A DNA stretch of 38,345 nt, taken from NCBI GenBank assembly GCA_002427475.1, contig DIRG01000012.1, positions 1-38,345 of the forward strand, read 5' to 3'. Numbering within the stretch: position 1 is the first letter of the stretch; every line of letters begins with the position of its first letter. Both the position numbers and the translations under genes were made by a program. Positions 1-38,345 of this stretch are shown in pieces. Origin of the DNA: Mageeibacillus sp. UBA5442 (GTDB lineage Bacteria > Bacillota > Clostridia > Saccharofermentanales > DTU023). Below the pieces are notes generated by a model that worked only from the letters and a program-made list of their open reading frames with translations, had not been told where the DNA came from and did not search any database.

Positions 1-1290
1 GATGAGGTTAACATCTACTGTGAAGATGGGCTGATTGTCGACATCAGCACAAACACACATGAGGCAGATGAAGTTATTGATGGAACCGACATGCTCTGTT
101 TTCCAGGCTTTATTAACACTCATCATCACCTGTATCAGATTTTCAGCAGAAACCTACCTCAGACGCAAAACAAGGAACTCTTTGAATGGCTCCGGATTAA
201 CTACGAAATCTGGAAAAACTTAGACGAGGATACGGTGTATTTCTCATCCAAAGTGGGCATGGCGGAGCTGATGAAAAATGGTTGTACAACCGTCTCCGAC
301 CATCATTACGTTTTCCCGAAGGACACCGGGGATCTGATCGGTGCTCAAATCAGAGCTGCCGATGAGCTCGGCATTCGTACACACCTAACCCGCGGCAGCA
401 TGGATTTGTCGAAAAAGGACGGCGGTCTACCTCCCGATTCAGTAGTCCAGACTGTCGATGAAATCCTCAAAGACAGCGTCGAACTGGTAGAGAAATACCA
501 CGACCGTTCTTTCCAAGCCATGCATCGTCTAGCGCTGGCACCCTGCTCCCCCTTCTCCGTCTCTGACACCCTCTTGCGCGAAAGCGCCAAGCTGGCACGC
601 GAACTAGACGTCCGTCTTCACACCCATTTAGCCGAAACAAAAGACGAAGAAGATTATACTCTTGAGCATTTCAACATGAGACCTCTGGAATACATGCAGA
701 GTTTAGGCTGGGTCGGTGACGACGTTTGGTATGCCCACGGCATACATTTTAATACTGAAGAACTACAAGTTTTGGCCGATACAGGCACCGGAGTCTGCCA
801 CTGCCCGACATCAAACTTGAGTCTGTCTTCCGGAGTAGCCCGCATCCCCGAGATGATGGAATTGGATATTCCGGTCGGCTTGGGCGTCGACGGCTGCGCA
901 GCCAATAACGGGATGAGCATTTTAGAAGAAATTCGCAGCGGCTATCTCATGCATCGCTTAAATACGCCCGATAACGGCGTGTCTGGTTACGACATGCTCA
1001 AACTGGCCACAATGGGCGGCGCCAGAGTACTTGGTCGCGAGAAAGAAATCGGCTCAATAGAGCTCGGCAAATGCGCAGACTTGATTTTGCTTACGGTCAA
1101 CAGCCTAGATCTGGTAGGGGCTTACTATGATCCGATGTCCATTTTGGGCACAGTCGGCATCAAAAATCACGTCGACTATACCGTCGTCAATGGTAAGGTA
1201 ACGGTACGTGATGGCAAAGTGGTCGACATGGATGAAGACAAACTGATTGCCGATGCCAACCAAGAAGTCATTAGGTTCCTTGAAGCCTGA
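1..1290 (+). CDS. Amidohydrolase-superfamily deaminase (COG0402; 8-oxoguanine deaminase / chlorohydrolase-like), 5' end outside the window
   Basis: Frame 1 is open from base 1: DEVNIYCEDGLIVDIS precedes the first ATG at 91, so the N-terminus is cut by the window edge. Family metal-ligand motifs are present: FINTHHHLYQ, HTHLAET, GLGVDG. Confidence 0.8.
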   Translation, partial: DEVNIYCEDGLIVDISTNTHEADEVIDGTDMLCFPGFINTHHHLYQIFSRNLPQTQNKELFEWLRINYEIWKNLDEDTVYFSSKVGMAELMKNGCTTVSDHHYVFPKDTGDLIGAQIRAADELGIRTHLTRGSMDLSKKDGGLPPDSVVQTVDEILKDSVELVEKYHDRSFQAMHRLALAPCSPFSVSDTLLRESAKLARELDVRLHTHLAETKDEEDYTLEHFNMRPLEYMQSLGWVGDDVWYAHGIHFNTEELQVLADTGTGVCHCPTSNLSLSSGVARIPEMMELDIPVGLGVDGCAANNGMSILEEIRSGYLMHRLNTPDNGVSGYDMLKLATMGGARVLGREKEIGSIELGKCADLILLTVNSLDLVGAYYDPMSILGTVGIKNHVDYTVVNGKVTVRDGKVVDMDEDKLIADANQEVIRFLEA

Positions 1291-1342
1291 TACTAAACGA
1301 TGACAAAAGCTGATTTAAATTTACTTAGATGAAAGGATTCAC

Positions 1343-2158
1343 ATGTTAATAAATAAAGTTTCTGAGAGCATTGCTCACATTCGCACAGTTACAGATAGAA
1401 CGCCTGAACTGGCTTTGGTCTTAGGCAGCGGCCTCGCACCAATCGCAGAGAAATTGGAAAACAAAGTGATACTTCCCTACGAAGATATCCCGCATTTTCA
1501 AATGTCCAACGCCCCCGGCCATAAGAGCAGACTGATTTTCGGCGACCTAAACGGCGTCTCCATCCTCTGCATGCAAGGCAGGCAACATTACTACGAAGGC
1601 TACACAATGCAGGAGCTGACTTATCCGGTTAGAGTAATGGCGAAACTGGGAATAAAAAAGCTCATCTTAACCAACGCTTGTGGCGGACTTGACCCTGCAA
1701 TGGTCCCCGGAGATTTAATGCTGATCACGGACCATATTAACTTCATGGGAGACAATCCTCTAATTGGCGCTAATGAAGAAGATTTTGGCGAGCGTTTCCC
1801 CGACATGACTCAGGTTTATCACCCTGAGTTGCGTGCAATCGCTGAGAAGGCCGCGGACGATTTAGATATTGAGCTGAAGCAGGGTATCTACATCAGCTAT
1901 TCAGGTCCGAGCTTTGAAACTCCTGCCGAAATCCGCATGATGCAAAATTGGGGCGGCCACGTCGTAGGCATGTCCACCGTGCCGGAAGCGATCGTCGCAG
2001 CACACTCCGGCGTCAAGGTTCTCGGAATTTCCTGCATTACCAACCTGGCCGCAGGCATTCTTGATCAGCCTCTTTCATCAGATGAAGTCCTAGTGGCCGC
2101 AGGTGAGGCCAGCGGCAAGTTCGTGAATTTGCTTACTGAAATCGTCACCCGACTTTAA
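1343..2158 (+). CDS. punA: Purine nucleoside phosphorylase, trimeric PNP family (PunA type)
   Basis: 271 aa with motifs LTNACGGL and HVVGMSTVPE. An AAAGGA RBS lies upstream of the ATG. Confidence 0.9.
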   Translation: MLINKVSESIAHIRTVTDRTPELALVLGSGLAPIAEKLENKVILPYEDIPHFQMSNAPGHKSRLIFGDLNGVSILCMQGRQHYYEGYTMQELTYPVRVMAKLGIKKLILTNACGGLDPAMVPGDLMLITDHINFMGDNPLIGANEEDFGERFPDMTQVYHPELRAIAEKAADDLDIELKQGIYISYSGPSFETPAEIRMMQNWGGHVVGMSTVPEAIVAAHSGVKVLGISCITNLAAGILDQPLSSDEVLVAAGEASGKFVNLLTEIVTRL

Positions 2159-2191
2159 TAGGGACCGACAGTCGTTTACGCTTATATCATG

Positions 2192-2222
2192 TGTAGCTCA
2201 GTTTTTTATAAATTGAGCTACA
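2192..2222. terminator. 9-bp hairpin between convergent punA and the Crp/Fnr gene; weak or atypical terminator
   Basis: TGTAGCTCA (2192-2200) pairs with TGAGCTACA (2214-2222) across a 13-nt T-rich loop. The right arm overlaps the regulator stop codon. No U-tract follows on either strand. Confidence 0.25.
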
Positions 2223-2817
2223 TATCCAAGCGGATCGATCCGCCCGACACGACGATGAGCTTTTTGCTTTGGAGTTCTGCTAATGAACGATTGAGGCTGC
2301 GGATAGACACCCCAGCCATCTCTGCAAGCACATTCTTGCTGTAGAGGAAATGACCTTTTTCATCCAAATTATCCTGAATTAAGCGGAAGACCTTTTCACG
2401 CAGAAACATGAATTCTGCGTTAATTTTGGAGTCTCCGGACTGCAAGAGCCTTTCGCAAAGAGCACGTAAGATGTGCAGGCTGAAAGCAGAGCAGTCTTCG
2501 TACAAGTCCATAAATTGCTCTTTTGTGATTTTATACAATTCACAATCAGTGAGAGCGATGATGGAGCGATCATAGTAGGACAGTCCGAGCATCTCCATTT
2601 CTCCAAAAAAATCATTAGCATGAAAAATATCTAAAATGATCGCCTTTGTGTTAGCTTCTTCGTATATGAGCTTAGCGACACCTTTTTTTAAAACATAAAA
2701 GTACTGAGCGGGGTGGATGGTGGTCGTAATGGCTTCCCCTTGCTTCACACTAAGTTCAGTGTAATCTGGACAATAGCGGAGTATTAAGTCAGACAGTGTC
2801 AGTTCTCTTTGCTTCAT
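2218..2817 (-). CDS. Crp/Fnr-family transcriptional regulator
   Basis: 199 aa with an N-terminal cNMP-binding-type barrel (FFGEMEML) and a C-terminal HTH (VLAEMAGVSIRSLNRSLAEL). No Fnr-type N-terminal cysteine cluster is present. Confidence 0.85.
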   Translation of the reverse strand: MKQRELTLSDLILRYCPDYTELSVKQGEAITTTIHPAQYFYVLKKGVAKLIYEEANTKAIILDIFHANDFFGEMEMLGLSYYDRSIIALTDCELYKITKEQFMDLYEDCSAFSLHILRALCERLLQSGDSKINAEFMFLREKVFRLIQDNLDEKGHFLYSKNVLAEMAGVSIRSLNRSLAELQSKKLIVVSGGSIRLDM

Positions 2818-2997
2818 TGGCGCCTCCTTCTTAATGATTGTTTAAGAATATGCATTTTAGCTTATAAATATATCCTAGTTCATAAAAAAACTATTATCAA
2901 TTTTCCAGAGAACCCTCCATAGAGCGACCCCAGAAGATATCCCGAATTTGCAGAATTACATTTGTGCTTATTGTCCAAAAAACAAGTTTAGAAATGT

Positions 2998-3009
2998 GGA
3001 CAATTGTCC
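2998..3009. promoter_or_regulatory. Perfect 12-bp palindrome GGACAATTGTCC; candidate regulator binding site
   Basis: The sequence is self-complementary when read directly. An extra half-site TTGTCC lies at 2971-2976. The palindrome abuts the candidate -35 at 3010. Confidence 0.3.
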
Positions 3010-3038
3010 TTCAAAAAACAATTCCTCCACTCTATATT
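3010..3038 (+). promoter_or_regulatory. Candidate sigma-A promoter of the binding-protein gene (TTCAAA-17-TATATT)
   Basis: TTCAAA at 3010-3015, a 17-nt spacer, TATATT at 3033-3038. It lies about 40 nt upstream of the ATG at 3080. Confidence 0.35.
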
Positions 3039-3079
3039 TAAGAAGGAACATTAGATATAAGTGCGTTATAGGAGGAAAC

Positions 3080-4231
3080 ATGAAAAGATCGACTAAGATT
3101 TTAAGCGTATTAATGAGTCTGGTTCTTTTGTTTAGCATTGCGGCCTGCTCGAACGAGCCGACCACACCGACACAAGTGCCGGAGACTCCCGTAGAGACTG
3201 TTCTAACAACAGAAGATGCTGAGAAAACAGAAAAACCAAGTGAGACAACTGAACCTGTAGAGGAAGAAATGGAGCAGCGAATTGTTTGCCTAGCTCCAAG
3301 CATGGTCGAGATAGTATATGCTCTCGGCTATGGAGATTCTATAGTTGGCTGGTCTGCTTATACGGACTATCCCGTAGCGGCTACCGAGCGCGATGGCTGG
3401 GTCAGCTACCATTATTATGAAAACATAGAAACAACAGATTTTGATCTGGAAGAAGAACTCAATAAAGATGTCGCAGTAGTATCAAAGTATTACGATTACA
3501 ACGAAGAGTTAATAGAGATCCTTGAGCCGACACTAGTTTTAGGCGAAGGTAGCGACCAAGCAGCAATGGTCGATGAGCTACAAAGCAAGGATTACAATGC
3601 GATTAATTTCCAATGCACAAGTATTGAAGACATTTATGAAATGATGCTGGAGGTAGGCGCGGCAGTCGGTGCTGAAGATACGGCTGAAGAACTTGTGGAA
3701 AGCTATAAGATCAGGATAGCTGAAATCAGTGCCATCACCTCAGAACTTGAACCTGTTGATGTTTATTTTGAGATAGGTCATCAGTTCGATTTTGGCGAGT
3801 ACGGAATCTTCGGCCCATATACTGAGGGCAGCAATACACCCTTAGATGAGATGATCAAGATTGCTGGTGGCAATAATATCTTTGACGACTTAGAAGGTTA
3901 TGTAGAAGTTGCTTTCGAAGATATAGCTGAGCGAAATCCGGGTGTCATCATGACCCCTTACTGGCCGAGTGCCGGTGAGCACGAAGTGACTACCCTCTAT
4001 GAGATTTTTACAAGACCGGGTTTTGAGACGACTGACGCTGTCGAAAACGGTAGAGTTTACTATTACGATTCGAGCCTGATGAAGCGTTTTGGCCCACGCA
4101 CAGTTACAGCCATAGAGAAATTTGCCTATTTGTTACACCCTTACTACTTTGATAACCCCGACAATTCAGTTTCTCCATGGGAGCTGGGCAAGATCGATGT
4201 CTACGAGTTCCCCGAGCGTCCCCTTGACTAA
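3080..4231 (+). CDS. Class III (BtuF/FhuD/HemT-like) ABC substrate-binding lipoprotein, with no cognate permease or ATPase adjacent
   Basis: Lipoprotein signal MKRSTKILSVLMSLVLLFSIAAC, preceded by GGAGGA at 3071-3076. The core RIVCLAPSMVEIVYALGYGDSIVGWSAYTDYP is typical of the family. I place the start at ATG 3080 rather than the track's TTG at 2948. Confidence 0.8.
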   Translation: MKRSTKILSVLMSLVLLFSIAACSNEPTTPTQVPETPVETVLTTEDAEKTEKPSETTEPVEEEMEQRIVCLAPSMVEIVYALGYGDSIVGWSAYTDYPVAATERDGWVSYHYYENIETTDFDLEEELNKDVAVVSKYYDYNEELIEILEPTLVLGEGSDQAAMVDELQSKDYNAINFQCTSIEDIYEMMLEVGAAVGAEDTAEELVESYKIRIAEISAITSELEPVDVYFEIGHQFDFGEYGIFGPYTEGSNTPLDEMIKIAGGNNIFDDLEGYVEVAFEDIAERNPGVIMTPYWPSAGEHEVTTLYEIFTRPGFETTDAVENGRVYYYDSSLMKRFGPRTVTAIEKFAYLLHPYYFDNPDNSVSPWELGKIDVYEFPERPLD

Positions 4232-4276
4232 AGAGCCTTAGATGCGGGCATTACGTTAGAGATGGCGAACTAAGAT

Positions 4277-4315
4277 GGTGGCAAATACCTGAGCCCATTC
4301 ACGGGTTTTGCCACC
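4277..4315 (+). terminator. Hairpin after the binding-protein gene; possible terminator
   Basis: GGTGGCAAA (4277-4285) pairs with TTTGCCACC (4307-4315) across a 21-nt loop. Only a weak T-rich tail follows. Confidence 0.35.
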
Positions 4316-4356
4316 GTATTTCGAGTGCTGAAGAAATATTTTACAACAATGCTTAT

Positions 4357-4385
4357 TTGCATTAAGATAGGTCTTCTAGTATAAA
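4357..4385 (+). promoter_or_regulatory. Candidate sigma-A promoter of nucleoside transporter operon 1 (TTGCAT-17-TATAAA)
   Basis: TTGCAT at 4357-4362, an exact 17-nt spacer, TATAAA at 4380-4385. It lies about 80 nt upstream of the ATG at 4466. Confidence 0.5.
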
Positions 4386-4465
4386 TGTAGAGTGTGCATA
4401 AGTCGGAAACAGCACTCATTAGCACTCAACAATTTATTAAGTAAACAATTACTTAGGAGGAAAAA

Positions 4466-5668
4466 ATGAAAAGATTTAAAACAATCTTAGCCTTAATGCT
4501 GGCTCTAGTAATGGTTTTTTCAGTCGTAGCTTGTAATGGCGACGATGAAACACCAGTTACAGATCCGGATAGAACAGAAGGCGTAGATGAGCCAACTGAG
4601 CCAGTAGATGAGCCAACGGATCCCGTCGATGAACCTGACGGAGAAGAAGGACTGCACGTCGGTATTCTGACAACTTCAGGCATTGATGACGGTTCATTCG
4701 GTCAAGCCTGCTACGAAGGAATCTTGGAATATGTGGCTGCTAACGAAGGCGCCTCAGTCAATGATGTAAAAGAAGACGATATCGGCAGAGTCGTACAGGC
4801 CACAGCAGACATCCTCGCTGACTACGATGCGATGGTTATGCCTGGCTTCCAGTTTGCACCAGTCGGGCCGGTTGTTGCCGATAACCCCGACAAATTCTTC
4901 ATCTTGGTAGACTCATTCCCGACAATCGAGGACGAGGAAGTCGAATTAGACAACATCTTCGCGATGATGTTTAAAGAAGAAGAATCAGGGTTTTTCGCAG
5001 GTATTGCAGCAGCAATGCAGACAGAGTCAAACAAGGTTGCAGTTGTAAACGGAATTGCTTTCCCGTCCAACGTTAACTATCAGTTTGGTTTCATGTCAGG
5101 TGTTGAGTATGCAAATGCACACTACGGAACATCAGTTGAAGTAGTCGAACTGCCTGCTTATGCCGGTGTTGACGTAACAGGCGCTGACGTCGGTGGTAAC
5201 TACGCCGGTGACTTCGCGGATCAAGCCAGAGGCAAACTCATTGGTGAAGCTTTGCTGGCTGAAGGCGTTGACATCATCTTTGTCGCCGCTGGCGATACAG
5301 GTAATGGCGTTTTCGCCGCTGTTAAAGAAGCAGACGAAGGCAACTATGTCATTGGCTGCGACGTTGACCAGTATGACGACGGTGAGGCCGGAGGTAGAAA
5401 CATTATTTTGACCTCAGCTTTGAAAAACATGACCGCCGTAGTAGCTGAACAGCTGCAAAAAGCCCACGATGGCACCTTTGTTGGCCAGAACGCCCTGCTC
5501 GGTGCTGCAGAGGGTGGTACAGGATACGTCAGTGCAGATGGCAGACATCAGTTGACTGACGAAACATTGGAAAAATTAGCAGAAGTCTACACCTTGGTTG
5601 AAGACGGTACGATCGTTCCTGCTTCAAACTTTAACGGACATACTCCGGACAATTTCCCCGGACTCTAG
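4466..5668 (+). CDS. BMP-family (PnrA/NupN/Med-like) nucleoside-binding ABC lipoprotein, system 1
   Basis: Signal plus lipobox MVFSVVAC. BMP-type core GILTTSGIDDGSFGQACYEGI and MMFKEEESGFFAGIAAA. RBS AGGAGG at 4455-4460. Confidence 0.85.
   Translation: MKRFKTILALMLALVMVFSVVACNGDDETPVTDPDRTEGVDEPTEPVDEPTDPVDEPDGEEGLHVGILTTSGIDDGSFGQACYEGILEYVAANEGASVNDVKEDDIGRVVQATADILADYDAMVMPGFQFAPVGPVVADNPDKFFILVDSFPTIEDEEVELDNIFAMMFKEEESGFFAGIAAAMQTESNKVAVVNGIAFPSNVNYQFGFMSGVEYANAHYGTSVEVVELPAYAGVDVTGADVGGNYAGDFADQARGKLIGEALLAEGVDIIFVAAGDTGNGVFAAVKEADEGNYVIGCDVDQYDDGEAGGRNIILTSALKNMTAVVAEQLQKAHDGTFVGQNALLGAAEGGTGYVSADGRHQLTDETLEKLAEVYTLVEDGTIVPASNFNGHTPDNFPGL
4583..4645 (+). repeat. Three in-frame 21-bp tandem repeats in the lipoprotein linker (VDEPTEP / VDEPTDP / VDEPDGE)
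   Basis: GTAGATGAGCCAACTGAGCCA, GTAGATGAGCCAACGGATCCC and GTCGATGAACCTGACGGAGAA, read directly from the sequence. Confidence 0.8.
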
Positions 5669-5686
5669 TTTTTTGTAATTAACCAA

Positions 5687-5716
5687 TGAGGGCAGCTTTG
5701 CTGCCCTCATTTATTT
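5687..5716 (+). terminator. Rho-independent terminator or attenuator between the binding-protein gene and deoD
   Basis: Perfect 10-bp stem TGAGGGCAGC (5687-5696) / GCTGCCCTCA (5700-5709) with a 3-nt loop, followed by TTTATTT. Confidence 0.75.
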
Positions 5717-5730
5717 AAAGGAGATAAATT

Positions 5731-6459
5731 GTGAGAACAACAACACCAACCCCATCCAATGGAGCAGTAAAAGGCGATTACGCTCGTGTAGTTTTAATGC
5801 CTGGGGACCCTTTGCGGGCCCAATTTATTGCCGAGACCTATTTGGAGAATCCGAAACTTATTAACAGCGTTCGCAACATGCTCGCTTACACAGGAGAATA
5901 CAAAGGGCGCGAAATTTCGGTAATGGGGAGTGGAATGGGAGTGCCTTCCTTTAGCCTTTATGCGGCTGAACTCTTTCAATTCTATGGTGTAGAAGCAATC
6001 ATTAGGGTAGGCTCTGCGGGCGGCACGATGGATCAAGTTAAGCTTCGGGATATAGTTATCGCCACATCAGCTTCCACTGATTCCGTTTACGCCAGACCTA
6101 TGAATTTCCCCGGTACTTTAGCTCCTTCAGCTGACTATGAACTGCTGTCACAAGCGGTCGCTGCAGCTGAAAAAATGGGCGTCAAGCCTCACGTGGGCAG
6201 GATTTTTACCTCTGATTATTTTTATCCCCTGTATAACACTCACGAGATCTTGCGGGATACAGGACATCTTTGTACTGAGATGGAGACTGCAGGTTTATAT
6301 CTAACTGCCCAACGCTACAACAAAAAAGCACTTAGCATTCTGACAATATCTGATCATCTCTTTACCAAAGGCGAGCTTAGTCTGGAAGATCGTCAAAGTA
6401 GTTTCAATGAAATGATCGAGATTGCCTTAGAAACGGCTTGGCTAAATGCTAGCAGATAA
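5731..6459 (+). CDS. deoD: Purine nucleoside phosphorylase, hexameric DeoD type
   Basis: GTG start with an AAAGGAG RBS. Motifs VLMPGDPLRA, GSGMGVPSFSLYAAEL, TEMETAGLY. Confidence 0.9.
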   Translation: MRTTTPTPSNGAVKGDYARVVLMPGDPLRAQFIAETYLENPKLINSVRNMLAYTGEYKGREISVMGSGMGVPSFSLYAAELFQFYGVEAIIRVGSAGGTMDQVKLRDIVIATSASTDSVYARPMNFPGTLAPSADYELLSQAVAAAEKMGVKPHVGRIFTSDYFYPLYNTHEILRDTGHLCTEMETAGLYLTAQRYNKKALSILTISDHLFTKGELSLEDRQSSFNEMIEIALETAWLNASR

Positions 6460-6481
6460 CAGTTAACTTAAAGGAGGCAAT

Positions 6482-8008
6482 ATGGCAGAGACAATTGTCG
6501 AACTGAGGAATATTACCAAAGCATTCCCCGGTGTTATTGCGAATGACAATATCTCTTTGGAAATCAATAAAGGAGAAATTTTCGCGCTTTTAGGCGAAAA
6601 CGGTGCCGGCAAATCAACCTTAATGAGTATTCTCTTTGGTATGTACGAGCCTGAAGAAGGCGAAATCTACGTACGGGGAGAAAAAGTTAATTTAAGCTCC
6701 TCTAAAGATGCGACGGCACTCAATATCGGAATGGTGCACCAACACTTTAAACTGGTTTCGAACTACACCATTACCGAGAATATCGTTTTGGGAGATGAAC
6801 CCGTCAAGCATGTCGGCCCCTTTTCCTGGGTCGATCTGAAGGGGGCTTCCGAGAAGATCCGAGCCCTGTCTTTGGACTACGGTCTGGAAGTAAATCCCGA
6901 TGACAAAATTGAGGACATTCCCGTTTCCACCCAACAGCGCGTAGAAATATTAAAAATGCTATACCGAGATGCGGAGATTCTTATCTTTGACGAACCGACC
7001 TCGGTTTTAACACCGCAAGAAATTGAATACCTTCTGGAGATCATGGAAGAGCTCCGACGGAGCGGCAAAACCATCATCCTTATTACTCACAAACTGGAAG
7101 AAATCAAACAGGTCGCAGACCGCTGTGCCATTCTCCTGCGGGGGAAATTGGTCGGAGTCTACGATGTTGCGGAAACAAGCACCCAGCAGATGGCCAATTT
7201 AATGGTGGGTAAGGAAATCGATTTCGAGATTCAGAAAGACGAGCAAAAATCCGGCGACATAGTGTTGGAGACAAATGGCATGACAGTCTTCGACGATCGC
7301 GGAGTTAAGGCTGTAGATGATGTTTCCCTACAAATAAGAGAGGGAGAGATACTTGCTATTGCGGGTGTATCCGGTAACGGCCAAACAGAAATTGCGGATG
7401 CCATTGCCGGTCTTATGGATTTAACTGAAGGCTCAATTTTCTTGCACGGCCAAGAAATAACGAAGCTCAGTATTAAAGAACGGATTAATAGCGGCATTTC
7501 CTATATCCCGGAAGACCGCCAAAGAGATGGCCTAATTATGGATTTAAGCCTTTCCAGCAATTTGGCAATCAAGACTTTTGACAAGAAACCTTTTGCCAAA
7601 CGCGGCATTTTGCAAGAAAAAGCCTTTGACAAGCATGCTGAACAGCTGATAGAAGAGTATGACATTCGTAGTGGACAAGGCGCTGATACGATTACCCGTT
7701 CCATGAGCGGCGGCAATCAGCAGAAAGCGATTGTTGCTCGTGAGATTGAGCTGGAGTCGGATTTGATGATATTTGTGCAACCGACCAGAGGTCTGGACGT
7801 TGGCGCTATCAACAATATCCATCGGCAGATCTTGGAAGAGAGGGAAAAAGGCAAAGCCATTCTCCTTGTTTCCTTGGAGTTAGATGAAGTAATGGCCTTA
7901 GCAGATACCATCGCGGTCATCTTCCGCGGGAAAATAATTAAGACCGATCAGGCAGCCAAGCTTTCGAAAGAGGAAGTTGGGCAATACATGATGGGGGTGA
8001 CACAATGA
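6482..8008 (+). CDS. Nucleoside/sugar ABC transporter ATP-binding protein with duplicated ATPase domains (NupO/RbsA-like), system 1
   Basis: Walker A GENGAGKST, Walker B ILIFDEPT. The second domain carries MSGGNQQKAIVARE. Confidence 0.9.
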   Translation: MAETIVELRNITKAFPGVIANDNISLEINKGEIFALLGENGAGKSTLMSILFGMYEPEEGEIYVRGEKVNLSSSKDATALNIGMVHQHFKLVSNYTITENIVLGDEPVKHVGPFSWVDLKGASEKIRALSLDYGLEVNPDDKIEDIPVSTQQRVEILKMLYRDAEILIFDEPTSVLTPQEIEYLLEIMEELRRSGKTIILITHKLEEIKQVADRCAILLRGKLVGVYDVAETSTQQMANLMVGKEIDFEIQKDEQKSGDIVLETNGMTVFDDRGVKAVDDVSLQIREGEILAIAGVSGNGQTEIADAIAGLMDLTEGSIFLHGQEITKLSIKERINSGISYIPEDRQRDGLIMDLSLSSNLAIKTFDKKPFAKRGILQEKAFDKHAEQLIEEYDIRSGQGADTITRSMSGGNQQKAIVAREIELESDLMIFVQPTRGLDVGAINNIHRQILEEREKGKAILLVSLELDEVMALADTIAVIFRGKIIKTDQAAKLSKEEVGQYMMGVTQ

Positions 8009-9150
8009 GAGCTCGACAAAAACTAAGATCATTACTCTCGCCAATACTGATACCGTTCATCTCGATCGCATTAACGCTCATTGTGGCCACGGTGATCGTG
8101 CTCTTGCTGGGCAAAAACCCACTTGATGTATTCTTAGGTTTCCTCAGAGGTTCAGGCCTAGCGCTGAAACCCCGCTATGGCGGTGGCCAAGGCCTATTGA
8201 CAGATCTATTCTCATATCTGGCCATCCTCACGCCCATGATTTTCGGCTCGCTGGCCGTCATGACCGGTATGCGTGCGGGGCTCTTTAATATAGGTGTTGC
8301 GGGACAGATGCTTTTCCCCGCCTTCTTGGCGACAGTCTTAGTCGGCTATTCCGATTTGCCTACAGTCATCGCTTGGCCCCTGATTATCGTCATAGCACTT
8401 GTAGTCGGTTCGGCGATGGGAGCCTTTATCGGTTTCTTAAAACACCGCTTCAACATCCACGAAGTAGTTACTTCAATTATGTTGAACTACATCGTCAGCT
8501 ATATAACCGGCTTTTTCATTAACACAAACTACGTTGATCCTTTGACACGAAATTCCCGTCCTGTGAACGCAGCCACGCGTTTGATTATCTCGTCTTCTAC
8601 GGGTGAAGGCGGAGATCTTGTCAGGTTCGACATCCCCGTGGGCTTGATCTTAGCGGTTATTGTAGTTTTCATAATGCGCTATATCCTGGATCGGACCACA
8701 GTGGGCTTCCGCATCAATGCGGTGGGCTTGAACAAATATGCCGCTCGTTATGCCGGAATCAATGTCGGCAGAAACGTTGTGCTTGCCATGGCAATTTCCG
8801 GCGCTTTGGCCGGACTGGCAGGCGTCACCTACTATCTCGGCTTTACCAACAACATGGTGCCGAAGCAATTAGCAGGTCTGGGTTATGACTCGATTGCTGT
8901 CGCAGTTCTAGGAAACATAAGTCCGATTGGTAGCCTTTTTGCCTCAATATTAGTCACGATTTTCCAAAAGGGGAGCATTTACATGGGTTCAAACGTCGGT
9001 GTGCCCCAAGAGATTGCCTCATTTATCACCGGTGTCTTGTTGATGTTCTCTGCCAGTGGCGAATACATCGGCATGAAGATCCAAAACATCAAGAGAAGAT
9101 GGCGTGTGCATCGAGGCGATGCTTCTGAATTAGAAATGATGGAGGAATAA
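8005..9150 (+). CDS. ABC transporter permease (NupP/YufP-like), system 1
   Basis: Polytopic membrane protein. Its ATG overlaps the upstream stop (ATGA), and its position matches BMP-type operons. Confidence 0.85.
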   Translation: MRARQKLRSLLSPILIPFISIALTLIVATVIVLLLGKNPLDVFLGFLRGSGLALKPRYGGGQGLLTDLFSYLAILTPMIFGSLAVMTGMRAGLFNIGVAGQMLFPAFLATVLVGYSDLPTVIAWPLIIVIALVVGSAMGAFIGFLKHRFNIHEVVTSIMLNYIVSYITGFFINTNYVDPLTRNSRPVNAATRLIISSSTGEGGDLVRFDIPVGLILAVIVVFIMRYILDRTTVGFRINAVGLNKYAARYAGINVGRNVVLAMAISGALAGLAGVTYYLGFTNNMVPKQLAGLGYDSIAVAVLGNISPIGSLFASILVTIFQKGSIYMGSNVGVPQEIASFITGVLLMFSASGEYIGMKIQNIKRRWRVHRGDASELEMMEE

Positions 9151-9152
9151 CC

Positions 9153-10115
9153 ATGAATATTGCTAAATTAATGACAGATGGATTGTCTTTTGCGTTACCT
9201 CTCTTCGTCATGGCCATAGGCGGAATCTATTCAGAACGATCAGGCGTAACCATGCTCTCGATTGAAGGCTTCCAAGGATTTGGTGCTTTCACAGGAGCCA
9301 TAACGGTTGTAATCTTGCGAACCTATCTGGGAGTTTCTCCGGATTGGTTGATCTACGTCGCGACCTTAGCCGCGATCTTTGGCGGAATGCTCTTCGGCTT
9401 GCTCAACGCCTTCATGGTAATGAAGTTAAGAGCCAAGATGACCATCGCCGGCGTTGTAATAAACATTCTCGCAGTAGCGCTGACGTCGTTCTTGTCCAGC
9501 GTTATCACCGGAGTTGTGACCGGACAGGCGACGACCAAGATTCAATTGGGCGTTTCACCTCGTTACACCATTCCTTACTTATCCGAGATACCTGTAATTG
9601 GGGGGCTTTTCCAAAACATGTACCCCTTCGCCTTCATCATCCTCGTAGTGGGTGTGATTGCTTGGTATGTCTTGTACAAGACCAGATACGGTCTGCGCTT
9701 GCGCGCCGCCGGTGACAATCCGCACAGTTTGGATGCTGCCGGTGTTGATGTGGAAAAAATCCGCTATTCAGCAGTGATTTTGGCCGGAGGTTTTGCCGGT
9801 CTCGGTGGTATGGCGTTTACCTACACCGTCGCCAATTTCTCGCCCTCAAGTTATGTCGGCTACGGCTATTTGGCGATTGCCGCCTTGATCTTCGGCAACT
9901 GGAATATTGTGACGACATTCTGGACCTCTATGTTCTTCGGTTTCAGCCGTTCCTTTAGTGACCAGCTGGTGAACGAGTTAGGGCTTTCCAGTAATTACTC
10001 CGACCTATTTTCCATAATGCCTTATGTCTTGACTCTGATTGTCTTGATATTTTTCTCAAAATACAACAAACCGCCGCGAGCTCTGGGAGAGCACTTCGAC
10101 AAGGGCAAGCGCTAG
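9153..10115 (+). CDS. ABC transporter permease (NupQ/YufQ-like), system 1
   Basis: Polytopic membrane protein. It aligns visibly with its paralog at 15604-16557 (GLRLRAAGDNP versus GLRLRACGEHP). Confidence 0.85.
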   Translation: MNIAKLMTDGLSFALPLFVMAIGGIYSERSGVTMLSIEGFQGFGAFTGAITVVILRTYLGVSPDWLIYVATLAAIFGGMLFGLLNAFMVMKLRAKMTIAGVVINILAVALTSFLSSVITGVVTGQATTKIQLGVSPRYTIPYLSEIPVIGGLFQNMYPFAFIILVVGVIAWYVLYKTRYGLRLRAAGDNPHSLDAAGVDVEKIRYSAVILAGGFAGLGGMAFTYTVANFSPSSYVGYGYLAIAALIFGNWNIVTTFWTSMFFGFSRSFSDQLVNELGLSSNYSDLFSIMPYVLTLIVLIFFSKYNKPPRALGEHFDKGKR

Positions 10116-10121
10116 AAAGAG

Positions 10122-11372
10122 ATGTCTATGTCCGAAATTCGGGATATTAATTTAAAAAAAGAAGGTTGGCAGCGTATTCACTGGGCGGAGAAGCATATGC
10201 CCATTCTCGCCAGCATTGGTCAGCGATTTGAAGAAGAGCAGCCTTTTGCCGGCATGAACATTGCGTTTGCTTTACATTTGGAGGCCAAATCGGCCGCCTT
10301 GGTCCGCACGATTAAACGAGGCGGAGCTTCGGTGTACGTCAGTGGCTCCAATCCGCAGTCTACGCAAGATTCAGTATGCTCGGCTTTAGTTGATGACGGC
10401 TGTGAGGTTTTTGCCATCCATGGATCCAGCAAAGAGCAAAATACTGAGTTCTGGAAAAAGGTCTTGAGCTCAAAGCCGCATATCGTCATTGACGATGGAG
10501 CGGACTTGATTAACCTGCTTTTAGGTGAACGATCTGAAGACGCCACGAATCTGATCGGTGCCTGTGAAGAAACGACTTCCGGTGTACAACGCTTACGCAT
10601 TTGGAAACGTGAACAGCGCTTGAAGTTTCCCGTCTTTGCCATCAATGACGCCCACAGCAAACACTGGTTCGACAATTATTACGGGACCGGTCAAAGCACG
10701 ATGGACGCCATCATGCGCACGAGCAATTTACTGGTCTCCGGTATGAATGTTGTCATCGCCGGCTATGGCTGGTGCGGTCGCGGTTTAGCCAAGATGGCTG
10801 CAGGCCTCGGAGCGAAAGTGACCGTTACAGAGATTGACCCGATGCAGGCCTTGCTGGCTGTAATGGACGGTTTTGAAGTGACAGACATGGAGACAGCCGC
10901 TAAGAGCGGGGATCTTTTCATCACGGCAACATCTTCGATCAATGTCCTGGCAGAGCGCCACTTCGCGCTTATGAAAGACGGAGCGATCCTCTGTAACGTC
11001 GGCCATTTCAATAATGAAATCGATGTGCCGGCTCTAGAGAAAATGGCCGTCAAAAAAGAAGTGCCCAGAGAGAACATCGATTCCTACATTCTGGAAAACG
11101 GCAACTCTCTGCACCTGATTGCCAAAGCGGCCCTCGTCAACATAGCGGCAGCAGACGGCCATCCGATTGAAATCATGGATATGTCTTTCGCCTTACAGGC
11201 TCTCTGCGCCGAACAACTGGCTTTGAATCCTGATTTAGAAGTCGATGTTTACCGAGTACCGACAGAGATCGACCAAGAAGTCGCTCAATTGAGGCTGAAT
11301 GCCTTGGGTGTTAAACTTGAAATTGAAAGTGAAGAGCAAAGGCTTTATCGCGAACAAGATCTAATTGAATAA
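10122..11372 (+). CDS. ahcY: Adenosylhomocysteinase (S-adenosyl-L-homocysteine hydrolase)
   Basis: 416 aa with an NAD-binding GYGWCGRGLA motif, the CEETTSGV motif and HFNNEID. Confidence 0.9.
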   Translation: MSMSEIRDINLKKEGWQRIHWAEKHMPILASIGQRFEEEQPFAGMNIAFALHLEAKSAALVRTIKRGGASVYVSGSNPQSTQDSVCSALVDDGCEVFAIHGSSKEQNTEFWKKVLSSKPHIVIDDGADLINLLLGERSEDATNLIGACEETTSGVQRLRIWKREQRLKFPVFAINDAHSKHWFDNYYGTGQSTMDAIMRTSNLLVSGMNVVIAGYGWCGRGLAKMAAGLGAKVTVTEIDPMQALLAVMDGFEVTDMETAAKSGDLFITATSSINVLAERHFALMKDGAILCNVGHFNNEIDVPALEKMAVKKEVPRENIDSYILENGNSLHLIAKAALVNIAAADGHPIEIMDMSFALQALCAEQLALNPDLEVDVYRVPTEIDQEVAQLRLNALGVKLEIESEEQRLYREQDLIE

Positions 11373-11407
11373 GAAAGCAAAAGCAAGAGAAAGCGGGGAA
11401 TCACCTT

Positions 11408-12529
11408 ATGTCAGCAGTTGAAGAAACAAGGCCGTATGTGTCTTGGGATCTGATAGGAAAGTTCATGGAGGATGCCTTTGTAGCTTACGGTGTCCCCCGC
11501 GAAGATGCGAAGATCTGCGCAGATGTCTTAATGGAGAGCGATCGTCAGGGCATCGAAAGCCACGGCTGCAATCGTTTCAAACCGGTTTATATTGACCGGA
11601 TTAAAGCAGGCATTTTGAATCCTGTCACCGAATACGAAGTAGTGAAGGAAACCCCAGCGACTTTGGTGGTCGATGCTCATGACGGCATGGGCATGGTAGC
11701 TTCCTACAAAACCATGGAGAGCTTAATTGAAAAAGCTCGCGTCAACGGTATTGCTATGGCCGCAGTCCGCAACAGCTCCCACTACGGAATCGCCGGCTAT
11801 TGGGCCGGAATGGCCGTGAAAGCCGGTATGATCGGAATTACTGGCACCAATGCTCGTGCGAGTATAGCTCCGACCTTTGGCGTCGAAAATATGCTAGGCA
11901 CCAATCCTCTCACCTTCGGCATGCCCACAGATGAAGACTTCCCTTTCATGCTGGACTGTGCGACGAGCATTAGCCAGAGAGGCAAAATTGAAGTTTATGC
12001 CCGTACCGGACAGGAAGCTCCCGCAGGCGTAGTGATCGGGCGCGACGGCTCGGCCCTGACAGACAGCGCGGAAATCCTGAAAGGACTTACCGATGGCACA
12101 GCAGCACTAACGCCACTCGGTGGTATCGGAGAAGAGCTGGGTGGCTATAAAGGCTATGGTTATGCGACTGTAGTCGAGATTCTATCGGCAGCCTTGCAGG
12201 CAGGCAGCTTCTTGAAACTGATTTCTAACGTGGACGAAGAGGGCAACAAGAGGCCCTATCACTTGGGGCACTTTTTCATCGTCATTGACCCGGAGGCTTT
12301 CTGCGGGCTCGAGACTTTTAAGAAAATTGCCGGAAATATCTTACGTGATTTGCGCGCCTCAGAGAAGGCACCCGGAGAAGAACGGATCTATACCGCCGGA
12401 GAGAAAGAATGGCTGGTCCGGCAAGAGCGCAAAGAAAAAGGCGTCCCTATTGGTGAGGCGGTTCAAGCGGAATTAATTGCAGTCAGGGACGAGAAGGATT
12501 TACCATATCGCTTTCCTTTCGAGGACTAA
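11408..12529 (+). CDS. Ldh_2-family NAD(P)H oxidoreductase (type 2 malate/L-lactate/sulfolactate/ureidoglycolate dehydrogenase family)
   Basis: 373 aa. Family-typical segments SDRQGIESHGCNRF, NSSHYGIAGYW and GGYKGYGYA. Confidence 0.75.
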   Translation: MSAVEETRPYVSWDLIGKFMEDAFVAYGVPREDAKICADVLMESDRQGIESHGCNRFKPVYIDRIKAGILNPVTEYEVVKETPATLVVDAHDGMGMVASYKTMESLIEKARVNGIAMAAVRNSSHYGIAGYWAGMAVKAGMIGITGTNARASIAPTFGVENMLGTNPLTFGMPTDEDFPFMLDCATSISQRGKIEVYARTGQEAPAGVVIGRDGSALTDSAEILKGLTDGTAALTPLGGIGEELGGYKGYGYATVVEILSAALQAGSFLKLISNVDEEGNKRPYHLGHFFIVIDPEAFCGLETFKKIAGNILRDLRASEKAPGEERIYTAGEKEWLVRQERKEKGVPIGEAVQAELIAVRDEKDLPYRFPFED

Positions 12530-12569
12530 TTGCCACTAAATAAGCGTTAAAATCTAAGAGTTTGAAAAT

Positions 12570-12609
12570 AAACAGGTTCCTAAAAAAGGGGACCTGTTTT
12601 TCCTTTTTC
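12570..12609 (+). terminator. Rho-independent terminator ending operon 1
   Basis: CAGGTTCC (12573-12580) pairs with GGGACCTG (12589-12596), including one G-U pair. The stem is extended by A/T pairs and followed by TTTTTCCTTTTT. Confidence 0.75.
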
Positions 12610-12654
12610 TTTAGCTTAGACAAGGTGAATGATTAATATTAAAGTTTTGAAAAA

Positions 12655-12682
12655 TTGACGGTCAATGTTAACATGTTATAAT
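12655..12682 (+). promoter_or_regulatory. Sigma-A promoter of nucleoside transporter operon 2 (TTGACG, 16-nt spacer, extended -10 TGtTATAAT)
   Basis: TTGACG at 12655-12660, TG at 12674-12675, TATAAT at 12677-12682. Two perfect palindromes overlap it (see findings). Confidence 0.6.
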
Positions 12683-12843
12683 CAATACAATAATACTGAT
12701 ATTACGATACTCGTTTTAATTTACTCAAATGGAAGGATGCTTTTTCTTAGCACCTTTATATATAAAAATTGCTCTTTCGATCGGGATAAGCCAAATCCCC
12801 GCAGGAGGTCAGGAGGACCCTCCTATGAAAGGATAGCCTAATT

Positions 12844-14376
12844 ATGAGTAAGAACGTCATTGAGATGGATCACATCACCAAGCGTTTCGGTAGTTTTACT
12901 GCTGTTAACGATGTGACCTTTCATCTCCGAAAAGGTGAAATTCACGCCTTGTTGGGCGAGAACGGTGCCGGAAAAACCACTTTAGTAAATGTACTCTTCG
13001 GACTTTATGCCCATGAAGGCGGTACGATTAAAATCAATGGCGAGGAAGCAACTTTAAGCAATCCTAACGACGCCAACGATTATGGTATCGGTATGGTGCA
13101 CCAGCACTTCATGCTCGTGCATAACTTCACTGTTCTGGAAAGTATTATTCTCGGAGATGAACCAAGCAAGGGTGGCATCATTAATATGCGCGAAGCACGG
13201 AAGAAGGTCGTGGATATTTCTGAACGCTACAAACTGGCTATTGATCCCGATGCTGAGATTAGCGAGATCACAGTGGGTCAACAGCAACGAGTAGAAATAC
13301 TCAAAATGCTCTTCCGCGATAACGAAATTCTTATTTTTGATGAGCCGACAGCGGTGCTCACCCCTCAAGAAATAGACGACTTGATGAAAATAATGCGTCT
13401 ATTAGCCGATGAGGGCAAATCCATAATTTTTATAACTCATAAGTTAAATGAAATTCAGCAGGTTGCGGATCGCGTCACGATTCTGCGCAAAGGGCAGCAC
13501 GTGGCTACTTTGAATGTCGCAGAAACGACCGCAAGCGAAATGTCGGAGTTGATGGTGGGACGCGCCATTGACTTTCAGATAGAAAAGCGCGATGTGACAC
13601 GAGGAGAGGTAGTTTTCGCTTGTGAAAATATCACGGTGAAGCGTGAGCGCTCGGACAAGAATGCTGTAAACCAAGTTTCCTTAGAAGTTCACGCAGGCGA
13701 AATTGTTGCGATTGCCGGTGTTGACGGTAATGGTCAGTCTGAGCTGGTCTATGCGCTGACCGGGATCACGCCACCGGACGAAGGAAGCATCTACCTCAAA
13801 GGAGTAGACATAAGCAAAACGAGCATTCGAGACCGCACCAAATCCGGCATGGCTCATATTCCGGAGGATAGGCAGCGTTTTGGTTTGATTCTCGACTACA
13901 CGCTAGCGAACAACCTTGTTTTGCAAACCTATTATGAGCCCCGCTTCCAAAACCGAGGCTTTATGCGCTTCAATCAAATCGGTGAATATGCTGATGAATT
14001 GATCGAGCGCTTCGACATCCGTAGCAGTGGCGGTGCGACTAGCATGGCTCGGGCGATGTCCGGCGGCAACCAACAGAAAGCCATTGTGGCTAGAGAGTTG
14101 GATAGAGATGCGGATATAGTCATTGCGGTACAGCCGGTTCGCGGCCTTGACGTAGGCGCTATCGAGTATATCCATAAGCAATTGCTGGAGCAGAGGAATC
14201 AAGGAAAAGGTGTTTTATTGGTGTCGTTCGAGTTGGATGAGGTTATGAATCTTTCCGACAGAATCTTAGTCATGTATGAAGGTGAAATCGTTGCGGATTT
14301 GGATCCGGATCAGACTGACGAACGAGAACTTGGCCTTTATATGGCAGGAAAGAAAAAGGAGGTCGTAAATGTCTGA
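12844..14376 (+). CDS. Nucleoside/sugar ABC transporter ATP-binding protein with duplicated ATPase domains, system 2
   Basis: GENGAGKTT, ILIFDEPT, MSGGNQQKAIVARE. It is colinear with the paralog at 6482-8008. Confidence 0.9.
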   Translation: MSKNVIEMDHITKRFGSFTAVNDVTFHLRKGEIHALLGENGAGKTTLVNVLFGLYAHEGGTIKINGEEATLSNPNDANDYGIGMVHQHFMLVHNFTVLESIILGDEPSKGGIINMREARKKVVDISERYKLAIDPDAEISEITVGQQQRVEILKMLFRDNEILIFDEPTAVLTPQEIDDLMKIMRLLADEGKSIIFITHKLNEIQQVADRVTILRKGQHVATLNVAETTASEMSELMVGRAIDFQIEKRDVTRGEVVFACENITVKRERSDKNAVNQVSLEVHAGEIVAIAGVDGNGQSELVYALTGITPPDEGSIYLKGVDISKTSIRDRTKSGMAHIPEDRQRFGLILDYTLANNLVLQTYYEPRFQNRGFMRFNQIGEYADELIERFDIRSSGGATSMARAMSGGNQQKAIVARELDRDADIVIAVQPVRGLDVGAIEYIHKQLLEQRNQGKGVLLVSFELDEVMNLSDRILVMYEGEIVADLDPDQTDERELGLYMAGKKKEVVNV

Positions 14377-15607
14377 GAGCTCCGGCAATAATAACTTAAA
14401 TAATGCAGTTCCTCCGGAACCTAGTCAGGATGAACTCTTTGAACAAGAAATAGCTTTAGCGGAACCGTCGCGTTTAAAGGGATCTTATAGTTTCTTCTCT
14501 TCAGTGATGGCCATCGTAACGGGACTGCTTGTCGGCCTAATTATTCTTGTAGTTGCGAACCCTTCTCGGGCCGGTATGGGATTGATAACTATTTTGCGTG
14601 GCGGGATTACCGGTAGTGCCACACAATTTGGCCAGTCTATCGCCACTTCAATTCCTATAATCATGACGGGTCTCAGCGTGGCCTTTGCTTATAAGGCGGG
14701 CCTCTTTAATATCGGGGCCTCGGGACAGTTTATGGTCGGCAGCGTCTGTGCCGTCTATGTCGCGATCAAAGGGACGATGATTCCGAGCTCGCTGCTCTGG
14801 CTGGTCTGTATGCTGGCTGCCATAGCCGGTGGAGCTATCTGGGGAGCAGTCCCGGGCATACTTAAGGCTTATTTCAAGGTCAATGAAGTTATTACTTCAA
14901 TTATGATGAACTATATTGGCATGTATCTCGTGAAAATAATTATTGAGCAGACGATCTATGACTCGCGCTATGCCAGAGCACAGACTATTCCTGGCAGAGC
15001 AGAGATACCGACACTTGGGCTTGATGCCCGTTTCCCCGGCACGAACCTGAATATAAGCCTTCTCCTCTGCGCTATTTTCTGTGCGCTGATTTATATCCTT
15101 GCATCACGTACAGTCTTTGGTTACGAATTGACTGCTGTCGGCTTAAACCCGGACGCCTCACGCTATGCCGGAGTTAATTCGCATCGCACAATAATCATTG
15201 CCATGGTCATCGGAGGAGCCTTAGCGGGAATCGGCGGATTCATGATGTATCTCGGCGGAACCGGCGTCTATATGGAAACTAATGAGATCATTTCGCCTCA
15301 GGGATTTAGCGGAATTTCCGTAGCCCTATTAGCGATGAATCATCCCATAGGGGTGTTTTTCTCAGGTCTCTTTATAGGGCATATTACGATCGGTGGAGAA
15401 AACTTGCAGTTGCACGGATATTCAAAAGAGATCATTGACATGATCATCGCAGTAATTATCTACTGTGCAGCCTTTTCACTCATCTTCAAACAGCTTCTAC
15501 ATCGAATCCTGCATGGTGAGGGTAGAAAAGATAGGACTCACAGAGGGCCGGGACCGAAGGGACCGGGACGCTACGCACGGCCTGAAGAAACGGAGGCATC
15601 CTTATGA
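14369..15607 (+). CDS. ABC transporter permease, system 2 (with N- and C-terminal hydrophilic extensions)
   Basis: Polytopic core colinear with 8005-9150. It overlaps the upstream stop by 8 nt. It carries an extra roughly 40-aa N-terminus and a Gly/Pro/Arg-rich tail. Confidence 0.85.
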   Translation: MSESSGNNNLNNAVPPEPSQDELFEQEIALAEPSRLKGSYSFFSSVMAIVTGLLVGLIILVVANPSRAGMGLITILRGGITGSATQFGQSIATSIPIIMTGLSVAFAYKAGLFNIGASGQFMVGSVCAVYVAIKGTMIPSSLLWLVCMLAAIAGGAIWGAVPGILKAYFKVNEVITSIMMNYIGMYLVKIIIEQTIYDSRYARAQTIPGRAEIPTLGLDARFPGTNLNISLLLCAIFCALIYILASRTVFGYELTAVGLNPDASRYAGVNSHRTIIIAMVIGGALAGIGGFMMYLGGTGVYMETNEIISPQGFSGISVALLAMNHPIGVFFSGLFIGHITIGGENLQLHGYSKEIIDMIIAVIIYCAAFSLIFKQLLHRILHGEGRKDRTHRGPGPKGPGRYARPEETEASL

Positions 15608-16557
15608 ATACTATTGCATTTATTGTTCAGCAGACAATGCTCTTCTCCATCCCACTACTTATAGTTGCTTTGGGCGGAATGTACTCAGAACGAAGCGGTG
15701 TAATCAATATCGGTTTGGATGGCGGCATGATTATGGGAGCCTTTACCGGCACCGTCTTTATTAATGCCATGCAAGGCTCGATGTCAGGGCAAGGCTTATA
15801 CGTACTGGCGCTGCTAATAGCAGGGCTGACCGGTTTGATTTTCGTAATCTTCCATGCCTTTGCCTCCATCAATCTCAAGGCGAACCAAGTTATCAGCGGT
15901 ACCGCTATGAATATGTTTGCTCCGGCTTTCGCTGTTTTCGCAGGGAGGCTGATCTTCGGAACGCAGCAAGTACCGTTTAGAGATACCTTCTTTATCCGCA
16001 GCATTCCGCTCTTGGGAGATATACCCATCATCGGACCGCTACTATTTCAGAGATGCTATATTTCGACTTTCATCGGAATTTTCATCTTTTTCGTAGCCTG
16101 GTTTGTAATTCAAAGAACTCCTTTCGGTCTGCGTTTGCGTGCCTGTGGTGAGCATCCCGGCGCGGCAGATACAGTCGGAATAGATGTACAGAAAATGCGC
16201 TGGGCGGGTACATTGATTTCTGGTTTCCTAGCGGGGCTTGGCGGACTGGCCTTTGTTGTCCCCACCTCGACCGAATCTAATGCGACAGTTTATGGATATG
16301 GTTTCTTGGCTTTGGCGGTATTGATTTTCGGTCAGTGGCGCTCATTCAAAATACTGGGAGCCAGCTTTTTCTTTGGCCTTATGAAAACCATAGCCTCAGC
16401 CTACTCCGCAATTCCCGGAATTAAAGAACTGCCCATACCGGCCACGGTTTATAAAATGATTCCTTATCTGGCCACCTTAATCGTCTTGATCTTCATGTCC
16501 AAACGATCACAGGCACCGGCTGCTGAAGGAATCCCCTACGAGAAGACAGGACGCTAA
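15604..16557 (+). CDS. ABC transporter permease, system 2
   Basis: Shares an ATGA overlap with the upstream gene. Polytopic, and a paralog of 9153-10115. Confidence 0.85.
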   Translation: MNTIAFIVQQTMLFSIPLLIVALGGMYSERSGVINIGLDGGMIMGAFTGTVFINAMQGSMSGQGLYVLALLIAGLTGLIFVIFHAFASINLKANQVISGTAMNMFAPAFAVFAGRLIFGTQQVPFRDTFFIRSIPLLGDIPIIGPLLFQRCYISTFIGIFIFFVAWFVIQRTPFGLRLRACGEHPGAADTVGIDVQKMRWAGTLISGFLAGLGGLAFVVPTSTESNATVYGYGFLALAVLIFGQWRSFKILGASFFFGLMKTIASAYSAIPGIKELPIPATVYKMIPYLATLIVLIFMSKRSQAPAAEGIPYEKTGR

Positions 16558-17882
16558 TGAGAATTTACGACCTAATTAAGAAGAAACGCGATGGCGGCGA
16601 ACATAGCAAAGAAGAACTGCGCTACATAATTGATGCCTATGTCGGCGATGAAATCCCTGACTATCAGATAGCGGCCTGGTTAATGGCTGTATATTTCCGC
16701 GGCATGAGCAAAGAGGAGACACTTGATTTTACTCAGGCTCTGGTCTTGTCCGGGGATCAGGTTGATTTATCCGCCATTGAGGGCATCAAAGTAGATAAGC
16801 ATTCCACCGGAGGAGTTGGTGATAAGACATCGCTGATCGTGGGGCCTATTGTTGCCGCTTGTGGAATGAAGGTAGCGAAAATGAGCGGTCGCGGACTTGG
16901 GCATACCGGAGGAACTCTAGATAAGTTGGAAGCGATTCCCGGACTTAAGACCGAACTGACAGATGAAGAATTCATCGAGCAGGTCCGAGACATCAGCATC
17001 GCGATTATAGGACAGACGGGGGACTTGGCTCCGGGGGACAAAAAGCTTTACGCCTTACGTGACGTGACCGCCACCGTGGATTCATTACCCTTGATCGCAG
17101 GTTCAATTATGAGTAAAAAGCTAGCCGCAGGCAGTGAGGCTATCATTCTTGATGTTAAATGCGGTAGCGGAGCTTTTATGAAGGAAGAGGCAGACGCAAT
17201 AGAGCTGGCACAGCTGATGGTCGATATCGGTGAAGGCGCCGGTCGTCGTACTGCTGCATTAGTCACGGATATGGACCGACCTCTAGGTCAGTGCATCGGC
17301 AATGCTATTGAAATTCTTGAAGTTATTGAGGTTTTAAAGGGAGGTGGTGCGGAAGATTTGAGGGAGCTCTGTCTGGAACTGAGCTCGAACTTACTGGCAT
17401 TGGCTGTAGCTGATCCCGAGCAAGATTACAGGGCGCTCGCTGAAGACGCTCTCGCATCCGGGAAGGCGCTGCAGTCGTTTGCTCAGATGATTGCAGCTCA
17501 AGGTGGAGATCCCGCGATTATAGAGGATCCCAGTCTCCTACCACAGCCGAAATACTCGGCGGAACTTATAGCATCACAAGAGGGCTGGATCAGCTCCATG
17601 GACACGGAGGCCTGCGGCATCGCATCGTCGATGCTGGGAGCAGGTCGCCTGAAGATGGATGATCAGATACAGCCTGCCGCAGGAATAAGACTTCACCGTC
17701 GCAGCGGTGAAAAGGTAGAAAAGGGTGAAATCCTCGCTGAGCTCTATACGGACGATGAGACACTTCTGTCCGCTGCAATGACAAAACTGAACTCGGCGTA
17801 TGGTTTTTCACAAGAAAAAGTAGAAAGAAAACCACTGATTCTCGCACGAGTGAGAAAAAATGAAGAAAGGTCATACAGCTGA
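16557..17882 (+). CDS. pdp: Pyrimidine-nucleoside (thymidine) phosphorylase
   Basis: 441 aa. Motifs DKHSTGGVGDKTSL and MSGRGLGHTGGTLDKLE. The start overlaps the upstream stop (TAATG). Confidence 0.9.
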   Translation: MRIYDLIKKKRDGGEHSKEELRYIIDAYVGDEIPDYQIAAWLMAVYFRGMSKEETLDFTQALVLSGDQVDLSAIEGIKVDKHSTGGVGDKTSLIVGPIVAACGMKVAKMSGRGLGHTGGTLDKLEAIPGLKTELTDEEFIEQVRDISIAIIGQTGDLAPGDKKLYALRDVTATVDSLPLIAGSIMSKKLAAGSEAIILDVKCGSGAFMKEEADAIELAQLMVDIGEGAGRRTAALVTDMDRPLGQCIGNAIEILEVIEVLKGGGAEDLRELCLELSSNLLALAVADPEQDYRALAEDALASGKALQSFAQMIAAQGGDPAIIEDPSLLPQPKYSAELIASQEGWISSMDTEACGIASSMLGAGRLKMDDQIQPAAGIRLHRRSGEKVEKGEILAELYTDDETLLSAAMTKLNSAYGFSQEKVERKPLILARVRKNEERSYS

Positions 17883-17928
17883 GTGTAGGCGGATAGGCAA
17901 AGCCTACTCTCGGCCTAAGGAGGTAGAA

Positions 17929-19059
17929 ATGAAAACTAAGAAATTTGTTGCCTTATTGTTGGCACTAGTAATGCTACTTGGCGTTGCTGCAGCCTGCAAC
18001 GGAGAAAGTGGAGATGATCTTCACAAGGAAGGAAGACAGGACGCAGATGGTAAAGCAGAAATTGCATTAATCACTGACGTAGGCACCATCGATGATAAGT
18101 CTTTTAACCAGGGATCCTGGGAAGGTGTTGTCAAATATGCTATAGATAATGACAAGACCTTTAAGTACTTTCAGCCCACTGAGAAATCAGACGCAGCTTA
18201 TATCAACTCTATCAACCTAGCGATAGAAGGCGGAGCAAAGATTATTGTGACGCCGGGTTTCCTCTTTGAGGGACCGATCCATACAGTGCAGGACCAATTC
18301 CCGGATGTCCACTTTATCCTGATTGACGGATATCCTCACGCGGGTGATTTTGTTCCGGACATTTCGGACAACGTTATTGGAATTCTCTACGCTGAAGAAG
18401 AGTCGGGCTATCTAGCCGGCTACGCAGCTGTACACGAAGGCTATCGTGACCTCGGCTTCATGGGCGGCATGGCGGTTCCCGCTGTTGTTCGCTTCGGCTA
18501 TGGTTTTCTGCAGGGAGCAGATGATGCCGCTGCCGAATTGAACTTGGCGGCTGGTGACATCAATGTTAAATACACATATGTAGGAAATTTTGATGCCACC
18601 CCGGAGAACGAATCAATGGCTGCCTCCTGGTTCCAGGAAGGCACTGAAGTAATCTTCGCTTGTGGCGGATCCGTCGGCACTTCTGTTATGAAGGCCGCTG
18701 AGAAAGCTGACACGAAAGTAATTGGTGTTGACGTTGACCAGTACGCTGAGTCCGATACCGTTATCACCTCTGCTATGAAGAACCTGGAAAAGTCGGTTAA
18801 TGATGCTATTGCCAGTATCTACGATGACAGCTGGGAAGGCGGCAGGGCTGTGACGCTCGACGCCACTGAAGGCTACACCATGATCTCTATGGAAAATGCT
18901 CGCTTTGAGAACTTCAGTCAGAGTGACTACGACGCTGTTTATCAGAAATTAGTTGACGGCTCCATCGACATCACCAAGGATCAAGATGAGAACGGTGAAC
19001 AGATTTTGGAACCGACAGAAATCGCACTGGACATCGTGGCAGTGGAAAACATCAAGTAA
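17929..19059 (+). CDS. BMP-family nucleoside-binding ABC lipoprotein, system 2
   Basis: Signal plus lipobox MKTKKFVALLLALVMLLGVAAAC, preceded by TAAGGAGGT. BMP core IALITDVGTIDDKSFNQGSWEGV and LYAEEESGYLAGYAA. Start set at ATG 17929 rather than the track's 17860. Confidence 0.85.
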   Translation: MKTKKFVALLLALVMLLGVAAACNGESGDDLHKEGRQDADGKAEIALITDVGTIDDKSFNQGSWEGVVKYAIDNDKTFKYFQPTEKSDAAYINSINLAIEGGAKIIVTPGFLFEGPIHTVQDQFPDVHFILIDGYPHAGDFVPDISDNVIGILYAEEESGYLAGYAAVHEGYRDLGFMGGMAVPAVVRFGYGFLQGADDAAAELNLAAGDINVKYTYVGNFDATPENESMAASWFQEGTEVIFACGGSVGTSVMKAAEKADTKVIGVDVDQYAESDTVITSAMKNLEKSVNDAIASIYDDSWEGGRAVTLDATEGYTMISMENARFENFSQSDYDAVYQKLVDGSIDITKDQDENGEQILEPTEIALDIVAVENIK

Positions 19060-19086
19060 AGCTTGCTTCTTAGAAAGCAAAAAAAT

Positions 19087-19120
19087 GGGGGAAGCTGTTA
19101 AGGCTTCCCCTGTTTAATTT
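19087..19120. terminator. Bidirectional rho-independent terminator between convergent operons
   Basis: GGGGAAGC (19088-19095) pairs with GCTTCCCC (19103-19110). An A-run lies upstream and TGTTTAATTT lies downstream. Confidence 0.7.
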
Positions 19121-19153
19121 ATGGCAGTTTTACAGTCTTAACTTGTGCCCGAC

Positions 19154-21295
19154 TTAGCTTGCGATTGGGTTTCGCTGAAGCACAGGGGGTGTGGAACTTA
19201 AATCCCGAATGCGGAAGATGCGGAAGCAATTCAGGATGACCAAGAGAGTTACGCCGACATCAGCGAAAACTGCCAACCACATGGGCATGTAGCCGATTGT
19301 TGCTAAGAGGAGGAAGAGGAATTTCACTCCCAGTGCGAAGACTATGTTCTGACGTGCGATGCGCATGGTTTTTTTCGAAATCTTCAAACCCTTGAGCAGG
19401 GCGGACAGCTTGTCCTGCATGAGCACGACATCGGCCGCTTCTATTGCAGCGTCGCTGCCTAAGCCGCCCATGGCTACGCCTACATCTGCGATCATCAGAA
19501 CCGGAGCGTCGTTGATTCCGTCGCCGACAAAGCCGCTGCTACCGTTCGTTTCTTCGACTTTCGCTTTTTCCATCCAAGCCACTTTATCTTGAGGCAGCAA
19601 GGAGGCATGTACTTCTGCGATGCCGGCTTCCTTCGCAACTTCGCGGGCGAAAACTTCATTATCGCCGCTGAGAATTGCGATCCGCTCAACGCCTTCTTGG
19701 CGCAGTGCAGTTATGGTCTGTTGGGCTTCGTCCTTTAACTCGTCGCGGATGACGATGTGTCCCAGATAGCGGACCTTTTCCGCTGTAGGTACGGTGCTCA
19801 TTTCTTCATAGGTGCGCGTATCTCTGTAGGCGGGGATGATCGCCACATGGCTCATTGTCCATGCTTGGCCTTCACAGCCATCAGCGACAGCGCTTTCGTG
19901 TAACCCTAGCATTTTCATCAAGGCGGCATTGCCGAGATAGACGGTCGCCGGGAAGTCTACAGATAAATTCAAACCGTTGCTACTTTCGATCACGCCGCGG
20001 ATGCCGTGACCCGGAAGGGCGACGATGTCGGACAGACCTTCGGTAGATAAAGTGAAGCCGAGGGCTTCAGCGTGCTTGATGATGCTTTGGGCAATCGGGT
20101 GTGTAAAGCTCTGCTCTAATGTAGCGGCTAGTGCCACAAAGCGTTCTTCGTTAACATCTTCCTCAGCATGGGTGGCGATGACGCTGAATTCGCCTTTGGT
20201 CAGGGTTCCGGTCTTGTCAAAGGCCAGAGTCTTCAGGCGAGAGAGGTTCTCCAGATCGGTGCCGCCTCTGATGAGAACTCCGTGGCGCGAAGCCATGCCT
20301 AGGCCAGAAACGAAGGTGAGGGGAACCGAGATGACAAAGGCGCAGGGGCAGGAGACGACGAGGAAGGTGAGTCCGCGGTAAATCCAGGTCGAGAAATCTT
20401 GGCCGCTAAAGAGCAGGGGTGGAAGGACGGACACCAATAGTGCCAAAATCACGACGATCGGTGTATAGACACGCGAAAAGCGCCTGACTAACGTTTCGGA
20501 GTGGGCTTTACGCTGGGAAGCTTCTTCAACCATCGCCATAACGCGGCTGGCTGTTGATTCTGCATAGATAGTATCCGCTCTCATACGCAAGAGGCCGTCT
20601 CCGTTGACACTGCCGCTAAGAACCTTCGTGCCTGCGCTTGCCTCCAAGGGCAAGGCTTCACCGGTAATGGCTGCGGTATTGAGAGTGCTTCTGCCACTGA
20701 GAATAATTCCGTCGGTCGGGATAAGATCTCCCGCCTGAATCTCGAGAATGTCACCGATTGCGATGTTGACGGGGTCTATACGTTCGACTCCTTTTTCAGT
20801 GACGAGGTTGGCATAGGGAGCGGCAATATCCAAGAGGTCCGAAATCGATTTTTGCGATCTGCCGACGGCAAAATCTTCGAGGCGTTGGCCGATTTGATAG
20901 AGGATCATGACCAGAGCGGCCTCGGGATATTCACCTAGGATGACTGCGCCGACGGTGGCGACTGTCATGAGGAACTGCTCGTCGAGGATAAAGCCGGAGA
21001 AAAGTTTCTTCACTGCGCTGATCATGACTTCATAGCCGGCAAGGAGCCAGGCAAGAATTATCAAGGCGATGGAGACGGTGTCTTGGGCGAAAGCATATTT
21101 GAACAAAAGGCCAAGCAAGAAGGCGCCAATAGAAAGGAAGAGAAGGACAAGCTTAACGTTTGCCTGTCGCTCAGTTTTCGGCGGGGACTCATGACAACAG
21201 CCGCAGGAAGATAGGCCTCCCTGCGCTTCATTTGCACAGGAAAGGTCGACCTTGTGCTCTTCATGCTTTTCGTGAATTAGATTATTGTTTTGCAT
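19154..21295 (-). CDS. P1B-type heavy-metal-translocating ATPase, CPC type (Zn/Cd/Co/Pb class)
   Basis: Motifs DKTGTLT, GDGINDAP, TGEALP and the transmembrane SCPCAF. The last transmembrane segment reads ADVGVTLLVILN. No GMTCxxC ferredoxin-like domain is present. The N-terminus is instead His/Cys-rich (HEKHEEH, SSCGCCHE). Confidence 0.9.
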   Translation of the reverse strand: MQNNNLIHEKHEEHKVDLSCANEAQGGLSSCGCCHESPPKTERQANVKLVLLFLSIGAFLLGLLFKYAFAQDTVSIALIILAWLLAGYEVMISAVKKLFSGFILDEQFLMTVATVGAVILGEYPEAALVMILYQIGQRLEDFAVGRSQKSISDLLDIAAPYANLVTEKGVERIDPVNIAIGDILEIQAGDLIPTDGIILSGRSTLNTAAITGEALPLEASAGTKVLSGSVNGDGLLRMRADTIYAESTASRVMAMVEEASQRKAHSETLVRRFSRVYTPIVVILALLVSVLPPLLFSGQDFSTWIYRGLTFLVVSCPCAFVISVPLTFVSGLGMASRHGVLIRGGTDLENLSRLKTLAFDKTGTLTKGEFSVIATHAEEDVNEERFVALAATLEQSFTHPIAQSIIKHAEALGFTLSTEGLSDIVALPGHGIRGVIESSNGLNLSVDFPATVYLGNAALMKMLGLHESAVADGCEGQAWTMSHVAIIPAYRDTRTYEEMSTVPTAEKVRYLGHIVIRDELKDEAQQTITALRQEGVERIAILSGDNEVFAREVAKEAGIAEVHASLLPQDKVAWMEKAKVEETNGSSGFVGDGINDAPVLMIADVGVAMGGLGSDAAIEAADVVLMQDKLSALLKGLKISKKTMRIARQNIVFALGVKFLFLLLATIGYMPMWLAVFADVGVTLLVILNCFRIFRIRDLSSTPPVLQRNPIAS

Positions 21296-21325
21296 TAACT
21301 TTTTCTGCTCCTGAAAGAAGTAAGA

Positions 21326-21664
21326 TTATTCATTGATGTGCTCTTTGCCGACATCATAAAGGACTACTACGTGATCATCTGAGAGGCTGTAATAGATATA
21401 TTTTCCATCTCGACGTGACTTTACAAGGTTGTTATGGCGGAGGAGGCGCAACTGATGGGATATGGCCGAATCAGAAAGTGAAAGCAGTTCGGCCAAGTCG
21501 CTGACACAAAGTTCGTTCAGACGCAAGGCAGCAATTATTTGAACACGTGTGCTGTCGCCCATAACGGAAAACAAGTCTGCCAGTCGCGACATCTCTTCAT
21601 CGTGAGGCATTTCCTCTCTGATCGCTGATAAGTCACAGCGACAGTCGCTTTCTTTCTGTGTCAT
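21326..21664 (-). CDS. ArsR/SmtB-family metalloregulator with a complete alpha5 site
   Basis: 112 aa. Winged helix ELCVSDLAELLSLSDSAISHQLRLL. The C-terminal DDHVVVLYDVGKEHINE matches DxHx10Hx2E. An N-terminal CRC pair is present. RBS AGGAGG lies 6 nt upstream. Confidence 0.9.
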   Translation of the reverse strand: MTQKESDCRCDLSAIREEMPHDEEMSRLADLFSVMGDSTRVQIIAALRLNELCVSDLAELLSLSDSAISHQLRLLRHNNLVKSRRDGKYIYYSLSDDHVVVLYDVGKEHINE

Positions 21665-21728
21665 TATGATCCTCCTGTTTGTATTGTTATTAAAATATCA
21701 TTTCGATACTTGCTCAAGTGTTAAATTG

Positions 21729-21757
21729 ATAATACGAAACATCGTCCCTTTTGTCAA
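21729..21757 (-). promoter_or_regulatory. Sigma-A promoter of the arsR-ATPase operon (TTGACA-17-TATTAT on the minus strand)
   Basis: Minus-strand TTGACA equals plus-strand 21752-21757; TATTAT equals plus-strand 21729-21734; the spacer is exactly 17 nt. The 5-2-5 palindrome ACTTGCTCAAGT (21708-21719) just downstream is a candidate operator. Confidence 0.6.
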
Positions 21758-21780
21758 GAAAATTGACGGCACAAATGTGC

Positions 21781-21809
21781 TTGACGCTCTAATCCAGAAA
21801 AACTATACT
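21781..21809 (+). promoter_or_regulatory. Candidate promoter P1 upstream of the riboswitch (TTGACG-17-TATACT)
   Basis: TTGACG at 21781-21786, a 17-nt spacer, TATACT at 21804-21809. Confidence 0.45.
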
Positions 21810-21846
21810 TTAGCCACAAAGTCAATTTTCGTGCCAGGCACGAATC

Positions 21847-21873
21847 TTGACCACATAGAGTACAGATGATAAT
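21847..21873 (+). promoter_or_regulatory. Candidate promoter P2 immediately upstream of the riboswitch (TTGACC-15-GATAAT)
   Basis: TTGACC at 21847-21852 and GATAAT at 21868-21873. The spacing is short, but it places the start site at the 5' edge of the aptamer. Confidence 0.35.
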
Positions 21874-21875
21874 GA

Positions 21876-22076
21876 AAATTATCTGGGAAACAGGTGTGAA
21901 TCCTGTGCGGTGCCGCCGCTGTAAGCGATTTGATTAACTCTAGGCTCAGGCCAGCCACTGACGTTTTGTTGGGAAGGTGGGGTTAATGGTTTAAAACCGA
22001 TCGCAAGCCAGAAGACCGATCTGTATACTACAGAAGGATACAACGGAACATTGTTTCCCCTGAGCATGATATGTAT
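21876..22076 (+). promoter_or_regulatory. Cobalamin (B12) riboswitch
   Basis: Conserved core strings occur in the canonical order: GGGAA 21885, GGTG 21893, GAATCC 21898, CCGCCGCTGTAAG 21913-21925, GCCACTG 21954-21960, GGGAAGG 21971-21977, and the B12-box-like AAGCCAGAAGACC 22005-22017. The exact boundaries are approximate. Confidence 0.85.
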
Positions 22077-22112
22077 AAACGGCTACAAATCTAGGATTTG
22101 TAGCTGTTTTTT
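22077..22112 (+). terminator. Riboswitch expression-platform terminator
   Basis: Perfect 10-bp stem GCTACAAATC (22082-22091) / GATTTGTAGC (22095-22104), followed by TGTTTTTT. It lies 55 nt upstream of the ATG at 22167. Confidence 0.85.
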
Positions 22113-22166
22113 AATTTCTCAGGAGATAAAAGGAGACAAAAACTCATTATTTCGAAGGAGGAATTA

Positions 22167-24020
22167 ATGAAGAACAATTGGAGAAAGCATCTTGCTTTCA
22201 TCATCGCTTTTATTCTAATTCTGGCCACAGTGCTGCAAGCCTGCGCGCCGGCACAGACAGATCCTGACGGCAGTCAAACGATGGCAGATCCCACTGTGGA
22301 GTCAAGCTTGCCTTCTCAGCCAGTGGCAGAGACAGAAGTCAGCGAAGAACCTGATGGCGAGGAAGCGATCAGTGGCAGGTTCGTCCTTGCCGGAATCGCC
22401 GAGGATGCGAGCGCCGAGAATCCCTATCAGATCTGGCTGGATCTTCCCTTTTCTGCAGAAGAAGGCACTGATGCCTGGAGTCTGACCCAGGAGATTCTCG
22501 AAGAAAACGACTACGCTCTCGTCGAATCTGAATGGGGCAATCATATCCAAAAGCTCACTCCCCCCGCAGATTCCGGACAAGTCGAGGCCGAAGCCGCCGT
22601 GACGAATGGTCCCGATTCAAGCTGGATGTGGTCTTATAACGACAATGTCGATCAGCCTGCGCATGAATATTTGCTACAGGACGGTGACGTGATCCGCTGG
22701 TATTTCACCAATAACTGGGCTGATGACTACACTGGCCATCCCGAAACCCATTTTACTGACGAAGGCAATTCTGTGCAGGTCAAAGCCGATGCCGAAAGAC
22801 CTTCCGACTGGACAGCTTGGTGGTCCGCTTTTGCTTCTTCTATGGAGCACAACAACGTGAAAGAAATCGAACTCAGCCTCTCGGGCTTTGAGAGCGAAGA
22901 GCTCTTTACGTTCACACAAGAAGACGGAGACTGGTTCGATAGCTACTCAGATCCGCTACAGGTAGAAGAATGGATTTATCTGGTCTATTCCGACATTCTC
23001 TATAAAATCAATCAAGACGGAAGCATCGAAGATTCCGCTGCTCTGCAATTCCCGATCGATTCCAGTTCGCGCATAGCTTATGCCGACGGTCTCCTCTTAG
23101 TTCCCATGAAATACGGCAAAGTCCAAGCTCTGACTGCAGACAATTTGACTACAGCCTGGATTTCCGCTGCAGCCACCCAGATACTAGTGGAAGCCGAAGA
23201 CAGCCCGGGCAGCAAAGTGCCACATTTTCAGCAATCACTTAGCTCCCTGACTGTCGCGGATGGCCTTGTCTACCAAGCTCTCTGCACTGTCGGTTGGAGT
23301 GAACGCTCTTTCGGCGGCAGCTTTCGCGCGCTGGACCTAAATGACGGCAGCGTTGTCTGGGACTACAGTTCGGATGAGTCCGGCTTTTATTGGACCGGTG
23401 GAGCTATCCATGAAGACAGAATTTACGTCGGCAACGACAATGGTGAAATCATTGCCTTTGACCGCTTGACGGGAGAAATCCTTGAACAAAGCAGCTTACC
23501 CGCAGTAGATGGTCAGCCAGCTGCGATTCGTTCCAACATCGTGCTTCAGGACGACTTCCTCTTCTTTGTCTCAAAGGACGACGGCAGCCTCAATCGCATC
23601 GAAATTACTGACGGTAAATTGGGCAATCTCGAGCGCGTGCAATTCAGCGACAGCAGTACGGCCTCACCCACTATTCACGACGGCAAGGTTTATGTCGCCG
23701 GCAATAACAGCTTAGCTATCATCGATGCCGAGAGTATGCAGATTGAAAAAACTTACGAAATCGAAGGTTACATCCAGTCCACACCGCTCGTGCTCGAAGA
23801 CGGCAGCGGACGCGTATTTGTATATTTCACGATCAATAATGAAACAGGCGGCATCTACGGCGTCGCCACAGACAGTGACACAGTTCACACGGTTTTTACA
23901 CCTCACGAATCGCAGCAGAACTATTGTATGGCGACAGTGTCCGTGTCTCCCGACGGGACGCTCTACTACACGAATGATTCCCATACCTTCTTTGCGGTGC
24001 AATTGTTGGGGCTTAATTAA
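22167..24020 (+). CDS. Secreted lipoprotein: transcobalamin-like (DUF4430) domain fused to a PQQ/BamB-like beta-propeller
   Basis: Signal plus lipobox ILATVLQAC. Residues about 70-190 end in the DUF4430 signature SWMWSYNDNV...LLQDGDVIRWYF. The C-terminal half has repeated blade motifs (ADGLVYQA, EDRIYVGNDNGEIIAFDRLTGE, DGKVYVAGNNSLAIIDAES, PDGTLYYTN). RBS GAAGGAGG. Confidence 0.7.
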   Translation: MKNNWRKHLAFIIAFILILATVLQACAPAQTDPDGSQTMADPTVESSLPSQPVAETEVSEEPDGEEAISGRFVLAGIAEDASAENPYQIWLDLPFSAEEGTDAWSLTQEILEENDYALVESEWGNHIQKLTPPADSGQVEAEAAVTNGPDSSWMWSYNDNVDQPAHEYLLQDGDVIRWYFTNNWADDYTGHPETHFTDEGNSVQVKADAERPSDWTAWWSAFASSMEHNNVKEIELSLSGFESEELFTFTQEDGDWFDSYSDPLQVEEWIYLVYSDILYKINQDGSIEDSAALQFPIDSSSRIAYADGLLLVPMKYGKVQALTADNLTTAWISAAATQILVEAEDSPGSKVPHFQQSLSSLTVADGLVYQALCTVGWSERSFGGSFRALDLNDGSVVWDYSSDESGFYWTGGAIHEDRIYVGNDNGEIIAFDRLTGEILEQSSLPAVDGQPAAIRSNIVLQDDFLFFVSKDDGSLNRIEITDGKLGNLERVQFSDSSTASPTIHDGKVYVAGNNSLAIIDAESMQIEKTYEIEGYIQSTPLVLEDGSGRVFVYFTINNETGGIYGVATDSDTVHTVFTPHESQQNYCMATVSVSPDGTLYYTNDSHTFFAVQLLGLN

Positions 24021-24031
24021 GGAATGATTTT

Positions 24032-24517
24032 ATGCCGGTAAAGATAAGAAAAAAAGATAAGCAGCGTTCTGATCTCCGCCTTCTGACGCTGCTTCTAGTA
24101 CTCATTCTTCTAGTCGCAACTGCTTGCCAGAGCCAGGAGGAGGCAGTCTCGGAAGGCAGTATCGAGGTTCTCCTGTCCGTTGATTGCAGCAATGCAGTAG
24201 CGGCGGGGGTGCCGGGAGCAGATACCTACGAGCCGGATGGTGCTGTTTTAACTGAGGCTAAGATCCTCGTGGCTGAGGAGAGCTCCGTCTTGGATACACT
24301 GCAAGCGAGCGATTTGATCGTCAACACCAGCACGGCTGTCCTCGGCGTTTACGTAAAGAGTATCCAAGGGATCAGCGAAGGCAAAGGGGGCTGGATTTTC
24401 TCTATAAATGGAGAATTCCCGCATACATCAGCTTCGAATGTGCCTGTTGAAGCGGGCGACGAAGTAGCCTTTTATTACACCGTGACTCCGGGCGATGTGC
24501 CCGGCTCACCCTACTAA
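24032..24517 (+). CDS. Small DUF4430 (transcobalamin-like C-terminal domain) lipoprotein
   Basis: Signal plus lipobox LLVATAC. Carries the signature GKGGWIFSINGEFPHTSASNVPVEAGDEVAFYY. Confidence 0.7.
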   Translation: MPVKIRKKDKQRSDLRLLTLLLVLILLVATACQSQEEAVSEGSIEVLLSVDCSNAVAAGVPGADTYEPDGAVLTEAKILVAEESSVLDTLQASDLIVNTSTAVLGVYVKSIQGISEGKGGWIFSINGEFPHTSASNVPVEAGDEVAFYYTVTPGDVPGSPY

Positions 24518-24553
24518 AGCTTGTGCTTAAAAAGCGCAGCTAGGACGAAAGAT

Positions 24554-27256
24554 ATGCAGACTGGAAAACGAAAAAAGGTTAATTTGCGGGCGACACATCC
24601 CGCGCTATTGATACTCTATTTTTTCTCAGCAATAGTCTTTTCTATGTTGACGCTTAATCCTGCCTATCTTCTAATATCCTTCATTGCGGCACTCTGCCTG
24701 AATTTCTATCTGGAGGGTGTAGTGAAAACACTGCGTTTTCTCCGCTATTTCGTGCCGGTGCATTTGCTCCTGGTGCTAGCTAATGCACTTTTCAGCGGCA
24801 ATGGGCTTACCGTCATCTTTTACCTGCGCGGGCGGCCTGTAACGCTGGAGAGCATTGTCTTCGGATTTGCGGCCGGTCTGATGCTGCTAACGATCCTGCT
24901 CTGGTTTCGCGCCTATCAGGAAGTCTCCAGCTCGGATCAAATAATTGCCATGGGCGGGAAGCGCTTTCCACAGACCAGCTTGCTGCTGGGCATGATACTG
25001 CGCTACGTGCCGGACACCCTTCAGCATGGTCAGAAAGTTAAGATGAGTCAGAATGCGCTCGTCGGGACAGAGAAGCTGCCGCGGAAGGAAAGGCTCGCTT
25101 TCTACACGAGGATGTCTACGGTCCTCATGAGCTGGAGTATGGAAAATGCTCTGGATACTAGTATCGCCATGCGGGCGAAAGGTTTCCCTTCAGAACAGCG
25201 CAGCAGCTATAAACGCGAACGCTTCAGCAGCTATGACGCCGTCGGAGTGGCCTTTCTTCTGCTCATGATTCTGCTGCAAATAGTAGGCTACGCTAGGGGT
25301 TTGACCGCGTTCCAATATTATCCAATTTTGAACTGGCAGACGGAGATGAGCAGCGAACTGATAGTGATCTTGACTGTGTATGCGCTCTTCTTGTTTTTCC
25401 CCTTTTATGTGGAGCTGGCCGACTGGTGGAGCCTCAAAAAGATCAGGCGAGCCGAAGAACAATTTAGTAACGAGCGCTTGAATCCTTGGCAGGCGCAAGA
25501 GAGCGGAGAGAGAAGTCAGGAGAAAGAGACGATTGTGAAGAAGAAGGAAAATGCACAGAGGATTGCTCCTCGAAGCGAATACCAAAGCGATTGCTACGAC
25601 TCGGTCTACGCTGTTGAACTTGAGGATCTGTCTTTTACTTATCCGAACTCCGGGCAGAAGGCCCTGGACAATCTCTCTTTGCGCTTTGAACGTGGGAGTC
25701 TTATCCTCCTGACCGGAGCGTCAGGCAGCGGAAAAACGACCCTACTACGCGTGCTTGCTCCTGTTTTGACACCGGCGGGAGAGCTGAACGGCAACAGAAT
25801 TATTTACGGGGAAGAGGCTGCGAGCTACGAAAGCGCTGAAAAAACTGTGCAAATCGGTTTCGTGCAGCAAAATCCGGACAATCAGATTATTCTCGATAGT
25901 GTTTGGCACGAGCTGGCTTTCGGGCTGGAGAATAAAGGATTGTCTCAGCAGGACATCGAAAGGCGCTTAGCAGAAACCTCCACCTTTTTCGGTATCAGCG
26001 ATTGGATGGATCGCAAGGTGTCCGAATTATCAGGAGGCGAAAAACAGATCCTCAATCTCGCATCCAGCCTTGTGATGCAGCCGGACTTGCTGCTCTTGGA
26101 TGAGCCGATAGCCCAACTCGACCCCATCTCCCGCAAGCGCTTTCTCTCTTTGCTGGGGCGTGTTCACGATGAAACGGGAACCACCATTGTCATCTCAGAA
26201 CATGTCATTGACGATATCTTGCCGCACGCAGATAGTGTCATACAGTTGGAGGCTGGAGCGGTGAGCTTTTCTGGTGGGGTCGAAGCCTATCTGAGACATT
26301 TGACCGCTACGGACGATAAATTTCAGATTTCGATCCCCTTATCTGCGCGCATGGTAGCGCAGAACGGCGCCGGCAGCGAAGGTGAAACAGAAGCAGCCCT
26401 GCCTCTGACGGTGCGTGCTGGCAGGCAGTTTTTGCAAAAACACAAAGCCGAACTGGCAACAAAACCCGAAACCCCGACCCCTACTTCGCTCGATCTGAGC
26501 CAACGTACAAATATCCTAGAGGCGCGAGATCTCTGGTTCCGCTACGAAAAGGACGCGCCTTTTGTCCTGCGCGGAGCCTCTCTAACAATTAAAGAGGGCG
26601 AGTTGCATGCCCTTCTGGGTGGCAATGGCTCCGGCAAAAGCACATTGATGTATATTTTAAGTCGCAGCTTGCCGGCCCTACGCGGCAAGATAGTCAGGGC
26701 ACCTGGTCAGGAAGTTGCCATGTTGAATCAGAACCCAATGTCGGTGTTTTCGCAGGACAGCGTCCGAGCTGAACTGATGGAGTTTCGCCAGCGCTTTTCC
26801 TACGATGAGAGCGACGTAAACTCCATCATGGAGCGTCTCAATCTGACTCATTTGGCCGAGCGACATCCCTACGATCTGTCCGGCGGAGAAATGCAGAAAA
26901 CGGCCTTGGCTAAAGCGCTTCTGACGAAACCGAACTTGCTCTTGTTAGATGAACCGGTAAAAGGCTTAGATCCCGTAGCCAGACGCGAGCTCTCGCAGAT
27001 ATTAGTCGAATTGAAAGAAAGCGGAATGACGATGATTCTCATCACGCATGATTTAGATTTCATCTCACAACTGGCAGACCGCTGCTCCCTCATCTTCGAC
27101 GGCCGCGTGGAAGGAACAGCCGATAGTAGAGAGTTCTTCGCAGACAATGCCTATTTCACGACGACAGCCCGCCGTTTGAGCAAGGGCATCCTGCCCGACA
27201 TCGTGACCGAAGACGACTTGCTCGAGCGCCTGCGCTCGCTAAACGATAGGAGCTGA
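24554..27256 (+). CDS. Fused ECF transporter module: T component (EcfT/CbiQ-like) plus two ATPase domains (EcfA-EcfA')
   Basis: The N-terminal roughly 300 aa is polytopic. Two full ABC domains follow: GASGSGKTT/LSGGEKQ/LLLLDEP and GGNGSGKST/LSGGEMQK/LLLLDEP. Start set at ATG 24554 (the track uses TTG 24521), so the start is uncertain. Confidence 0.8.
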   Translation: MQTGKRKKVNLRATHPALLILYFFSAIVFSMLTLNPAYLLISFIAALCLNFYLEGVVKTLRFLRYFVPVHLLLVLANALFSGNGLTVIFYLRGRPVTLESIVFGFAAGLMLLTILLWFRAYQEVSSSDQIIAMGGKRFPQTSLLLGMILRYVPDTLQHGQKVKMSQNALVGTEKLPRKERLAFYTRMSTVLMSWSMENALDTSIAMRAKGFPSEQRSSYKRERFSSYDAVGVAFLLLMILLQIVGYARGLTAFQYYPILNWQTEMSSELIVILTVYALFLFFPFYVELADWWSLKKIRRAEEQFSNERLNPWQAQESGERSQEKETIVKKKENAQRIAPRSEYQSDCYDSVYAVELEDLSFTYPNSGQKALDNLSLRFERGSLILLTGASGSGKTTLLRVLAPVLTPAGELNGNRIIYGEEAASYESAEKTVQIGFVQQNPDNQIILDSVWHELAFGLENKGLSQQDIERRLAETSTFFGISDWMDRKVSELSGGEKQILNLASSLVMQPDLLLLDEPIAQLDPISRKRFLSLLGRVHDETGTTIVISEHVIDDILPHADSVIQLEAGAVSFSGGVEAYLRHLTATDDKFQISIPLSARMVAQNGAGSEGETEAALPLTVRAGRQFLQKHKAELATKPETPTPTSLDLSQRTNILEARDLWFRYEKDAPFVLRGASLTIKEGELHALLGGNGSGKSTLMYILSRSLPALRGKIVRAPGQEVAMLNQNPMSVFSQDSVRAELMEFRQRFSYDESDVNSIMERLNLTHLAERHPYDLSGGEMQKTALAKALLTKPNLLLLDEPVKGLDPVARRELSQILVELKESGMTMILITHDLDFISQLADRCSLIFDGRVEGTADSREFFADNAYFTTTARRLSKGILPDIVTEDDLLERLRSLNDRS

Positions 27257-27258
27257 AG

Positions 27259-27978
27259 ATGATTAAGCCAGAGCGCAGCCCACAGCAAGCCGACTCCTAT
27301 ATGCACCTGCCGGCGATCTTCTCTTTGATCCTACTACCGGTGGCGCTCTTGCTCCTGGCCTACTATCAGGTGGAACAGACAGCTCTCTTGTCTTTTGTGG
27401 CGGTGATCGCTGCACTCTTGCCCTTTTTTATCAGCTTTGAAAGACGCAAACTGGCTGTGCGCAACTTGCTCCCGATAGTAGTGATGACCGCTCTGGCAAG
27501 CGCCGGCCGTCTACTCTTCGCTGCTGTTCCTGGCTTCAAACCTGTTCTAGCGATCATCATCGTGACGGCCATAAGTTTCGGTCCCGCTAGCGGCTTTATG
27601 ACGGGTGCTCTAACTGCCCTAGCCTCGAATCTGTTTTTTGGTCAAGGACCTTGGACTCCTTGGCAAATGTATGCTTTCGGACTTATTGGCTATCTAGCCG
27701 GCCTGCTGCAAGAGAAGGCTGCGTTCAAACGTCCGCTTTTCGTGTATATCTATGGTTTCTTCTCCGCCTTTCTTTACGGCATCATCCTCGACACCTGGCA
27801 TGTCATCAGCTTTTTGAAGCCGATCACTTGGCAAGGAGCTATACTCGTGTTCGGCCAAGGTGCGATCTTTAACTTTCTCTTAGCTGTAGCGACGGTGGTT
27901 TTTCTTATTCCGATCAGAGCTCCTTGGACTCGCCAGCTTGAACGCATTAAGCAGAAATTCGGCCTTACTGCCGGCTGA
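27259..27978 (+). CDS. ECF transporter S (substrate-capture) component, candidate corrinoid-specific (CbrT-like role)
   Basis: 239 aa and entirely hydrophobic, with about 6 transmembrane segments. AGGAG RBS 6 nt upstream. It lies immediately after the T-A-A' gene and under the B12 riboswitch. Confidence 0.65.
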   Translation: MIKPERSPQQADSYMHLPAIFSLILLPVALLLLAYYQVEQTALLSFVAVIAALLPFFISFERRKLAVRNLLPIVVMTALASAGRLLFAAVPGFKPVLAIIIVTAISFGPASGFMTGALTALASNLFFGQGPWTPWQMYAFGLIGYLAGLLQEKAAFKRPLFVYIYGFFSAFLYGIILDTWHVISFLKPITWQGAILVFGQGAIFNFLLAVATVVFLIPIRAPWTRQLERIKQKFGLTAG

Positions 27979-28192
27979 TATTTTCAACTTTTCTCGGCTC
28001 ACGGGCCATAAATCATGAAAGATTACTCTGCTCATTTGGGAAAGAGCACATTTACTACACGCTAGTTTGGGCGAACGTGCTAAAATACTTGTGTATGCGT
28101 AATTAGCAACACTGTATAGAACTGCTCGCATGTCTTGCATCTGCAAGCACGTGCATGAAATAAAGGAACAATTGGAAGGAGATATTGTCCTG

Positions 28193-29542
28193 ATGAAATT
28201 AGAAGCAAAAAGAATTAAACGACATATGGTCAGAACTTATGAATTTTGGCAGATGAATCTGCGCATCTTGGTTATCGCAGAGGACCAAAAGAAAGTCTTG
28301 GAGGATTTTGAGGATAAGCTGCCGGCGAGTGATAGCGGCTATCTGGCTTTTGCTTATCTAGATAACGAACTTCGCATAGCTTTCCTAGGAACAAGCGACG
28401 ACGAGACTGATGAATACGAATTTTTCGATACAAAAGAGATCTTCACCATTCCGGCATCTGCTGTGCCAACCCTCTTGGTTCGCCTCGTGAAACTTAATGC
28501 AGAATTGGCTGAGAATGCTTTCATTCAACAGGCAATACAGGAACAGGCTAACAAAGCTTTGCCCATGAGCACGCTCACAATTCGCGCTCTCGATTCCTCA
28601 CGCGATCCCGAAATACCTACTCGATTAAGAGCCTTCCGGATTGAAGACGAGAAGAAAATCCAAGAGCTTATAGAGCTTGATGCGATGCGGCAAGCGGCCT
28701 TGGAAGAAGCGGAAGAAAAAGCTGCCGCCGCCGCCAAGAAGGCGAAGAAAGCTAAGAAAAGGAATCGCGAAGAATTGGAAGAAGCAGCTGAAGCTGCTGA
28801 AGACGAGATCGAAGAAGTTTATGAGGACGAAAGCCTCATGCTCGAGATAAATATCGCGGACGAGTTGGCGAAATCCTTAGAAACCCTCTGGGTGTACGAC
28901 CTGACTCCGGCCAATAATGGCGCTTGGCGAGCAAATCTGGAAGCGAACCTCAAAGGTTCCAAGTTAAAGGCCAACGATTTGGTTCATATAGAATTACGCT
29001 TTGTGGAAAGAGAAGATGACGAAATCGCTCTTGTCTTTGTCGATCCCGAAGCAGAGGTCGAAGATATTAAGATTGAAGTCAGCTCGCATGTCGCCACCAG
29101 ATTACCTTGGCGTAAGGCTTATGAGTTGGAATGTTTGGAAAACCATGACTTCCACGAGACCTATTACCTGGGACGCAACGGCGAAGATAGCAAGCTGTTC
29201 AACAAGATAGTCGCCGACATTCGCCATGGTCGTTTGGATCCGGCTATGTATCTGGATATGGTGCAAAAAGAAGACGTCTCACTTGATTTCTCTCGCGAAC
29301 TCTATCGTTGCCGTCACTGCGGCGATCTGCATGTAACTAGGCGCTTACGTTTGGTGACACCGGAAAGTACCATGTCCGAACCCTATTACTGTCCCAAATG
29401 CGGCGAGCGCTCTTCACAGGTGAAGCGCGTACATATCGCATCGTTGAATTGTCCTGTCTGTCACAGACCCTTAGATATGAAACCGGAAAAGGTTTGGTAT
29501 GCGTCAGATGAAGAGGACGACAGCATCTTGCTGGAGGAATAA
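28193..29542 (+). CDS. Hypothetical protein: N-terminal unknown domain, E/K/A-rich charged helix, C-terminal triple-CxxC zinc-ribbon region
   Basis: GGAAGGAGA RBS at 28174-28182 supports ATG 28193 (the track starts at 28130). CRHC, CPKC and CPVC lie in the last 90 aa. Low-complexity EEAEEKAAAAAKKAKKAKKRNREELEEAAEAAEDE sits mid-protein. I recognise no family. Confidence 0.6.
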   Translation: MKLEAKRIKRHMVRTYEFWQMNLRILVIAEDQKKVLEDFEDKLPASDSGYLAFAYLDNELRIAFLGTSDDETDEYEFFDTKEIFTIPASAVPTLLVRLVKLNAELAENAFIQQAIQEQANKALPMSTLTIRALDSSRDPEIPTRLRAFRIEDEKKIQELIELDAMRQAALEEAEEKAAAAAKKAKKAKKRNREELEEAAEAAEDEIEEVYEDESLMLEINIADELAKSLETLWVYDLTPANNGAWRANLEANLKGSKLKANDLVHIELRFVEREDDEIALVFVDPEAEVEDIKIEVSSHVATRLPWRKAYELECLENHDFHETYYLGRNGEDSKLFNKIVADIRHGRLDPAMYLDMVQKEDVSLDFSRELYRCRHCGDLHVTRRLRLVTPESTMSEPYYCPKCGERSSQVKRVHIASLNCPVCHRPLDMKPEKVWYASDEEDDSILLEE

Positions 29543-29547
29543 AATTC

Positions 29548-30600
29548 ATGCGTTTTTTACTGCTCAATACCGGAGGCACGATTTCATCTATCAGCAGCAG
29601 TAAGGGCAAAAGGCCTGAGTTGAGCAGCGCTGATCTGCTGCGCCAGGCACTGCCCGTTAACAGCAAGTACTCCATTGAAGCGTTGGACATTATGCAACGC
29701 GACTCAACGGATATCGGACCTCAGGACTGGCGGGACTTAGCCCAGAATATCCTGGATTTGGATCGGCGAGAAGACTACGATGCCTATCTGATACTCCACG
29801 GTACGGATACGATGGCTTACAGTGCTGCCGCTCTTTCCTTTCTCTTGCGCGATTTTCCCAAAGCGGTTTTTCTGACCGGGTCTCAGCGCTCAGCAGATGA
29901 GGCGGATTATGATGGCATTGACAATATTAGTGACGCGATAGTGGCTGCACTGGAAATGTCAGCTGCCTATACCGGCGTCTTTGTTGTTTTTGCCGGACAA
30001 GTGATTCACGGCTGCCATGCTGTGAAAACAGATACCAAAGACCTGAGAGCTTTTTCTTCGATTGGAGCACCGCCGGTTGCGGAAATACAAGATGAAACGC
30101 TGACCGCAAACGTTAAGTGGCGTGAACTTCTGACGAGGCGCAGGCAGACAATACAACGCCTATATGTGCCGGAAGAAAGAGAATTACTCATCGATCCTAT
30201 GGATCCTCATGTTTTAGTTATCCAGATGACCCCGGGCCTAGATCCGGTCTTGCTGCCGCAGTTAGCGCGCGGAGACTGGCCCTTGCGCGCCCTGATCTTA
30301 GAAGGTTTCGGTAGCGGAGGAATTCCCGTCACACCGCGCGATTACTACCCCTATCTGAAGCAATTAATCTCTGACGGTGTTCTCGTGATTCTGGGTACAC
30401 AAGTCATGTCCAAAGATGAAGATCTCACTAGGTATGAAGTGGGTCAGCGAACCGATGGACTGGGTCTACTTGCCCAGGGTGGGCTTACGACTGAGGCGGC
30501 TCTGGCCAAAACAATGTGGATACTACCGCAGGCTCGAGATCGCGCCATGCTGGCTACTTTATATCAAGAAGATTTTGCCTTTGAACATCCCCAAAATTAA
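29548..30600 (+). CDS. Type I L-asparaginase family protein
   Basis: N-terminal LLNTGGTISS (catalytic Thr motif) and HGTDTMAYSAAALSF. 350 aa. Starts 5 nt after the preceding gene. Confidence 0.85.
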   Translation: MRFLLLNTGGTISSISSSKGKRPELSSADLLRQALPVNSKYSIEALDIMQRDSTDIGPQDWRDLAQNILDLDRREDYDAYLILHGTDTMAYSAAALSFLLRDFPKAVFLTGSQRSADEADYDGIDNISDAIVAALEMSAAYTGVFVVFAGQVIHGCHAVKTDTKDLRAFSSIGAPPVAEIQDETLTANVKWRELLTRRRQTIQRLYVPEERELLIDPMDPHVLVIQMTPGLDPVLLPQLARGDWPLRALILEGFGSGGIPVTPRDYYPYLKQLISDGVLVILGTQVMSKDEDLTRYEVGQRTDGLGLLAQGGLTTEAALAKTMWILPQARDRAMLATLYQEDFAFEHPQN

Positions 30601-30675
30601 GGAGTCAAAAATGAAATCTATGATATCAGCCGTCCTTTAAATGACGAAACAGCCGTTTATAAGAATAATGAAAAT

Positions 30676-31200
30676 ATGATTTTCGAAATACCGAGCAAGT
30701 CCGAAATGAAGACTAATTTCCATATCGGCACTCATGTTGATGCCCCTTACCACATGCAGGAGAACGGCAAGAAGATGGTCGAGATGGATCTGAAACTCTA
30801 TTATGGTCCTAGCACGGTCTATGATTTGACAGAACTTGAAGATGCCATTAATCGTTCCGATCTGGAAAAGCTAGAGCTTCAGCCCGATGACATCGTGCTC
30901 TTCAAAACCCGCAATTCTTATGATGACGCTTGGAATCCAAAGTTCGTTTATCTGGCACCTGATGCTGCTCGTTACTTGGCGGAGATCGGCGTGCGCAGCG
31001 TAGCCTTGGACGCCATGAGCATAGAACGTAATACTGAAGATCACGAAACTCATCACATCCTCTTTGACGCCGGCATTGGCCTAATTGAAGACGTACGCCT
31101 CGCAGATGTTCCTGCAGGCCGCTACACGCTCAGCGCCTTGCCTTTGGCAATGACTGAGGCCGAAGCTTCACCCACCAGGGCCATACTTATCGAGGAATAG
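30676..31200 (+). CDS. Cyclase-family protein (arylformamidase / kynurenine formamidase-like). The N-terminus is displaced by an apparent frameshift
   Basis: HIGTHVDAPYH metal motif. The frame stays open upstream to 30601 and encodes the family N-terminus IYDISRPLNDETAVY. The RBS-served ATG at 30611 is in another frame (see finding). Confidence 0.7.
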   Translation: MIFEIPSKSEMKTNFHIGTHVDAPYHMQENGKKMVEMDLKLYYGPSTVYDLTELEDAINRSDLEKLELQPDDIVLFKTRNSYDDAWNPKFVYLAPDAARYLAEIGVRSVALDAMSIERNTEDHETHHILFDAGIGLIEDVRLADVPAGRYTLSALPLAMTEAEASPTRAILIEE

Positions 31201-32452
31201 TCACGTCGCCTTTGGCGATAATATCGATCACGTTATCGATCGAGGCAATTAGATCGGCGTCTATCTCGTCGGCGTAGTCTTCCACGACGATTAATTCTTC
31301 TTTTACCCCACAGGAAATGCTCTCCTCGGATAGTTCTCCGCTGCGGAAAAGCTCGTAGGCGTAGAGGAAAGCTTCGCCCCTCTTGAGCAGGACCTTAGCA
31401 CTCACAGGATCATAAAAAAGATTAGGATCATCCTGAGGCTCATTTGGACGAGTAGCTCCCGGGGACCAGGACGGCACTGTGCCTGCGGTCGGAATAGGAG
31501 CCGGCGTTGTCTCGCTTTCAGTCTCGTTCGTTGTCTCGCTTTCCATCTCAGCAGTACTTTCGTCCGGATCATCCTCGCCCTCGTTCGGCTCAGTGGGTTC
31601 ATTCACGGGATTTGGCAGTTTCACATCAGCTTCCGTGCTTACAATTACCAAGCCCGCTTCTCGCGCCTCATACATAGCGCTGGCGGATGCCCCTCCGGCC
31701 ATAATCGCCAGTATGGCAGGTTCGTAATTTGCGATCAGTTGCTCAGTTTGAATCGAAGCGTCCTTTTGCTCGAAATCCAATTCAACACTATGCACACGCG
31801 CAGAAGGGTTCACGTAATTTGCTCCTGCTGTAAAAGCTTCGGTGAAGGCGATCTCAGAGTTTTCCGGATATTTGGCGACTAGGCCGATGTCATCTTCCTG
31901 AGAAAGGACAGAACTTACAGCTCCGAGCAAGAAGCTTTGCTCTTCTTCTCTGAAGTTAATGCTGACTAGGTTCGGAAGTGTTGTCTCGCCCCCCGCAAGA
32001 AAGAACATGGTCTCGGAGTTATCCTCAGCGATCTCTAAGGCTGCTTCGCTGAAAAGTGGAGAGTCGAAAAAGATGACCTTATATCCTGCTCTGATCAAGC
32101 GCTCAACTATAGCAGAAGCGGCTGACGGCAGTACGTTTTCCACGTATCTGCACTCCGCGTTGCCGGCGGCAATCAGCTGCAGCCCGCGGTATGTGTCTGC
32201 TCCGGAGTCGCTCGTTATAGACTCAGCCATTATGAAGGCTACTTGATCGCGTTCGCCGGGCTCAAGGAAGCCAGGTGTCCGATCTTCTGTCCGAGGATTC
32301 TTCGTCGTATCCGGCCCGGAAGGCTCTTCTTCCGGATCACAAGCTGCCATTGTCAGCAGCGAAAATATCATTAATAGAAGCAGAAAGAAAACGCCACAAT
32401 AGTCGCACTTTCTCCTGAATGTTGTTTTTTTATTTTTCAAATTATGCATCAC
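31187..32452 (-). CDS. Divergent BMP-like / type I periplasmic-binding-fold lipoprotein, orphan
   Basis: Signal plus lipobox LLTMAAC. Segments VAFIMAESITSDSG and NFREEEQSFLLGAVSS are colinear with the two BMP proteins. A roughly 60-aa acidic Thr/Glu/Pro-rich insertion lies near the C-terminus. AGGAG RBS. Confidence 0.6.
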   Translation of the reverse strand: MMHNLKNKKTTFRRKCDYCGVFFLLLLMIFSLLTMAACDPEEEPSGPDTTKNPRTEDRTPGFLEPGERDQVAFIMAESITSDSGADTYRGLQLIAAGNAECRYVENVLPSAASAIVERLIRAGYKVIFFDSPLFSEAALEIAEDNSETMFFLAGGETTLPNLVSINFREEEQSFLLGAVSSVLSQEDDIGLVAKYPENSEIAFTEAFTAGANYVNPSARVHSVELDFEQKDASIQTEQLIANYEPAILAIMAGGASASAMYEAREAGLVIVSTEADVKLPNPVNEPTEPNEGEDDPDESTAEMESETTNETESETTPAPIPTAGTVPSWSPGATRPNEPQDDPNLFYDPVSAKVLLKRGEAFLYAYELFRSGELSEESISCGVKEELIVVEDYADEIDADLIASIDNVIDIIAKGDVTIPR

Positions 32453-32575
32453 AAATCACTCCTGACCTGACATGCTCTTTAATTGTACAAATAGTCCGTA
32501 GAAATACTATCATAGTTTACAAGCAAGCGATATTGCACCCGCTCAATTGACTTTAATTCGTATTCGATTTGAGAT

Positions 32576-33745
32576 TTAAGGCTGAAAAGCGGCCAAGACA
32601 GTTGCGGCATCCTCGGTTTCATACCAGGCAAGCAGCAAGTCGACAACGCCACCGTAGCTTTTGACGCCGTCTTCTTCACGATTGGCTCTGAGATAGCTAT
32701 CGTTAATCTGAGTGGAAACTTCGGCTATAGGTGTTTCGTAGGCCTTCCAGTAAATACTTTCATTATTCAGGTCCTGCGCGATTAGATCTGTAACGGTTTC
32801 AGCGTAGACTGCAGACCAGCGTTCCCGATCTTCAAGCGCCAACCTCCTAGAGAGGTCCTTCCAAGCGCTGATCAGTCCCGAATATTGCCAAACAGGATCC
32901 GGATGGACGAAACAGCTAAGTAAGGCGACGAAATCAGTCTCGTTCTCGCGGGCGAAGCCTCGAGTATGTGCCAATTCGTGTGCTATCGTCGCTGGAATCA
33001 TGAAATCCGGCTGGTCGATATTAATATTTGCCTCAACCCACATCGGCACGTACATGCCCACTATCTTAGTGTAAGACCAGTATCTCGAAAGCAAGACCGC
33101 CTTGGGCTTGCTGCGAATAGGGCTGGAGAGAGCCGACCAACGCTCGCCGGCAAGATCCCAGCCAAGATAAGCTTCTTGCTGCAGCTCTTTAATGGTGCCT
33201 GCGTATATGTTGCCGTCTCCATCTTCGGGGAGTTTGGCTCTGACATTCGCCGCTGCTAGTCCGAAACCGCGCATAGCTCTTTCCAGCTCCTCTATAGGAC
33301 GGTCTTTGACATCGATTTCCAAGGCATCTGCCACAGGGGAGCGAGCATAGTTGATGCCGAGCAAGGCGAGGAAGAGCGAGAACATTATCAAAGCTACGCT
33401 TGCAAGAATGAGGCTGCCCCGCAAGACGCGACGCCAGCGCTGTGACTTGTTTCTTATCAGGCGGACGATAGCAAAGACAAGCAAGGCCAGCAGGGCAGGC
33501 ACACCTAGGACTACTAAGATTTCTGTCAAAGAGAGTGGAAGGAGTCCTGTGAGACCAGTGACTACTCTGGCTAGAGGTGTGAAAATCTTGGCAGTATAAA
33601 AATCGGCAACATTGCTGTTGTTAAAGGCGATCGCACGCAAGATAAGCAGGACAGACGTAAGAAAAACAGCTACTAAGAAGAAAATCAAAGAGCGCCTAAG
33701 GTGAGGTTTTGGTCTATTAGAGTCTGAATGTTTCTTATTCTGCAC
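32576..33745 (-). CDS. DUF3810-family membrane protein with an HExxH zinc-peptidase-like motif
   Basis: GTG start. N-terminal transmembrane segments. Motif ATIAHELAHTRGFARENETDFVALL. Confidence 0.7.
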   Translation of the reverse strand: MQNKKHSDSNRPKPHLRRSLIFFLVAVFLTSVLLILRAIAFNNSNVADFYTAKIFTPLARVVTGLTGLLPLSLTEILVVLGVPALLALLVFAIVRLIRNKSQRWRRVLRGSLILASVALIMFSLFLALLGINYARSPVADALEIDVKDRPIEELERAMRGFGLAAANVRAKLPEDGDGNIYAGTIKELQQEAYLGWDLAGERWSALSSPIRSKPKAVLLSRYWSYTKIVGMYVPMWVEANINIDQPDFMIPATIAHELAHTRGFARENETDFVALLSCFVHPDPVWQYSGLISAWKDLSRRLALEDRERWSAVYAETVTDLIAQDLNNESIYWKAYETPIAEVSTQINDSYLRANREEDGVKSYGGVVDLLLAWYETEDAATVLAAFQP

Positions 33746-33810
33746 GGGACACTCGCTTCGGCTTTTGTCCCATTATTGCATAAATAAGTAGGGCTAGTCT
33801 ATTTTATTGA

Positions 33811-34923
33811 TTAATCCTCCACATAATGCTTGATCACATTTTGCGTATCTTTGTCAAAAAGATGAACTCTGTCGATCTGGGGCAAAAACGAGACGATATC
33901 TCCTGCTTTAAGTTTGGTATCGGCACCGGTCTTGATAGTATGCAGTTGGTCTTGCACATAGACATGGAGTTGAACTTCGTTACCCAGCAATTCAGTTACG
34001 AAGATTTCGGCCTTGATGCCGTCCTCCGCCACGAAGTTTATATGTTCAGGACGCGCCCCGAAGATAATTTCCTTATTCAGGTAGGGCCTGACATTGTCTA
34101 CATTTTCAACGTCGATGGGGAAACGAAAGACGCCAAAGTGATTATTGTCGCCTTCGAGTACAAATCGCCCATCAGTTTCAGTTAAGCGCACGTTATAAAA
34201 GTTCATCTGCGGCGATCCTATAAAGCCTGCTACAAAGAGATTCTCCGGTCGATTATAGACCGTTTCAGGTGTTGCCACCTGCATAATATGTCCTTCATTC
34301 ATAACGCAGATGCGGCTACCCATGGTCATAGCTTCGGTCTGATCGTGAGTTACGTAGACGAAGGTCGTGTTGAGGTCATCGTGCAATTTGATTAATTCAG
34401 CCCGCATCTGGACACGTAGTTTCGCATCAAGGTTGGAGAGAGGTTCATCCATCAAGAAAACGCGCGGATGCCTGACAATCGCCCGGCCGAGAGCGACACG
34501 CTGGCGTTGTCCACCTGATAAAGCCTTAGGCTTCTTGTCCAGCTGCGTGGCAATATCCAGAATCTCTGCCGCCTCTTCGATCCTTTCCTTGATCACTTCT
34601 TTATCCAGCTTCTGGATTTTCAGCCCGAAAGCCAGATTTTCGTAGACCGACATATGAGGATAGAGAGCATAGTTTTGAAAGACCATGGCAATGTTTCTAT
34701 CACGCGGATCGACATCGTTCATTAGTTCGTCACCGATATAGAGTTCTCCGGACGATATCTCTTCCAAGCCGGCTATCATTCTCAGCGTAGTTGTCTTACC
34801 ACAACCGGAAGGACCGACCAGCACGATGAATTCACCATCCTCGATCTCCAAGTTAATGGATTTTACAGCTTCGAACTTATTGTCGTAGATTTTTGTCAGG
34901 TTTTTTAATGTAATCCCAGCCAT
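33811..34923 (-). CDS. Sugar ABC transporter ATP-binding protein (MsmK/MalK/UgpC type)
   Basis: GPSGCGKTT, LSGGQRQRVALGRA, FLMDEPLSNLD, plus a C-terminal TOBE-like domain. Start set at ATG 34923, with GGAGG 7 nt upstream inside the end of the preceding gene. The track start at 34941 is less likely. Confidence 0.9.
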   Translation of the reverse strand: MAGITLKNLTKIYDNKFEAVKSINLEIEDGEFIVLVGPSGCGKTTTLRMIAGLEEISSGELYIGDELMNDVDPRDRNIAMVFQNYALYPHMSVYENLAFGLKIQKLDKEVIKERIEEAAEILDIATQLDKKPKALSGGQRQRVALGRAIVRHPRVFLMDEPLSNLDAKLRVQMRAELIKLHDDLNTTFVYVTHDQTEAMTMGSRICVMNEGHIMQVATPETVYNRPENLFVAGFIGSPQMNFYNVRLTETDGRFVLEGDNNHFGVFRFPIDVENVDNVRPYLNKEIIFGARPEHINFVAEDGIKAEIFVTELLGNEVQLHVYVQDQLHTIKTGADTKLKAGDIVSFLPQIDRVHLFDKDTQNVIKHYVED

Positions 34924-34925
34924 TC

Positions 34926-37733
34926 TTATGCCTCCAACCAATTTATTATGTATGATGATGCGTCAGCGATCGTTGCGAATACAGCGTCCGCCTCATCGAG
35001 GTCCTCGTCTCCAATTCCTACTGCAGTCATGCCTGCAGTCTTTATACTTCTGATGCCTGCTCGGGCATCTTCTATTCCCAGGCAGTCCTCAGCCGGAAGT
35101 CCCAAAACTTCAGAAGCTTTGAGGAAAGTGTCCGGAAAAGGCTTGCCCCGCTCAACTTCAGTAGGATCAATAATTACGTCGAATAGATCCTCGATTTCCA
35201 TGTTCTCCACCAGCTGAGCCGCGTTTTGGCTTGCGGACACTAAGCCGAGGAGGAAGCCCTTTTCTTTGATCTCTTCCAGTAGCTCTCTTGCTCCGGGATA
35301 GAGTTTGTCCGGCGTGAAATGGCTGATAGATTCCTGATAATAATTATTCTTTCTATCTGCCAACTCCTGCTTTTCATCGTCTGAATAGTCCAAGCCGAAA
35401 TAGGCTAAGATTCTATCCAGAGATTCCATGCGGGAAATGCCACGAAGGCTGTCGCGGAATTTTTCCGGTAAGATCAAACCGAGATCCGTGCTCATGCGTT
35501 TCCATGCTTCGTAGTGATTGTCGGACGTACCGGTCAAAACACCGTCCAAATCAAAGAGCGCCGCCTTCTGGCCTAAGAGCCTGCGTTCGCCGTTTACGAT
35601 TACCTCGGCAGGAGAACCGCTGATCTTCTTTATGTCTGTCATATCTTCAGATATGAGCACTTCGAGTACAGAGGAACGCCAGGTGAATCTGATTTTTATA
35701 CGCCCCAGTCTTTCGTGGACATAAGGATCGATGTGCAGGCCCTCTTCGTCAAGGCTGAGACCGCCAAATCCAGCCAGGACCGAAAGAATAGAACCGCCGA
35801 TATTGGCCATGTGCAAACCGTCAGCAGTGTTCCTGTTGAGATCTTTCAAATCCAGATTAACGGAATCCATAAAGTGCTTATAGGCCAGGACGTCGTCCTT
35901 CAGCCTACAGGCGACAAGAACCGTAACGGAGGGAGACAGAGAGGAATCATGAGTGTTGATAGCTTCGTAGTAGTAGAAGGTGCGCTTCATGACCTCTTCA
36001 TCCACATCGGGAACGAGAAATAAGGCCAGTGCGGTATCTGCCTGTTTCAGTATCTGATATCTATAGATCGTCAAGGGATGATAGTGCAAGAGGAGCGGCC
36101 TGGCCTCGCTCTCTTTCGGCCATTGAGCTTTGGAGAGGAAAGTGGAGTCTTGTCCCAGGATGCCTTTTTCCTCATCGTAGATATAGACCATCTCCTGCGC
36201 GGCACGGCCCATCGCTTCAATCTCATCTTCTCTGATTTGGAGATGTTCATTCAGCCGCAGCCATTCACTAGGCCTTTCGGCCTCGAGGATGTGCCACATC
36301 TTTACGGCCCATTGCAAATTGTACTGTGCCATCTTATTGGTGTAATAGTTGTCGGACACCATCGCAGTATATTCGTCAGGGCCGGTGACACCGTGGATGT
36401 GGAAACCGTCGTTTTGGAAAGAACCGATTTCTAGTGCTGTCCTAGCCGTCTCAATGACCAGTTCCATGGCGTACTTGGCTAGGTAATCGAGATCCTTAGT
36501 TGCCAGCCAGTATTGAATGAAGGTGTACGCTATATCGAAACTCACATGATACTGGGCAGTGCCGGCAGGGAAATAACTAGAAGACTCGATCCCGGAGATT
36601 GTTCTCCAGGGGAAACAGGCTCCTTTTCTGTGTCCCAGTTCTCTGGCGCGCTCGCGAGCTTGCGGGAGGATATTGAAGCGGTAGAGAAGCAGGTTCTTTG
36701 CTCGTTTTTTATCCCAGAAGAGCCAGACAGGAAAGAGGAACATTTCCGTGTCCCAGAAATAGTGTCCCTCGTAGCCTTCGCCGCTCAAGCCCTTGGCCGA
36801 GATGTTCCCGTGAATATCCTGGGTGGTCGCTTGCAAGAGATGAAATTCCGTAAACTGCATAGTTGCGTCCAGCTGAGGATTGTCGAGGAATTCGATAGCG
36901 GCTTTATTATCGAAGTCTTTTAAGAAGGCTTTCTGCTCCTTGTAGAGCTCCTCTTTTTCAATGAAATCGCATTCATTATCCCTGATGCTATCCCAATATT
37001 TGACCAAACGCGTTAGTTCCAGTTTGCCTTCTTGAGTGTAAGAGATATTCAGCTCGTCCTCAGTCAAGACAGCAGCAGAATCAAAAGAACCGTCATCGAC
37101 GAAATCAATTTTCACCTCGATGTCAGAATTGATGGTCTTAAGACGGATAGCACCCTCGCTGGCTTCGTAAGAAACATCTTTTGTCTCGATGAGAACTATG
37201 GAACTCGAAGCGATGCGTGGATCGCCTTCGCTCGTCATGTTTCTTATTTCAAAATCGAAATGGTTTTTGACTTCGATTTCGCCGTCATATTCGATGAGCA
37301 AAGACCAAGATCTCAACTCCTTATAAGGGAAGGAGAAGAGCTGCTCGAAACTGAGCTTCGCTATTTTCCCACTATCAGTCTCATAAGTGTAACTGCGCCG
37401 GGAGAGACCCTTTTCGAAGTCCAGTTCCCGCACGAAATCCTCAATTGGACCGTCCGGTTCAACTTCCTCCTCATCAAGGAAGATTGTTATATCGAACAAG
37501 TCAATCAGGTTGGGCATTCTATCCGCTATCATCGGGAAACCGGAGGCCCATTCAGCATAGTTCAGCGGAATGCGCTCGTAGATGCCATTCATGTAATTGC
37601 CACGGACAGATCCGGGATAATCAAATTCTTCCAAATAGCCTCTGGTTCCGATATAGCCGTTGCCCAAGGACATTAAGCTTTCTAAAAGCGGCAACCTCTC
37701 GAGATCAAAGCCTTCTTCAATGTATTTCTTCAA
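34926..37733 (-). CDS. GH65 disaccharide phosphorylase (maltose/kojibiose/trehalose/nigerose class) fused to beta-phosphoglucomutase
   Basis: TTG start with AAGGAG 7 nt upstream. GH65 motifs GNGYIGTRG, VTGPDEYTAMV and HDSSLSPS. The last 213 codons (34929-35567) form a HAD beta-PGM domain (LFDLDGVLTGTS, GLVSAS, GIEDARAGI). Confidence 0.85.
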   Translation of the reverse strand: MKKYIEEGFDLERLPLLESLMSLGNGYIGTRGYLEEFDYPGSVRGNYMNGIYERIPLNYAEWASGFPMIADRMPNLIDLFDITIFLDEEEVEPDGPIEDFVRELDFEKGLSRRSYTYETDSGKIAKLSFEQLFSFPYKELRSWSLLIEYDGEIEVKNHFDFEIRNMTSEGDPRIASSSIVLIETKDVSYEASEGAIRLKTINSDIEVKIDFVDDGSFDSAAVLTEDELNISYTQEGKLELTRLVKYWDSIRDNECDFIEKEELYKEQKAFLKDFDNKAAIEFLDNPQLDATMQFTEFHLLQATTQDIHGNISAKGLSGEGYEGHYFWDTEMFLFPVWLFWDKKRAKNLLLYRFNILPQARERARELGHRKGACFPWRTISGIESSSYFPAGTAQYHVSFDIAYTFIQYWLATKDLDYLAKYAMELVIETARTALEIGSFQNDGFHIHGVTGPDEYTAMVSDNYYTNKMAQYNLQWAVKMWHILEAERPSEWLRLNEHLQIREDEIEAMGRAAQEMVYIYDEEKGILGQDSTFLSKAQWPKESEARPLLLHYHPLTIYRYQILKQADTALALFLVPDVDEEVMKRTFYYYEAINTHDSSLSPSVTVLVACRLKDDVLAYKHFMDSVNLDLKDLNRNTADGLHMANIGGSILSVLAGFGGLSLDEEGLHIDPYVHERLGRIKIRFTWRSSVLEVLISEDMTDIKKISGSPAEVIVNGERRLLGQKAALFDLDGVLTGTSDNHYEAWKRMSTDLGLILPEKFRDSLRGISRMESLDRILAYFGLDYSDDEKQELADRKNNYYQESISHFTPDKLYPGARELLEEIKEKGFLLGLVSASQNAAQLVENMEIEDLFDVIIDPTEVERGKPFPDTFLKASEVLGLPAEDCLGIEDARAGIRSIKTAGMTAVGIGDEDLDEADAVFATIADASSYIINWLEA

Positions 37734-37737
37734 ATCA

Positions 37738-38345
37738 TCACTCCTTCAATGCGCCGGAGGTCAATCCGGATACAATTTGTCGTTGGAAGAGAATTACGAT
37801 AATTAAAGTTGGTATGGTTACCAATATAGTAGCAGCAGCAACCTGTCCCCAGAAAATTTCGAATTGTCCCCTCAAGAACGAAATACTTACCGTTGCCGTG
37901 CGCCAAGCCTCGTTTGTGTTCAAGGTCAGCGAGAGGAGGAATTCGTTCCAGGCACCGATAAAGACTATAATCGCTGCGGTGAAAATCCCCGGCGCTGCCA
38001 GCGGCAAGACTATCTTGAAGAAGGTGTTGAGTTTGGATGAGCCGTCCATGGTCGCCGACTCCTCCATTTCTTTTGGTATCTGGGCAAAGTGCGTTATCAG
38101 GATAAAGGTCGCTACCGGCAAGGTTATGTTGGAGTAGGGCAAAGATATGTAATAACTATTGGTCCAGCCTAGATTGATGAAAATCCGATAGATCGGGCCG
38201 ATCACTATCATTTGTGGGAACATTGAGATGGCCAGAATGACTACAGTTAGGAGCTTTTTGAATTTGAAATCCAATCTGGCGATAGCATAAGCCCCCAAGG
38301 AAGCAACGAAGGTGACGTATACGGTTGTTATCGTAGAGATCACCA
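37738..38345 (-). CDS. Carbohydrate ABC transporter permease (MalG/CUT1 type), N-terminus outside the window
   Basis: EAA loop EESATMDGSSKLNTFFKIVLPLAAPG. The ORF runs off the window edge. Confidence 0.85.
   Translation of the reverse strand, partial: VISTITTVYVTFVASLGAYAIARLDFKFKKLLTVVILAISMFPQMIVIGPIYRIFINLGWTNSYYISLPYSNITLPVATFILITHFAQIPKEMEESATMDGSSKLNTFFKIVLPLAAPGIFTAAIIVFIGAWNEFLLSLTLNTNEAWRTATVSISFLRGQFEIFWGQVAAATILVTIPTLIIVILFQRQIVSGLTSGALKE

Follow-up and report, generated by a model that had tools for sequence, protein, structure and literature searches.

A cobalamin-riboswitch operon encoding DUF4430 surface proteins and a CbrT-type ECF transporter, a candidate system for corrinoid capture in Gram-positive bacteria

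What is taken up through an operon that stands behind a cobalamin riboswitch, encodes an ECF importer, and devotes its first two genes to proteins predicted to be anchored on the outside of the cell? The question is raised by a locus from Mageeibacillus sp. UBA5442, found within a window of 38,345 nucleotides (the whole stretch of DNA that was analyzed). A review of September 2026 considered that extracellular cobamide capture by Gram-positive bacteria "remains entirely uncharacterized" (PMC13616437), and Rodionov et al. (2019) described the identification of B12 transporters in many gut genomes as an open problem (PMC6593275). The operon is quite probably a B12-repressed one, by which an uncultured Clostridia-type bacterium would scavenge corrinoids through surface capture combined with a CbrT-type ECF importer. 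The family to which it belongs is a concrete, testable candidate for the gap in Gram-positive capture, consisting of one or more surface binders and a dedicated ECF-CbrT importer.

The locus contains the following features, as predicted from the sequence:

21781..21809, + strand: sigma-70-like promoter, TTGACG-17 nt-TATACT (consensus scan, 10/12; putative function)
21847..22038, + strand: cobalamin riboswitch aptamer, long form (Rfam RF00174)
22036..22058, + strand: small conserved hairpin between aptamer and terminator (RNAalifold columns 199-222)
22077..22115, + strand: intrinsic terminator with a 15-bp stem (22077-22109) and a 3-nt loop, then a T run
22167..24020, + strand: gene 1, 617-aa surface lipoprotein with predicted signal peptide and lipobox LQAC
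24032..24517, + strand: gene 2, 161-aa lipoprotein with lipobox ATAC and C-terminal DUF4430, CbrS-like
24554..27256, + strand: gene 3, EcfT-EcfA-EcfA' fusion (alternative TTG start at 24521)
27259..27978, + strand: gene 4, CbrT-family S component of an ECF transporter (239 aa, the first ~60 forming an N-terminal extension)

The leader carries an RNA of a known family. All 189 positions of the Rfam cobalamin model align with the aptamer, whose score of 86.9 bits (E 2.8e-20) exceeds the gathering score of 31.5, and the Rfam search found no match besides RF00174 in the rest of the window. The initial annotation had recognized a cobalamin riboswitch from characteristic strings at 21885-22017 and had proposed a covariance-model scan; the scan agrees with it, and since RF00174 matches 21847-22038, those strings sit within the true aptamer. 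The orthologous gene in loci L006, L008, L010, and L011 is likewise preceded by an Rfam cobalamin riboswitch (75.6-79.9 bits), and the leader of L008 keeps both promoter hexamers. Within the small hairpin, RNAalifold pair 204/218 alternates between G-C and A-U. The terminator stem shows compensatory changes across four orthologous leaders, at alignment pairs 256/274, 257/273, 259/271, and 262/268; the perfect 10-bp terminator seen earlier turns out to be the core of this longer stem. It is the OFF arm of the predicted switch. No antiterminator was identified in the leader. The pairing of GATTTG with CAAATC that had been offered for that role is not conserved: L008 and L013 lack GATTTG, though they keep the CAAAT arm.

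Beyond the terminator lie four closely packed genes, separated by gaps of 11, 36, and 2 nt. The second gap is measured to the ATG at 24554. A mechanically called reading frame begins at the TTG at 24521, and the homologues of gene 3 begin at ATG, which supports the start at 24554. Domain and profile matches bear out the identities first given to the four genes. The same is true of the dedicated (group I) arrangement, in that the predicted S component is encoded with T and A components of its own.

The identity of the S component points to corrinoids. As a single sequence, its residues 67-235 match residues 9-177 of CbrT (6fnp_A) at E 9.5e-7, and the family profile does so at E 1.3e-12. CbrT is its only solved relative and sole PDB sequence match, the next coming at E 0.2. 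The alignment by hhalign with a Lactobacillus CbrT homologue has a probability of 96.7% (27% identity), and Pfam ECF-ribofla_trS (PF07155) is matched at 29.2 bits (cutoff 26.7). The L. delbrueckii transporter, ECF-CbrT, moves both cobalamin and cobinamide (Santos et al. 2018, PMC5997447). The remainder of the importer would come from gene 3, whose product joins an N-terminal membrane T domain (~330 aa) to a pair of ABC ATPases (Pfam ABC_tran, twice). It matches NCBIfam ECF_ATPase_1 (TIGR04520, E 1.7e-84) and ECF_ATPase_2 (TIGR04521, E 7.5e-83) at scores somewhat under the equivalog cutoffs (283 vs 315 bits and 278 vs 330 bits, respectively). The T domain has no Pfam match, CbiQ being absent even at E 1; a profile of eight T-domain sequences matches the EcfT chains 4hzu_T, 4huq_T, and 5d3m_D over nearly their full length (E 3-5e-9), and the motif AMRAxG, a candidate for the Ala-Arg-Gly coupling motif of EcfT, is invariant in the family. 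By these signs the domain looks like a divergent EcfT. In distant loci, T is a separate gene. The CbrT-type S component, the T and A genes that accompany it, and the cobalamin riboswitch all favor the earlier reading of the locus as a group I style ECF corrinoid importer.

The two surface proteins share a domain. In protein 2, DUF4430 (PF14478) is found at 43.8 bits against a cutoff of 23.8 (3.5e-11), and all orthologues of the protein have either a lipobox cysteine or an N-terminal membrane anchor. Protein 2 also resembles the DUF4430 lipoprotein encoded beside CbrT in Lactobacillus (BLASTP E 4e-5). The gene order in Lactobacillus is RNR-II, DUF4430 lipoprotein, CbrT, PduO, equal to that of the cluster named nrdJ-cbrS-cbrT-pduO (PMC5997447), so that CbrS is a DUF4430 lipoprotein. 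Transcobalamins have DUF4430 as their C-terminal domain (PMC4350170). In the PDB, the match of the DUF4430 profile to the beta domain of transcobalamin-2 is weak (E 0.39). To our knowledge, binding to the nucleotide side of the corrinoid is known just for vertebrate proteins of the DUF4430 type.

Protein 1 consists of a DUF4430-like domain (approximately residues 66-185) followed by an eight-bladed, BamB-like propeller (approximately 230-617). Taken alone, its N-terminal DUF4430 scores 15.7 bits, under the Pfam cutoff of 23.8; the domain is above threshold in the eight protein 1 homologues listed, and the two DUF4430 profiles built in this study recognize each other's proteins. Pfam PQQ_2 matches residues 385-611 (5e-17). 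An AlphaFold model was built from 13 sequences (pLDDT 79.7), and Foldseek matched the propeller to BamB at E 6e-17 with a target TM-score of about 0.8. A propeller homologous to BtuG of Bacteroides was considered and rejected, as the resemblance in both sequence and fold is to BamB: a PDB search with the propeller family profile returned BamB, designed Cake proteins, and PQQ dehydrogenases, with no match to BtuG at E up to 10, and BtuG was absent from the top 50 Foldseek matches, which were all BamB or tetrathionate hydrolase. Homology therefore provides no precedent for the binding of B12 by this propeller. In most homologues of protein 1, a C-terminal LPATGE sortase signal replaces the lipobox. 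Clustered at 50% identity, the DUF4430-propeller family falls into at least 1,100 clusters, and the current annotation of the large propeller family is only "PQQ-binding-like beta-propeller repeat protein"; no published description of a DUF4430-propeller protein was found.

The operon is one of many. At least 585 species-level loci encode the S family, and gene order was compared in the best 80 of these, where it runs [propeller or toroid]-DUF4430-T-AA'-S. The order recurs in Clostridia and Coriobacteriia, and the module is present in the cultured gut Coriobacteriia Gordonibacter pamelaeae, Slackia, Olsenella, and Raoultibacter. Three accessory layouts are interchangeable: DUF4430 alone (18 loci, in which the propeller is dispensable), toroid plus DUF4430, and propeller-DUF4430 plus DUF4430. 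Since a secreted alpha/alpha-toroid protein fills the position of gene 1 in sister operons (11 loci), the propeller appears to be an alternative partner module. Surface anchoring is kept across the family by differing means (lipobox, LPxTG, SLH, or membrane helix). A cobalamin-riboswitch-like element lies directly upstream, on the same strand, in 36 of the 52 loci with a visible 5' end, as counted with a covariance model built in this study whose lowest matches (20-30 bits) are marginal. By type of locus, the element is found in 17/17 with propeller, 7/9 with toroid, 10/15 with DUF4430 only, and 2/11 with the core only. The other 16 loci show no riboswitch, 12 of them being negative also by Rfam at the gathering score.

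Corrinoid uptake is the best-supported function of the operon, and well supported, given the homology to CbrT, the DUF4430 domains, and the riboswitch-like element upstream in relatives. Transcription would start near 21815. At high cellular cobalamin, the aptamer would bind the cofactor and the 15-bp terminator would halt transcription, while at low cobalamin, read-through would permit the expression of all four genes. The products of genes 3 and 4, EcfT fused to EcfA-EcfA' and the CbrT-type S component, would form a dedicated ECF importer that spends ATP to move cobalamin or cobinamide through the membrane. Proteins 1 and 2 would be lipid-anchored at the outer face of the membrane, and both have DUF4430, the fold that transcobalamin has as its beta domain and that CbrS has in Lactobacillus. 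There they may capture extracellular corrinoids and hand them to CbrT, with the propeller perhaps closing the binding site from the other side or giving reach through the wall. The accessory proteins are not essential to transport itself, because ECF-CbrT is functional in E. coli without CbrS (PMC5997447).

Perhaps the operon imports corrinoids and the propeller lipoprotein does not bind them, the ligand being left to DUF4430. The propeller might then be a scaffold or spacer, like BamB in BAM, that keeps the DUF4430 domain off the membrane or organizes a surface complex, or it might act on foreign carriers, as an enzyme or a receptor, to strip them of corrinoids. Such a role would be in keeping with a fold and sequence like those of BamB and PQQ-type eight-bladed propellers and not of BtuG, with the great size of many homologues, which are anchored to the wall, measure 1,500-3,000 aa, and carry additional repeats (giant DUF4430-propeller forms are present in Eggerthellaceae), and with the survival of the operon in the DUF4430-only loci. 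It is made unlikely by the sister operons, which carry in the same position an alpha/alpha-toroid domain, by fold the partner that closes over B12 in transcobalamin and therefore suggestive of a partner in contact with the ligand. Moreover, about 55 propeller positions are invariant among sequences only 27-30% identical, and the faces of a propeller are capable of binding B12, as in BtuG (PMC6143338).

One may also ask whether the ligand is a corrinoid at all. The only experimentally studied operon with such a layout (S, AA', T, and a beta-like protein in common), lsa1836-1840 of L. sakei, has been linked to heme and not to B12: the deletion mutant had reduced heme uptake, and heme could be docked into modeled alpha- and beta-like proteins (Verplaetse et al., bioRxiv 10.1101/864751). 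Import of heme or another non-corrin tetrapyrrole by the present operon is nonetheless very improbable, for it and most of its relatives are linked to a cobalamin riboswitch and not to an iron or heme regulator, the one solved relative of the S component is a transporter of cobalamin and cobinamide, and in Lactobacillus the DUF4430-CbrT pair is flanked by a B12-dependent reductase and a cobalamin adenosyltransferase. Import of cobalt or nickel, akin to that by CbiMNQO, is scarcely credible. CbiMNQO is also an ECF system and is commonly under B12 riboswitches, for example in C. difficile (PMC11477304), and cbiO-type models of NCBIfam match the ATPase domains of gene 3, but such matches are generic to ECF systems, CbiM and CbiN are absent, the S component matches CbrT and not CbiM, and no role with metal ions is known for DUF4430.

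If the operon does serve corrinoid scavenging, a role would be assigned to CbrS and to the large propeller family, and the L. sakei "heme" system might deserve re-examination as a corrinoid system. Systems of this kind were partly known before, but the version with a DUF4430-propeller protein is unstudied and occurs widely among Gram-positive bacteria. A more speculative proposal, plausible enough to entertain but somewhat more doubtful than not, is that DUF4430-propeller proteins are the Gram-positive counterpart of Bacteroides BtuG/BtuH, having arisen independently by the joining of a domain like transcobalamin beta to an unrelated propeller of eight blades, and that they capture corrinoids very tightly at the cell surface and relay them via a CbrS-like lipoprotein to ECF-CbrT. 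Among Clostridia and Coriobacteriia living in guts and digesters, a major part of the competition for cobamides would then run through them.

The initial annotation had taken the combination of proteins to be undescribed. That is too broad, since ECF transporters accompanied by extracytoplasmic proteins resembling B12 binders are known from the Lactobacillus CbrT cluster and the L. sakei operon; still new are the DUF4430-propeller partner and the fusion of EcfT with A-A'. One close relative is ECF-CbrT of L. delbrueckii (PDB 6FNP), with homology along the entire S component, ATPases of the same families, and an EcfT that by profile is also of the same family. The Lactobacillus cluster also has a small DUF4430 lipoprotein gene beside the S gene. 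In the operon considered here, however, the ECF module is dedicated and operon-encoded, T and A-A' form a single protein, DUF4430 occurs in two proteins, one of which also carries the propeller, and the S component is extended at its N terminus by ~60 aa. Furthermore, the operon has a cobalamin riboswitch, whereas the covariance model built in this study finds none at the Lactobacillus CbrT locus.

The L. sakei operon, compared by its published description, has five genes, three for the ECF part (S, T, and a fused A-A') and two for secreted proteins, one resembling transcobalamin beta and the other transcobalamin alpha, a layout common to the toroid-type sister operons. Verplaetse et al. deleted these genes, read the outcome as heme uptake, and mentioned no riboswitch; extracellular scavengers feeding an ECF S component were already proposed there (bioRxiv 10.1101/864751). 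The operon in the window is not of the Lsa1836-1840 type, as no toroid protein is encoded, the DUF4430-propeller fusion occupying the position of the alpha-like toroid.

BtuG and BtuH of Bacteroides are surface-exposed lipoproteins from riboswitch-controlled B12 transport loci, BtuG being a B12-binding beta-propeller and BtuG1 such a propeller fused to a second B12-binding domain (PMC6143338, PMC8941943, PMC10404256). The fusion in BtuG1 parallels the propeller plus DUF4430 of protein 1. The BtuG propeller is seven-bladed, in contrast to the eight BamB/PQQ-like blades of protein 1, and the transporter downstream differs as well, being BtuB in Bacteroides and here an ECF system of a cell that lacks an outer membrane. 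The resemblance is at most one of functional analogy. The mammalian carriers transcobalamin, intrinsic factor, and haptocorrin have DUF4430 as their C-terminal (beta) domain, and their two-domain layout recurs, split, in the toroid-type sister operons. The toroid is absent from the window, and in contrast to the mammalian carriers, the bacterial domains reside on separate proteins anchored to the membrane or the wall.

The cobalamin riboswitch proposed in the initial annotation is borne out by Rfam, whose RF00174 model matches with 189 of its 189 positions aligned and is the sole RNA family reported anywhere in the window. The four packed genes described behind it were likewise found, all on the + strand. 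They encode, in order, a lipoprotein with a DUF4430-like domain and a propeller (protein 1), a DUF4430 lipoprotein (protein 2), a predicted EcfT fused to the ATPase pair EcfA-EcfA' (protein 3, T-AA') and an S component (protein 4, S).

Features of the riboswitch operon and its surroundings
19154-21295, - strand: P-type (E1-E2) ATPase, upstream of the operon and divergent from it
21326-21664, - strand: ArsR-family regulator, also upstream and divergent
21781-21809, + strand: promoter-like TTGACG-17-TATACT, also kept in one orthologous leader
21847-22038, + strand: cobalamin riboswitch RF00174 (Rfam, 86.9 bits against a gathering score of 31.5, E 2.8e-20)
22077-22109, + strand: intrinsic terminator, 15 pairs followed by a T run
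22167-24020, + strand: gene of protein 1 (617 aa), then an 11-nt gap
24032-24517, + strand: gene of protein 2 (161 aa), then a 36-nt gap
24554-27256, + strand: gene of protein 3, from an ATG start (the mechanical ORF opens at TTG 24521), then a 2-nt gap
27259-27978, + strand: gene of protein 4 (239 aa), the final operon gene
28130-29542, + strand: 470-aa protein, no family match except a weak C-terminal zinc-ribbon signal

The terminator that had been placed after the aptamer is present, and its stem covaries: when the leader is aligned to those of four orthologous loci, two-sided changes preserve the pairing at 4 positions. The antiterminator suggested along with it, GATTTG pairing with CAAATC, had to be given up, since GATTTG is absent from two related loci (L008 and L013) although both retain the CAAAT arm. 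No other antiterminator was identified; the top alternative partner of the terminator 5' arm is the invariant GCCGC in the aptamer core, whose pairing is weak (-8 to -14 kcal/mol). There is also a perfect palindrome, TTCGTGCCAGGCACGAA (21828-21844), after the predicted promoter and ahead of the aptamer, but L008 and L011 do not conserve it. Farther upstream, a 26-nt block, TTGCTCAAGTGTTAAATTGATAATAC (21706-21735), recurs almost unchanged in L008 and L011, both of which also have the ArsR gene; it is probably the promoter or operator of the ArsR/P-type ATPase operon.

Protein 4 has a single match among PDB sequences, 6FNP chain A, the B12-specific S component CbrT of Lactobacillus delbrueckii (E 9.5e-7 alone, 1.3e-12 as a profile). 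About 60 aa at the N terminus of protein 4 (27259-27450), including one or more additional hydrophobic segments, have no counterpart in the CbrT of 6FNP (182 aa); relatives of the protein share this extension. Protein 3 has two ECF-type ATPase domains. Its N-terminal membrane domain, about 330 aa, matches no Pfam family, CbiQ included; a T-domain profile built from 8 sequences, in which an AMRAxG motif is invariant, finds in the PDB the EcfT of 4HZU, 4HUQ and 5D3M/6FNP (E 3-5e-9). In distant loci T is encoded separately, the T-AA' fusion occurring only among the window's close relatives.

The signal peptide of protein 1 terminates in a lipobox, LQAC. Its N-terminal DUF4430-like domain scores 15.7 bits in this protein alone, under the 23.8-bit cutoff, which is exceeded in eight listed homologues, and Pfam PQQ_2 covers residues 385-611. 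AlphaFold gave a pLDDT of 37 from the single sequence, so a model from a 13-sequence alignment was used instead (pLDDT 79.7, pTM 0.68). With it, Foldseek found 8-bladed BamB propellers in the PDB (E 6e-17, target TM-score about 0.8), and the family profile matched only BamB and PQQ-type proteins among PDB sequences. Homology to BtuG, the surface B12-binding propeller of Bacteroides, was dismissed, as it appeared neither in that profile search nor among the top 50 Foldseek matches. Surface display of the family is, on the predicted signals, conserved despite differing anchors, since a C-terminal LPATGE sortase signal stands in for the lipobox in most homologues. An exhaustive profile search yielded relatives in at least 1,100 clusters (50% identity, E 1e-30 or lower). 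In the majority of the best 150, DUF4430 domain and propeller are both covered, and lengths of 1,500-3,000 aa are frequent. NCBI labels the homologues only "PQQ-binding-like beta-propeller repeat protein".

Protein 2, also a lipoprotein (lipobox ATAC), contains a clear DUF4430 domain at 43.8 bits. By sequence, DUF4430 proteins find only transcobalamin-2 in the PDB, at E 0.39. In 11 loci the first position is taken by a secreted protein, 590-1,950 aa in length, that contains an alpha/alpha-toroid domain of the prenyltransferase/squalene-cyclase type. The sequence matches of its profile are squalene-hopene cyclases, transcobalamin not being among them; the link to the alpha domain of transcobalamin comes from a shared fold class and from HHpred in the study of L. 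sakei by Verplaetse et al. (bioRxiv 10.1101/864751). In a Thermoleophilia MAG (L054; features 214-386, 528-3737 and 9785-11200), both the DUF4430 and the toroid accessory proteins bear S-layer homology domains, and a second cobalamin riboswitch lies directly 3' of the S gene, followed by a BtuF-like Peripla_BP_2 gene. In Limosilactobacillus reuteri, a 202-aa protein encoded close to cbrT and pduO (L094, 6768-7376, - strand) has Pfam matches to an AraC-type HTH and DUF4430, an unusual combination that may be a gene-call artefact beside IS elements.

A scan with the S-component profile, one genome per species, found at least 585 loci. The best 80 belong to Coriobacteriia (Gordonibacter, Eggerthella, Slackia, Raoultibacter, Olsenella, Collinsella) and Clostridia (Oscillospiraceae, Christensenella, Clostridium collagenovorans). 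Carriers in culture include Gordonibacter pamelaeae, Clostridium collagenovorans DSM 3089, Slackia faecicanis and Olsenella porci. Gene order among these 80, called with HMMs from our own alignments, is propeller protein, DUF4430 protein, T, AA' and S in 25 loci; the first gene is missing in 18, and T-AA'-S stands alone in 13.

Riboswitches or riboswitch-like elements recur through much of the family. Rfam places RF00174 ahead of the propeller gene in four loci (L006, L008, L010 and L011) and finds no riboswitch in L004. In L001 (7837-7975) and L003 (5292-5454) it gives only sub-threshold AdoCbl-II matches (28.4 and 27.9 bits vs 36.5), in the expected position and strand, directly 5' of the operon. 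A covariance model was built on the orthologous aptamers and refined once using its own matches. Across 83 loci it gave 43 matches, of which 42 lie on the operon strand, and it placed the element directly upstream in 36 of the 52 loci with a visible operon 5' end. By type, matches occurred in 17/17 propeller, 7/9 toroid, 10/15 DUF4430-only and 2/11 core-only (T-AA'-S) loci; 12 loci with no match have no cobalamin riboswitch at the Rfam gathering score either. The lowest matches, at 20-30 bits, are marginal; where they lie, and on which strand, speaks for most of them being genuine. Many Coriobacteriia operons have directly 5' of them cobalamin-riboswitch-like elements of 100-140 nt that fall below the Rfam gathering threshold, and short riboswitches of the L001/L003 type may be under-annotated in that class. 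L038 (features 2247-2363 and 6558-9023) has two riboswitch-like elements, one before DUF4430-T-AA'-S and one 3' of the S gene. Since the second immediately precedes a separate propeller-DUF4430 gene, the propeller gene can form a riboswitch-controlled unit of its own. L070, a T-AA'-S locus with no riboswitch detected, carries a Collinsella-1 RNA (RF01700, Rfam, 37.2 bits vs 35) at 4605-4782, immediately 3' of S.

The operon is taken to end at S, because no conserved B12-related gene was found downstream in the compared loci, where the genes encode a sigma factor, nitroreductase, Sua5, GNAT, HAD or MTHFR. The 470-aa gene, 151 nt past S and ahead of an asparaginase gene, is probably outside the operon, as this pair follows the operon only in the close relatives L012 and L013, not in distant loci. 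Elsewhere in the window, an orphan Peripla_BP_2 (BtuF/FepB-type) binding protein (2948-4231, + strand, 427 aa, TTG start) has neither adjoining permease genes nor a riboswitch. Nucleoside ABC transporters of the Bmp/PnrA type occur as two paralogous sets (4466-19059, + strand; 31187-32452, - strand), each comprising one binding protein, one double ATPase and a pair of permeases. With the interleaved purine and pyrimidine nucleoside phosphorylases, S-adenosylhomocysteine hydrolase, amidohydrolase and Ldh_2 dehydrogenase, they form a large nucleoside-salvage island.

In the mechanism proposed here, B12 would repress the operon through an OFF switch acting by transcription termination, and the switch would govern a dedicated ECF-CbrT corrinoid importer together with two surface-anchored DUF4430 proteins. 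Both of these, we infer, capture corrinoids and hand them over to the S component, with the propeller as a substitute for the toroid partner. A corrinoid substrate and B12 regulation are strongly implied. Perhaps the propeller, whose matches are to BamB and PQQ-type proteins, is instead a scaffold or an enzyme and not a binder, but this is unlikely. As to substrate, the L. sakei ECF system lsa1836-1840 has secreted transcobalamin beta- and alpha-like proteins for which extracellular scavenging of heme was proposed by its authors (bioRxiv 10.1101/864751). For an operon with an RF00174 leader and a CbrT-like S component, heme is very improbable and cobalt scarcely credible. The initial annotation's interpretation is supported in part: a dedicated ECF importer operon behind a cobalamin riboswitch stands, with corrinoid capture by surface proteins as the favored role; its antiterminator and the full extent of its claim to an undescribed system do not.

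The L. delbrueckii ECF-CbrT imports both cobalamin and cobinamide, and its gene belongs to the cluster nrdJ-cbrS-cbrT-pduO (PMC5997447). The Lactobacillus locus recovered here (CbrT 65% identical) encodes a class II ribonucleotide reductase, a DUF4430 lipoprotein (131 aa, lipobox LTGC), CbrT and the adenosyltransferase PduO. CbrS is therefore identified with the DUF4430 lipoprotein in that position, which is related to protein 2 of the window (E 4e-5). Since this cluster and lsa1836-1840 have been described, the broad concept of extracytoplasmic transcobalamin-like proteins working with an ECF importer is already known; the part of the novelty claim that survives concerns the DUF4430-propeller family, for which a literature search found no paper, nor any on a B12 link. 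No new principle is involved. Extracellular cobamide capture in Gram-positives was called uncharacterised by a 2026 review (PMC13616437), and this large unstudied family makes an open question of cobamide ecology directly testable. Set beside ECF-CbrT with its CbrS/DUF4430 accessory, which is partly known, what is novel here is the propeller-DUF4430 partner and the T-AA' fusion.

Follow-up and report, generated by a model that had tools for sequence, protein, structure and literature searches.

Surface lipoproteins with transcobalamin-like (DUF4430) domains and a BamB-like propeller in a riboswitch-controlled ECF operon: a candidate for corrinoid capture in Gram-positive bacteria

Competition for vitamin B12 and its analogues shapes gut communities, but only in Bacteroides has the machinery of capture been worked out in detail. 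For Gram-positive bacteria, according to a 2026 review, the extracellular capture of cobamides "remains entirely uncharacterized" (PMC13616437). Computational groundwork for such capture comes from Burroughs, Balaji, Iyer and Aravind (2007, Biol Direct 2:4; PMC1796856), who found domains of the transcobalamin type in Gram-positive proteins that are secreted or anchored, predicted that these proteins scavenge B12, and already recorded a fusion to a beta-propeller, a second SLBB paralogue in the operon, and CbiO/CbiQ genes. The locus analysed here, on a 38,345-nucleotide stretch of a Mageeibacillus genome (contig DIRG01000012.1; hereafter the window), resembles theirs in every one of these respects: a signal peptide and/or anchor, a transcobalamin-type beta-grasp domain, the propeller fusion, the paralogue and the CbiO/CbiQ-type genes. 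The earlier study differs in being purely computational, in drawing on few genomes, in mentioning neither a riboswitch nor CbrT, and in viewing the propeller as a tether to polysaccharide; its example comes from C. tetani (gi 28210494). In the present survey the propeller is instead a constant partner, sometimes without a fused SLBB domain, across Clostridia and Coriobacteriia. The architecture and the operon are already known by computation, and the window locus is a well-supported further case; the literature searched yielded no experimental study of these bacterial DUF4430/propeller proteins.

The animal B12 carriers provide a structural parallel. The beta domain of transcobalamin, intrinsic factor and haptocorrin (PDB 5no0/5np4, 2pmv/3kq4 and 4kki) has its fold and signature in common with the DUF4430 domains of the window, but the identity is only 11-18%, and the animal proteins are soluble and built with an alpha/alpha-toroid, whereas those of the window are membrane-tethered by prediction and have a propeller as partner. 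On its own, the beta domain of human transcobalamin binds both cobalamin and cobinamide, and its assembly with the alpha domain requires cobalamin (PMC5599065). Most contacts between transcobalamin and B12 are made through backbone atoms (PMC1796856), so the binding site cannot be confirmed from sequence.

Two ECF systems and the Btu surface lipoproteins of Bacteroides can also be compared. ECF-CbrT of Lactobacillus delbrueckii (PDB 6FNP) imports cobalamin and cobinamide; it draws on a shared ECF module (group II) and works without any accessory protein outside the cell. ECF S components normally do not depend on an extracellular binding protein (PMC5997447). The window has a homologous EcfT and an S component homologous over its whole length, but here a dedicated module, in which a single chain unites T, A and A', is preceded by the genes of two surface proteins. 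In L. sakei, the lsa1836-1840 operon likewise combines ECF S, AA' and T components with secreted transcobalamin-beta-like protein(s); it differs in having a separate alpha-toroid-like protein, Lsa1840, where the window family has the propeller, in having no riboswitch reported, and in being assigned to heme uptake (10.1101/864751). The BtuG, BtuH and BtuJ proteins are alike in outline, as riboswitch-controlled surface lipoproteins thought to capture cobamides before they reach the transporter (PMC6143338, PMC10404256, PMC13616437). However, BtuG is seven-bladed, has homologues exclusively in Bacteroidetes (PMC6143338) and caps the outer-membrane transporter BtuB, next to whose gene it is encoded, whereas the window host has no outer membrane and is Gram-positive as judged by the taxonomy of its closest relatives. 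No TonB-dependent transporter was found in the operon, and the transporter here is of the ECF type.

The first-pass annotation, made from the letters of the window, had described two lipoproteins that both carry a DUF4430 domain, one of them continuing into a propeller and its gene lying under a B12 riboswitch, and all of these points held up on analysis. Both open reading frames are present, and the sequence motifs that had been quoted for them were found in the translations. The first frame has a ribosome-binding site (GAAGGAGG) directly 5' of its ATG, and the four genes of the operon are separated by gaps of 11, 3 and 2 nt (Table 1).

Table 1. Features of the operon and its leader, with positions in the window
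Feature	Position	Strand	Basis
Promoter-like site TTGACG-17-TATACT, just 5' of the riboswitch	21781..21809	+	Consensus scan, 10/12 positions; pattern match only
Cobalamin riboswitch aptamer RF00174	21847..22038	+	cmscan
Terminator-like hairpin, 15-bp stem and T run	22077..22119	+	Terminator scan and the sequence itself
617-aa surface lipoprotein, DUF4430 and propeller	22167..24020	+	Pfam, hhalign, model, lipobox
Lipobox Cys26 of the 617-aa protein	22242..22244		PROSITE lipobox pattern
DUF4430/transcobalamin-beta-like domain, about residues 66-185 of the 617-aa protein	22362..22721		
Propeller, about residues 231-615 of the 617-aa protein	22857..24011		
161-aa lipoprotein, one DUF4430 domain	24032..24517	+	PF14478 and lipobox
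Lipobox Cys32 of the 161-aa protein	24125..24127		PROSITE lipobox pattern
DUF4430 domain, residues 84-150 of the 161-aa protein	24281..24481		PF14478
911-aa EcfT-EcfA-EcfA' fusion	24521..27256	+	TIGR04520/TIGR04521, ABC_tran, PDB EcfT match
239-aa ECF S component, CbrT homologue	27259..27978	+	phmmer against PDB, Pfam

The riboswitch lies upstream of the operon on the same strand and matches the full RF00174 model at 86.9 bits, against a gathering score of 31.5 (E 2.8e-20). The hairpin that follows it is a probable expression platform, which would attenuate transcription once B12 is bound. Among related loci, a B12 riboswitch was found upstream in 52 of the 70 that have at least 400 nt upstream of the open reading frame. 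In Coriobacteriia it was of the AdoCbl-II type, whereas 23 of the 24 loci tested from Clostridia had the RF00174 type. At the Rfam gathering threshold no riboswitch was found in loci L001-L003. A sub-threshold AdoCbl-II match supplied a 42-nt core motif that was then searched for with mismatches, and calls made in this way come from a pattern search and not from a covariance model. The Atopobiaceae loci have the ECF genes, yet in most of them no B12 riboswitch turned up in the 6 kb of sequence available.

Both surface proteins are predicted lipoproteins that would be tethered at the surface. The PROSITE lipobox pattern matched at Cys26 of the 617-aa protein (ILILATVLQAC) and at Cys32 of the 161-aa protein (LVLILLVATAC), and in the latter the cysteine and lipobox are invariant among seven homologues. 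The stricter G+LPPv2 pattern matched neither N-terminus, one of which has Gln at position -2 and the other a long n-region. Relatives that lack the lipobox cysteine have a C-terminal LPATGE motif, transmembrane segment and basic tail in its place.

Identification of the DUF4430 domain was straightforward for the 161-aa protein (PF14478, E 3.5e-11, 43.8 bits against a cut-off of 23.8); a single-sequence phmmer search against the PDB found nothing. For the 617-aa protein the same family gave only a partial match to residues 148-181 that misses the Pfam cut-off (14.8 bits against 23.8, E 0.04 / 0.013), and the question had to be settled by profile and structure methods. Alignment of the family of this N-terminal domain with that of the 161-aa protein by hhalign gave a probability of 97.3% (E 2e-11, 110 columns), and PF14478 is significant in 24 of 36 relatives of the 617-aa protein. 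An AlphaFold2 model of residues 64-200 (pLDDT 92) had 19 PDB matches at E<=1e-3, all of them intrinsic factor, transcobalamin, haptocorrin or 3U7Z, a DUF4430 structure from R. gnavus; the next matches were to SUMO/ubiquitin, at E>=0.04. The matches to the carrier beta domains had Foldseek E values of 1.6e-5 to 8.5e-4, with a TM score of 0.65 normalised to the isolated beta domain. Haptocorrin and transcobalamin also ranked top when the domain profile was run against PDB sequences, but at E 0.45-0.74. The DUF4430 domains here have the signature W...N-G...GD..W/F-Y. Profile alignment and modelling together confirm the assignment of the N-terminal domain to the DUF4430/transcobalamin-like clade of SLBB domains, with a beta-grasp fold.

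The 617-aa protein is ordered as signal and lipobox, a low-confidence linker (residues 27-65), the DUF4430 domain, a connector that is conserved and carries an RPSDW..WW motif, and the propeller. In the full-length model (pTM 0.68) the connecting segments 139-147 and 221-227 are of low confidence, which makes its placement of the DUF4430 domain against the propeller tentative. The model is all-beta past residue 115, apart from two very short helices, and neither surface protein matched any alpha/alpha-toroid, prenyltransferase or cobalamin-binding family at E<=0.1. A full carrier of the transcobalamin, intrinsic factor or haptocorrin type was rejected on this account, the alpha/alpha-toroid alpha domain being absent from both proteins, and no alpha/alpha-toroid protein was found in the window operon or in loci L001 and L003.

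The C-terminal part of the 617-aa protein is probably an eight-bladed propeller of the PQQ_2/BamB-like class. Pfam PQQ_2 matched residues 385-611 (E 5e-17, 62.7 bits against 27.6), and the model has about 35 strands across residues 231-615, with its best fit to the eight-bladed BamB over 385-399 columns. The best 50 Foldseek matches were to BamB (YfgL), tetrathionate hydrolase and Cake8, a designed propeller of eight blades. BamB itself matched at E 6e-17, with a TM score of about 0.7-0.82 normalised to BamB; this protein was the best match in sequence as well as structure, and a single-sequence phmmer search against the PDB matched it and YncE weakly. BamB is an outer-membrane assembly factor of Gram-negative bacteria, a protein-docking scaffold rather than a small-molecule binder or an enzyme. 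The likeness is one of fold class and not of orthology, because the scores for the NCBIfam BamB models fall far below their cut-offs (TIGR03300, 35.7 bits against 285.2; NF008351, 27.4 against 423). Identity as a PQQ enzyme was likewise rejected, every PQQ-enzyme NCBIfam family being below its cut-off. Among 36 divergent sequences the family is best conserved in its propeller, whose invariant non-structural residues include W398, Y408, W409, R455, N557 and D604.

The first-pass annotation had gone further, proposing that one polypeptide combines both B12-capture architectures, that of transcobalamin and that of BtuG. This part was not supported. A family profile run against PDB sequences returned BamB, designed propellers and quinoproteins, and failed to find BtuG (3DSM) even at E<=10; BtuG was also absent among the best 50 structural matches. 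Kinship with BtuG was rejected on sequence, and the resemblance ends at both proteins being propellers.

The remaining genes encode the transporter. The 911-aa protein joins an ECF T component, at about residues 1-340, to a pair of ECF ATPase domains (365-611 and 641-880). This ATPase part contains two ABC_tran domains and matches TIGR04520/TIGR04521 at E about 1e-84; the curated full-length cut-offs of the TIGR families are missed because the ATPase domains are fused. Pfam CbiQ did not match the N-terminal 340 residues, so the T component is identified by the match of this part to PDB EcfT structures (5d3m_D/6fnp, E 4.3e-4) and by the CbiQ match of the homologue at locus L038. For the 239-aa S component, a phmmer search against the PDB gave only 6fnp_A (E 9.5e-7), with residues 67-235 aligned to residues 9-177 of that chain (169 residues), and Pfam ECF-ribofla_trS matched at E 1e-6. 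This protein is a homologue of CbrT, and together with EcfT and the two ECF ATPases it makes up a predicted B12 transporter.

The module is widespread: a relative is encoded by 527 species genomes, which belong to Clostridia and Coriobacteriia. Cultured strains that carry it include Collinsella stercoris DSM 13279, Slackia equolifaciens DSM 24851, Eggerthella sinensis DSM 16107 and Yeguia hominis NSJ-40. The usual order among 81 loci, seen in most of them, is propeller protein, DUF4430 protein, ECF T, ATPases and CbrT. Where enough downstream DNA was available (58 loci), a separate DUF4430 gene was present in 53, ECF-T in 43, CbrT in 42 and all three in 40, with order and strand unchanged. One to five DUF4430 copies stand directly N-terminal of the propeller in 71 of 83 loci, two of which are repeat copies of the same contigs; the other 12 encode the propeller alone, followed by a DUF4430 lipoprotein. 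Since these twelve have the propeller without a fused DUF4430 domain, it is a core partner, and the pattern of fusion and separation suggests that the DUF4430 domain and the propeller work together.

The model that best explains these observations, and one we consider reasonably probable, is that the operon is a B12-repressed system for corrinoid uptake. When cellular B12 is low, the riboswitch would let transcription continue past the terminator, and the four proteins would be made. The two surface proteins would be lipid-anchored outside the membrane, the DUF4430 domain of the 161-aa protein lying close to it and that of the 617-aa protein being borne on a flexible linker. [quoted passage not shown] The propeller would stand in for the alpha/alpha-toroid partner of transcobalamin, and might either close over the bound corrinoid or dock the small DUF4430 protein. 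The ligand would then pass to the S component CbrT and be imported by the fused EcfT-A-A' module. The analysis establishes the domains, the signals, the riboswitch, the homology to CbrT and EcfT and the conservation of gene order; that either protein binds corrinoid, what the propeller does and which way the ligand is handed on are inferred. The riboswitch, the CbrT-like S component and a gene order conserved across two Gram-positive classes make corrinoid capture by both surface proteins, ahead of the S component, the best reading. High affinity, "piracy" and a second specificity, which had also been raised, are speculation. Because S components normally need no binding protein (PMC5997447), transport may be able to proceed without the accessory proteins.

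Several other roles for the propeller deserve consideration. If the DUF4430 domain alone handled the ligand, the propeller could be a passive tether or spacer on peptidoglycan or capsular polysaccharide, as was proposed for the SLBB-propeller fusion (PMC1796856), and larger relatives do carry added modules typical of walls and stalks (aBig_2, Flg_new, dockerin and Big_2). A lipobox or LPXTG anchor is already present, however, so a second tether seems redundant; the strong conservation of the propeller, with its invariant non-structural residues, and the propeller-only proteins that keep their place under the riboswitch also argue against a passive part. The structural match, BamB, is a docking scaffold and no small-molecule binder, which is in keeping with a tether, but on balance we think this role unlikely. 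BamB-type propellers are platforms for protein-protein interaction, and the propeller might therefore be a receptor for foreign B12 carriers, such as host intrinsic factor, haptocorrin or bacterial binders, from which the DUF4430 domain would strip the vitamin in a true act of piracy. BtuG2 can take B12 from intrinsic factor (PMC6143338), and many carriers of the module are gut bacteria (e.g. Collinsella, Eggerthella, Slackia and Faecalibacterium). Among the closest relatives, nonetheless, are several metagenome-assembled genomes of unstated habitat, so that any tie of this lineage to animal hosts is conjectural, and we regard piracy as quite improbable here.

The ligand itself might be heme or another tetrapyrrole, as proposed for the L. 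sakei operon with its transcobalamin alpha- and beta-like proteins, whose reported role in heme uptake had the support of heme docking (10.1101/864751); S. lugdunensis, moreover, has a heme importer of the ECF type (PMC7299338). Heme is nevertheless very hard to reconcile with a B12 riboswitch, of one of two classes, controlling the window operon and 52 of 70 related loci, and with an S component whose only PDB relative is the B12 transporter CbrT. Equally far-fetched is an enzymatic propeller, quinoprotein- or hydrolase-like, that remodels corrinoids outside the cell. This idea draws on weak local matches to PQQ alcohol dehydrogenases and on the structural matches to tetrathionate hydrolase, but the quinoprotein matches span single blades and are weaker (2.5e-5 to 1.3) than those to BamB (1e-10 to 1e-7), which is no enzyme, and the PQQ-enzyme families are all under their cut-offs.

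If corrinoid binding is borne out, the operon would reveal how vitamin importers of the ECF type, regarded as independent of binding proteins, receive their substrate across a thick cell wall, and would set the origin of the beta domain of animal transcobalamin in a bacterial context. A more elaborate version of corrinoid capture, which we offer tentatively and would not yet favour, is a dedicated modular relay in Gram-positive gut bacteria and anaerobes, in which receptors composed of zero to five transcobalamin-beta-like domains and an eight-bladed propeller pass their ligand to the DUF4430 lipoprotein near the membrane and then to ECF-CbrT; the propeller would replace the alpha-toroid of the animal carriers as the other half of the ligand clamp, or would dock a DUF4430 lipoprotein. 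Such a relay would be a functional counterpart, assembled from unrelated parts, of the Bacteroides BtuG/H/J proteins and of the staphylococcal Isd system. In S. aureus, the Isd heme receptors, which sortase anchors to the wall, relay a tetrapyrrole inward by way of a lipoprotein at the membrane to an importer of the ABC type. The logic is similar at loci of the L038 type, where the propeller protein is of the sortase type and the DUF4430 protein is a lipoprotein, but the domains are unrelated (NEAT in Isd), and in the window both proteins are of the lipoprotein type. The window operon and its relatives are a concrete, testable candidate for cobamide capture in Gram-positive bacteria, and cultured carriers include Collinsella, Slackia, Eggerthella, Olsenella and Yeguia.

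The four genes of the operon follow a ribosome binding site (GAAGGAGG) and are separated in the window by gaps of 11, 3 and 2 nt. The 5' neighbours in the window, encoding an ArsR regulator and a P-type ATPase, run in the opposite direction, and a gap of 151 nt separates the 239-aa gene from the next gene downstream; the unit therefore probably consists of the riboswitch and the four genes. With an aptamer followed by a hairpin and T run, the leader has the usual layout of a B12 "off" switch that works by transcription attenuation, and the first-pass annotation was correct in placing the 617-aa gene under a B12 riboswitch. The 470-aa protein encoded by that next gene gave only weak zinc-ribbon matches, and no family was matched.

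Features of the riboswitch-led operon and of its surroundings in the window
Feature	Position	Strand	Remarks
Nucleoside-salvage cluster	1343-19059	+	
Nucleoside-salvage cluster, minus-strand part	31187-32452	-	
Peripla_BP_2 protein	2948-4231	+	427 aa
ArsR-family regulator and heavy-metal-type P-type ATPase	19154-21664	-	divergent from the riboswitch promoter region
Promoter-like site	21781-21809	+	5' of riboswitch
Cobalamin riboswitch aptamer (RF00174)	21847-22038	+	86.9 bits; gathering score 31.5
15-bp hairpin and T run	22077-22119	+	3' of aptamer
617-aa gene	22167-24020	+	
161-aa gene	24032-24517	+	
911-aa gene	24521-27256	+	
239-aa gene	27259-27978	+	S component
Acidic 470-aa protein	28130-29542	+	C-terminal CxxC pairs; starts 151 nt past S-component gene
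GH65-HAD fusion	34926-37733	-	935 aa

The sole PDB relative of the 239-aa protein is 6FNP chain A (E 9.5e-7, over the whole length), which carries the table label "Membrane protein" and which we take to be CbrT, the S component of a Lactobacillus delbrueckii ECF transporter. The CbrT transporter of that species has been demonstrated to take up both cobalamin and cobinamide (PMC5997447). In the 911-aa protein, an EcfT-like membrane part (5d3m_D/6fnp EcfT, E 4.3e-4) is fused to two ECF-type ATPase domains.

The first-pass annotation had described the products of the first two genes as lipoproteins with DUF4430 domains, one of them fused to a propeller, and this observation is confirmed. The lipobox pattern is matched at Cys26 of the 617-aa protein and Cys32 of the 161-aa protein, and the C-terminal signature motifs that had been quoted are found in both translations. 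The 161-aa protein is clearly a DUF4430 protein (Pfam E 3.5e-11, above cut-off). In the 617-aa protein the Pfam match is sub-threshold (E 0.04), yet the domain is borne out in three ways. A profile of its N-domain built from 23 family members aligned with the profile of the 161-aa family over 110 columns (97.3% probability, E 2e-11), and 24 of 36 divergent relatives have a significant PF14478 match at the equivalent position. AlphaFold2 gave a confident model for residues 64-200 (pLDDT 92), and every one of the 19 hits of this model in the PDB at E<=1e-3 is intrinsic factor, transcobalamin, haptocorrin or 3U7Z, a Ruminococcus gnavus DUF4430 structure (PDB); the next-ranked matches are SUMO/ubiquitin, at E>=0.04.

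The rest of the 617-aa protein has a clear PQQ_2 match (E 5e-17), as expected of the propeller that had been proposed. The top Foldseek match of the full-length model (pLDDT 79.7) is BamB (E 6e-17, TM 0.7-0.8 normalised to BamB, 385-399 columns), followed by a designed eight-bladed propeller (Cake8) and tetrathionate hydrolase. When a family profile was compared with every PDB sequence at E<=10, it found BamB, the "Cake" designed propellers and single quinoprotein dehydrogenase blades, and BtuG was not among the matches. Kinship to BtuG was rejected on this result. BtuG has seven blades and occurs in Bacteroidetes exclusively (PMC6143338). The claim that one polypeptide unites both B12-capture architectures thus fails: of the two halves, the DUF4430 one alone has an architecture known to bind B12, and the general propeller fold is all that the two propellers have in common. 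The corrinoid-uptake role that had been proposed along with this architecture is supported by context. NCBIfam scores far below cut-offs also ruled out a BamB orthologue and a PQQ enzyme.

A word-indexed search returned only 14 relatives, from metagenome-assembled genomes of Eubacteriales, Fastidiosipila and Oscillospiraceae, whose fullest annotation is "PQQ-binding-like beta-propeller repeat protein". In the alignment of these 14, relatives that lack the lipobox Cys have at their C-terminus LPATGE, then a hydrophobic stretch and a basic tail, which reads as a sortase signal; the three lipobox-type members have no such tail. When 1.84 billion cluster representatives were searched exhaustively, 2,768 relatives came up at E<=1e-3 (237 at E<=1e-30), in many of which query residues 60-612 align unbroken within proteins of 1,000-3,000 aa. 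A scan with one genome per species found a relative encoded in 527 genomes, the top match being a Mageeibacillus metagenome-assembled genome (93% identity), which gives the window its taxonomic placement. Relatives also occur in other Clostridia (among them Oscillospiraceae, Acutalibacteraceae, Yeguia, Soleaferrea and Faecalibacterium) and in Coriobacteriia (among them Collinsella, Olsenella, Slackia, Eggerthella, Raoultibacter and Enorma).

Gene order was surveyed at 81 non-duplicate loci, whose ORFs in all six frames were compared with the proteins of the window; counts were taken from the 58 loci that have at least 5.5 kb downstream. A separate DUF4430 gene lies past the propeller gene in 53 of the 58, ECF-T is present in 43 and CbrT in 42, and all three occur together, with order and strand conserved, in 40. 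Taken with the riboswitch and CbrT, this conservation makes a role of the operon in corrinoid uptake well supported.

A B12 riboswitch was detected at 52 of the 70 loci in which at least 400 nt precede the ORF. RF00174 is found upstream in the same orientation at 23 of 24 Clostridia loci tested and at one Atopobiaceae locus. Coriobacteriia leaders carry an AdoCbl-II-like core, GGGAATCGGGGTGAGAGTCCCCGGCTATACCAGTAACCGTAA (8606-8702 in the related locus L001 and at 28 further loci); these 29 loci match the 42-nt core with at most 7 mismatches, invariably upstream and on the plus strand. Variants of the core have compensatory stem changes (TCGGGG/CCCCGG to GCGGG/CCCGC). The gathering score of AdoCbl-II (RF01689) is reached at four Coriobacteriia loci; the L001 core scores 28.4 bits against 36.5. 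The core often falls under the Rfam gathering score, and so standard annotation overlooks it. Loci without a detected riboswitch are mostly Atopobiaceae (Olsenella, Tractidigestivibacter, Parafannyhessea and allies): none was found in the 6 kb upstream at L026, L036, L042, L043, L045, L052, L053, L056 and L082, nor, by the 42-nt motif search only, at L046, L047 and L057. These loci retain the DUF4430 gene and ECF-CbrT along with the propeller protein, which is about 1,900 aa long in most of them and about 1,060 aa in L053, and their operons may start beyond the 6 kb or be regulated differently. FMN riboswitches lie near the B12 module at L029:7790-7924, 3' of the DUF4430 gene at the expected ECF gene site, and at L019:1109-1273.

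DUF4430 copies that directly precede the propeller within its ORF were counted at 83 loci, two of them repeats of the same contigs, and their number is zero (12 loci), one (33), two (27), three (4), four (5) or five (2; L044 and L049, with a single propeller). Four Collinsella loci (L059, L061, L063, L064) encode giant surface proteins, in ORFs of 3211-3344 aa (around 6001-10032) with two consecutive modules of two DUF4430 domains and a propeller. The propeller-only type, found at 12 of the 83 loci, is exemplified by the riboswitch-led operon of Candidatus Soleaferrea massiliensis (L038:5195-11518), where a 544-aa propeller protein with a sortase-type tail lacks DUF4430 and is followed by a lipoprotein of 259 aa that has a long Ser/Ala/Pro linker and a single DUF4430, then by CbiQ, ATPases and the S component. 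The constant pair is thus a propeller and a DUF4430 protein, their fusion being frequent but optional, which suggests that the two work jointly.

The core idea is nearly 20 years old as a prediction, and its novelty had been overstated, because Burroughs, Balaji, Iyer and Aravind (2007; PMC1796856) already listed the architecture, the operon and a scavenging role. In defining the SLBB superfamily, they described a transcobalamin-like clade with signal peptides and Gram-positive anchors, a beta-propeller fusion (a Clostridium protein) and often a second paralogous gene in an operon with CbiO/CbiQ genes, in hosts usually lacking B12 biosynthesis, and the clade was predicted to scavenge B12 or its precursors (PMC1796856). 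New relative to that work are the linkage to two riboswitch classes, the sequence-based identification of the putative S component as CbrT, the wide occurrence of the family in Coriobacteriia, the varying DUF4430 copy number and the propeller-only members, which argue for the propeller as functional core rather than tether.

The isolated beta domain of human transcobalamin binds cobalamin and cobinamide unaided, and the alpha and beta domains assemble only when cobalamin is present (PMC5599065). A related ECF operon of L. sakei encodes separate secreted beta-like and alpha-toroid-like proteins (10.1101/864751), whereas neither the window nor the related loci L001 and L003 yielded a toroid protein, and a propeller gene is present instead. 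In the explanation that we consider rather probable, B12 limitation would allow read-through of the operon, tethered DUF4430 domains would capture corrinoids, and the propeller would provide either the second half of a clamp or a docking platform for the small DUF4430 lipoprotein, with the ligand then passing to CbrT for ECF-driven import. That the surface proteins bind corrinoids, what the propeller does and in which order the ligand is handed over are what we infer here.

In 2007 the propeller was guessed to serve the protein as a tether to polysaccharide (PMC1796856). A purely tethering propeller seems unlikely, since the proteins already have anchors of their own and the propeller is the most conserved part of the family. 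It is still less probable that the propeller serves as a receptor for foreign B12 carrier proteins, and we give very little credence either to the propeller being an enzyme or to heme as the substrate, the latter being contradicted by the riboswitch.

The operon and its surface proteins belong to a kind that is computationally known and biochemically untested: a literature search found no experimental study of bacterial DUF4430/propeller proteins, and a 2026 review calls extracellular cobamide capture in Gram-positives "entirely uncharacterized" (PMC13616437). A specialist aware of the 2007 paper would not be surprised by the assignment; its value is that small soluble domains and cultured hosts make cobamide capture by Gram-positive gut bacteria directly testable.

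Elsewhere in the window, the Peripla_BP_2 protein belongs to a class that includes BtuF and FhuD, and its gene stands alone, without adjoining permease genes or a riboswitch. The nucleoside-salvage cluster encodes three Bmp/PnrA-type binding proteins, two full ABC sets (each a double ATPase and two BPD_transp_2 permeases), two PNP_UDP_1 phosphorylases, a pyrimidine-nucleoside phosphorylase, an amidohydrolase and an S-adenosylhomocysteine hydrolase. In the 935-aa protein, a GH65 phosphorylase complete with its N, catalytic and C domains is fused to a HAD-type hydrolase domain; the fusion may join a phosphorylase to a phosphatase or mutase partner.
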